Source of the DNA: an uncultured Bacilli bacterium
GTDB lineage: Bacteria > Bacillota_I > Bacilli_A > RF39 > UBA660
Direction: 5' to 3'
Assembly (NCBI GenBank): GCA_944329395.1
Contig: CALVIF010000002.1
Coordinates: forward strand, 1-42,488
DNA length: 42,488 nucleotides
A program made the position numbers and the translations under genes. Positions 1-42,488 of this stretch are shown here, in pieces. Every line of letters begins with the position of its first letter. Positions within the stretch are counted from its first letter, which is position 1. Under the pieces are notes generated by a model. That model was not told the origin of the DNA and did not search any database. It was given only the letters and a program-made list of their open reading frames with translations.

Positions 1-530
1 GACTCATCAATTGCCCCATTTTTATATGCTAATTCAATCATATAATCAACATCTTTTTTTACTGGATCTTCTAATATTCCTGAATTTCTTACACCTTCAA
101 GTGCTTTAACAAAGGATTGTGTTGTTGCAAATTCCATTATAACATTTGAAGTATATACTTGAATTTGTTCAAAGATAAATTCACTATATACTCTTTTACA
201 ACGTAAATATGATAGATATGGAACAAACATAATTGCAATAATAATATAAACTATACATATAATAAGATTATAAAAATAAATGTATGTTACAACTCCTGTA
301 AAAATGGAAAAAATTGCAACTTGAATTGCGTATTGTCTAGCAGTATATTCTTGCCCAAGTTCTTTTGTTTTTTCTCTTACTAGTTTAAAGGAATATGGTG
401 CAAACCTTTCATACATTGTTCCAACCTGTTCCGTAACAAATTTTTGAAGGTCTTGTCCTTGATATTTTCGATATGCTATAACAAGAAATGTAATAATTAA
501 TATAATAACTAACTCTTCAAAACAGTACAT
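1..530 (-). CDS. TadB/GspF-like (type II secretion system F family) polytopic membrane protein. Only the 5' part is present; the gene runs off the left edge.
   Basis: Absent from the ORF track because it is open at the window edge. Manual minus-strand translation from ATG at 530 (SD aagGGAGtgataatATG) gives MYCFEELVIILIITFLVIAYRKYQGQDLQKF...MIELAYKNGAIDE with no stop through base 1. It has an N-terminal TM helix, a cytoplasmic loop of about 55 aa and a second long hydrophobic segment. It starts 17 nt after the ATPase stop, where Tad platform genes normally sit. The family call rests on topology and position only. Confidence 0.4.
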   Translation of the reverse strand, partial: MYCFEELVIILIITFLVIAYRKYQGQDLQKFVTEQVGTMYERFAPYSFKLVREKTKELGQEYTARQYAIQVAIFSIFTGVVTYIYFYNLIICIVYIIIAIMFVPYLSYLRCKRVYSEFIFEQIQVYTSNVIMEFATTQSFVKALEGVRNSGILEDPVKKDVDYMIELAYKNGAIDE

Positions 531-547
531 ATTATCACTCCCTTCTT

Positions 548-2257
548 TTATCCATTAGCAGTTGGTGGTATAAATGGTAAAATTCCATTTTGAATTTCAT
601 TTGGTTGATGTTGATCCATTTGGTAATTATTAGTTTGAACATATTGTGGTGTTTTTTGAATAACTGACATTTCCTGATTAACATTTGGTATAAATTCATT
701 TGGTGTATTTTGTACTTGTTGATTAATTTGATTTAGCGTTTGATTTTGTTGTTCTACTTTTTGTGTTATTATTTGCGATGGTTGTTGATATTCTTTTGAT
801 AAAATTTGATTTTCTTGCTTCATTGCACTTTGATTAATATTTTCATATACAGCTTGATTTGAATCTAATGATGATTCAGAAATTTTTTCATCTTGAGGGA
901 CATTAAAACTGTTTTCTAATGATATTGCAGCTTGAACTTCTTCGCTAATATCTGATAAAGGGATATTAGCTTGATCTTCGATATTTTGAATGTTGTTTGA
1001 AACGTTTTCTTGTAAATTATATGAAGTATTTTCAGATACAAAATTGTTATCTAGAGTATTTTGTGATTCCAATTCTTGATTTTCATTATAAGGAATTTCT
1101 TCATACTCTTGGCTATTTATTTCTTGCTGGTATTCTTCTTCTGGCTGATATTCAGTATTTGAAGAAGAAGCTTCTAAATTATTTTCAAATGGTGTATCGT
1201 CTACCATATTATTTGTTACTGATGTTATATCAATATTTTGATTTTCTAAATATTCAATTAAATACTTACTTGGCTTTCTAAGTATTGGTTCTTTACCAAA
1301 TACTTTCTGATAAATTACTTTACTTTGAGGTTGATTATTTTCATCTACATAAAACTCAACTACTTCATCAACTTCACGATGAAAGCGTCCTAACTCTTTA
1401 CTATAGTATGCCCTAATATGAACTCCTATTTGAATATATCTATATATTGTTGATAAAAATTGATTTACATCTAAATCTGTTTCCATCAAACTATATAAAC
1501 GATAAGGAATTGCAGAGGCTTTATCAGCATGAATTGTTGATAAAATATTGTGCCCTGACGAAATTGAATTTCTAACAGCAGTTACTGCTTCTGCACTTCT
1601 AACTTCTGATAATAGTATCCATTTTGGATTTTGTCTCATACATGTTACTAAAACATCTGTGTAACTTGCAACATTATTTGTTTTCATTGATACAATATCT
1701 CTTTGTGGAAATATTTTATCAAGGTGTAACTCTAATGTATCTTCAATCGTAATAATTTTTTCACTTATTTTGGTATGACTAGCAAGATATTTGACAAATT
1801 CTGTTTTACCTGAACCTGTTTCACCAGCAACAATTATATTACAATGTCCCTCTACACACTTAATTAATATATCATGAATATCTTGTGTAAAATAATCTTC
1901 GTCTAGTAGTTTTTGCTTTTGAAGACGAATTTTTGCTGGTGTTTTACGAATAACCATTGCTATTCCATTTGTTGCAATCGATGGATGCACAAAATTCAAA
2001 CGTAATTCTGCTGATTCTGCGTCAAGAAACGGTTTAGCGTTATTAAATGTTGTTCCCATGACATTTGAACATTGAAAGGCTAATTTTTCAACAAATTCTG
2101 GGGTTGCACCTTTAACTTCTACTCTTAATGAGCCTTGTGTTAAAGAACGAACCCAAATTTGCCCATTATTATCAAAAGATATATCCGTTATATCATCATT
2201 GTCTAATAAGGCTCTTAATGGCCCAAAGTCTAATTTATCAAATATGTTTTCGTTCAC
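548..2257 (-). CDS. VirB11/CpaF(TadA)-family secretion or pilus-assembly ATPase with a roughly 220-aa Q/N/E-rich C-terminal extension
   Basis: Walker A GETGSGKT, Asp-box IEDTLEL, Walker B-like KWILLSEVR and His-box SGHNILSTIHA. The N-domain motif ITDISFDNNGQIWV is also present. GTG start (taaGTGAACGAA). Residues from about 346 to 569 are low complexity. Confidence 0.85.
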   Translation of the reverse strand: MNENIFDKLDFGPLRALLDNDDITDISFDNNGQIWVRSLTQGSLRVEVKGATPEFVEKLAFQCSNVMGTTFNNAKPFLDAESAELRLNFVHPSIATNGIAMVIRKTPAKIRLQKQKLLDEDYFTQDIHDILIKCVEGHCNIIVAGETGSGKTEFVKYLASHTKISEKIITIEDTLELHLDKIFPQRDIVSMKTNNVASYTDVLVTCMRQNPKWILLSEVRSAEAVTAVRNSISSGHNILSTIHADKASAIPYRLYSLMETDLDVNQFLSTIYRYIQIGVHIRAYYSKELGRFHREVDEVVEFYVDENNQPQSKVIYQKVFGKEPILRKPSKYLIEYLENQNIDITSVTNNMVDDTPFENNLEASSSNTEYQPEEEYQQEINSQEYEEIPYNENQELESQNTLDNNFVSENTSYNLQENVSNNIQNIEDQANIPLSDISEEVQAAISLENSFNVPQDEKISESSLDSNQAVYENINQSAMKQENQILSKEYQQPSQIITQKVEQQNQTLNQINQQVQNTPNEFIPNVNQEMSVIQKTPQYVQTNNYQMDQHQPNEIQNGILPFIPPTANG

Positions 2258-2294
2258 TTAACCCACTCTTTTCTTCTTTTCTTTTTTTATAATT

Positions 2295-3101
2295 TTAATT
2301 TTCAGTCCAAATTGTAACTTTATTAATCCAATTTTTTAAGTCTTCACTACTTATAGCAACATTACCAGGATTTTCTTGTAAACTTTCATTAGTTGGAACT
2401 GGAATTAATGTTGTATCATAATTTCTTAAAAATTCTGCTTTTTTTAACAAAATGTAATATTCTTCTGGAACAGCAAATACTATCATTGCAGGCGTTCTTT
2501 TCTCATCAAGATTTGCAAATACAGGTTGTCCACTTGCATCTTTAACTGCTAATACTTTTACATTTTCAACTAATTTGCCAAGCATTATACGATCTGCTTC
2601 TTGGGGACTTGTTATTCCCTCTTCATATTTACTTACGGCTTTTAAATATATATCAATATAATTTTCAGGATATATGGAATTTCCATAAGTTGATGCTGTT
2701 GTAACGCTCATGTTATATAAAACATATCCACTTGGATATTTTAAAATTATATTTGCTGGTAGTTGTTCTTCTTCTACGACAAGTCGTTCATAGAAGAAGC
2801 TTCCAGCTGGTATAATACTATCAGGACTTACATATTTGTCAATTACATCTCCCTGATTTAATAAAACTTGCCCTTTTAACATTGTGGTCGGAATTTGACA
2901 TGTTGTTACAAGATTTTCAGTTATTTGTGTACCACCATCTATTGTTTCTTTAGCACATGGAACTGTTCTTGGATTAATTGCTTGTTTAACACGGAAATTA
3001 TATCCAATTACTAGAACCAATATAGCAGCTACTACGCCAAGTAATGTTACTGTATTTTTATCTTGGAAAATTCTTTTTATTCCGCTACTTTGATTTCCCA
3101 T
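2295..3101 (-). CDS. CpaB/RcpC-like Flp-pilus-assembly protein (N-terminal TM anchor plus beta-rich periplasm-type domains)
   Basis: TM helix VTLLGVVAAILVLVIGY. The later pattern IDIYLKAV...VENVKVLAVKD...AMIVFAVPEEYYILLKKAEF resembles the CpaB C-terminal domain. SD aGGAGAgaaaaaagATG. It lies immediately upstream of the ATPase, as in Tad loci. Confidence 0.6.
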   Translation of the reverse strand: MGNQSSGIKRIFQDKNTVTLLGVVAAILVLVIGYNFRVKQAINPRTVPCAKETIDGGTQITENLVTTCQIPTTMLKGQVLLNQGDVIDKYVSPDSIIPAGSFFYERLVVEEEQLPANIILKYPSGYVLYNMSVTTASTYGNSIYPENYIDIYLKAVSKYEEGITSPQEADRIMLGKLVENVKVLAVKDASGQPVFANLDEKRTPAMIVFAVPEEYYILLKKAEFLRNYDTTLIPVPTNESLQENPGNVAISSEDLKNWINKVTIWTEN

Positions 3102-3124
3102 CTTTTTTCTCTCCTTTTTTTCTT

Positions 3125-3610
3125 TTATTTATTATATCCATAATTATCGTCTGTTACTGGTTTACCAATGTCATTTTCATAATCCCAATTTGCAGAAGTT
3201 ATATATTGATCATCTTTTCTAATACTTTCAACAATTCCATCATAAGTAGTTGTCAGTATTAAGTTTTGGCTATCAAAACTTAATACTGTAGCTGAATCTA
3301 CTTTGACACTTACTTTTGGTGGCACTTCATTTAAATCATAAAAACCTATTCTATAATATCTTGTATTGTCTACACTTGCTGCAAAACGTCTTAAGAAGCT
3401 TTCAACAAATTTATCTTTATCTATTCTAAGTGCATAATTATCACGGTAATATTTTACATCTATTGCATCTTCCATTGCAGCTTCTGCTGTTTCTTTTACT
3501 AAATAATAATCGAGCTCACTTCCAGTAGAATAGTTTGAAATAATATTAATTAATATTAATCCCATTACTGCAAGCATTATAATACCAACTGTTAAAATTC
3601 CCTTATTCAT
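3125..3610 (-). CDS. Small N-terminally anchored extracytoplasmic protein of unknown family (possible pseudopilin-like accessory component)
   Basis: MNKG followed by a 22-aa hydrophobic helix (ILTVGIIMLAVMGLILINIISN), then a soluble domain of about 130 aa. Strong SD (gcAGGAGGtaacaaaaATG). The start overlaps the stop of the upstream giant gene in ATGAATAA. Confidence 0.6.
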   Translation of the reverse strand: MNKGILTVGIIMLAVMGLILINIISNYSTGSELDYYLVKETAEAAMEDAIDVKYYRDNYALRIDKDKFVESFLRRFAASVDNTRYYRIGFYDLNEVPPKVSVKVDSATVLSFDSQNLILTTTYDGIVESIRKDDQYITSANWDYENDIGKPVTDDNYGYNK

Positions 3611-6600
3611 TTTTGTTACCTCCTGCTATGCTATTTAAATAATCTTCTCTACTTTGAAGTAATGCTGATGTGTAACTATTTGTAAACACTTCTGCTTCAT
3701 TGCTTCCCTTTTTCTTTTGATTATTTACACCTAGTGTTCCTAGCGTGATTATACTGTCTGAATTTAATTTATATGAACTTGCGCTACTTGCTCTAAATAG
3801 TGCACTTTCGTAATAAGCAATTCCATTTATTATATTTATTTTTCCAGGGAAAGAACTGAATTTATTGTCACCATCGTGCTCTGAATATTTCCTAATTTTA
3901 TTTAAGTCAGCTGGAGTTAAGTAGAACTCATAGTCTAAATATTGTTCATTTTTATCAGCATCATAAATTTCATTTCCACGGGACTGAATTACTGGATATA
4001 GCGCTCCTGGTGTTACTTCATAGTCCTTGTTTTTTACATTTGATGCACCATCTGTCCAGTTATAACCTTGATTACGTCCTGTTTCATTTGGATTTTCCGT
4101 TGCACTTTCATTATCATTATTTGGGAACATATCTTTTAGTTCAATACTTCTTATTTTATAAGATAATGGTTTTAAAGATTTATTATTATCACCACCATCA
4201 CCTGGTTGGTCAATACTATCATATAGAGAATAGTAGCATTTAATATCAAAATCCCATTTAAAGTAACCAAATTCTCTAGCTGTTGCTAAAATATTATAAT
4301 CTTCTATTGTTGCTTTTTCTTCATCAGAATAAGATGTATTTGAATGTAGGATTCTATGAGTCCACCAATCAGTATTAACATATACGGAATCTAAATTAGT
4401 ACAGAATTTTTCTTTCTTTAAATGCCATGCATTTCCAGTAACTGGTTGATAACTTATTTTTCCTGTTTTATTATTTATCCATGTTCCTGGGAAACTCCAT
4501 TCTGTCATGTAAATTGCATGTCCGTTACTAGTTTCAGGATTATAGCAGCCACTACGATCTAGTATGATTGTTGTGTCAGATAATGGTTTTCCATTTACAT
4601 TTGCGTTTTGTAAGTTTCCACTTTCATTTATTTCGGTTTCATATTTGATTATATTATCTTCATCATCTTTTATTTTATTATTTACTTGGATTGTAAATTC
4701 TGAAGTTTGCGATGTACATGTAGCTGCAGCTTTACACTCTTTTACAGCATTTTCATAGCGTTCAAATTCTTCTTTATAAACAATTGTTGCATCGCCGTAA
4801 TTTAGGAATTCTCTATTAGTAGCAGTTCCTGGATTATTAGGATAACCCTTATAATAACCATTTTGGCGTGCAGCATCGCATCCTGACCAATTACATGATG
4901 CCATACAAACTGATGATCCATAATTATTTCTTAAAAATCCTTTATCAACAACACTTAAACCATCTTGTTGCCATGTAGGATTCCATCTATCGGCTGATTT
5001 TAATCTATTGACTGTATAGTTTGTAATATTTACTGTATAATATCTTCCTGGCTTATCCCAATATCTTGTTCCCATCTTCCATGCAATACTACCATTTTGG
5101 ACATAGTAATAACCACTACCAGCTTCTACTACGGCTAGTTGTAAATCTTCATAACTATATTTTTTACCAGGGCCAATATCATTTTTACTTTCAAGTATAT
5201 CATAATATCTTTCTAATTCTTCTTTAGTAGCAAGTTGCTCGACTTTTTCACTTGACAATTTATTATTATAATTTACAGGTAAAACTGGTTTTTGTCCGTA
5301 AACTTTTTCATAACATGAATTGATACAGCTTTGAGTGTATTTACCTCCGTCACAAGAATTTACACAACTATCAAAATCATTATTAGGACCAGATGCTGAG
5401 CGAAGTGCTCCACCATTACAGCTTCCTACTGGAGTACATACTTTATAATCTTCTGGTTGTGGTTCTTCACCTATAAATTCTGTCATACAGTTTAATTTAC
5501 TCTCAACTTTAACTTTGTATTCAAAACAAAGTCCTGCTTTTGTGGCTACTGGTGGTCCATATGTTACTTTAACTGTTTCTTCACATGTTTTTTTACATTG
5601 AGCATCATTTCCAGCAATTGTAGTATATATATCTAAATTTTTTGTTGTTATTTCTTTTTTATAATATTGCTTTTGAGTATATGATTTATTTGGTTTGTTT
5701 TCAGCATCATAAGAAGGACAAACTAATGGTTGACTACTCAAATCAGTTGAGCCATCCCCTATATTTATAACTTCTCCTTCAGGCGGTCCTTCTAGAGAAC
5801 CAGTTGTGCCTGATGAACCCATTTTTATACTTGCAATAGCATTTCTAATTAGCATTGCAACTTCAGACTCTTTCATGTTTGATTCTACTTGTTTGCTAGT
5901 ACAATAACTTAGTCTATTAGTTGCCTCAGCATAATATTTTTGAAAATCTTCCTTTGATAATCCAGCTTTTTCAAACTGACTTGCAAAACTATCATAATTT
6001 CCATTTCTAAGAGCTGCACAAATACCATTATAATGTACATTATTAATTTTAGCATTGCCTGCATTAGCAGCAACATCTACTTGATGATAATATATATATC
6101 CTAATTTTTCACCTGCTCCCCATTCTGGATTAGACCAATTACTTAATCCCCAAGAACCATCTTCATTATTTCTTACTGGAGTACTTCCTTCAACATAAGA
6201 ACATAAATTATCAGATTCTTTTAATACAAATACTACTTCATAATGTGTTGGTTCATTTTCACGCGTATAATTTATTTTTGCTGATTTTTGACCAAGTTTA
6301 GAGTTTAATGTAATAGTGTTTTTTAACTCTGGATAAGTTTTTCCTTGGTCATTAACTTTTATTTGATAAATATATACATCAAATACACCGCTATCTATAC
6401 TAACTGTATAATATGTATCATTGAAACTTTCTGGTACAAATACATATGGATTATATTTATCATCGGCTGTAACAACATTACATTTTTTAGGATTAAGATT
6501 TTCTATTATTCCGTTACCATTTTCAGCTTTTACAAAAAATTTGGTATATGTTAATGTTAAAATAATAACTATGCATATAGAAAAAGAAATTAATATTTTA

Positions 6601-6614
6601 GATATCTTCTTCAT
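3603..6614 (-). CDS. Large secreted cysteine-rich protein of about 1,003 aa, unknown family
   Basis: The long ORF begins in the track at GTG 6623, but the ATG at 6614 sits 7 nt after GGCGGTG. Sec-type signal MKKISKILISFSICIVIILTLTYTKFFVKA/ENG. About 23 Cys occur in the mature part, many as CxxxC or Cx5C pairs. There is no C-terminal sorting signal. Confidence 0.8.
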   Translation of the reverse strand: MKKISKILISFSICIVIILTLTYTKFFVKAENGNGIIENLNPKKCNVVTADDKYNPYVFVPESFNDTYYTVSIDSGVFDVYIYQIKVNDQGKTYPELKNTITLNSKLGQKSAKINYTRENEPTHYEVVFVLKESDNLCSYVEGSTPVRNNEDGSWGLSNWSNPEWGAGEKLGYIYYHQVDVAANAGNAKINNVHYNGICAALRNGNYDSFASQFEKAGLSKEDFQKYYAEATNRLSYCTSKQVESNMKESEVAMLIRNAIASIKMGSSGTTGSLEGPPEGEVINIGDGSTDLSSQPLVCPSYDAENKPNKSYTQKQYYKKEITTKNLDIYTTIAGNDAQCKKTCEETVKVTYGPPVATKAGLCFEYKVKVESKLNCMTEFIGEEPQPEDYKVCTPVGSCNGGALRSASGPNNDFDSCVNSCDGGKYTQSCINSCYEKVYGQKPVLPVNYNNKLSSEKVEQLATKEELERYYDILESKNDIGPGKKYSYEDLQLAVVEAGSGYYYVQNGSIAWKMGTRYWDKPGRYYTVNITNYTVNRLKSADRWNPTWQQDGLSVVDKGFLRNNYGSSVCMASCNWSGCDAARQNGYYKGYPNNPGTATNREFLNYGDATIVYKEEFERYENAVKECKAAATCTSQTSEFTIQVNNKIKDDEDNIIKYETEINESGNLQNANVNGKPLSDTTIILDRSGCYNPETSNGHAIYMTEWSFPGTWINNKTGKISYQPVTGNAWHLKKEKFCTNLDSVYVNTDWWTHRILHSNTSYSDEEKATIEDYNILATAREFGYFKWDFDIKCYYSLYDSIDQPGDGGDNNKSLKPLSYKIRSIELKDMFPNNDNESATENPNETGRNQGYNWTDGASNVKNKDYEVTPGALYPVIQSRGNEIYDADKNEQYLDYEFYLTPADLNKIRKYSEHDGDNKFSSFPGKINIINGIAYYESALFRASSASSYKLNSDSIITLGTLGVNNQKKKGSNEAEVFTNSYTSALLQSREDYLNSIAGGNKNE

Positions 6615-7419
6615 TATTTTCACCGCCCTTCAAAACATCTTCTATTTCTTTATAATTATCTTTTATTTTTACTTCAGATAATTTTGTCTTTTCGCTTTCT
6701 GCTAACAATTTACCTTCAATTTTAAATCTATATGACATTGTTCCAGGTACAAACCTTGTACATGTAACTAAAGATATTATTTTATCGTTTTCATCTACAG
6801 AGACGTTATAATCAAAAAAACTATCTTCTATCGATTTATTAATATACTCTTTTAATTCTTGTTTTGATAAATAACCAGAATTAGGCAAATTATAATCAGA
6901 GATTAAAGTTACTGAAAAAATTTTAAATAAATAATTTTTATTATCTTTAGTATATTGAATATATTGATTATTTTTTGCAAAGTCATAATATATAAATGAC
7001 ATTAATTGTTCAAATCGAGTGTGGTCTTTGTTTGTAATTAGTGGATTACTAGATACATTTTTAAGATTATGACCTAAAATTACTGTTCTATCTATTAGTT
7101 GATTTGGATTTTCTAAAACCCATGTAAAATCACTTGTTACATTTGTTTCTATGAATTTATTTGTCGGATCATAAACAACAGGATAATCAATGTTTGTTCC
7201 TTGAACTCTTATCCAACCATTTACATTAATTTCTTTATTTTTTTGTTGATAATTTTCAATATTCTTTTGTCGATTTTCAATTTTAAATGTATTTTCCTTT
7301 AATATTACTTTCCCAATTATTGATATTACTAATAAGATACATATTAAAATTGATGTTACGCTTATTATAGGAATTATTTTCCACTTTAATTTATCAACTT
7401 TTTTACTACTTTTTTTCAT
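6598..7419 (-). CDS. srtB: Class B-like sortase (cysteine transpeptidase)
   Basis: N-terminal TM anchor. The motif NGWIRVQGTNIDYPVV matches the SrtB-type N-terminal motif. Catalytic His in VILGHN, catalytic Cys in ISLVTCT and Arg in SYRFKIEGKL. SD taGGTGGaattATG. Confidence 0.75.
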   Translation of the reverse strand: MKKSSKKVDKLKWKIIPIISVTSILICILLVISIIGKVILKENTFKIENRQKNIENYQQKNKEINVNGWIRVQGTNIDYPVVYDPTNKFIETNVTSDFTWVLENPNQLIDRTVILGHNLKNVSSNPLITNKDHTRFEQLMSFIYYDFAKNNQYIQYTKDNKNYLFKIFSVTLISDYNLPNSGYLSKQELKEYINKSIEDSFFDYNVSVDENDKIISLVTCTRFVPGTMSYRFKIEGKLLAESEKTKLSEVKIKDNYKEIEDVLKGGENNEEDI

Positions 7420-7427
7420 AATTCCAC

Positions 7428-9236
7428 CTACTTAGAAATTTTATATGGGTCTTTTTCTGTCCCTGATCCTGAGACAATCTTTACTCTTTTATCCAGATAA
7501 CCAACTGGTCTTATATAGCTTTCAATATTATCTGATAATTGTTCAAACATTACCACTCCAATATTAGAAATAAGATATTTACGATATTGTTCTTTAGAAG
7601 AGTTAATTAACCAATATCCAATATTTGTTTCATCTGATTTTAATGATGCGCTAAACATTTCATACATGTTAGGAGCGGAAAATTTAACTTTGTATTTTTT
7701 GGTTGAATCTTCTTTTTTATACTTTGCAATTGTTTTATAAATTGGTACGCTTATTTCTTTAGTAACAAAATATTTTTCATCAACACTGTCACCTGTTTTT
7801 TGATTAATGGTATAACCAATGTTTCCTTTTTGCGTAGGATTATATATTTTACTAGTGTCTGTTGTTTCGTATTTAATAGTATCATTTCCACCTATTAGTG
7901 TAATTGGAATTTCAGATATGACTTTTGTATCACCATCATTGCTTATATCAACAATTCTCCATAAATATCCAGAATATGTAATATACTCTCCAGAATATCG
8001 TGTATTTAAATATTCATCTGCCTTAGCTTTATTAATATCATTTAAAGAATATGGATTTTCTTTTGTACCGTCCCCTGATATTACTAAGGAATCTCCTTTT
8101 ATTGTTAATACAGGACGTACTCCAAGATTATAATCATTATCAAAATACATATATTGTGAAGATCCAGCTATTCCTGTAAAAGCAAATTTAGTAGCCCAAG
8201 CTTCTCCATTTTCATTTACGTTAGAAGTCCAACTAATAGTTTGTGGAAACAAATAACTTTCCCCATTAACATTTCTGCTTTGATTTAGTTCTTTATTTGA
8301 AATTATATATGCATATCTTGAACTAGTCTGTTTGATGCAGTTTGTTTCTGTATTCACATTCTCTGGGGTTAGTGTTCCTGTACAATATTTATTTTTTACA
8401 AGATATTTTTTTGATGATGGAGCAAGATGATCATAAAAATATTCTAGCCACTCATCTAGTCCATCATAATCAACATTAGCGATATCATTATTAGCTATTA
8501 CTTTTATATTATTACCATCCAAACCAATGATTCTAAATAACATCCCCGAAAAATAGAGATAATTATTAACATTATTTCCAAGATATATTCCATTTTCTGT
8601 TTCTTGTTTTACAGTGGCATTAATTTTTTGAACTACATTGACTTTTCTTGTTATGGTCGTTTTGTTTTTTAAACTATCTAGTACAGTATAAGTTACTTCA
8701 TATGTTCCATTTACGTTTGTGTTTACTTTTGATGAATCAATAATTACTTCTTTAGGATCTATTTTTCCATCTTCGTTGTCTGTTACTTTTTCAACTCCTA
8801 GTTCCTTATATTCTTCTCCACGATTAATTGTAATTTCGTTTTCACCTTTTAATTTAATAACCGGTCCTGTATGATCAACATTTGATTTAAAAAAGCCACA
8901 TTGTAAATATGTTATATATTTATACTCATCTCTAGATGTCTGGGTTACTTTTACCCAACTTTCAGTTATTGAGCATGGTTTTTTTGTATATGGAACAAAA
9001 AGATCTTCTTTAATGTAAGCGTCATTATAAAGCGTTTTTAAAGTTACGGTACTAACTCTTTTTCCAGTTGGTAATTTGTCAGCATTTAATTCATAATATC
9101 TTTTAGCAGCTTCTATAAATATTTTTTCATTATTTTTAAATTTAAGGAATGGACTAATTATCAAAAACCAAATAAAAGCACATGGTATTGCTAGTGTTAC
9201 TGCAATTTTAAAATACTTTGCAAATTTATTTTTCAT
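7428..9236 (-). CDS. N-terminally anchored surface protein with an Ig-like (DUF5011-type) domain and two tandem modules of about 190 aa
   Basis: TM IAVTLAIPCAFIWFLIISPFL. Residues 123-203 (GPVIKLKGENEITINRGEEY...DGKID...NGTYEVTYTVLDSLKNKTTITRKVNV) look like a bacterial Ig/DUF5011 domain. Both modules start with a hydrophobic W/F-R-I-[IV] strand and end with RPV...V-[IV]-SG-[DS]-GT-[KE]-E-[ND]-PY. Confidence 0.8.
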   Translation of the reverse strand: MKNKFAKYFKIAVTLAIPCAFIWFLIISPFLKFKNNEKIFIEAAKRYYELNADKLPTGKRVSTVTLKTLYNDAYIKEDLFVPYTKKPCSITESWVKVTQTSRDEYKYITYLQCGFFKSNVDHTGPVIKLKGENEITINRGEEYKELGVEKVTDNEDGKIDPKEVIIDSSKVNTNVNGTYEVTYTVLDSLKNKTTITRKVNVVQKINATVKQETENGIYLGNNVNNYLYFSGMLFRIIGLDGNNIKVIANNDIANVDYDGLDEWLEYFYDHLAPSSKKYLVKNKYCTGTLTPENVNTETNCIKQTSSRYAYIISNKELNQSRNVNGESYLFPQTISWTSNVNENGEAWATKFAFTGIAGSSQYMYFDNDYNLGVRPVLTIKGDSLVISGDGTKENPYSLNDINKAKADEYLNTRYSGEYITYSGYLWRIVDISNDGDTKVISEIPITLIGGNDTIKYETTDTSKIYNPTQKGNIGYTINQKTGDSVDEKYFVTKEISVPIYKTIAKYKKEDSTKKYKVKFSAPNMYEMFSASLKSDETNIGYWLINSSKEQYRKYLISNIGVVMFEQLSDNIESYIRPVGYLDKRVKIVSGSGTEKDPYKISK

Positions 9237-9247
9237 ATTTATCTCCC

Positions 9248-10804
9248 TTACTTTATTTTGTATTTATATCTATTGTTTCGGACAGTAATTATTAAATCAA
9301 TGCTTTTTGAATCAATTATTTCTACAGGAACTAAAATGTATGCATATTTACCATAATATTGTTCAGTTGGCAAGGCATTTTTTATCGTGATATCATGTTC
9401 TTTATCGTTACTATCTATGTAATTTATTGTACCATATTTAGTTAAAAAGTCAATCATATCTTTGCCATCAAAGTCATTTGAAGCAAAGCTTATTTCTAAA
9501 TTTTTTTTACTTTGATCAACTGTAAAACTTTGTTCATTAAAACTACAATTTGTAGCATTACAACTTTCTTTACTATAAAAAACTGTTTCAGCAAGTTCAT
9601 AATTATCAAATATTACTTCTTTTTCTTTTTTGCCAATATTAAAGCTTAAACTATCACCTATTTTTAATTGTTTATGATCTTCTATTTTTGTTAAATCTTT
9701 AAGATTTAATTTTATTTTTCTTAAGTGATTTGAGTTGTTTGTAAATTCTTGATAATATAAAACAAATCTTTTTATGTTTAATTTTGTATTTACTTTAAAA
9801 ATAAGAATAGTATTATATTTTTCGTCTTTATTAATAGTTTTTTCTTCATATGCACTTCCTAAATCTTTAAATTGTGTCGCATATGTTTTGGCTGTTGGGG
9901 TATAATTGTTTGTTCCGTTCATTAAATGAAATCTTGCGAAATTTATTTTTCTTTTTTCTACCTTATTAGTAATTGTGACATCTAATATAACAAAGCTGCT
10001 TTCTTTTGAAATTAAGTCACCTTTGTAATCTAAGTTACTGTAATAACTATCATTAATTTTTATTTCATAACCACTTGTTTTAATTATATCTCCTTGTTTA
10101 TATGTTTTATTTGTTATAAATATAAATTCATATGTTTTAAAAGTAGAAATTAGTAATAAAATAATTGCAATTACAGTCACAGCTTTTTTATGTTCCTGTA
10201 GGTAATAACCACTATTTCTTTTAAAGCGTCTAATAAATCTCTTAAAACTATTTTTATCGATATTAATGTTTATTTCCATTTCGGCACGATCTGCTTCTGT
10301 TAATTCTAGGTATTCCTCGTCCGATTTAAAATCAAATTTTCGTAAATCAAGGCCTAGTATTCTAATAAATAATACAATAAATGTTACATATTGTGTTCCG
10401 ATTAGTATTAAAAGAATATCGCGCATTGCTCTTGGTCCTGTTGTATCTGTACTACCAATGTATGTTGCAAAAAAATTGCTAATTGTAATAAACATTATGA
10501 ATAGAACTGAATAACTAATGATTGGAACTATATATATTTTCCATGGTTTTTTCTTTTTGTATAAAAGAATTAGTACAGTAATCATTGAAGAAATTATTAG
10601 CAGTAAAAAAAGATAGGAAAAAAAGTTTATATAACCTGATATAGGTTCATTTAAATAATCATACGTTCCTAAATCTACAAATTCTTTCATAAAGGAATAA
10701 AGTTGTGTGGTTTTATAAACTATATATGCACATAGTATAAAAAGAAAGATATGAATTTTTTTAAAATTTTTAATTAAAAAGGCATATGGTTTTCTAATAA
10801 TCAT
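9248..10804 (-). CDS. Polytopic membrane protein (about 5 TM) with a C-terminal extracytoplasmic beta-rich (DUF4352-like) region; first gene of the operon
   Basis: Hydrophobic segments near residues 17-31, 60-82, 90-112, 128-150 and 207-222. The C-terminal half is beta-strand-like (SFVILDVTITNKVEKRKINFARFHLMNG...). SD tAGGAGttgatactATG. Confidence 0.75.
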   Translation of the reverse strand: MIIRKPYAFLIKNFKKIHIFLFILCAYIVYKTTQLYSFMKEFVDLGTYDYLNEPISGYINFFSYLFLLLIISSMITVLILLYKKKKPWKIYIVPIISYSVLFIMFITISNFFATYIGSTDTTGPRAMRDILLILIGTQYVTFIVLFIRILGLDLRKFDFKSDEEYLELTEADRAEMEININIDKNSFKRFIRRFKRNSGYYLQEHKKAVTVIAIILLLISTFKTYEFIFITNKTYKQGDIIKTSGYEIKINDSYYSNLDYKGDLISKESSFVILDVTITNKVEKRKINFARFHLMNGTNNYTPTAKTYATQFKDLGSAYEEKTINKDEKYNTILIFKVNTKLNIKRFVLYYQEFTNNSNHLRKIKLNLKDLTKIEDHKQLKIGDSLSFNIGKKEKEVIFDNYELAETVFYSKESCNATNCSFNEQSFTVDQSKKNLEISFASNDFDGKDMIDFLTKYGTINYIDSNDKEHDITIKNALPTEQYYGKYAYILVPVEIIDSKSIDLIITVRNNRYKYKIK

Positions 10805-10850
10805 AGTATCAACTCCTATTATTCTATCTTTAATTAGTATAACTTATTTT

Positions 10851-10891
10851 AAGTAAAAAAAAAAGATTGTTTAAACAATAAACAATCTTTT
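10851..10891 (-). terminator. Rho-independent terminator downstream of greA
   Basis: Perfect 13-bp stem (10861-10873 with 10879-10891) and a 5-nt loop, followed on the minus strand by a run of about 10 U. The stem is AT-rich and therefore weak. Confidence 0.6.
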
Positions 10892-10912
10892 TTATTTTAT
10901 TATTTTATTTTA

Positions 10913-11383
10913 TTATTTTATTTCTATTACTTCAATCTCATAAGAGCCATTAGGACTTTCAACAGTTACAATGTCTCCTACTTTATGATTAAATAATGCT
11001 TGAGCTATTGGGCTTTCATTTGAAATCTTGCTTTCAAATGGATTAGCTTCTTGTGAACCAACAATTTTATATTCATCTTCTTCATCATCATCAACATATT
11101 TGATGCATACTGTATTACCAATACCAACTGTATCTTTTGAAACTTCAGATATTATGGAAACATTTTCCAACATTTTTTCTATTTGTTTTATACGAGCTTC
11201 TATCTGAGCTTGCTCATTACGAGCTGCATCATATTCTGCATTTTCAGATAAATCACCTAGTGATCTCGCCTCTTTTATTGCTTGAATATTTTCTGGACGC
11301 TTTACATTTATTAAGTTATCTAATTCGTTTTTTAGTTCTTCCAATCCCTCTTGAGTTAAATATACGGTATTTTTATTACCCAT
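10913..11383 (-). CDS. greA: Transcription elongation factor GreA
   Basis: LTQEGLEELKNELDNL coiled-coil N-domain and C-domain SNESPIAQALFNHKVGDIVTV. The track start at 11392 is a GTG inside the SD (GAGGTGataaacATG), so the ATG at 11383 is preferred. Confidence 0.95.
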   Translation of the reverse strand: MGNKNTVYLTQEGLEELKNELDNLINVKRPENIQAIKEARSLGDLSENAEYDAARNEQAQIEARIKQIEKMLENVSIISEVSKDTVGIGNTVCIKYVDDDEEDEYKIVGSQEANPFESKISNESPIAQALFNHKVGDIVTVESPNGSYEIEVIEIK

Positions 11384-11446
11384 GTTTATCACCTCGTAAA
11401 TGTTTTGTATATTATTATTTATTGAATACTAAATTCAACTTGCCAA

Positions 11447-11475
11447 AGTATATCATATTTTTTTTACTTTAGCAA
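11447..11475 (-). promoter_or_regulatory. Putative sigma-A promoter for greA
   Basis: On the minus strand: TTGCTA, 17 nt, TATACT, with an extended TG (TGATATACT). Confidence 0.35.
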
Positions 11476-11479
11476 TATC

Positions 11480-12106
11480 TTATTTTCTTTTTATATAGGT
11501 TATTCCTTTTTCTTTTAAAGTTTCTTCTCTTTCCATTTCTTTAATTATTTTTGTTAAATCAGACTTTTTATATTGACCAATATTTAACATTCCTAAAGGA
11601 TTTTGGCTTTCTTCAAATAATCTCTTCATTGAATTTGATGAGCTGTCTAGTGCATGAGTATAACTTTCTATATTGGCAAACTTATCTATATTTTGATCTC
11701 TATATTTTACTTTTGCTAGTTCTGATATTCTGGAATGTTCTCTTATAAGCCAAATAATTGATGCTCCAAATCCTAGAATTGTTGCTGAAGCGGTTAAAAA
11801 TTCGTTAGCTTGAATACTTTGCATTGATTCTGATCCTATCAAAGCAATACTACCGGTGCTAGTTGCTAGAACACTTCCTGTAGCAATAAGAGTTCTAATT
11901 TTATATATGGCTTCTCTTTTAATAGCATCTTTCATTTGTTCTTCCATTATTGATTCAAGTTTTTGAAGATTTGCATCAGTATTTTCAACATCAGTATGTT
12001 TATGGCCATCTCCAAATGTTACTATTAATGTCTCATCATCTTTTTTTTGAGTTACATCTAAAATATATGTTGTTTTATCTTCTTTTATTCTGTTATATCT
12101 TTGCAT
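11480..12106 (-). CDS. Hypothetical membrane protein (two central TM helices)
   Basis: SD AGGAGGtaataaaATG and its own promoter. Hydrophobic segments TLIATGSVLATSTGSIALIG and LTASATILGFGASIIWLI. No recognisable family motifs. Confidence 0.65.
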   Translation of the reverse strand: MQRYNRIKEDKTTYILDVTQKKDDETLIVTFGDGHKHTDVENTDANLQKLESIMEEQMKDAIKREAIYKIRTLIATGSVLATSTGSIALIGSESMQSIQANEFLTASATILGFGASIIWLIREHSRISELAKVKYRDQNIDKFANIESYTHALDSSSNSMKRLFEESQNPLGMLNIGQYKKSDLTKIIKEMEREETLKEKGITYIKRK

Positions 12107-12142
12107 TTTATTACCTCCTAAGGCTCGTTTTTAAACAGGCAT

Positions 12143-12171
12143 ATTGTATCATAAAAAGCTTGAGGTTTCAA
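12143..12171 (-). promoter_or_regulatory. Near-consensus sigma-A promoter for the 11480..12106 gene
   Basis: On the minus strand: TTGAAA (12171-12166), a 17-nt spacer, then TACAAT (12148-12143) preceded by TGA (extended -10). The -35 element lies within the upstream terminator hairpin. Confidence 0.5.
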
Positions 12172-12180
12172 GCTTTTTCA
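12150..12180 (-). terminator. Rho-independent terminator of the HD-hydrolase gene, overlapping its TGA stop
   Basis: 11-bp stem aaaaagcttga / tcaagcttttt (12153-12163 with 12168-12178), 4-nt loop, with the U-run inside the 3' arm. Confidence 0.6.
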
Positions 12181-13292
12181 ATTTCTATATGAAATAAATC
12201 ATCAGTCATTCCTGCAATAAAATCTATAACCATTCTTTTTTTTGATGTTGTTTTTAAATATGTTTCGTTTTGATAATTTAGAAACATTGTATAGATAATG
12301 CTATTTTTATTATTGGTAGTAATATCATTTAAATATTTATTATATATTTTATTCATTCCAATACGATAATATTCTGATTCCTTATCAGTTATACTTTTTG
12401 AGTAAATATTTTTATAATTAAATTTTTTTAAAAGAAATAGTTTTTCATAAACTTCTTTGCTCATCTTTATATATGGCTTATTGAGACTATTTTTTATGAT
12501 ATCTAAAACAACCGTGTTTATTATATCTTTATTATTATCCCCTAATACTTCTGTTATTTCTTGTGGTAAATCTTTTCGATTAAATTTACCTATACTAATT
12601 GCATCTTCGATATCTCTTCCAATATAGCCAATTATATCGCTAATTCTTACAACACATCCTTCTAGTGTCATTGGATGGTATTTTTTTACTTTTTCTAAAT
12701 TTGTGTAAGATTCTTTATATTGATTCAAAAATTCACTTGGTGTCTTTGGCGTTGGAACATATTTATTAGATAACATTTCACCATTATGGCACATTATTCC
12801 ATCTAAAACTTGAATAGAAAGATTTAGTCCATTACCATTGTTTTCAATACTCATACAGTGTCTAACACTTTGAATATTATGAGCAAATCTTTCATTTAAT
12901 TCACGCATTGAAATTTCATCTAAAATATATTCTCCTTGATGACCAATTGGGGTGTGACCAATATCGTGACCTAAAGCAATCGCCTCTATTAAGTCCTCAT
13001 TTAAATTTAGGGCTCTTCCAATGGTTCTTGCTATTTTACTAACTAATTGTACATGAATCATTCGTTTTGAAATGTGATCACTCTCATTATAAGGAAATAC
13101 TTGTGTTTTATCTATATAGCGATTATAACTTAAAGAATGAATAATTCTATCTATGTCACGGTAAAAACTTGGACGAATATCATCATCAGAAATTTCAACT
13201 AAGCGAATTGAATCACTACTTTTTGTAGCATATTTGCTTAAATTTTTTTCTTTGTTTAAAAAATTTTGTTTGGCTTCTTCTAAATATTCCAT
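12168..13292 (-). CDS. dGTP triphosphohydrolase-like HD-domain phosphohydrolase
   Basis: HD signature ALGHDIGHTPIGHQGE and upstream RMIHVQLV (metal-binding His). Size and motif order resemble short Dgt-family proteins. SD GGAGGaataatATG. Confidence 0.8.
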   Translation of the reverse strand: MEYLEEAKQNFLNKEKNLSKYATKSSDSIRLVEISDDDIRPSFYRDIDRIIHSLSYNRYIDKTQVFPYNESDHISKRMIHVQLVSKIARTIGRALNLNEDLIEAIALGHDIGHTPIGHQGEYILDEISMRELNERFAHNIQSVRHCMSIENNGNGLNLSIQVLDGIMCHNGEMLSNKYVPTPKTPSEFLNQYKESYTNLEKVKKYHPMTLEGCVVRISDIIGYIGRDIEDAISIGKFNRKDLPQEITEVLGDNNKDIINTVVLDIIKNSLNKPYIKMSKEVYEKLFLLKKFNYKNIYSKSITDKESEYYRIGMNKIYNKYLNDITTNNKNSIIYTMFLNYQNETYLKTTSKKRMVIDFIAGMTDDLFHIEIEKA

Positions 13293-13314
13293 ATTATTCC
13301 TCCATAAGTTATTA

Positions 13315-14508
13315 TTATTCTTTATTGTTTGCTTTACTTATTAAGCGAATCATTGAATATGGTGGTAGTTGCTTTTGAAATTTTAATTTTAAAACTTCTT
13401 CTGGATGACAGGCAACATCTAATTCATTCATATTTTCATCATATATTTTATCAATAGTATATTGATAAGTTTCGCCAGAAGGCGTAAATATTTCTGTCTG
13501 ATCTCCTGGTGAAAAAAAATTTCTTTCTATTAGAATAATACAATTATTTTGATAATCATATCCAGTAATTAATCCTAAATAATCTTGATTAGACAATTCT
13601 TGTCTTCCACTATAATACTGATCTGTATGGTCTGCTTCTTTCATTAAATACTGTGATGATACTTCTCGATTAGCTACTTTGTTTAATCGTTGTTCTAACA
13701 AAGACATTTTTTCTTCTGAAAGATTATTGTTATAGTAGCTATCTATTATTTCACGATAAGTTCCAATAACTGTGGCTAGATAATATAATGAACGCATTCT
13801 TCCTTCTACTTTTAAACTTTTAATTCCGCTTTCAATTATTTGACCAATATATTTTGATAAATTTAAATCTTTTGAAGCCATTGTAAAATCTTTTTCTTCA
13901 GTGGTTTTAAAAGCAAAACGACACACTTGTGAACATCCTCCACGATTGGCATCACGATTTGTAACATAGTTTGATAAAGCACATCTGCCACTAAAACATG
14001 TACACATGGCTCCATGAATAAATATTTCAATATCAATTCCCGTTCTTTTAATTATTTCTTTCATATCTTCTAGTTGAACTTCTCTTGCTAATACAACTCT
14101 TTTTACACCTTCATTTTTAAAATATTCAACGGCTTTATAGTTACTTGTTGAATTTTGAGTGGACAAATGAACTTCAACATTAGGAAAATTGGTTTTTATA
14201 TAGGAAATAATAAATGGATCACTTACAATAAACGCATCAATACCTGCCATTACGACTTGTTGTATATATTCTTCTACACCTTCCATGTCTTCATTATGAA
14301 AGACAATATTTAATGTTAAATATACTTTTTTGTTTAGTTTATGGGCAAAATCACAGGCTTGTTTAATATTTTCTAGAGTAAAGTTTGTTGCATTTGCACG
14401 TAAGCTATATTTTTCTCCTCCAATATAAACGGCATCTGCTCCATATAATAATGTAACTTTTAAACGTTCTAAATCTCCAGCTGGAGATAGTAATTCAATT
14501 TTAGCCAT
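13315..14508 (-). CDS. Peptidase U32 family protein (YrrO/TrhP-type, linked to tRNA ho5U34 formation)
   Basis: U32 signature EIFIHGAMCTCFSGRCALS and KVEGRMRS. It is positioned after a second U32 gene and an O-methyltransferase, as in B. subtilis yrrM-yrrN-yrrO. Confidence 0.85.
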   Translation of the reverse strand: MAKIELLSPAGDLERLKVTLLYGADAVYIGGEKYSLRANATNFTLENIKQACDFAHKLNKKVYLTLNIVFHNEDMEGVEEYIQQVVMAGIDAFIVSDPFIISYIKTNFPNVEVHLSTQNSTSNYKAVEYFKNEGVKRVVLAREVQLEDMKEIIKRTGIDIEIFIHGAMCTCFSGRCALSNYVTNRDANRGGCSQVCRFAFKTTEEKDFTMASKDLNLSKYIGQIIESGIKSLKVEGRMRSLYYLATVIGTYREIIDSYYNNNLSEEKMSLLEQRLNKVANREVSSQYLMKEADHTDQYYSGRQELSNQDYLGLITGYDYQNNCIILIERNFFSPGDQTEIFTPSGETYQYTIDKIYDENMNELDVACHPEEVLKLKFQKQLPPYSMIRLISKANNKE

Positions 14509-15355
14509 TTTTTCTCACCTTATAGATTGTCTTTTTGAAAAAGAAATTTGTATCTTGACCTAATTTTTTATATTTTTCAAGATATTTGATATTTTGACAA
14601 TTACCTTTAATATATTCTTTTGTATCATCCACTATTTCTTTAAATAAACTGTGATTTATTCCATACTCACGCATTATAATATAGGGAACGTTATTATCAA
14701 ATAAATTCTTTATAATTGATGTTCCGTTTGTTATACTTTTTAGAAAAAAACTTGTTCCATTTTCATCTTCAATTAGTTGATACTTTTGGTTTATTATTTT
14801 TTCTTCAATATCTAGAGTTTTACTAGACGATTTATTTAAATCTTTATAATAATTTGTTATTAATCTTCGCTTAGAAAAAGCAACAGATGGCATACTTAAT
14901 ACTTCTACCATTGAAATAATACTAGTTTTAGCTACAATTTCTAATATTTCTTCTAATGTTATTTCTTTACTTAATAAAGCATATTTAACTCCTTTATTAA
15001 AATAATAATTACATGTTTTATAATTATTTACCATATGTGTTTGATTCCAAACTAAATCAGTTTTTAAATTTAATTCTTTTTTTAATTGAAGGATTGCTAG
15101 ATCATAGAAAAAAATTCCTTTAATATTTAAATTATCTAAATATAGTAATTCTTGTTTTAATGCTTCTATTTCTTTATTAAATATATTTTTATTTATACTA
15201 ATAAATATTTCTTTTTGGGGATTTTTTTCTATTATATCTTTGATTTCTTCTTTGGTATATGTTACTTCACTTTGAACTGAAAATCCTTTTAAGGCTAAGA
15301 TTAAGCCATCGGCATCTATTATATCTTTATTTGATTGTTCTACTAGTAGTTTCAT
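14501..15355 (-). CDS. Peptidase U32 family protein, short paralog (YrrN-type)
   Basis: 8-nt overlap with the downstream U32 gene. TIM-barrel-like alternating pattern and conserved synteny. SD aGAGGTGaactATG. No strong catalytic signature was read. Confidence 0.7.
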   Translation of the reverse strand: MKLLVEQSNKDIIDADGLILALKGFSVQSEVTYTKEEIKDIIEKNPQKEIFISINKNIFNKEIEALKQELLYLDNLNIKGIFFYDLAILQLKKELNLKTDLVWNQTHMVNNYKTCNYYFNKGVKYALLSKEITLEEILEIVAKTSIISMVEVLSMPSVAFSKRRLITNYYKDLNKSSSKTLDIEEKIINQKYQLIEDENGTSFFLKSITNGTSIIKNLFDNNVPYIIMREYGINHSLFKEIVDDTKEYIKGNCQNIKYLEKYKKLGQDTNFFFKKTIYKVRKNG

Positions 15356-15446
15356 AGTTCACCTCTTTTTATATTATATAATAATCATTAATAAAGTTAA
15401 AGTAAAGTAATATATTTTATTATTATATTAATTCTAGTAAATAAAA

Positions 15447-15478
15447 AAACCTAGAATTTTCGTAATTTAACTAGGCTT
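15447..15478 (-). terminator. Weak candidate terminator after the methyltransferase gene
   Basis: On the minus strand: cctag, 16-nt loop, ctagg, followed by 7 U. The stem is short and the loop is long. Confidence 0.25.
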
Positions 15479-15500
15479 TTATTTTAATATTTTTTCTTAA

Positions 15501-16085
15501 TTATTTTTTTATACTTAAAGATATTCCATCACCAATATCATAAAACTCTGTATTATATTTTTCATTATTTTTTAAGAACTCAATGTATGCTTTTGTCTTT
15601 CTAACTATTCCGCGTACATTACGACTTAAAATTTCTTCTTCTGGAGTTTTTACTAGGCCATGAAAATTTAAATTGTCAGTAATTATCGCTCCATTTTTTG
15701 TTAAATTATTTTCAAATTTTTCAAAGAATTTTATGCTTTGTGCTTTTGCCGCATCAATAAAAATTAACTCAAAGTTATCGTTTAATTCTACATCAAAAGC
15801 ATCTTTATTTATTACTGTTATTCTATCTTCAAGATTTAATTCTTTTATATTTTTGATTGCTTCTTTATATCTTAATTCATCACGTTCAATTGTTGTTACT
15901 TTAATATCTTTACTTGTTAAGGCCATCATTATAGCTGAATAACCTATTGCTGTACCTATTTCTAAAATATTTTTTATATTATTTTTTTTAATGTATGATA
16001 TTAAAAAATCTATTCCATCATTTTGCATAATAGGTACATTGTTTTCTTTAGCATATTTTTTTATTATTTGTATTTTGTCAAACAT
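15501..16085 (-). CDS. trmR: SAM-dependent O-methyltransferase (YrrM/TrmR-type, tRNA mo5U34)
   Basis: Motif I ILEIGTAIGYSA, then LIFIDAAK. Synteny with mltG and the U32 pair. Confidence 0.8.
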   Translation of the reverse strand: MFDKIQIIKKYAKENNVPIMQNDGIDFLISYIKKNNIKNILEIGTAIGYSAIMMALTSKDIKVTTIERDELRYKEAIKNIKELNLEDRITVINKDAFDVELNDNFELIFIDAAKAQSIKFFEKFENNLTKNGAIITDNLNFHGLVKTPEEEILSRNVRGIVRKTKAYIEFLKNNEKYNTEFYDIGDGISLSIKK

Positions 16086-16088
16086 TTT

Positions 16089-17171
16089 CTAGTACCCCTG
16101 ATTTATAGCCGCAAGTTCATTTTTCTTATTTAAAAAATCATTGTATTCTTCATAGAAAAATGTTTCTAATGTTTCAATATTTGATATAAAGTAAATATAT
16201 GGTGTTGAATCTGGATTAAATGCAGCATCAATACTGTTTTTAGAAATGGTAGATATTGGACCTATTGGTAGTTTTCCATTCATACTTCCATCAGTTAGTC
16301 TAGTATTATATGGACTTTTTATTTGAAATTCAGCTGCGGATAATGCTCTTTTTTCATCAATCTTATTAGCGTATTTGGCTGTTACATCACTACCAAGTGG
16401 CATATTTTTTTTGATTCTATTTACAAAAACACTTGCCATTTTAGATCTATCAGTTGAAACAGAGCTTTCTTTTTCAATCATACTTGCTAAAGTTAATCGC
16501 TCATGAATGCTTAATGTAGCATAATTATAGTTTTCATATTTTTCTAAATGCTTGGCAGTTTGTTCAAGCATTTTATCAAATATATATTCTACATTAACAT
16601 CTTCATTTGCTAAAGTATATGTATCAGGATATAAGTATCCTTCTAATTTATAGTATATTTCTTTATTTAAAATATCTTCTGTAATAAACCAATACTTATT
16701 AATCAATTTTCTAATATACTGTTCATCATTGCTTTTATTAATTACATCATCATAACTATTAGACGTTTTACTTGAGATTATTCTTGCTATTTCCCGCATA
16801 TTTAATCCTTCTTGAATTGTAATGTTAATTTCATCTGGATTATAACTATTTCCTTTTTCTAATGCCTTAATAATTTGTTCTAATGACATACTTTTATTAA
16901 ATTTATATGTTGTAGCTTTTAAGGATGAGGTTTTATTTAGTTTAATATATAACTTAAAAAATTCAGGATTTCTAATTAAATCTTTTTCTTTTAAAATTTT
17001 AGCTATTTCACTTGCTCCAGCTCCAGATGGAATAATTACTTCTATGTTAGTTGTATCATTTGAATCTACTGGGCTTTTGAAGATGTTCCAAGTAATTAGT
17101 CCAGCTAATATTATTAATAGAATTAGTATTATAAATATTATTATTATTTTGACTTTCTTTTTTACTACCAT
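16089..17171 (-). CDS. mltG: Endolytic murein transglycosylase MltG (YceG-like)
   Basis: N-terminal TM, LASMIEKE catalytic region, SPYNTR and LPIGPIS motifs. Confidence 0.9.
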   Translation of the reverse strand: MVVKKKVKIIIIFIILILLIILAGLITWNIFKSPVDSNDTTNIEVIIPSGAGASEIAKILKEKDLIRNPEFFKLYIKLNKTSSLKATTYKFNKSMSLEQIIKALEKGNSYNPDEINITIQEGLNMREIARIISSKTSNSYDDVINKSNDEQYIRKLINKYWFITEDILNKEIYYKLEGYLYPDTYTLANEDVNVEYIFDKMLEQTAKHLEKYENYNYATLSIHERLTLASMIEKESSVSTDRSKMASVFVNRIKKNMPLGSDVTAKYANKIDEKRALSAAEFQIKSPYNTRLTDGSMNGKLPIGPISTISKNSIDAAFNPDSTPYIYFISNIETLETFFYEEYNDFLNKKNELAAINQGY

Positions 17172-17200
17172 AATTCTCCTTTTTCAAAAAATAAAGAGCC

Positions 17201-17494
17201 TTACTGCTCAATATTTTTCTCCGCTACTGATCTTTTTATTTCTTCTTGTAGAGTATTTAATATAGTTTCTACTATTTTCCATTCTTTTTCTGTTTCTATT
17301 GCTCCTAAAGTTGAATTAGAATCTGTATAATTGTAAGTTGAAGCATATACTTGAATATTACCTTCTGCATCTTTTGTATTGTCGGTATAAACAATATAAT
17401 TTTTTTTGGTTTCATCACTTTCGTATGTGAATAAAACTTCATATTCTACTTCTTTACCATTTTCATCCACTAGTGTAAACTTATTTTTGTCCAT
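17201..17494 (-). CDS. DUF1292 (YrzB-like) protein
   Basis: Small acidic protein with the pattern LVDENGKEVEYEVLFTYE...YIVY typical of DUF1292. It overlaps the ruvX stop. Confidence 0.8.
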   Translation of the reverse strand: MDKNKFTLVDENGKEVEYEVLFTYESDETKKNYIVYTDNTKDAEGNIQVYASTYNYTDSNSTLGAIETEKEWKIVETILNTLQEEIKRSVAEKNIEQ

Positions 17495-17912
17495 CTTCTT
17501 TTCCTTTCTTATCTAAAAATGATTGTAATATAATAGTTGCTGCAATGCTGTCTACAACTTTCTTTCGTCCTTTTCTTGAAACATTTCCCATTATTAGCAT
17601 ATCTGTTGCGCTTTTGGTCGTTAGGCGTTCATCTTGTAGGTAAACAGGAATATTTATTATTTCTTCTAATTTTTGTTTAAACATTATACTAAGTTCGCCC
17701 TTTGGACCTATTGTATTATTCATATTTTTAGGAAATCCTAAAACTATAGCTTTAGCATTTACCTCTTCAACAATTTTCTTTACTTCATTTAAGAGAAAAT
17801 CATATTCTTCATTATGTCTTATCGTTTTATAACTTGAGGCTATTAGACCTGTATTGTCGCTTAAAGATATACCAAGTGTTCTACTTCCTAAATCTAAACC
17901 AATATATTTCAT
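17481..17912 (-). CDS. ruvX: Holliday junction resolvase-like pre-16S rRNA nuclease RuvX/YqgF
   Basis: N-terminus MKYIGLDLGSRTLGISLSD and DERLTT motif. Conserved position after the IreB-like gene. Confidence 0.9.
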   Translation of the reverse strand: MKYIGLDLGSRTLGISLSDNTGLIASSYKTIRHNEEYDFLLNEVKKIVEEVNAKAIVLGFPKNMNNTIGPKGELSIMFKQKLEEIINIPVYLQDERLTTKSATDMLIMGNVSRKGRKKVVDSIAATIILQSFLDKKGKEDGQK

Positions 17913-18163
17913 TTTTCTTTTTTTTGAAATTCATTTAATAGAATTTCAACAATCTTAGCACGATCAATTTCTTGGATTTTATTGCGAGCATCTTGGTAGC
18001 TAGAAATATAGCCGGGATCTCCGCTAATTAAATAACCAACAATCTGATTGGTTGGATTGTATCCTCTTTCTATCAATGAAGAGCACACTTCATTTAAAAT
18101 TTTCCTTGTTAGCTCTGTATCAATTTCTTTTAAATCGAATAAGCTTGTAGTATCTTGGGACAT
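17909..18163 (-). CDS. IreB-family regulatory phosphoprotein (UPF0297, YrzL-like)
   Basis: 84 aa with ERGYNPTNQIVGYLISGDPGYISS, typical of UPF0297. 4-nt overlap with ruvX. Confidence 0.85.
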   Translation of the reverse strand: MSQDTTSLFDLKEIDTELTRKILNEVCSSLIERGYNPTNQIVGYLISGDPGYISSYQDARNKIQEIDRAKIVEILLNEFQKKEK

Positions 18164-18219
18164 ATAATCACCTCATCTTATATTTATTTTAACATTAATT
18201 TAGTTTATATACAACAATT

Positions 18220-19371
18220 TTAAGCTGCATAAACAAAAGCCATGTAAAGAACAAAGATTAAAAATATTGTTGCGACAATAGAACCATTTATTTTTTCAAA
18301 TGTTGTACTTTTATCTTTTACTCCTAAAGCTATTGTTATTAAAGTACCACCTATTAAACCACCAATATGAGCAAAATTATCAATATTTGGAATAATAAAG
18401 CCTATCATTAAATTAACCAAAATTAATGGAATAATTTGACTTTTTACAACATTTCCTAAGTATACTCTATAATAATATCCAAAATATAATAATGCTCCCA
18501 TTAATCCAAAAATTGCTCCACTTGCACCTACTGAAGCAGTATTACCTCCAAAAGTCATAGAGAATAATGCACCAATTAGGCCACTAAATAAATATATTAT
18601 CGTAAATTTCCATTTACCAAAGAAACTTTCAAGTTGACTACCAAGAACATACAAGGCATAACAATTAAATGCAATGTGTGTTAGTCCACTATGAATAAAT
18701 ATTCCAGTTAATAAACGATATAATTGCCCAGCACGTATGCTTGGACCATGAATACAAAAATATTCTATAAATACGTTATAATTAGTAAAGAATATTCCAA
18801 AAATATATATAACTATGTTTATGGCAATTAAAATGTATGTAATTACTGGAATCTTTTGTTTAAATATTTTTTCTATTCTTTTAGCATCTTCTTTATTATG
18901 CTTATTTATATCACCAGTTATCTTCATAAATAATTCTACACCTTGTTCTGTAAATTTTAATTTCTTATTCAAATCCGGAAAAGCTTTCTTAATTTCAGCA
19001 CTTTTTTCCAAATCAGTTTCTTCTGTTACCTTTATGCAAATTGCATTTGAGGCTTCATTTAAATTTGAGGTAACATTATCGCCTAAATTTAAAAATATAC
19101 TCATTACATTTAAATTAAATGATAGTGTTTTTTTCTTTATTTTTTTCATTATTCTTTTTGTTTTAAATTTATCAAAATCAAATTGTTCATTATTATGAAT
19201 ATATCCAGAAACAATTCGAACTATTTTATAATCTTCATCTAAATTCTCTAGCCATATTTCGTTTTCAACACCTTGAAGAATTATGGGATTATAATTCTTT
19301 TCAGTTATAAAATAATGTAATAGTTTCATTGTTATTGTATTTTTTTTGTCTAACATTATTTCTGTTTCCAT
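18220..19371 (-). CDS. Rhomboid family intramembrane serine protease with an N-terminal cytoplasmic domain of about 175 aa
   Basis: HSGLTHIAFN, catalytic Ser in GASGAIFGLMGA and His in FAHIGGLIGG. The track start is 19410, but the ATG at 19371 follows AGGAGGgaaataATG. Confidence 0.85.
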   Translation of the reverse strand: METEIMLDKKNTITMKLLHYFITEKNYNPIILQGVENEIWLENLDEDYKIVRIVSGYIHNNEQFDFDKFKTKRIMKKIKKKTLSFNLNVMSIFLNLGDNVTSNLNEASNAICIKVTEETDLEKSAEIKKAFPDLNKKLKFTEQGVELFMKITGDINKHNKEDAKRIEKIFKQKIPVITYILIAINIVIYIFGIFFTNYNVFIEYFCIHGPSIRAGQLYRLLTGIFIHSGLTHIAFNCYALYVLGSQLESFFGKWKFTIIYLFSGLIGALFSMTFGGNTASVGASGAIFGLMGALLYFGYYYRVYLGNVVKSQIIPLILVNLMIGFIIPNIDNFAHIGGLIGGTLITIALGVKDKSTTFEKINGSIVATIFLIFVLYMAFVYAA

Positions 19372-19437
19372 TATTTCCCTCCTAAAAATATTAATATTAT
19401 TATATAACAAAACATAGAATAAAGAAAGAGGTGTTTT

Positions 19438-19896
19438 ATGTTAAAAAATTGTATTATCTTTATTCTTTTATTATTTCCTTGGTTTATAACAAGTGCTTTT
19501 CCTATTGATTATAATTACTATGATTCTTTAAATTTGCCTTTTTTTGCACCACCTAAATTGTTTTATGGTATAGCATGGCCTTTAGTATATATATTAATTA
19601 CTATAAGTATATTTCAGATTATTAATAGTTTTAAATTAAGTGATATACCAAAGTCTTATAAAATAACTCTTTTTATTAATTATCTTTTTAATCAGTCATA
19701 TACAATTATTGGTTTTGGTTTAAAAAACAATTTTTTAGGTTTTGTAAGTTGTTTAGGTACTTTTATTTCTTGTTTATTTTTAGTTGTTGAAACGAAAGAA
19801 TTAAAAGAAAAAAGTACTATGTATTTATTACCATATGTACTTTTATCATTTTTTGCTACAATACTTTCTTTTTCAATTTATATAATGAATATTTAA
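19438..19896 (+). CDS. tspO: TspO/MBR family (tryptophan-rich sensory protein-like) membrane protein
   Basis: Five hydrophobic helices in 152 aa. N-terminal pattern PWF...LNLPFFAPPKLFYGIAWPLVYIL is typical of TspO. SD aaGAGGTGttttATG. Confidence 0.7.
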   Translation: MLKNCIIFILLLFPWFITSAFPIDYNYYDSLNLPFFAPPKLFYGIAWPLVYILITISIFQIINSFKLSDIPKSYKITLFINYLFNQSYTIIGFGLKNNFLGFVSCLGTFISCLFLVVETKELKEKSTMYLLPYVLLSFFATILSFSIYIMNI

Positions 19897-21700
19897 TTTA
19901 TTTATCTAAGATAAAGAATTCATCTTTTTCATTGTTTTGATACTCATCTATTATAGCTATTGTTTTATTAAATTCTTCTTCTAATTCTTGAAAATGATTA
20001 TTAATATAATTTAAATCTTTTTCTTTACTCTTTAATTCATGTTCATATGCTATATTGGCCAAATTCATAAAGCCTAAATATTTACAATCACTTTTTAATG
20101 AGTGTACTTCTATCGCATAGTTTTCTAAATCCGATGTTGTTTTATAACTTCTTATTCTTAACCATTTATTATTTGCTTCGCTTGAAAAGTCTTTTAATGT
20201 CATATTATACATTTCCATATCACCTAAAAGTTCTAAAGCTTTTTTTAAGTCTACTCCTTTTTTTATTAAGAATTTCTCTTTTTCTTTTCCTAGTTCTTCT
20301 TGTCTTAAATTTTCTTCTAATTTATTAATTTTAGGAATATTTTGTGTATTTTCTAGAATTTCTTCAATATTTTCTTCTACTGGTATGACAAGATTTTTTT
20401 TATCTTTTTCTATTTTTGTATACTCTTTAACTGGTAATGTTTCTTTTTCTTCTAATATTTCTAATTCTTCAATTGGTTCTATTATTTTTTTTGATGGTAT
20501 AACTGATGAATTTAAAACTTTATTCATAACTTTTATTAAAGAGTCTTTTTCAATTGGCTTAGCTAAATAATCATTAAAGCCATCAGCTATATATTTTTCT
20601 TTCATTCCTGTTATAGCGTTAGCCGTTAATGCGATTACTGGTATTTTAAATTGTGGGTTTTCTTTTAATTTCTTTAGTGTTTCTACGCCTGTCATCTTAG
20701 GCATCATGTCATCCATTAAAATGACATCATAATCTTCTCCATTATTTATCTTTTCTATACAACTAAAACCACTTTCACAACAGCTTATATTAGTTGCATT
20801 AAAACGCTGTAGCAATTTTGTGGCAACTTTTAAATTTAGTGTGTTATCATCAACTATTAAGATTTTTTTATTTTTTAAATCTAGTGTTGTAGGAATTACT
20901 TGTACTACTGGTTTTACAGCAATTTTTTCTATTGGCTGATTTAAAACTACTGTAAATTTAGAGCCTTCTCCATAGACTGTATGAACAATTATTTTTCCAC
21001 CCATTAATTCTATTAATTGTTTAGTTATAGCAAGTCCTAAGCCGGTTCCTTCAATTGTGGTATTTCTATCTTCTTCTAAACGTTGAAACTTTGTAAATAA
21101 TTTATTAATGTTTTCTTGTTTTATTCCACGTCCTGAATCTTCAACGGAAATTATTATTTTTGATATGTTTTCTGTATTTATACAGTTAACTTCGTAGCGA
21201 ACAAAGCCTTTATCTGTATATTTTGAGGCATTACTTAATAAATTTGTGACAATTTTTTTAATATTAGCGTGATCTCCATATAAAGTCTGTGGTAAGTCAG
21301 GTGCGATATAATAAGTAAAGTCTAAACCTTTTTCTTGCATCTTAGGTCTTATTAATTTAGCCAATTCCTCAAATGTCGTTTTTGCATTATATGGTGAATT
21401 TACAATTTCTAGTTTACCTGCTTCAATTTTAGAAATATCTAGTATTCCATTTACTATTTCGAGTAATGTATTAGAAGCATTTATTATATCTTTGGCATTT
21501 TCTTTAGCTTCATCTAATGTAGAAGCATGATTAATACAATCACTAAAACCTACTATAGCATTTAATGGGGTTCTTATTTCGTGAGACATACTTGATAAAA
21601 ATTCTGTTTTAGCTTTATTTGCCTTATCAGCTTGTTCTTTGGCTAATTGTAATTGATTAATTATTTTAATATCTGGATTTTCTATTGTAAAATAAGTTAA
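19886..21700 (-). repeat. Direct repeat copy A (cytoplasmic half of the HK gene); core 19945..21534 is 100% identical to 24955..26544
   Basis: Manual line-by-line alignment at an offset of 5,010 nt shows 0 mismatches over 1,590 bp. There are 4 mismatches in 19929-19944 and about 1 mismatch per 8-10 nt from 21535 to about 21700. Beyond that only weak similarity remains. Confidence 0.95.
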
Positions 21701-22354
21701 AATAGTAATAAAGGTTGCTGCTGACGTTACTAATAAGTATTGTGGAAAGGAAGACTGAATTACAGCAGCAATTCCAGCAACAATTATAAATGCCAGTACT
21801 GGAATAAATCTTTTATCACGAATTTGTTTTCTATTATAAATTATGAAAATGCCCCAAGAAATTATACATAAACCAGCTATTGAATAACTTATTAGTGCAG
21901 AAGGCCCATAAGTGAACATAACCTTTCCATCACCATAAACGCCTAATCTTGCAATCATAATAACTAAACTTACAAAGATAAAAATCATTAAAAATAATTT
22001 TGATATTTTTTTAAAATTAAGATAATCCCTATCTGCATTATCAATTATTATATTGGTATTTTTTTTATTAAATGAAATAACAAAAATATAATATGTAAAT
22101 ATAAAAACCCAGGCAATTATAAATACTAAATATGATTTTGCAAATATATTTGTAATAATCGATTGAGGATTACATAAACCTAATAATACGCTTATACAAT
22201 CAACAATTAGTGTTATAAAATTTACAATAATTAATGATGAATATATTTTATTTTCTAATGTATTTATTTTCTTTTTACAAAAGTAAACTAATCCAATTAA
22301 AATTATATAGAATAGACTTGCTATTTGAAAAAAGAAGCTTGTAAAACTTATCAT
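19898..22354 (-). CDS. Hybrid sensor histidine kinase (multi-TM sensor, HisKA, HATPase_c, REC, HPt), paralog 1
   Basis: About 6-7 TM helices in the first 225 aa or so. H-box [10 protein letters not shown]-box [10 protein letters not shown]1 DSGRGI, G2 GTGLGLAI. Receiver ILIVDDN...[12 protein letters not shown]...LTANA. HPt motif [11 protein letters not shown]. Confidence 0.9.
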
Positions 22355-22367
22355 ACTTTCACATCCT

Positions 22368-22396
22368 ATTTTCTTATATTATAATACATATTTTTA
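22368..22396 (-). promoter_or_regulatory. Putative sigma-A promoter for HK paralog 1
   Basis: On the minus strand: TAGATA, 17 nt, TATAAT. Confidence 0.4.
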
Positions 22397-22471
22397 ATAA
22401 TATCTAGAAATATAATTAATTACTTGTAATTTTGTTAATGTTTAGTACTAATAAGAATTTGTTTTTTTATG

Positions 22472-22509
22472 ACAAAATAAAAATGTAAACTTTTTTGTGT
22501 TTACATTTT
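22472..22509 (-). terminator. Rho-independent terminator of the 3-gene cassette
   Basis: Perfect 11-bp stem aaaatgtaaac / gtttacatttt (22480-22490 with 22499-22509), 8-nt loop, followed by UUUUUAUUUU on the minus strand. Confidence 0.7.
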
Positions 22510-22525
22510 TGTTGTAACTTTTTAA

Positions 22526-23509
22526 TTATTTATTTTTTCGCGTATATTTCAATTCCAATTTTTTACCTGATTCTAATCCATGAATTGAACTTATATTAGG
22601 GATAATGTCATAAATATCATCTCTATTAAGGCCTGATGATAAACATATTTTTTCTAATTTATCTACCATTTGACCTCCATCTTCTAAAGCTTTATCATAA
22701 AGATCCAATAATGAATCAGTTGATATTATTTGATCATCCATAGGATTGGTCCACTCTTCATGAGTAAGATTTAAAAATTGTAGTGCTTCTTCGCTATTTC
22801 TATGATATGAGAATGAACTTGTTCCTTTTAGTGCTGGGTCAGCAAAATCAAATATTGCACGTTTAATCCCTGTTGGATCATACTTAAATATTTTCATATA
22901 CATACTTACCTGATTAATGGCTTCAAAAAAACACTGTCCACCATCAACAATTCCATATGTTTCTTGTAGTGATGTATCTAAAACATTAACTAATTGACTA
23001 CTTAATGTAACGTTTCTTAATAAAAAATCTTTATGAACTGGATAAGTATTAGGATTCTTTTTTTCCTTATGTTCCATTAAATATATATCTATTAAATTTT
23101 CAACAATCCCATGCATCCATGTTTGATTATTTGGATTTCTCGTATGATCTCCTGCATAATAAATAATTTGCGGATGTGTATAGGCATCTAATATATGATG
23201 CATTGCATAACCTGGACCAATAAATAGACGTACTTGTTCATCTTCAATTGCTCCATTATTTTTTGCTGCTTTTAAATAATTATAAACAAATTCTGCAAAT
23301 TGGGATTCTTGTAGAAGACTTGAATCAGCTATATTTTGATTTAGTCTTCTTGAATTCCATATTTTATAAAAATTATGATAGATTAAAAAATCATGTCCTT
23401 GGGCAAATATATTAAATTTACCATAATTAGGAAAAGAACTAATAGTTTCTTCGCTTAATTTTTCTTTTAGTTCTTTATAAAAGATATCATGTGTTTTAGG
23501 ACCTGGCAT
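22526..23509 (-). CDS. Zinc-dependent phospholipase C-like family protein, with no signal peptide
   Basis: His-rich metal motifs: N-terminal MPGPKTHD, AQGHDFLIYH and AMHHILDAYTHP. No N-terminal hydrophobic segment. The family call was made by eye. Confidence 0.5.
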   Translation of the reverse strand: MPGPKTHDIFYKELKEKLSEETISSFPNYGKFNIFAQGHDFLIYHNFYKIWNSRRLNQNIADSSLLQESQFAEFVYNYLKAAKNNGAIEDEQVRLFIGPGYAMHHILDAYTHPQIIYYAGDHTRNPNNQTWMHGIVENLIDIYLMEHKEKKNPNTYPVHKDFLLRNVTLSSQLVNVLDTSLQETYGIVDGGQCFFEAINQVSMYMKIFKYDPTGIKRAIFDFADPALKGTSSFSYHRNSEEALQFLNLTHEEWTNPMDDQIISTDSLLDLYDKALEDGGQMVDKLEKICLSSGLNRDDIYDIIPNISSIHGLESGKKLELKYTRKNK

Positions 23510-23522
23510 AAAAACACCTTGC

Positions 23523-24125
23523 TTATTTTTTTATTTTTACTAAAGATGATGAATCTGATTCTTGATAATCTTTAGCCAGACCTTCATAAATAATTTGATC
23601 TTGTAGCAATCCATAAAAATCAAATGGCCTAATATCTTTTACGTCTTTTCCATCAAAAATATTTATACCACTTTCTGTTAAGATTGTTGCTACCCATTGA
23701 GAACAGAAAAAACTATTTGGAATTTGAACCCCTTTTCCATAAATTAACATCGATATTAATCCAGCATAATTAAAATTGTATTGTTCGTGTTTTTCCCAAT
23801 ATTGATCCATTAATGATGATAGTTTATTATACTGATTTTCTGAAATTGATAATTCCATTACAGCAATTCTACTAACGTCAGGTTTTAAAGCGAATATACC
23901 ACTTCTAATATTTTCTTTTACTAAACCAGAATTAAACGGATTTCTTATTTCTTTACGAGCAAAAGACATCATATTATCTAACTTCCTATCACGAGATAGA
24001 GAAATATGTGAATATTGATCTCCTTCATATCTATTCCAAAATTTCATTCCAGCTCTTAGTTTTATAATTTTTCCAGGAATTGTGTCAGTATAACTTGCCA
24101 CAATTTCTATTTTTTTATCAACCAC
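23523..24125 (-). CDS. Permuted papain-like (YiiX/NlpC-P60-like) putative hydrolase
   Basis: His precedes Cys (QYSHISL ... FFCSQWVATIL), as in permuted papain-fold enzymes. GTG start with SD GAGGGGattctaGTG. Confidence 0.4.
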   Translation of the reverse strand: MVDKKIEIVASYTDTIPGKIIKLRAGMKFWNRYEGDQYSHISLSRDRKLDNMMSFARKEIRNPFNSGLVKENIRSGIFALKPDVSRIAVMELSISENQYNKLSSLMDQYWEKHEQYNFNYAGLISMLIYGKGVQIPNSFFCSQWVATILTESGINIFDGKDVKDIRPFDFYGLLQDQIIYEGLAKDYQESDSSSLVKIKK

Positions 24126-24154
24126 TAGAATCCCCTCACAAATTTTATTCTTTT

Positions 24155-24808
24155 TTATTTATATTTTTTTTGAAATGATTTAAAATCTGAAAGAGTTTTT
24201 TCTCCTTCTTTTGTATAAATACTTCCACCTACATATTCTATACCACTTAAAAATGATAAATCTGTCATTTGTTCAACATGCAAGTCTCCTGTTACAACTT
24301 TTAAATTTTCTAATGAATTACTATTAGTTGCTGTTGTTGCATTTAAATTACCAATAATAGCTTCTAAAGATGTTAAGCTACTGAAGTCATGAAGTTTTTG
24401 TAAGTTTGCATCTCCAAATATTAACTTTATTGATTCTAAACTCTCACTTGGAATTGTTCCATCATAATATAAATCATTAGCAAAACATGTAAATTGAGTA
24501 TTTGGTGTTTTTAATTGTGCATCATCAAGTGCCACTAATTCAGCAGGCACTCCAAGATGTTCTACAATTAAATTTTTTCTTTTTGGCGCTATAACACGAG
24601 ATTTATTTATACACTTAATTGCTGTCATATAAGCAGCAGGCATTCTTAATGCATATTTTATTGGACCATATTTTTCATAATATGCATCATCTAATTTACC
24701 TAATTGTCTAGCTCCCTTTTCCATTAATTTATTAAAATCATCATCGTGTACTTTTTTTATATCTGCTAATAATACAATCTTTTCTAGCATAGCATTATCC
24801 ATGCTCAT
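24155..24808 (-). CDS. Hypothetical cytoplasmic protein with a C-terminal leucine-rich-repeat-like region
   Basis: The C-terminal half has repeats of about 22 aa with L-x-x-L/I-x-G-x-L (LESIKLIFGDANLQKL, LTSLEAIIGNLNA, LENLKVVTGDLHV, LSFLSGIEYVGG). An alternative start at ATG 24802 is spaced better from the GGGGGG SD. Confidence 0.4.
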   Translation of the reverse strand: MSMDNAMLEKIVLLADIKKVHDDDFNKLMEKGARQLGKLDDAYYEKYGPIKYALRMPAAYMTAIKCINKSRVIAPKRKNLIVEHLGVPAELVALDDAQLKTPNTQFTCFANDLYYDGTIPSESLESIKLIFGDANLQKLHDFSSLTSLEAIIGNLNATTATNSNSLENLKVVTGDLHVEQMTDLSFLSGIEYVGGSIYTKEGEKTLSDFKSFQKKYK

Positions 24809-24828
24809 CCCCCCTTTGATTTGTACAT

Positions 24829-24857
24829 ATTATATCATATTTCTTTTAATTTTTCAA
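24829..24857 (-). promoter_or_regulatory. Near-consensus sigma-A promoter for the 3-gene cassette
   Basis: On the minus strand: TTGAAA (24857-24852), a 17-nt spacer, TGA and then TATAAT (24834-24829). Confidence 0.55.
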
Positions 24858-24895
24858 GTTTTAGTTTATTTTTAGTTTATTTTTTATCTATATGA

Positions 24896-26710
24896 CTAAT
24901 ATTTAGTTTATTTATCTAAGATAAAGAATTCATCTTTTCCATAGTTTTGGTATTCATCTATTATAGCTATTGTTTTATTAAATTCTTCTTCTAATTCTTG
25001 AAAATGATTATTAATATAATTTAAATCTTTTTCTTTACTCTTTAATTCATGTTCATATGCTATATTGGCCAAATTCATAAAGCCTAAATATTTACAATCA
25101 CTTTTTAATGAGTGTACTTCTATCGCATAGTTTTCTAAATCCGATGTTGTTTTATAACTTCTTATTCTTAACCATTTATTATTTGCTTCGCTTGAAAAGT
25201 CTTTTAATGTCATATTATACATTTCCATATCACCTAAAAGTTCTAAAGCTTTTTTTAAGTCTACTCCTTTTTTTATTAAGAATTTCTCTTTTTCTTTTCC
25301 TAGTTCTTCTTGTCTTAAATTTTCTTCTAATTTATTAATTTTAGGAATATTTTGTGTATTTTCTAGAATTTCTTCAATATTTTCTTCTACTGGTATGACA
25401 AGATTTTTTTTATCTTTTTCTATTTTTGTATACTCTTTAACTGGTAATGTTTCTTTTTCTTCTAATATTTCTAATTCTTCAATTGGTTCTATTATTTTTT
25501 TTGATGGTATAACTGATGAATTTAAAACTTTATTCATAACTTTTATTAAAGAGTCTTTTTCAATTGGCTTAGCTAAATAATCATTAAAGCCATCAGCTAT
25601 ATATTTTTCTTTCATTCCTGTTATAGCGTTAGCCGTTAATGCGATTACTGGTATTTTAAATTGTGGGTTTTCTTTTAATTTCTTTAGTGTTTCTACGCCT
25701 GTCATCTTAGGCATCATGTCATCCATTAAAATGACATCATAATCTTCTCCATTATTTATCTTTTCTATACAACTAAAACCACTTTCACAACAGCTTATAT
25801 TAGTTGCATTAAAACGCTGTAGCAATTTTGTGGCAACTTTTAAATTTAGTGTGTTATCATCAACTATTAAGATTTTTTTATTTTTTAAATCTAGTGTTGT
25901 AGGAATTACTTGTACTACTGGTTTTACAGCAATTTTTTCTATTGGCTGATTTAAAACTACTGTAAATTTAGAGCCTTCTCCATAGACTGTATGAACAATT
26001 ATTTTTCCACCCATTAATTCTATTAATTGTTTAGTTATAGCAAGTCCTAAGCCGGTTCCTTCAATTGTGGTATTTCTATCTTCTTCTAAACGTTGAAACT
26101 TTGTAAATAATTTATTAATGTTTTCTTGTTTTATTCCACGTCCTGAATCTTCAACGGAAATTATTATTTTTGATATGTTTTCTGTATTTATACAGTTAAC
26201 TTCGTAGCGAACAAAGCCTTTATCTGTATATTTTGAGGCATTACTTAATAAATTTGTGACAATTTTTTTAATATTAGCGTGATCTCCATATAAAGTCTGT
26301 GGTAAGTCAGGTGCGATATAATAAGTAAAGTCTAAACCTTTTTCTTGCATCTTAGGTCTTATTAATTTAGCCAATTCCTCAAATGTCGTTTTTGCATTAT
26401 ATGGTGAATTTACAATTTCTAGTTTACCTGCTTCAATTTTAGAAATATCTAGTATTCCATTTACTATTTCGAGTAATGTATTAGAAGCATTTATTATATC
26501 TTTGGCATTTTCTTTAGCTTCATCTAATGTAGAAGCATGATTAACACAATCACTGAAACCGACTATAGCATTTAATGGAGTTCTTATTTCGTGAGACATG
26601 CTTGATAAAAATTCTGTCTTAGCTTTATTTGCCTTATCAGCTTGATCTTTAGCTATTTCTAACTGACTAATCATTTTCGTATCTGGATTTTCTATTGTAA
26701 AATACATTAT
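24896..26710 (-). repeat. Direct repeat copy B (see copy A)
   Basis: Same manual alignment as for copy A. The perfect core is 24955..26544. Confidence 0.95.
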
Positions 26711-27349
26711 AAATGTTACTAAAGCTTCCACAGATGTTAGTAAAATTAAACCTGGAACAAAAAACTGCACAATCATCGCTATTGTTGATAAAACAATTAA
26801 AAACCATAAAGGAATAAACTCTTTACTAGCAATATATTTCTTATTTTTAAGTAATAAACAACACATCACAACTATTCCTAAAACAGCCATAAAATAAGAC
26901 AAATTTACACTTATTCCAGTAGGATATAAAGAAGTTGCATTTTCAATGTACTCTATTGGTAGAAATAAATTAGCAATCGTTAACAATGGTAAAATAAATT
27001 TTATCACAATACCACTATATTTATTGTATTTATTAAGCTCTTCTTTTTTTCTAAAACATACAGCAAATATATATAGTAGAAATAAAATTCCCCATATATC
27101 ATAATAGCAAAAAATTAATTTTGTAATTAATTTATACACACCAGAATTATAATCAACTAAAGAAATTGTCATAAAATATGATACATTGTCTAAAATAAGA
27201 CCAATTAATGATGTAATTACCAATCCAAAATAAATCTTATTTTCATTCCTATAACTAACCTTCTTTATTATACATACAACAAGAAGCATAACAATAAAAA
27301 GTATACTCCCTATTGAAAAAGAAATGTTAGTAAATGATAAATTTTCCAT
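24908..27349 (-). CDS. Hybrid sensor histidine kinase, paralog 2 (same cytoplasmic architecture, divergent TM sensor)
   Basis: The protein is identical to paralog 1 from about [22 protein letters not shown] to near the C-terminus, apart from one I/V change and the last few residues ([12 protein letters not shown] versus [12 protein letters not shown]). The N-terminal 230 aa or so are multi-TM and only weakly similar. SD cGAGGTGcaagaATG. Confidence 0.9.
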   Translation of the reverse strand: MENLSFTNISFSIGSILFIVMLLVVCIIKKVSYRNENKIYFGLVITSLIGLILDNVSYFMTISLVDYNSGVYKLITKLIFCYYDIWGILFLLYIFAVCFRKKEELNKYNKYSGIVIKFILPLLTIANLFLPIEYIENATSLYPTGISVNLSYFMAVLGIVVMCCLLLKNKKYIASKEFIPLWFLIVLSTIAMIVQFFVPGLILLTSVEALVTFIMYFTIENPDTKMISQLEIAKDQADKANKAKTEFLSSMSHEIRTPLNAIVGFSDCVNHASTLDEAKENAKDIINASNTLLEIVNGILDISKIEAGKLEIVNSPYNAKTTFEELAKLIRPKMQEKGLDFTYYIAPDLPQTLYGDHANIKKIVTNLLSNASKYTDKGFVRYEVNCINTENISKIIISVEDSGRGIKQENINKLFTKFQRLEEDRNTTIEGTGLGLAITKQLIELMGGKIIVHTVYGEGSKFTVVLNQPIEKIAVKPVVQVIPTTLDLKNKKILIVDDNTLNLKVATKLLQRFNATNISCCESGFSCIEKINNGEDYDVILMDDMMPKMTGVETLKKLKENPQFKIPVIALTANAITGMKEKYIADGFNDYLAKPIEKDSLIKVMNKVLNSSVIPSKKIIEPIEELEILEEKETLPVKEYTKIEKDKKNLVIPVEENIEEILENTQNIPKINKLEENLRQEELGKEKEKFLIKKGVDLKKALELLGDMEMYNMTLKDFSSEANNKWLRIRSYKTTSDLENYAIEVHSLKSDCKYLGFMNLANIAYEHELKSKEKDLNYINNHFQELEEEFNKTIAIIDEYQNYGKDEFFILDK

Positions 27350-27377
27350 TCTTGCACCTCGATCCTCTACAATATAA

Positions 27378-27406
27378 ATTATAACACGTATATTTACCTA
27401 TTACCA
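27378..27406 (-). promoter_or_regulatory. Putative extended -10 promoter for HK paralog 2
   Basis: On the minus strand: TGGTAA, 17 nt, TATAAT preceded by TGT (TGTTATAAT). Confidence 0.4.
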
Positions 27407-27441
27407 TAAATTTTATTTAGAAAACCATTATAAAAATAATA

Positions 27442-27476
27442 TAAAAAAAGATAACATCTACCACAATATGTTATCT
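27442..27476 (-). terminator. Rho-independent terminator of the acyl-ligase gene
   Basis: 9-bp stem agataacat / atgttatct (27449-27457 with 27468-27476), 10-nt loop, then 7 U on the minus strand. Confidence 0.6.
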
Positions 27477-27487
27477 CTTTATATTAT

Positions 27488-29356
27488 CTATTTATTTGTT
27501 TTTACTTTTTGCTTTTCTGATACAATATTCATTTTTTGGATATCATCTTTTCTGATACCTTCAAAATCTACCTTTCCATTCGGCGTGTATTTTAAATCAT
27601 CATTAAATTCATAATAACGTGGTAAAACTTCAACACCTATTCTCTCAGCTATTAGTGCTTGAGTAGCATCTTGAATTTTACTTCTATTCTCTTCAGTATC
27701 ATTTTCTATTACAAAGTGTACTTTAGGAACTTGACGTAATTCTGCATCAGGAATTGGTACAACTGCACATTTCTTAACACCAGGTATAGAAGATATTAAT
27801 TCCTCCATTTCTGGTGGATAAACATTATTTAATCCACAAACAAATAATCTTTTAATTCTACCTACTAATTCAATAGTACCATCTTCATCTATTTTAGCTA
27901 AATCACCAGTTGCAAACCATCTAGTACCATCCTCACTAACTTTTATAGCTTTATTTGATTCTTCTTCATTATTATGATATCTAAGCATTAATGAAGGCGT
28001 TGTTACATATAATTCTCCAACATTATTATAATATTCTTCTTCACCAGTATTTGGATTAACTATTTTAGCATTATCATATACATGTAAAATTCCAACAGTT
28101 CCTTCCCTACTTTTATTTCCTTCTTTTAAAGTTACTGAACCGCCTAATTCTGATGCACCAAAACCATTACAAATTGTTTCTTGAGCCCCACCTTTTATTA
28201 AACTTTCATTGATTTTTCTTTCTTTTACAACTGGTAAACTTTCACCACCTGATACTGGCGCTTTCATATTTGAAAGACATCCTGGTATAACCTCAGAATT
28301 ATCAATTAATGTTTCCCAATGAACAGGTCCACCAAAGGCCATTGCCGGATTTAATCTTTTTAAATTCTTTAAAAAATTCTCTGGAGAAGCATCTAATAAC
28401 AAATGCGTTTCTAAGCCCCTACACAATGCAAGATGAAGAGTAAACATACCAAAAATCATAAATTGCGGTAATATATTCATAAATACATCACCACGTTTTA
28501 CATTTTCCATTATATATCTATGAGAAAATACCATATTATTTAAAGCATCATTAGATAATTCAACACCCTTATGCACTCCAGTAGTACCACCTGTATATGA
28601 TATAGCAGCTAAAGAACCTTCTTCATATACATCAAAATTAGCAAAATTTAAACTACTATTTTGATTTAATTTTGGCCAACGTCTCTTTAAAGAAAATGGA
28701 ACGTTTCCTTCTAAAAACTTTTGTGATATATATAAAGACTTCACCATTTTATTATTAAGTGAATTAATAGGTGATGTAACCACAACATTCTTAATTCCTA
28801 ACTTTTCACTTACCTTTTTCACTTTTTTATAATTATCCATAATACCTATATACATCTTTACGTTTAGATCTTTTAAGTCACGTTCTAATCCATATTCATT
28901 AGCTCTTGGATCAATCGGACAATAAATAGCTCCCATTTTTGATAATGCATAAAATGCATAAACAGATTCTGGCGTATTTGCTAAACTTACAGCTACTTTA
29001 TCACCTTTTCTTATACCATAAATCCTTTGTAAAGTTTCACTAAGCGAATCTATATTTGAAAATAATTCTCCATAAGTTATTTCATTTTTTCCAAAATCTG
29101 TATCAAATACTATCGCAATATCATCTAAGTGATTTTTACTTTGCTCTTTTAAATAATCATACATTGTCATTTTTGGAAAATCTAACTTTAAAGCTTCCTC
29201 AGGATAAAACTTTAAATGCGGTTTATCCATACTAGGTTTCCCTGTTGGAGGCCCTTGAATCTCCCCAGTAGCTAATTTTCTTAAATATAAATTTCTAATT
29301 TGTTCTTCTGATAAATCTTCTTCATAAAATTTTAGATTTTTAGTAGTTGTATCCAT
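27488..29356 (-). CDS. AMP-forming acyl-CoA/fatty-acid ligase (ANL superfamily)
   Basis: AMP-binding motif SYTGGTTGVHKGV, then GELYV, ATGDLAKIDEDG and GRIKR. SD aaGGGGGataatATG. Confidence 0.85.
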   Translation of the reverse strand: MDTTTKNLKFYEEDLSEEQIRNLYLRKLATGEIQGPPTGKPSMDKPHLKFYPEEALKLDFPKMTMYDYLKEQSKNHLDDIAIVFDTDFGKNEITYGELFSNIDSLSETLQRIYGIRKGDKVAVSLANTPESVYAFYALSKMGAIYCPIDPRANEYGLERDLKDLNVKMYIGIMDNYKKVKKVSEKLGIKNVVVTSPINSLNNKMVKSLYISQKFLEGNVPFSLKRRWPKLNQNSSLNFANFDVYEEGSLAAISYTGGTTGVHKGVELSNDALNNMVFSHRYIMENVKRGDVFMNILPQFMIFGMFTLHLALCRGLETHLLLDASPENFLKNLKRLNPAMAFGGPVHWETLIDNSEVIPGCLSNMKAPVSGGESLPVVKERKINESLIKGGAQETICNGFGASELGGSVTLKEGNKSREGTVGILHVYDNAKIVNPNTGEEEYYNNVGELYVTTPSLMLRYHNNEEESNKAIKVSEDGTRWFATGDLAKIDEDGTIELVGRIKRLFVCGLNNVYPPEMEELISSIPGVKKCAVVPIPDAELRQVPKVHFVIENDTEENRSKIQDATQALIAERIGVEVLPRYYEFNDDLKYTPNGKVDFEGIRKDDIQKMNIVSEKQKVKTNK

Positions 29357-29380
29357 ATTATCCCCCTTTATTTATCGCAT

Positions 29381-29409
29381 ATTATAACACATTTTATCTT
29401 ATTTTTCAA
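29381..29409 (-). promoter_or_regulatory. Near-consensus sigma-A promoter for the acyl-ligase gene
   Basis: On the minus strand: TTGAAA (29409-29404), a 17-nt spacer, TGT and then TATAAT (29386-29381). This leaves a leader of only about 20 nt. Confidence 0.6.
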
Positions 29410-29718
29410 GGAGTAAGAAAAAATTACAAAGTAAAAGCAGTAGTTAAAATCTAAAAAATCTAAAAAATACTGCTTAAATTGTTCATAAATTCTAAAAAGC
29501 AAAACGACTCTTAACACTATAATTTTATATAATAATAAGTAATTATGCAAGCATTTTTCAAATCTAAGTCATCATAATCAACAAATTACTTTTCAAAAAA
29601 ATTTAAAAAAGTACATTTATTTTTAATAATTTTGTTTTTTTACAAATTTTAAAATAATATTCCTGATTTTTTACTTAATTTTTTAATATTAATATAAAAC
29701 CATACTACGTTAAAATAC

Positions 29719-30603
29719 CTATTTCCTTCTTAATTCTTCTAACTTATCCTGAAATTCTTTTGGTGGATTAACTTCAAAGAATAATTCTTTGCCTGTTCTT
29801 GGATGTTTAAATTTTATACTCTTAGAATGAAGCATTTGACCAAATTCTGTTGCTTTCTTTTTGTTATATAGTGGATCATTAGAAACAGGATGATTAATAT
29901 ATGCTAAATGAACTCTAATTTGATGAGTTCTTCCTGTTTGTAATATACATTCAAGTAAAGTATTATTTTTAAAGCGCTCTAAAACTTTAAAATTTGTTAT
30001 AGCTTCTTTAGCATTTACATCAGTTACAGCCATTTTTTGTCTATCTTTAACATCTCTACCAATTGGTGCATCAATTGTACCAGTATCATGTTTTATTATT
30101 CCATCAACAATGGCTAAGTATTTTCTTTCAACATCCTTATTAGCAATCATTTTAGCTAATTGTTCATGAGCCCATTCGTTTTTAGCAACTAACATAAGAC
30201 CGCTTGTATCTTTATCCAATCGATGGACGATTCCTGGTCTTATATTATTAGTAGCTGATAAGTCAAATCTATACAATAAAGCATTAACTAGCGTATTTGT
30301 ATAATGTCCAGGGGCTGGATGTACAACCATGCCACTTTCTTTGTTAATTACTAGTAAATCATCATCCTCATAAATTACATCTATTGGAATATTTTCCGGC
30401 TCTATATTAACTTCATAATTTAAATCATTATTTATTTCTATTTTATCATTTTGTTGTACTAAATAATTAGCATTAACTTTTTTTCCATTTACAATTACTA
30501 AATTTTCTGTAATTAACTTTTTTACTTTACTCCTTGATAATTCTAACTTTTTAGCTAAATATGAATCTATTCGTAATGCTTCTTCTTCAGTTACTATTAT
30601 CAT
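29719..30603 (-). CDS. rluD: 23S rRNA pseudouridine synthase, RluD/RluA family
   Basis: S4-like N-terminus (RIDSYLAK...SRSKVKKLI), catalytic HRLDKDTSGL, RKYLAIVDG and GRTHQIRVH. Confidence 0.9.
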   Translation of the reverse strand: MIIVTEEEALRIDSYLAKKLELSRSKVKKLITENLVIVNGKKVNANYLVQQNDKIEINNDLNYEVNIEPENIPIDVIYEDDDLLVINKESGMVVHPAPGHYTNTLVNALLYRFDLSATNNIRPGIVHRLDKDTSGLMLVAKNEWAHEQLAKMIANKDVERKYLAIVDGIIKHDTGTIDAPIGRDVKDRQKMAVTDVNAKEAITNFKVLERFKNNTLLECILQTGRTHQIRVHLAYINHPVSNDPLYNKKKATEFGQMLHSKSIKFKHPRTGKELFFEVNPPKEFQDKLEELRRK

Positions 30604-31084
30604 TTCTTTTTTCCTCCTTTTTTTCAGTTATAATAAAAATTATTATTAAAAAGAATGTTCCTAAACAAATTGCAATATCTGCAATATTAAAAACTGGAAA
30701 ACTATATTTAAATATAAATATTGATAAAAAGTCTGTTACTTTTTGATAAATTATTCTATCTATTAAATTACCCATAATTCCTCCAAGTAAAATACCAAGA
30801 GGGAAATATGATATTTTTGGTAGTTTTTCTTCAAGAATGAATTTATTTAAAATAACTAAACAAATTATGCTAATTAAAATCAAAAAGTATATTTGATTTC
30901 CTAAAATGCTGAAGGCTGCTCCTTCATTTTCGACATAATATAAAGAAAAGAAATTAGGAATTACTTTTATTTCTTGATATATTACCATTTTACTTTTGAT
31001 AATATTTTTCACTATTTGATCTATTAATAATGTAATCAATGATATTATATAGATTGTTTTCTTATTTTTTAATTTAGTTATCAT
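30587..31084 (-). CDS. lspA: Lipoprotein signal peptidase II
   Basis: NEGAAFS, GNLIDR and FNIADIAI motifs with four TM helices. It overlaps rluD by 17 nt and dnaE by 11 nt. Confidence 0.9.
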   Translation of the reverse strand: MITKLKNKKTIYIISLITLLIDQIVKNIIKSKMVIYQEIKVIPNFFSLYYVENEGAAFSILGNQIYFLILISIICLVILNKFILEEKLPKISYFPLGILLGGIMGNLIDRIIYQKVTDFLSIFIFKYSFPVFNIADIAICLGTFFLIIIFIITEKKEEKRNDNSN

Positions 31085-34031
31085 TTTCCACCTTTTCTTG
31101 CAAATTTTTTATTTTTTCAATTATTATTTGATATTGATTTAATCTTTTTTCAACATTTCCTCTAACTTTTAGTAAATCGCCTTTTTGTATGTTGTTATAT
31201 TCTTTATAAAGTTTTGGAAATAAAATATAGTCTGCAGTAGCTGTTTCATCACTTCCTGTGATAAAGGCCATTTTATCACCTTTTTTTGTTTCAATTATTT
31301 TTATTTTATCAACTAAAATTAAGGTGTCTATTTTTTTAGAAAAATATTGATTAATATTATTTAATGCTATACAGTATGGATTATCTTTTTTGTATATTGT
31401 TGTTGGGTGTGAAGAAAGATAAAAACCAAAAAGTTCTTTTTCTTTTTCTAGAAGATAAGGAGTAGAATATTCTTTTTGTTCTTCGATTTCTGGTTTCATT
31501 ACTAAACTTGGATCAATATCTTTAGTTAATTCTGCATAATTATATAGACTGTCTAAATTGTATATTAATGTTGAGCGATTAATTTTAAATTCTTTAAAAA
31601 CATCAGCATATATTAGTACTTCGAAAGTTTTTTTGCCGATTCCTGCTATATATAATCTACTAAAGCAGTCATATATATCTATAAATGGTCCATTATTTTT
31701 GGCTTCTTTTATAGTTGCTGAGGCTACTATACCAACTGATTTAATATTGGATATTGGATAAATAATTTTTCCATCTTTAACTATATATTTATCTTCACTT
31801 TGATTAATTGTTGGCTTTAAGATATCTATTTTGTTAGCTTTAGCTTCCATTATATATTCATAAGTTTTTGTTTCACTACCAATAACATTTGTTAAAAGAT
31901 TAGCAAAAAATATCGTTTGATAGTGTGTTTTTAAGTATGCCATTTTATATGCAATTATTGCATATGCTACTGAATGTGAACGGTTAAATCCATATCCTGC
32001 AAAATTTAAAATTAATGTAAATATTTGTTCAGCTTGTTCTTTACTATGCCCTTTTTGAATACTTTTTGATACGAATTTTTCTTCTTCATTTTTTAATAAA
32101 TCAACCTTTTTTTTGCTCATAGCTCGTCTTAAGATGTCAGCTTCTCCTAATGAATAACCAGCATAAATACTTGCAAGTTGCATTATTTGCTCTTGATAAA
32201 TTAAAATTCCATATGTATTACTTAAAATTTCTTTTAAAGAATTATCAAGATAAGTTATTTTTTCTTCTCCATGTTTTCTTTTGATATAAGAATCAATATT
32301 TATTGCAGGTCCTGGACGAAATAGGGCAATAGCTGCAAAAATATCTTCAAATGTACTAGGCTTTAATCTTCGTAGGAAATTACGCATTCCAACTGATTCA
32401 AATTGAAATATTCCGCTTGTATTAGCTATTTTGAAAACTTCTAATGTTTCTTTATCATCCAAAGGTATTTTGGAAAATTCTATTTCATCACTGGTCTCAT
32501 TTTTTATGTCATTAATTATATTGTCAATTATAGTTAAGTTTTTTAATCCTAGAAAGTCCATTTTTAATAAACCTAGCTCTTCTAAATACTCCATTGAATA
32601 ACTTGTTAAATATATTCCATCACCAACAGTTAAAGGGATTATTTCATCAAGAGGAATCTGGCTCATAACAATTCCGGCTGCATGTGAGGATGTATGTCTT
32701 GGGAAGCCTTCTAATTTTAAAGCAATTTTATACATATTTGTCAAAAGTGTATCATTTTCTATCTGTGTTTTAAATAATTGGTTATTTTCATAAAAATCTT
32801 TTAATCTTTCTTTTGTAGTATTAGGAATAATTTTTGTCAATTGATCAATTTTATATGTTGGAATATTTAATACCCTACTAACATCTCTTATTACTTGCTT
32901 AGCACTAAGTGTTCCAAATGTGACAATTCCACAAACATTTCTTTTTCCATATTTTCCAATAACATAATTAATCACTTCTTCACGTCTATTATCTGGAAAA
33001 TCTGTATCAATATCAGGCATTGTTTTTCGTTCTGGATTTAGAAAACGCTCGAATAATAAATCATATTTTATTGGATCAATATCTGTAATTCCAAGTGAAT
33101 ATGCTACTAATGATCCGGCGGCACTTCCTCTTCCTGGTCCTACTAAAATTCCGTTTTTTTTGGCAAACCTGATGAAATCATAAACAACTAAAAAGTAATT
33201 AGGAAAATTCATTTCATCAATCACTTTTAATTCATATATTAATCTATTTTTATAGTTTTCAGGGATTATTCCATTTAAACGTTTGGCTAAGCCTTTTTTA
33301 CATAACTCGAACAAATATTGTTTTGGATTCTCACAATCATAAATTGGCAATAACAATTTAGATGGCGGAAATTCTAAATTACATGAATCACAGATTTTAA
33401 TAGTATTAATTAGGCCATCATTATCAGTTAAATCCAAAATATTATTAATTTCTAATTCATGGTTTTCAGTTTCGTAATAAATATCGTCACTGACAGTTTT
33501 TCCATCTCTAATTTTATATAAATATGATAAGTATGTAGAATCATTTTTTGATAGATATAAATTTTCTCTAAAAAAAACAATATTATTTGTTATTATTTTA
33601 GCTTCTAATTTTTCTTTTTTAGTGGTATATCCCAAATAAATTTCACTATATATTTCCTTTAAATTAGTAAATTTTTCTTTATATTTATATGGAATTATAG
33701 CAATAACATTTTTATTATATTTATATAATTCTTCTTCAAGTACTTTTTTTTCATTTTGAATAGTTGAAAGTTTTATAATATTTTTATATCCTTCATAATT
33801 TTTAGCATATAAAACAATATTATAGGTATCTAATAATATATCTAAGCCAATTACTGGCTTTATATTTTTGTTTTTACATTTTGTAATAAATTCCATTGTT
33901 CCATACATTGTGGTATCGGCTATAGCCATACAAGAGATATTATTTTTTTCTGCATAAGTAATTAAATCATCTATCTTTAATAAACTTGATAATAGTGTGT
34001 AATTACTCTTTGTATATAATGGAATATACAT
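31074..34031 (-). CDS. dnaE: DNA polymerase III alpha subunit, DnaE type
   Basis: PHP N-domain, GPGRGSAAGSLVAYSLGITDIDP, MPDIDTDF and FNRSHSVAYA. SD AGGAGGtattagtATG. Confidence 0.95.
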   Translation of the reverse strand: MYIPLYTKSNYTLLSSLLKIDDLITYAEKNNISCMAIADTTMYGTMEFITKCKNKNIKPVIGLDILLDTYNIVLYAKNYEGYKNIIKLSTIQNEKKVLEEELYKYNKNVIAIIPYKYKEKFTNLKEIYSEIYLGYTTKKEKLEAKIITNNIVFFRENLYLSKNDSTYLSYLYKIRDGKTVSDDIYYETENHELEINNILDLTDNDGLINTIKICDSCNLEFPPSKLLLPIYDCENPKQYLFELCKKGLAKRLNGIIPENYKNRLIYELKVIDEMNFPNYFLVVYDFIRFAKKNGILVGPGRGSAAGSLVAYSLGITDIDPIKYDLLFERFLNPERKTMPDIDTDFPDNRREEVINYVIGKYGKRNVCGIVTFGTLSAKQVIRDVSRVLNIPTYKIDQLTKIIPNTTKERLKDFYENNQLFKTQIENDTLLTNMYKIALKLEGFPRHTSSHAAGIVMSQIPLDEIIPLTVGDGIYLTSYSMEYLEELGLLKMDFLGLKNLTIIDNIINDIKNETSDEIEFSKIPLDDKETLEVFKIANTSGIFQFESVGMRNFLRRLKPSTFEDIFAAIALFRPGPAINIDSYIKRKHGEEKITYLDNSLKEILSNTYGILIYQEQIMQLASIYAGYSLGEADILRRAMSKKKVDLLKNEEEKFVSKSIQKGHSKEQAEQIFTLILNFAGYGFNRSHSVAYAIIAYKMAYLKTHYQTIFFANLLTNVIGSETKTYEYIMEAKANKIDILKPTINQSEDKYIVKDGKIIYPISNIKSVGIVASATIKEAKNNGPFIDIYDCFSRLYIAGIGKKTFEVLIYADVFKEFKINRSTLIYNLDSLYNYAELTKDIDPSLVMKPEIEEQKEYSTPYLLEKEKELFGFYLSSHPTTIYKKDNPYCIALNNINQYFSKKIDTLILVDKIKIIETKKGDKMAFITGSDETATADYILFPKLYKEYNNIQKGDLLKVRGNVEKRLNQYQIIIEKIKNLQEKVENDN

Positions 34032-34156
34032 ACTAATACCTCCTTTTTTATTTATTTTATCATAAAGTTATATTTATGAAAATAAATCTAAAAAATATTT
34101 TTTAGATATAAATAAGTCATTTTATGTAAAAACGAACTTTATTTATTAGGTTTTAT

Positions 34157-34185
34157 TTGACTTTATTTAATATTTATGTTAAAGT
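34157..34185 (+). promoter_or_regulatory. Sigma-A promoter for rpmB
   Basis: TTGACT (34157-34162), a 17-nt spacer, TGT and then TAAAGT (34180-34185). Confidence 0.5.
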
Positions 34186-34225
34186 TATTAAGCAGAAAGA
34201 AAAAGACCGAAGGAGGAAGATTTTA

Positions 34226-34405
34226 ATGGCAATAAATATTTCAAATAGAACTGGTAATATAAAAAACAAAAGATCTCATGCATTAAATGCCACTAAGACT
34301 AGACAAAAATTAAACTTACAAATATTTAGACTTGCTGATGGTACAAAGACTAGACTTTCTACTAAAGAAAAGAGAACTTTATTAAAGAATCAAAAAGCTG
34401 CATAA
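34226..34405 (+). CDS. rpmB: 50S ribosomal protein L28
   Basis: KRSHALNATKTRQKLNLQ core. The real start is the internal ATG at 34226, 9 nt after AGGAGG. The 23-codon upstream extension in the ORF track is rejected. Confidence 0.9.
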   Translation: MAINISNRTGNIKNKRSHALNATKTRQKLNLQIFRLADGTKTRLSTKEKRTLLKNQKAA

Positions 34406-34423
34406 TTTATGCAGCTTTTTTTG
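34393..34423. terminator. Bidirectional rho-independent terminator between convergent rpmB and the 34442 gene
   Basis: Stem (a)gctgca / tgcagc(t) (34397-34402 with 34410-34415), extended by A/T pairs, 7-nt loop, with an A-run on the left and a T-run on the right. Confidence 0.65.
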
Positions 34424-34441
34424 TTTTAGTTTGTTTTTTGT

Positions 34442-35113
34442 TTACTGGCAAGTGTAGCCTAAACTTTTTCCTTTAGTAATGACAGCTTCTTTAGTATCAT
34501 CTAAAGCAAATTCTACTTTAGTAACAACATTTAAAGCATGATATGCATTTAACATTGTTGAATCTAGGGTTGCTAAATCTATTGAAACGATAGTTTCAAA
34601 ACCAGATCCTTTATCATTTGTTACAATTTGATATCCTGGAATTTGTAAATGATCAAATGTTTGATGATATGCTGCTTTTAAATGTGGAACTGAAGTTGAT
34701 GCCAAAGCTTCTTGACCAGCAGTTGGATTGACGTTCATAACTTTTGTATAACTTTTTAGTGTGTTATTGTTAAAAATTAATGTCATGTCAACTGTCATAT
34801 CATAGCCTTCTGAACTTGCAAAATTTGTATATCGACAATTTATTGTTGAAACTGGTGAAACGTCATTTTCCTCTACTTCTTTATGATAAACATCTTTTTC
34901 TTTAGTTAAAGAAGTTGAAAAAATTGCGGCAATATTATTATATGATAAACCTAATGTTATGCACATTACTCCTAAAATTGCTAAAATTTTAGCTGGTTTT
35001 TTACTAGTTCTCTTTTCATAGTTTGCCACTTTTTCTAGCTCATTTAAATTCAAAACTTGTGTTTTTGTTAGTTCTTCTCTGGCTAATCTTTCTTCTTTAG
35101 TCATTTTTCTCAT
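34442..35113 (-). CDS. Hypothetical N-terminally anchored extracytoplasmic protein
   Basis: Basic cytoplasmic N-terminus, one TM (ILAILGVMCITLGLSY) and a soluble domain of about 165 aa. The track start at 35122 is a GTG inside the SD (GAGGTGgcattcATG), so the ATG at 35113 is preferred. Confidence 0.65.
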   Translation of the reverse strand: MRKMTKEERLAREELTKTQVLNLNELEKVANYEKRTSKKPAKILAILGVMCITLGLSYNNIAAIFSTSLTKEKDVYHKEVEENDVSPVSTINCRYTNFASSEGYDMTVDMTLIFNNNTLKSYTKVMNVNPTAGQEALASTSVPHLKAAYHQTFDHLQIPGYQIVTNDKGSGFETIVSIDLATLDSTMLNAYHALNVVTKVEFALDDTKEAVITKGKSLGYTCQ

Positions 35114-35163
35114 GAATGCCACCTCTATTCTTAAATTAATTATAACAAATGTTTAATTAATTA

Positions 35164-35194
35164 CAAGAAAAAAATAACTATTTCTAGTTATTTT
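35164..35194 (-). terminator. Rho-independent terminator of typA, overlapping its TAG stop
   Basis: Perfect 10-bp stem aaaataacta / tagttatttt (35171-35180 with 35185-35194), 4-nt loop, with the U-run continuing into 35170-35164. Confidence 0.6.
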
Positions 35195-37001
35195 TTATTC
35201 TAGCGTCATATTTTTTTCTTTCTTCTGTATTTAAGATACGTTTTCTAATACGTATATTATTTGGTGTTACTTCAACTAATTCGTCAGAATTGATATAATC
35301 TAGAGCATATTCTAAAGTAATTGGACGTGGGCGTTTTAGAACAACTGTATGATCTGATCCTGCAGCACGTGTATTAGTTAATTGTTTACCTTTTACTACA
35401 TTTACAGCTAAATCATTATCTCTATTGCATTCTCCTACTACCATTCCCTCATATACTTCAGTTCCTGGTTCAATAAACATAATTCCTCTATCTTCTAAGT
35501 TTCCAATTGAATAAGCTGTTGCTTGTCCGTTTTCCATTGAAACTAAAACACCAAGTTTTCTTTCACCAATTACACCATTTTCATAAGGCATGTATTCTTT
35601 AAATGAGTGATTCATAATTCCATAGCCTTTTGTCATTGTCATGAAATCTGTAGAAAAACCTATTAATCCACGAGATGGTATAGTATATAATAATCTAACT
35701 TGATTTTCAAAGTTATTCATACTTTCCATTTTTCCGCCGCGCATACCTAGTTGTTCAATTACTGTTCCAACACACTCTTCTGGAACTTCTATTTGTAGTT
35801 CCTCGCATGGTTCAAATTTTTGTCCATTGATTTCCTTAATTATTACATTTGGCTTTGATACTTCAAGTTCGAAACCTTCGCGGCGCATATTTTCAATCAA
35901 AATACCTAAGTGTAATTCTCCACGGCCACTTACTAAAAATGACTCATTAGTTGCTGGTTCTACTCTTAAGCTTACATCTTTTTGAGTTTCACGCATTAAT
36001 CTCTCTTCTATTTTTCTTGCTGTTACAATTTTACCGTCTTTTCCAACAAATGGTGATGAGTTAGTACCAAAAGTCATTTGAAGTGTTGGCTCATCTATAT
36101 GTAATAAAGGAAGTGGTAAAATTTCATTAGTATTACATAGAGTTTCTCCTACTGAGATATCAGCAAGTCCTGCTACTGCAATAATATCACCAGCTTCAGC
36201 TTCAGAAATTTCAACACGATTATAGCCGTAAAAGCCAAAAAGTTTTTGAATTCTAAATTGTTTTGTTGTACCATCTAAACGACAGCAAGTTACTACTTCA
36301 CCAGTTTTTATCGTACCATTATGAACTCTTCCAATTCCAATTCTACCAACAAATTCATTATAATCTAGAAGTGCTGGTTGAAACTGTAGTGGTTTGTTTT
36401 TATCTCCAGTTGGCTCTGGAATTTCTTCTAAAATAGTATCTAATATTTCATCAAATCCTTCTGTTTGAGTAGATAAATCATCACTAAATGAACATGTTCC
36501 ATTAACAGCTGATGCATAAATAACTTTAAAGTCTAATTGACTATCATCAGCCCCTAATTCAATAAACAAGTCTAAAACCTCATCAACAACTTGTTTACAT
36601 CTTGCACTTGGCTTATCTACTTTATTAACTACAACTATTGGTTTTACATGAGCTTCAAAAGCCTTTTTTAATACAAAGCGAGTTTGAGGCATTGCACCTT
36701 CATAGGCATCAACTACCAATATAACTCCATCTACCATATTCATTATACGTTCTACTTCGCCACCAAAATCTGCGTGTCCTGGTGTATCTAAAATATTTAT
36801 GCGAACGTTTTTGTAATCAATAGCTGTCGTTTTTGCTAAAATAGTTATTCCACGTTCTTTTTCTAATGCGTTTGAGTCCATTGAAAAATTTGATACATCT
36901 TCATTATCTCTAAACATTCCTGAATGTTTTAAAATACCATCTACTAGTGTAGTTTTACCATGATCAACATGGGCAATAATGGCTATATTTCTCTTATTCA
37001 T
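35184..37001 (-). CDS. typA: Translational GTPase TypA/BipA
   Basis: [26 protein letters not shown] and NKVD, with an EF-G-like domain order. The ATG at 37001 follows GAGGTGtttaaa. The track start at 37010 is the GTG of that SD. Confidence 0.95.
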
Positions 37002-37030
37002 TTTAAACACCTCTTCTTACGTCGCGTACA

Positions 37031-37059
37031 AGTATATCATAAAAATATTTAAAAATCTA
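37031..37059 (-). promoter_or_regulatory. Putative extended -10 promoter for typA
   Basis: On the minus strand: TAGATT, 17 nt, TATACT with TGA (TGATATACT). The same 12-mer aagtatatcata also occurs at the greA promoter. Confidence 0.35.
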
Positions 37060-37065
37060 GTTATT

Positions 37066-37096
37066 ATAAAAAAAACATCCAAAAATGGATGCTTTT
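37066..37096 (-). terminator. Rho-independent terminator of the arc operon
   Basis: Stem catcca / tggatg (37076-37081 with 37086-37091), 4-nt loop, then 8 U on the minus strand. It starts right after the carrier gene stop. Confidence 0.6.
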
Positions 37097-37099
37097 TGA

Positions 37100-38542
37100 T
37101 TAAAGTATTATCATTAATAATGTTAAAATTATAATATTTGCTATTGCAATAGTTAATACTACTTTTCCTGCCCATTTAACCCATGTTGTATATTCAACTT
37201 TTGCCAAAGCAAGTCCTCCCATGATTGCACCACATGTTGGAGTAATTAAATTTACTAATCCATTTGCAGCTACCATAGTCATAATAGTTGTTTCAACACT
37301 ATATCCAACTTGATTTGCAAGTGGTCCAATAATTGGAGAAGATAGTGTTGCAAGTCCTGAACTTGATGGAACAAGTACTGATAATACTACATGTAACAAA
37401 TAATTTAATGGGGCAAAAATAACAGGTGGAACCATTTGTAAAACATTTGCTGCATTATAAATAATAAAATTATCTAAATATGTGCTTTGCATTAATACTG
37501 AGGCACCTCTTGCTATGGCAATGATTAAAATTACGCCAACCATATCATCAGCACCATCTATGAAAGTATCAACAAATTCTTTTTCTCCAGTTCTATTAAT
37601 AAAGCCAATTACTACTGACATAATTAAGAACCATAATGCTGCTTCATAGAAATACCATCCTCCAAGTGGAGCACCTGTTAACCAACCAGTAAATCCTTCA
37701 AAGAATGTTACACCAAAATCTCCCCATGGAATAAAGCCAATAATCATTACTAAAAAAGTTAGAGCAAATAAACATAGTGTTATAACTTGTTTAGTAGTTA
37801 ATTTTACATCTTCATCTTTTCTTGCTGCATGTGAACCATATTCAATTTCCATATTTTTTCTTTCTCTTATTGAAAGAATAGTTGAGCCTTTTTTCTTAAT
37901 AACTTTTTTAGCATAATTCATAACGAATAGAATAGATATTAATAAAGTACTAATCCATAAAATTGCTCCGATAGAAATAATTAAACCTTGATTTACTTCA
38001 ACGCTTTCAGGTAAAGCACTAACTGCAGCTCCAACAGCAAATGGATTAATTGTAGATCCTAAAACTCCAGATCCTGCTCCTAATAATACAATAGCAGATG
38101 AAACAATTGTATCCATTCCAGCCATGACCATTGCTGCTGCTAGTAAAGCATAAAATCCTACTGTTTCTTCTAGCATACCATAAGTTGTTCCTGCAATTGA
38201 GAAAATAAACATTAAAATTGGAATTAAAGCAAGTTCATTTCCTTTTAATTTTTTAACTAATACTTGAATTCCTGTTTCTAGTGCTTTTGTTTTAGCAATA
38301 ACTGCTAAGAAACCACCTAAGATAAGGACGAAAATACAAACGTCAATAGCATTTTCAAATCCTAATATTGGAGACATTAAGATATCAGGTAGTTTTGCTC
38401 TAACAACTCCTGTACCATTAATAATTTCTTCTCCACTAAATTGTGCTTGGGGTAAAACATATGTTAATAAACCCAATAAAAATATCAAAATAAAAATTAT
38501 TGAAAAAGCAGTAATAAAGCCTTTTCTCTTTTTTCTTGCCAT
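37100..38542 (-). CDS. YfcC/DcuC-type anaerobic carrier family membrane transporter (ArcD-like putative arginine/ornithine antiporter)
   Basis: About 11-12 TM helices in 480 aa. It is the last gene of the arcABC cluster, as with the streptococcal-type arcD. The substrate is inferred from context only. Confidence 0.75.
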   Translation of the reverse strand: MARKKRKGFITAFSIIFILIFLLGLLTYVLPQAQFSGEEIINGTGVVRAKLPDILMSPILGFENAIDVCIFVLILGGFLAVIAKTKALETGIQVLVKKLKGNELALIPILMFIFSIAGTTYGMLEETVGFYALLAAAMVMAGMDTIVSSAIVLLGAGSGVLGSTINPFAVGAAVSALPESVEVNQGLIISIGAILWISTLLISILFVMNYAKKVIKKKGSTILSIRERKNMEIEYGSHAARKDEDVKLTTKQVITLCLFALTFLVMIIGFIPWGDFGVTFFEGFTGWLTGAPLGGWYFYEAALWFLIMSVVIGFINRTGEKEFVDTFIDGADDMVGVILIIAIARGASVLMQSTYLDNFIIYNAANVLQMVPPVIFAPLNYLLHVVLSVLVPSSSGLATLSSPIIGPLANQVGYSVETTIMTMVAANGLVNLITPTCGAIMGGLALAKVEYTTWVKWAGKVVLTIAIANIIILTLLMIIL

Positions 38543-38544
38543 AA

Positions 38545-39486
38545 TTAAAATTCCTTTCTACTAATTACTGTTCCTGTTTTTCCTTCTAATGCTTGTTTTG
38601 CTTTATCTAAAGAAGTAATTACAGCATTAGCATTCCTTCTATTATGTTCAACAAACTGAAGACATGCTTCAATTTTAGGCAACATACTTCCTTCTTTAAA
38701 TTCGCCAGTTTTCATATATTGTCTAGCTAACTTAGGAGTTAGGAAGTCAAGCTTTCTCTCGTTAGCTGTATTGTAATTAATACATACTTTTTCTACGGCT
38801 GTTAATATTAGGAAAACATCTGCTTTAATATCAATTGCTATTTGAGCACTTGTTTTATCTTTATCAATAACAGCATCAACGCCTTTTAATTTATTGTAAT
38901 GGTAAACAACTGGTATTCCTCCACCACCACCTGCTATAACAATATTTTTATTTTTTAAAAGTAATTCTATTGTTTTAGCTTCTATAATTTTTTTAGGTTG
39001 TGGTGATGGAACAACTCGTCGATATCCTCGACCAGCGTCCTCTTTAAATATATATCCTCTTTCAATATATAGCTTATCAGCTTCTTCTTTTGTATAAAAA
39101 CTACCAATTGGTTTTGTTGGATTAGTAAATGCTGGATCTTTTTTATCAACTACAACTTGAGTAAGTACAGTTATACAGTTGCGGCGCATATTCCTTTTTA
39201 CTAATTCCTCTTGTATTGATTGTTGTAGATGGTAACCAATATATCCTTGACTCATTGCACCACATTCAGCAAATGGAACATTTGGAGTATTAGCTTCTTC
39301 ATGAGAAACTTCCATAGCCATATTAATCATGCCGACTTGTGGACCATTTCCATGTGTAACAACAATATCATATGTGTCTGCAAGTTCCACAATATATTTG
39401 GCAGTTTTTTGAACTAATCTTAACTGTTCTTCTGGACTATTTCCTAAGGCATTTCCACCTAATGCAATTACTATTTTCTTTTTCAT
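38545..39486 (-). CDS. arcC: Carbamate kinase
   Basis: [19 protein letters not shown] and GGGGIPV motifs. ATGA overlap with arcB. Confidence 0.95.
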
Positions 39487-40472
39487 TTTTTCATCGTTGC
39501 ATACATGATTGCTTTAATTGTATGAAGTCTATTTTCTGCTTCATCAAACACTTTAGATTGCTCTGATTCAAAGACTTCATCGGTTACTTCCATTTCAGTA
39601 ATTCCAAACTTTTCATGTATCTCCTTTCCAATTTTTGTATTTATATCATGGAAAGATGGCAAGCAGTGTAAGAATATTGCATCAGAATTAGCAAGCGCCA
39701 TTAATTCTGAAGTAACTCTATAAGGAGTCAATAATTCAATTCTTTTTTTCCACAAGCTTTCATCCTCTCCCATAGAAACCCAAACATCTGTATATACGAC
39801 AGAAGCATCTTTTAGACCTTCATTAACATCTTCTGTTAATAAAATTTTTGAACCGTTTGCTTCTGCAAATTTACGACATTTACTAACTAGTTCTGAACTT
39901 GGGAATAATTCTGATGGTGCACAGCAGCAAAAATCTATTCCTAATTTAGAACATATTACCATTAATGAATTTCCTACATTATTTCTAGCATCTCCTAGAA
40001 ATACTAATTTTCTTCCTTTGACATTACCAAAATTTTCATACATTGTCATAATGTCGGCAAGCATTTGAGTTGGATGAAATTCATTTGTAAGACCATTCCA
40101 TACAGGAACTGAGGAATATTTTGCTAATTCTTCAACAATACTTTGATCAAAGCCACGATATTCAATACCATCATACATTCTTGATAAAACTCTAGCAGTA
40201 TCAGCTATACTTTCCTTTTTACCCATTTGTGATCCTGTTGGTCCTAAATATGTAACTCCCATACCTAAATCCATTGCTCCAACTTCAAAAGCGCATCTAG
40301 TTCTAGTAGAATCTTTTTCAAATAATAAGGCTACATTTTTACCTTTTAAATAATCATGCTTTTTTCCTTGTTGTTTTTTCTTTTTAAAATCCATTGATAA
40401 TTGTATTAGATATAAAATTTCTTGTTCACTATAATCAAGTAATTTTAAAAAGTCTCTTCCATACAAATTCAT
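39483..40472 (-). CDS. arcB: Ornithine carbamoyltransferase (catabolic context)
   Basis: STRTR, HPTQ and HCLP motifs. SD GGGAGGactaatATG. Confidence 0.95.
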
Positions 40473-40473
40473 A

Positions 40474-41715
40474 TTAGTCCTCCCTTATTAATGGCATGCT
40501 CATACATCTTGGACCTCCACGGCCTCGTGAAATTTCAGCACCTGGAATTTCAATAACCTTTAATCCATTTTCTCTTAGTACTTGGTTAGTAATAACGTTT
40601 CTATCATAGACAATGACAACGCCTGGTGCAATACATAATGTATTTGAACCATCGTTCCATTGTTCTCTTTCTGATGCTACTTTATCTCCTCCAGCACATG
40701 GTATTAATGTTACAGGTATTTTTAGGTAAGACGATAGAATATTTTCTAATGTATCATTAATTTCTACAACATTTAAATCTTCATCACTATCTTCAATATT
40801 TCCTTCTGTAATTTCAAATACTTGTAAAGTATCAACAATACCTGGATGGTATGTAAATTTATTACGGTCAATTTGTGTAAATACGGTATCTAAATGCATA
40901 AATGCTCGACTATTAGGAATATTAAAGGCTAAAACTGTATCTATTTTACATTTTTCATCTTTAAATAGATTTTTAGCTAATTGATCAATTGCTTCAGCTG
41001 TAGTTCTTTGTGAAATTCCTACTGCTAAGATATGATCATTTAAATTTAAAATATCGCCACCTTCAATATGATAAGGTAGATTACGATCATAATATTTATC
41101 TACTTGTCCTTTATAGTCAGGATGGTATTTAAAAATATATTCTGCATATATTGTTTCACGATTTCTAGTAACAGAATACATTTTATTTAAAGATATACCT
41201 CTACCAATACTTGCGAAGTTATCTCTAGTAAAGTAAAGATTTGGCATTGGTGCTGCAAGGAAATCAGTTTCTTCAGTTACAAGATCCACCAATGATTTTT
41301 CATCTTTTCTTTGAGAACGATTTATTTCAGAAATTTGGATTCCTTCCATTGTTTTAAGTACTAGCTCTAATTCATCTTTAAAGCTGTTTAAATACTTAAA
41401 TACTAAATCCTTATATTTAGGAGTTCTAATACCTGCTTCATAAATAAATTGATTTAGAAATTCTTCACGTATTTCATCACTTAAAGCTAATACTTCTGCC
41501 ATAAGTTTTTCTAAATAAACAACCTCGACCCCATTTTCCTTTAAAACTCTTGCAAATTCATCGTGTTCTTTTTGAGCGACTGGTAAATATGGAATATCAT
41601 CAAATAATAACTCGCTTAATGTATTTGGAGTTAAATTTAACAATTCATTACCTGGTCTATGCAATAATACTTTTTTTAAAGGTTTAATTTCACTTGTTAC
41701 ATTGATTTTGTTCAT
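40474..41715 (-). CDS. arcA: Arginine deiminase
   Basis: [18 protein letters not shown] and the C-terminal catalytic Cys in [10 protein letters not shown]. The ATG at 41715 lies 8 nt after GGAGG. The track start at 41730 overlaps that SD and lacks an SD of its own. Confidence 0.95.
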
Positions 41716-41729
41716 CTTTTCTACCTCCA

Positions 41730-42449
41730 TTATTGAATATTACTTAAAAATTGTTGTAACCTATTTGTTTTGGGATGCTTAAACATTTGCTCTTTTGTGC
41801 CTTCTTCCACAATTTTCCCCTTATCCATGAAAATAACTCTTGTTGCAAATTCTTGAGCAAAATTTAATTCATGTGTTACCACAATCATGGTAATCTTTTT
41901 TTTACTCACCTCCAATATTAATGATAATACTTCACCAATCATTTCTGGATCTAGCGCACTAGTTGGTTCATCAAACAAAATAACTTCTGGATTCATCATT
42001 AGTGTTCTAATAATTGCTACCCGTTGTTTTTGACCTCCAGATAAATCACTGGGATAACTATTTTCTTTGTCTTCTAGATGAATTTGTCTTAAATATTTTT
42101 TTGCTTCTTCTATTGCTTCATCTTTTGACTTTAATTTATTCAAAACTGGGGCTAGTATTAGATTATCAATAACAGTCAAATTATCAAACAGTTGAAAGTT
42201 TTGAAATACCATTCCAATTTTTCCTTGAATACTTTTATATAACTTTTCATTAAGTTTTTTATTGTGATAATAAATGCTACCACTGGTTGCTTTTTCAAGT
42301 AAATTTAAACATCGAAGTAATGTAGATTTACCGCTTCCAGATGGACCAATAATGACTATTTTTTCATTCTCAGCTATTTCTAAATTAATATTATTTAACA
42401 CAATATTATTACCAAATTTTTTTACTAATTTTTTAACTTGATACAACAT
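41730..42449 (-). CDS. Polar amino-acid ABC transporter ATP-binding protein (GlnQ/ArtP-like)
   Basis: Walker A GPSGSGKST, signature LSGGQKQRVAIIRTL, Walker B ILFDEPTSALD and H-loop VTHE. The partner permease presumably lies to the right of the window. Confidence 0.9.
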   Translation of the reverse strand: MLYQVKKLVKKFGNNIVLNNINLEIAENEKIVIIGPSGSGKSTLLRCLNLLEKATSGSIYYHNKKLNEKLYKSIQGKIGMVFQNFQLFDNLTVIDNLILAPVLNKLKSKDEAIEEAKKYLRQIHLEDKENSYPSDLSGGQKQRVAIIRTLMMNPEVILFDEPTSALDPEMIGEVLSLILEVSKKKITMIVVTHELNFAQEFATRVIFMDKGKIVEEGTKEQMFKHPKTNRLQQFLSNIQ

Positions 42450-42488
42450 GGTTTAATTTCCTTTCTCCAAATTTCATTAGTTTAGATA

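What the first reader, a model, noticed from the sequence alone, without database searches (positions are those of the whole stretch)
1..10804. Tad/CpaF-type motor operon combined with a class B sortase and giant non-pilin exoproteins: candidate undescribed surface-assembly system
Eight co-directional minus-strand genes run from 10804 to 1 and continue beyond the left edge. Gaps are 37 nt or less, or the genes overlap: an ATGAATAA overlap at 3603-3610 and a 17-26 nt overlap at 6598-6623. The cluster begins just after the greA terminator, so it looks like one operon. Three products look like Tad/Flp machinery: a CpaF/VirB11 ATPase, a CpaB-like protein and a TadB/GspF-like platform protein. The other five genes are not Tad components. 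They encode a 518-aa polytopic protein, a 602-aa Ig-domain surface protein, a class B sortase, a roughly 1,003-aa Cys-rich secreted protein and a 161-aa anchored protein. Within the window I see no Flp-type pilin (G/xxxxEY), no prepilin peptidase, no TadZ/ParA-like gene and no protein with a C-terminal LPXTG or NPQTN sorting signal. The intergenic gaps are too small to hide a pilin ORF. As far as I know, a sortase inside a Tad-type ATPase operon is not a described architecture. The operon also lacks the near-consensus -35/-10 promoters I could read in front of most other units here, which suggests activator dependence or read-through from greA. My inference is a Tad-like motor repurposed to export or assemble large adhesin-like proteins, with sortase-mediated processing.
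Basis: partly seen in the sequence, partly recalled or inferred. Interest (0 to 1): 0.8.

Follow-up and report, generated by a model that had tools for sequence, protein, structure and literature searches.

The report
Tad-like fibre module joined to T4SS
The eight genes are real and belong together, but they are only the front third of a 26-gene chromosomal cluster in an uncultured small-genome gut bacterium, in which a little-known Tad-like surface-fibre machine with a large variable surface protein and a sortase is joined to a Gram-positive-type type IV secretion system.

Summary
Eight tightly packed minus-strand genes follow the greA terminator: a T2SSE ATPase, a weak CpaB-like protein, a class B sortase, DUF5411, a 1,006-aa orphan secreted protein, an Ig-like protein and a polytopic protein.

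Identical contigs extend the cluster leftwards by 18 more genes. These include:
- a second TadB/C-like membrane protein;
- a 52-aa and a 151-aa pilin-like protein;
- two VirB2-like proteins;
- VirB6-like and VirB3-like proteins, a split VirB4 and a cell-wall hydrolase;
- a CD1115-family VirD4.

There is no relaxase, integrase or prepilin peptidase.

The order is conserved next to greA in all 78 related species genomes examined (uncultured Bacilli named "Mycoplasma sp. CAG:877"). The machine proteins are about 80% identical across them and the surface proteins 30-50%.

The ATPase and its two membrane partners are collinear with genes 37-39 of plasmid pLS20. The DUF5411-to-VirB2-like block, with a large upstream protein sharing the 1,006-aa protein's C-terminal domain, also occurs without an adjacent T4SS in other gut Firmicutes.

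Best reading: a Firmicutes Tad-like fibre or adhesin module coupled to a domesticated monoderm T4SS. This is a new variant of a known kind. The function and the sortase substrate remain unknown.

The parts
9248..10804 (-). First gene of the cluster. A 518-aa polytopic protein with four predicted N-terminal TM segments and a C-terminal extracytoplasmic part with a weak DUF4352 hit. It evolves fast.
   Evidence: ORF. DUF4352 E = 0.005, below cut-off. TM segments. Orthologs in 74 loci, median identity 46%. A p518-like gene sits inside the ATPase module in L131 and L132.
7428..9236 (-). 602-aa N-terminally anchored surface protein with an Ig-like domain. Orthologs show faint DUF6273 hits.
   Evidence: PF16403 E = 7e-17. 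One N-terminal TM segment. Faint DUF6273 hit in the L011 ortholog. The 440-aa last gene of the cluster also carries DUF6273. Median identity 50%.
6598..7419 (-). 273-aa membrane-anchored class B sortase. Its stop overlaps the start of the next gene.
   Evidence: PF04203 29.4 bits, above the 26.6 cut-off. TIGR03064 srtB 58.8 bits, below the 153.75 cut-off. Best solved relatives are C. difficile and S. aureus SrtB. H117, C220 and R222 are invariant in 42 homologs, while the canonical Arg position (232) varies.
3603..6623 (-). 1,006-aa secreted, Cys-rich, multi-domain orphan protein. The N-terminal part is variable. The conserved C-terminal domain is shared with the large proteins encoded upstream of DUF5411 in other Firmicutes.
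   Evidence: No Pfam or NCBIfam hit. Only 230 homologs, all unnamed, 59% to 30% identity. The AlphaFold2 model has pLDDT 81.8, with no Foldseek match at E<=1e-3 in PDB or BFVD. Many invariant Cys. The family HMM matches the C-terminal ~120 aa of 29 of 29 large upstream proteins, E 6e-11 to 3e-6.
3125..3610 (-). 161-aa DUF5411 protein. It has an N-terminal hydrophobic helix that continues into a long helix, followed by a small beta-sheet, which is a pilin-like topology. An NExPPKVS motif is invariant.
   Evidence: PF17424 E = 7e-46. 543 family representatives, with the domain always at residue 1 and often long C-terminal extensions. AlphaFold2 pLDDT 77, helix 3-48 plus three strands. Foldseek gave no significant match. 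Invariant residues.
2295..3101 (-). 268-aa N-terminally anchored CpaB/RcpC-like (SAF-type) protein.
   Evidence: TIGR03177 E = 3e-5 and PF16976 E = 2e-4, both below cut-off. The L013 ortholog has weak SAF and RcpC hits. It holds the same position as the SAF-domain gene of an actinobacterial Tad locus.
548..2257 (-). 569-aa secretion ATPase of the CpaF/FlaI/VirB11 group. The catalytic part covers about residues 1-340, followed by a Q/N/E-rich tail of about 230 aa.
   Evidence: PF00437 93.5 bits. All NCBIfam equivalogs are below cut-off: VirB11 113 bits, TadA-type 106, TrbB 94, FlaI 91. Against solved structures: CpaF 72.5, FlaI 71.5, VirB11 54.6 bits. 37% identical to pLS20 gene 37. HMM E = 1e-53.
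1..530 (-). First 176 codons of a 301-aa polytopic protein, a TadB-like candidate platform subunit. The gene runs off the left edge of the window.
   Evidence: Frame found. Full length seen in L001. No T2SSF hit. Its TM pattern (1-19, 68-107, 240-282) mirrors that of an annotated T2SSF protein. Weak profile match to pLS20 gene 38, E = 5e-4.
10855..10893 (-). Intrinsic-terminator-like hairpin plus U-run after greA. It marks the upstream boundary of the cluster.
   Evidence: Sequence. Fold.

Best explanation
Window 1-10804 is the 5' third of a co-directional cluster of about 27 kb and 26 genes. The cluster sits at a fixed chromosomal site, between greA and a rhodanese/DedA/RmuC block, in an uncultured small-genome gut lineage of Bacilli. 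Public names for this lineage include 'Mycoplasma sp. CAG:877', 'Bacilli bacterium' and Candidatus Faecimonas.

The cluster joins two machines.

(1) A Firmicutes-specific Tad-like assembly module. Its members are:
- the large secreted 1,006-aa protein;
- DUF5411;
- a CpaB-like protein;
- a CpaF/VirB11-group ATPase;
- two TadB/TadC-like polytopic proteins;
- a 52-aa and a 151-aa N-terminally hydrophobic protein;
- a cytoplasmic 340-aa protein;
- two VirB2-like two-TM proteins.

(2) A monoderm type IV secretion system of the pLS20/CD1115 type. Its members are VirB6-like and VirB3-like proteins, a split VirB4, a SpoIID-domain wall hydrolase and a VirD4 coupling protein.

In this lineage, a polytopic protein, an Ig-like protein and a class B sortase are added at the front.

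Inferred mechanism: the hexameric ATPase drives the membrane platform to push a short fibre or pseudopilus, built from the small hydrophobic subunits, through the wall. The variable 1,006-aa protein is held on this fibre by its conserved C-terminal domain and acts as the contact adhesin. The sortase and the two other surface proteins modify or anchor this surface layer. Cell contact then lets the T4SS move a substrate.

Shown: composition, gene order, homologies and conservation. Inferred: that a fibre is made, that the large protein is an adhesin, and what the T4SS transfers.
For: Extension of the cluster:
- Contigs that encode the identical ATPase give the leftward extension and the gene list.
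- Relatives give the distal end: VirB4, a 742-751-aa SpoIID-domain protein, a 258-aa protein, VirD4, a 395-440-aa protein, then rhodanese, DedA and RmuC.
- VirD4 scores 303 bits against NF045973 (CD1115 family), above the 250-bit cut-off.
- VirB4 matches plasmid VirB4 proteins at 30% identity over 99% of its length.
- The 182-aa protein matches the N-terminal part of the mycoplasma ICE VirB4 model, E = 4e-14.

Link to known conjugation operons:
- pLS20 and a C. perfringens plasmid have the same order: a ~125-aa N-terminally anchored protein, the ATPase, two ~260-aa membrane proteins, a 120-aa protein, then VirD4, VirB6, DUF5592 and VirB4.
- Family profiles match in register: ATPase 1e-53 and 1e-46; p269 1e-5 and 3e-3; p301 5e-4; VirB6 1e-5; VirB3 2e-6.

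Tad-like character:
- The gene order and protein sizes equal those of an annotated actinobacterial Tad locus: SAF, CpaF, T2SSF, T2SSF, a 62-aa Flp, TadE.
- The TM topology matches that of annotated T2SSF proteins.
- CpaF is the best solved relative of the ATPase.

Conservation:
- The same order is kept in 78 species-level genomes, usually beside greA.
- Median identity to the window's proteins: ATPase 84%, VirB4 83%, p301 78%. For comparison, greA is 87%. The sortase is 41% and p1006 31%.

The module is an entity of its own:
- 22 of 30 long metagenome loci from other Firmicutes carry the DUF5411-to-p120 block with scores of 340-660 bits.
- In several of these it is followed by UvrA or by an opposite-strand gene, not by a T4SS.
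- All 29 large upstream proteins share the p1006 C-terminal domain.
- p120 and p156 are paralogs (hhalign 99%), with a weak T4SS_pilin hit.

Link between sortase, p1006 and DUF5411:
- The three-gene cassette is duplicated in L017, L019, L021 and L070.
- A sortase independently sits next to a DUF5411 fusion protein in the L142-type loci.
Against: - No T2SSF, Flp, TadE or TadZ/ParA profile hit for the candidate platform, pilin, pseudopilin or 340-aa proteins.
- The 52-aa protein has no G/XXXXEY motif. Its conserved N-terminus is MK[AE]ATGELN[LM]TV.
- No prepilin peptidase lies in the cluster.
- The pilin-like fold of DUF5411 was not confirmed by structure search.
- No cluster protein carries a conserved sortase sorting signal, so the sortase's role is unexplained. 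In C. sordellii pCS1-1, knocking out a plasmid srtB barely changed conjugation (PMC5770547).
- No relaxase was found, so the substrate of the T4SS is unknown.
- The profile matches to pLS20 genes 36, 38 and 40 are weak.
- Nothing here shows expression or a surface structure.
Confidence: 0.6

Rival explanations
1. Plain conjugation machinery. The ATPase is simply the VirB11 of a Gram-positive T4SS, and p301, p269, the small proteins and DUF5411 are lineage-specific inner-membrane or channel parts of that T4SS. No separate Tad-like machine and no fibre is made.
For: The nearest characterised relatives are pLS20-type conjugation genes 37-39, embedded in a single conjugation operon (PMC8557374). 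NCBIfam VirB11 is the best-scoring equivalog at 113 bits. The T4SS is always adjacent in the window's lineage.
Against: The same DUF5411-CpaB-ATPase-p301-p269-pil52-p151-p340-p120 block occurs with no T4SS gene next to it. In L138, L144 and L166 it ends at UvrA, and in L174 at an opposite-strand gene. It has a CpaB-like gene and the gene order of Tad loci. CpaF and FlaI score higher than VirB11 among solved structures.
Confidence: 0.15
2. A Tad-like motor has been repurposed as a dedicated exporter or assembler of the large exoproteins, with sortase processing, and no pilus subunits are involved.
For: A large secreted protein with a conserved C-terminal domain always sits just upstream of DUF5411 and the ATPase block. 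The sortase, p518-like and p602-like genes recur with the module. No canonical Flp pilin or prepilin peptidase is present.
Against: The large proteins have ordinary N-terminal signal or anchor sequences, so Sec export suffices. Conserved 52-aa and 151-aa N-terminally hydrophobic proteins and two VirB2-like proteins are invariably part of the module. The sortase is absent from most stand-alone modules. No sorting signal was found.
Confidence: 0.12
3. An integrated conjugative element (ICE), active or decaying, that happens to lie beside greA.
For: A complete mating-pair-formation gene set with a coupling protein. Homologs are carried mostly on conjugative plasmids. Mycoplasma ICE family models give weak hits.
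Against: The insertion context and gene order are the same in 78 species-level genomes. No integrase, transposase or relaxase lies between greA and rhodanese. G+C content is the same as the flanks. The core proteins are about as conserved as greA.
Confidence: 0.05
4. A DNA-uptake or DNA-exchange (competence-like) organelle. The Tad-like pseudopilus captures DNA and the T4SS channel with VirD4 translocates it, in a lineage with many auxotrophies.
For: There is precedent for T4SSs used in DNA uptake (H. pylori ComB, reviewed in PMC12857230). The system is relaxase-less, chromosomal and lineage-wide. The ATPase also resembles ComGA at 80 bits.
Against: ComB-type uptake systems lack VirD4 (PMC12857230), which is present here. 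No ComEA- or ComEC-like gene is in the cluster. The large, fast-evolving surface proteins point to cell or host recognition rather than DNA binding. Nothing was tested directly.
Confidence: 0.08

Closest known systems
Conjugation operon of the pLS20 family of Bacillus plasmids (genes 36-52), and the related operon on a C. perfringens plasmid (NZ_CP073071.1)
   Same: Collinear order: a small N-terminally anchored protein, a CpaF/VirB11-type ATPase, two ~260-300-aa membrane proteins, small hydrophobic proteins, then a CD1115-family VirD4, a p028-type VirB6, a VirB3-like protein and a split VirB4. Adhesin genes sit at the head of the operon (PMC8557374).
   Different: Here the locus is chromosomal, fixed in place and lineage-wide. 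It has no relaxase or replication and partition genes. VirD4 lies at the distal end rather than before VirB6. It adds a CpaB-like gene, a clear DUF5411 protein, the conserved 52-aa protein, a 340-aa protein, a class B sortase and the 1,006-aa protein. Sequence identity is low: 37% for the ATPase and profile-level only for the rest.
Tad/Flp (type IVc) pilus loci, for example the actinobacterial locus on Streptomyces plasmid NZ_CP108601.1
   Same: The order is SAF/CpaB-like, ATPase, two ~300-aa polytopic proteins, a ~55-aa hydrophobic protein, then a ~150-aa N-terminally hydrophobic protein. The TM topology of the two membrane proteins matches. The ATPase's best solved relative is CpaF.
   Different: No T2SSF, Flp, TadE or TadZ profile matches, no G/XXXXEY motif and no prepilin peptidase. 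DUF5411, a large secreted protein and VirB2-like proteins are added.
The uncharacterised 'secretion-related operon' (CpaF + PilC/GspF + DUF5411 + internalin-like protein) predicted by gene-context language modelling in Roseburia, Ruminococcus and Eubacterium (Miller et al. 2022, PMC9523054)
   Same: It has the same hallmark, DUF5411 next to a CpaF-type ATPase and platform-like proteins in gut Firmicutes. It is most likely the same module as the stand-alone blocks I recovered.
   Different: That report lists eight to nine genes, no T4SS, no sortase and no experiments. Whether the loci I recovered are from those genera was not tested.
Chromosomal, relaxase-less MPF-FATA-type T4SS of Patescibacteria (PMC12102498)
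   Same: A monoderm-type T4SS with VirB2-like proteins, chromosomal, conserved across a reduced-genome uncultured lineage, and lacking a relaxase. In that case it was interpreted as co-opted from conjugation.
   Different: A different phylum. No Tad-like ATPase module, sortase or DUF5411 is reported there. This is an analogy of situation, and no homology beyond the T4SS core was tested.
Sortase-plus-adhesin pairs at the head of Gram-positive conjugation loci (pCP13 Pcp locus PcpD/CnaB, PMC8941779; E. bolteae pCbo51; sortases and giant surface proteins on 'Hodor' megaplasmids, PMC12934698)
   Same: A class B-type sortase and large surface proteins are encoded with T4SS genes.
   Different: Those adhesins carry recognisable sorting signals. 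Here none was found in any cluster protein. The canonical catalytic Arg position of the sortase is also not conserved.

Membership tests
Tad/Flp (type IVc) pilus system | TadA/CpaF-family hexameric secretion ATPase (T2SSE domain) | tested here: met
   PF00437 93.5 bits against a 24.9 cut-off. CpaF is the top solved relative at 72.5 bits. No NCBIfam equivalog cut-off is reached, and VirB11 and TrbB models score similarly.
Tad/Flp (type IVc) pilus system | TadB and TadC platform proteins with a T2SSF (GspF) domain | tested here: inconclusive
   No T2SSF hit for p301, p269 or their orthologs (and the precomputed Pfam columns). hhalign against two annotated T2SSF proteins was not significant. Size, position and TM topology match.
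Tad/Flp (type IVc) pilus system | Flp pilin with a G/XXXXEY processing motif | tested here: not met
   The 52-aa protein starts MK[AE]ATGELN[LM]TVIT, with Glu at +1 after the Gly and no EY. No Pfam hit.
Tad/Flp (type IVc) pilus system | Dedicated prepilin peptidase (TadV/CpaA, peptidase A24) | tested here: not met
   None among the 26 cluster genes, the window, or the stand-alone modules. The rest of the genome could not be searched.
Tad/Flp (type IVc) pilus system | CpaB/RcpC (SAF-type) protein | tested here: inconclusive
   TIGR03177 23 bits (cut-off 71) and PF16976 21.5 bits (cut-off 28.8). Weak SAF and RcpC hits in the L013 ortholog.
Tad/Flp (type IVc) pilus system | TadZ/CpaE ParA-like localisation ATPase and TadE/TadF pseudopilins | tested here: not met
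   The 340-aa protein has no Pfam, NCBIfam or PDB-profile relative. The 151-aa protein has no TadE hit. Only position and N-terminal hydrophobicity agree.
Monoderm T4SS of the pLS20/CD1115 type (MPF-FATA-like) | VirB4 ATPase, here split into a TraC-like N-terminal protein and an ATPase | tested here: met
   Pfam P-loop_TraG, DUF87 and AAA_10. 30% identity over 99% of its length to plasmid VirB4 proteins. The 182-aa protein matches NF045975, E = 4e-14. The split is the same in pLS20.
Monoderm T4SS of the pLS20/CD1115 type (MPF-FATA-like) | VirD4 coupling protein of the CD1115 family | tested here: met
   NF045973 303 bits against a 250 cut-off, and PF02534 E = 5e-55, in the ortholog of relative L008. 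Present in closer relatives L095 and L096. The window strain's own copy lies beyond the DNA I could fetch.
Monoderm T4SS of the pLS20/CD1115 type (MPF-FATA-like) | VirB6-like polytopic channel protein and VirB3-like protein | tested here: inconclusive
   Below-cut-off hits to the MMCAP2_0566, Mbov_0396 and pLS20_p028 models. Family profile against pLS20 p028, E = 1e-5. VirB3-like against C. perfringens DUF5592, E = 2e-6.
Monoderm T4SS of the pLS20/CD1115 type (MPF-FATA-like) | Relaxase and oriT, needed to call it a conjugation system | tested here: not met
   No relaxase domain in any gene between greA and RmuC. A relaxase elsewhere in the genome, or an unrecognised one, is not excluded.
Class B sortase | Sortase fold with catalytic His and Cys (TLXTC-type) and Arg | tested here: inconclusive
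   PF04203 is above cut-off, while TIGR03064 is far below (58.8 against 153.75). H117 and C220 are invariant. The Arg at the canonical position varies, but R222 (TCTR) is invariant.
Class B sortase | A substrate with a sorting motif, a hydrophobic segment and a charged tail | tested here: not met
   No conserved LPXTG-, NPQTN-, SPXTG- or NVQTG-type motif, and no C-terminal sorting signal, in any cluster protein family. Substrates encoded elsewhere could not be searched for.
Integrative conjugative element | Integrase or transposase, flanking repeats, and variable presence among relatives | tested here: not met
   No recombinase in or beside the cluster. The flanks are identical in 78 species genomes. 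G+C content is uniform. Flanking repeats were not searched for.
DUF5411-CpaF operon of gut Firmicutes (PMC9523054) | DUF5411 protein next to a CpaF-type ATPase and platform-like membrane proteins | tested here: met
   The same block is found in 22 of 30 long loci from other Firmicutes.

The most novel reading that the evidence does not exclude
The cluster is a core organelle of this reduced-genome gut lineage, not a mobile element. It would be a conjugation-derived T4SS domesticated together with a Tad-like machine that builds a true surface fibre in a monoderm. The fibre would be tipped by a rapidly diversifying 1,000-aa adhesin, which the dedicated sortase couples covalently to the DUF5411 base, for example at the invariant Lys of the PPK motif. 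The lineage would use it for obligate cell-to-cell or host contact and for acquiring macromolecules, much like the T4SS that episymbiotic Patescibacteria depend on. It would also mean that pLS20-type Gram-positive conjugation systems do have a pilus-like mating device, contrary to the current textbook statement.
Probability: 0.2. Interest if true: 0.85.

Novelty: new variant of a known kind. Interest (0 to 1): 0.62.

Why it matters
A recent review states that Gram-positive T4SSs lack VirB11-type ATPases and pili (PMC12857230). This locus, its plasmid relatives and the stand-alone modules show something different. A CpaF/VirB11-type ATPase with Tad-like partners, pilin-like small proteins and VirB2-like proteins is widespread in gut Firmicutes, and it is repeatedly coupled to T4SSs.

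In the CAG:877-like lineage the coupled system is chromosomal, relaxase-less and about as conserved as greA. This suggests a domesticated contact or transfer organelle in bacteria that have never been cultured and whose way of life is unknown.

The finding also gives names and testable roles to several orphan families: DUF5411, the 1,006-aa family, p301/p269 and p340. pLS20 in B. subtilis is a tractable model for knocking out the homologous genes 36-41.

Tried and rejected
- Sequence-level proof that p301 and p269 are T2SSF proteins failed with Pfam, NCBIfam and hhalign against annotated T2SSF proteins. Only topology and synteny remain.
- The TadZ idea for the 340-aa protein found no support. 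A profile search of the PDB gave only a chance RlmN hit.
- The structure search for the DUF5411 model returned no pilin, so 'pilin-like' rests on topology alone.
- The structure searches for the 1,006-aa model, against PDB and viral structures, gave only generic FnIII-type domain matches.
- DUF5411 proteins have no match on any PLSDB plasmid.
- The first DUF5411 alignment was too diverse for the locus scan.
- Co-divergence of cluster proteins with greA was too noisy to use as evidence for vertical descent. The synteny of the flanks carries that argument instead.
- The consensus promoter scan is uninformative at this G+C content.
- Motif scans found no sortase signal.
- A weak match suggests that the separate ~250-aa secreted protein of other lineages corresponds to the N-terminus of the 1,006-aa protein. 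The best E-value is 6.5e-4, which I consider too weak to claim.
- I believe the lineage corresponds to GTDB order RF39. That is from memory and was not tested. Literature searches on RF39 found no description of this system.

Full report
**1. Observation**

The window has about 27% G+C, and every gene in 1-13000 lies on the minus strand. The last one (1-530) is the first 176 codons of a gene that runs off the left edge.

greA (10913-11392) ends in an AT-rich 15-bp hairpin followed by ten U. This fits the start of a new transcription unit. The consensus promoter scan is uninformative in such AT-rich DNA, with 88 sites against 83 expected.

Profile searches confirm:
- a T2SSE ATPase (93.5 bits);
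- a sortase whose solved relatives are all class B;
- DUF5411 in the 161-aa protein (E = 7e-46);
- a bacterial surface Ig-like domain in the 602-aa protein.

CpaB/RcpC for the 268-aa protein and DUF4352 for the 518-aa protein are sub-threshold hits. The 1,006-aa protein and the truncated membrane protein have no hit at all.

The rest of the window is ordinary chromosome: an HD-domain protein, U32 peptidases, YceG/MltG, RuvX, DnaE, BipA and arginine deiminase.

**2. What lies beyond the edge**

The exact ATPase sequence occurs on eight metagenome contigs. Two of these, of 62-65 kb, extend the locus. Downstream of the ATPase come, on the same strand and with gaps of at most 74 nt:
- the full 301-aa membrane protein;
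- a 269-aa membrane protein;
- a 52-aa protein (MKAATGELNLTVITIIAIAAV...);
- a 151-aa N-terminally hydrophobic protein;
- a cytoplasmic 340-aa protein;
- 120-aa and 156-aa two-TM proteins;
- a 673-aa polytopic protein;
- a 103-aa membrane protein;
- a 182-aa TraC-like protein;
- a 596-aa VirB4.

The 120-aa protein has a weak T4SS_pilin hit, and the 120-aa and 156-aa proteins are paralogs at 99% hhalign probability.

In close relatives the cluster ends with a SpoIID-domain wall hydrolase, a 258-aa protein, a VirD4 coupling protein and a 395-440-aa DUF6273 protein. The VirD4 scores 303 bits against the CD1115-family model, whose cut-off is 250. After that come rhodanese, DedA, RmuC and a tRNA synthetase.

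There is no integrase, relaxase or prepilin peptidase anywhere between greA and RmuC.

**3. Conservation**

VirB4 homologs at about 91% identity occur on hundreds of gut-metagenome contigs of up to 1.4 Mb. They carry names such as 'Mycoplasma sp. CAG:877' or 'Bacilli bacterium'.

A scan of one genome per GTDB species with a DUF5411 alignment found 358 genomes. The best 78 loci are all uncultured Bacilli, Tenericutes or Mycoplasmatota MAGs from human, goat, chicken and rabbit guts, and they include a closed 1.52-Mb chromosome.

In essentially every one of these loci the order is the same: greA, 518, 602, sortase, 1006, DUF5411, CpaB, ATPase, 301, 269, 52, 151, 340, 120, 156, VirB6, VirB3, TraC-N, VirB4.

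Median identity to the window's proteins:

| Protein | Median identity |
|---|---|
| greA | 87% |
| ATPase | 84% |
| VirB4 | 83% |
| p301 | 78% |
| 52-aa protein | 77% |
| DUF5411 | 65% |
| p602 | 50% |
| p518 | 46% |
| sortase | 41% |
| VirB6 | 39% |
| 1,006-aa protein | 31% |

The machine is therefore under strong constraint, and the exposed proteins diversify fast.

Some genomes have a second sortase-1006-DUF5411 cassette (L017, L019, L021, L070). Some have a serpin gene between greA and the first gene of the cluster.

A fixed site, housekeeping flanks, uniform composition and the absence of recombinases all argue against a mobile element.

**4. Relation to known systems**

The ATPase's best plasmid relatives are the 'tadA'/VirB11 genes of pLS20-family Bacillus plasmids (37% identity). 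Next come CpaF/VirB11-family genes of C. perfringens, pXO1-type and pXO2-type plasmids.

pLS20 and the C. perfringens plasmid share this order: a ~125-aa N-terminally anchored protein, the ATPase, two ~260-aa membrane proteins, a 120-aa protein, small proteins, then a CD1115 VirD4, a p028 VirB6, DUF5592 and a split VirB4.

Profiles built from the 78 loci hit these proteins in register:
- ATPase: 1e-53 and 1e-46;
- p269: 1e-5 and 3e-3;
- p301: 5e-4;
- VirB6: 1e-5;
- VirB3-like: 2e-6;
- VirB4: 3e-30 and 2e-20;
- DUF5411 (about 0.013 in both plasmids) and p151 (0.03 and 0.002): suggestive only.

The pLS20 paper records gene 37 as a putative VirB11 and genes 36 and 38-41 as unknown (PMC8557374). 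A 2025 review still states that Gram-positive T4SSs lack VirB11 and pili (PMC12857230).

An annotated actinobacterial Tad locus has the order SAF, hypothetical, CpaF, T2SSF, T2SSF, a 62-aa Flp, TadE, TadE, TadG. This is the same order, with the same sizes, as CpaB-like, ATPase, 301, 269, 52 and 151 here. The TM segments of 301 and 269 fall at the same positions as in the two T2SSF proteins.

No T2SSF, Flp, TadE or TadZ profile match could be obtained, and the 52-aa protein lacks G/XXXXEY. Membership in the Tad family therefore fails several defining tests. What remains is a resemblance in architecture and in the ATPase.

**5. The module exists on its own**

The only paper that mentions DUF5411 predicted, from gene context alone, an uncharacterised secretion-related operon in Roseburia, Ruminococcus and Eubacterium. 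It comprised CpaF, PilC/GspF, DUF5411 and an internalin-like protein (PMC9523054).

I scanned metagenomes with an alignment of the more distant DUF5411 group. I then searched the 30 loci of 14 kb or more with the family profiles.

- 22 of the 30 carry DUF5411, CpaB (one or two copies), ATPase, p301, p269, two 52-aa-type proteins (MKEATGELNMTV...), one or two p151-type proteins, p340 and two p120-type proteins. Scores are 340-660 bits for the larger proteins.
- These blocks are preceded by a ~250-aa secreted protein and a 970-1,680-aa secreted protein.
- In L138, L144 and L166 the block is followed by UvrA, and in L174 by an opposite-strand gene. No T4SS is adjacent in these.
- In L119 a VirB6-like gene follows the block. 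In L140 a CHAP hydrolase, a lipoprotein and a VirD4 precede it.

The module is therefore an autonomous unit that is repeatedly, but not always, linked to a T4SS.

The 1,006-aa family profile matches the C-terminal ~120 residues of all 29 large upstream proteins, with E from 6e-11 to 3e-6. The 'giant exoprotein' is thus a conserved component with a constant C-terminal domain and a variable remainder.

p518-like and p602-like genes also turn up inside or after the module in other lineages (L131, L132, L128). In the L142-type loci, a DUF5411 protein fused to a C39-like domain is followed directly by a sortase and a VWA-domain protein, with no ATPase within 10 kb.

**6. The orphan proteins**

- *The 1,006-aa protein.* An alignment of 85 homologs shows many invariant Cys and gives a confident AlphaFold2 model (pLDDT 81.8, pTM 0.64). 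Nothing in the PDB or BFVD matches at E<=1e-3 apart from an FnIII-like sandwich.
- *DUF5411.* The model (pLDDT 77) is a 46-residue N-terminal helix, two short helices and a three-stranded sheet. This is pilin-like in outline, but Foldseek did not confirm it. The domain always starts at residue 1 and often carries long C-terminal extensions. An NExPPKVS motif is invariant.
- *The sortase.* It keeps His117 and Cys220. The canonical Arg position varies, while Arg222 is invariant. No cluster protein family has a conserved sorting motif or a C-terminal sorting signal.

**7. Mechanism**

Shown: the composition, order, homologies, conservation pattern and modularity of the cluster.

Inferred: the ATPase and the two TadB/C-like proteins form a platform that assembles the small hydrophobic proteins (52-aa, 151-aa, DUF5411, possibly the VirB2-like pair) into a short wall-spanning fibre, with the CpaB-like protein as a periplasm-side scaffold. 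The large protein docks through its conserved C-terminal domain and provides variable binding specificity. In this lineage the sortase, p518 and p602 elaborate that surface layer. The adjacent T4SS then uses the contact to move DNA or protein.

An analogy from established knowledge is the thin type IV pilus of IncI plasmid R64, which is needed for mating in liquid. pLS20 also mates efficiently in liquid (PMC11730352).

Because the cluster is relaxase-less, fixed and lineage-wide, I read the T4SS as domesticated. This parallels the chromosomal MPF-FATA T4SS of Patescibacteria (PMC12102498).

Each is weighed in its own section of this report.

**8. Verdict**

The finding is real and more extensive than described. 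The idea that a Tad-type motor, large surface proteins and a sortase form one conserved system is borne out.

The parts have precedents:
- pLS20 genes 36-41;
- the context-predicted DUF5411 operon;
- sortases in Gram-positive conjugation loci (PMC8941779);
- sortases with giant surface proteins on gut megaplasmids (PMC12934698).

I found no description of this fused, chromosomal, lineage-wide version, nor of the module's full gene set. I rate it a new variant of a known kind, of moderate to high interest.

Noticed in passing
window 19898-22354 and 24908-27349 (minus strand): Two hybrid histidine kinase/response-regulator genes (818 and 813 aa). Their cytoplasmic ~580 residues are essentially identical, while the N-terminal membrane sensor parts are only about 30% alike. 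Three ORFs with no family hit (327, 200 and 217 aa) lie between them. This looks like a recent duplication or gene conversion that spared the sensor domains.
   Followed up: partly
window 548-1240 (C-terminal third of the ATPase gene): The ATPase carries a Q/N/E-rich low-complexity tail of about 230 aa. Total protein length varies among related species (493-576 aa). The stand-alone versions in other Firmicutes are shorter, with ORFs of about 310-430 aa. Such a tail is unusual for CpaF/VirB11 ATPases.
   Followed up: partly
L017, L019, L021, L070 (relatives; upstream of the p518 gene): A second copy of the three-gene cassette sortase, ~1,000-aa protein, DUF5411 is inserted between greA and the first gene of the cluster. 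This suggests the three genes act as a unit and may provide alternative surface variants.
   Followed up: partly
L011, L016, L025, L028 (between greA and the p518 ortholog): A 528-aa serpin-domain protein with an N-terminal membrane anchor is inserted at the head of the cluster in some species but not in the window.
   Followed up: no
L001 12635-13444 compared with L002 12635-13444: In one assembly the 269-aa TadC-like gene is split into 205-aa and 54-aa ORFs by a stop codon. It is intact in a near-identical contig. This is either an assembly or sequencing error, or a strain-level knockout.
   Followed up: no
L001 13519-13677 and orthologs; L128, L138, L174 and others: The N-terminus MK[AE]ATGELN[LM]TV of the 52-90-aa protein is nearly invariant from the CAG:877-like lineage to distant Firmicutes. 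The C-terminal part varies in length and is Cys-rich in the others. This looks like a processing or assembly signal that differs from the Flp and type IV pilin consensus.
   Followed up: partly
L142, L149, L153, L159, L160, L164 (metagenome loci), about 9998-15666: A different arrangement: a 243-aa and a ~1,600-aa secreted protein, a DUF5411 protein fused to a C39-like peptidase domain (393 aa), a sortase, a VWA-domain protein and a 905-aa protein. No secretion ATPase lies within 10 kb.
   Followed up: partly
window 6598-7419 (sortase), residues 217-232: The Arg at the canonical class B sortase catalytic position (R232 here) is not conserved among 42 homologs. An Arg two residues after the catalytic Cys (the TCTR motif) is invariant instead. 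This may be a shifted catalytic triad.
   Followed up: partly
window 37100-42449: A DcuC-type carrier, an arginine deiminase and neighbouring genes suggest an arginine-fermentation cluster, as is common in Mollicutes-like bacteria.
   Followed up: no
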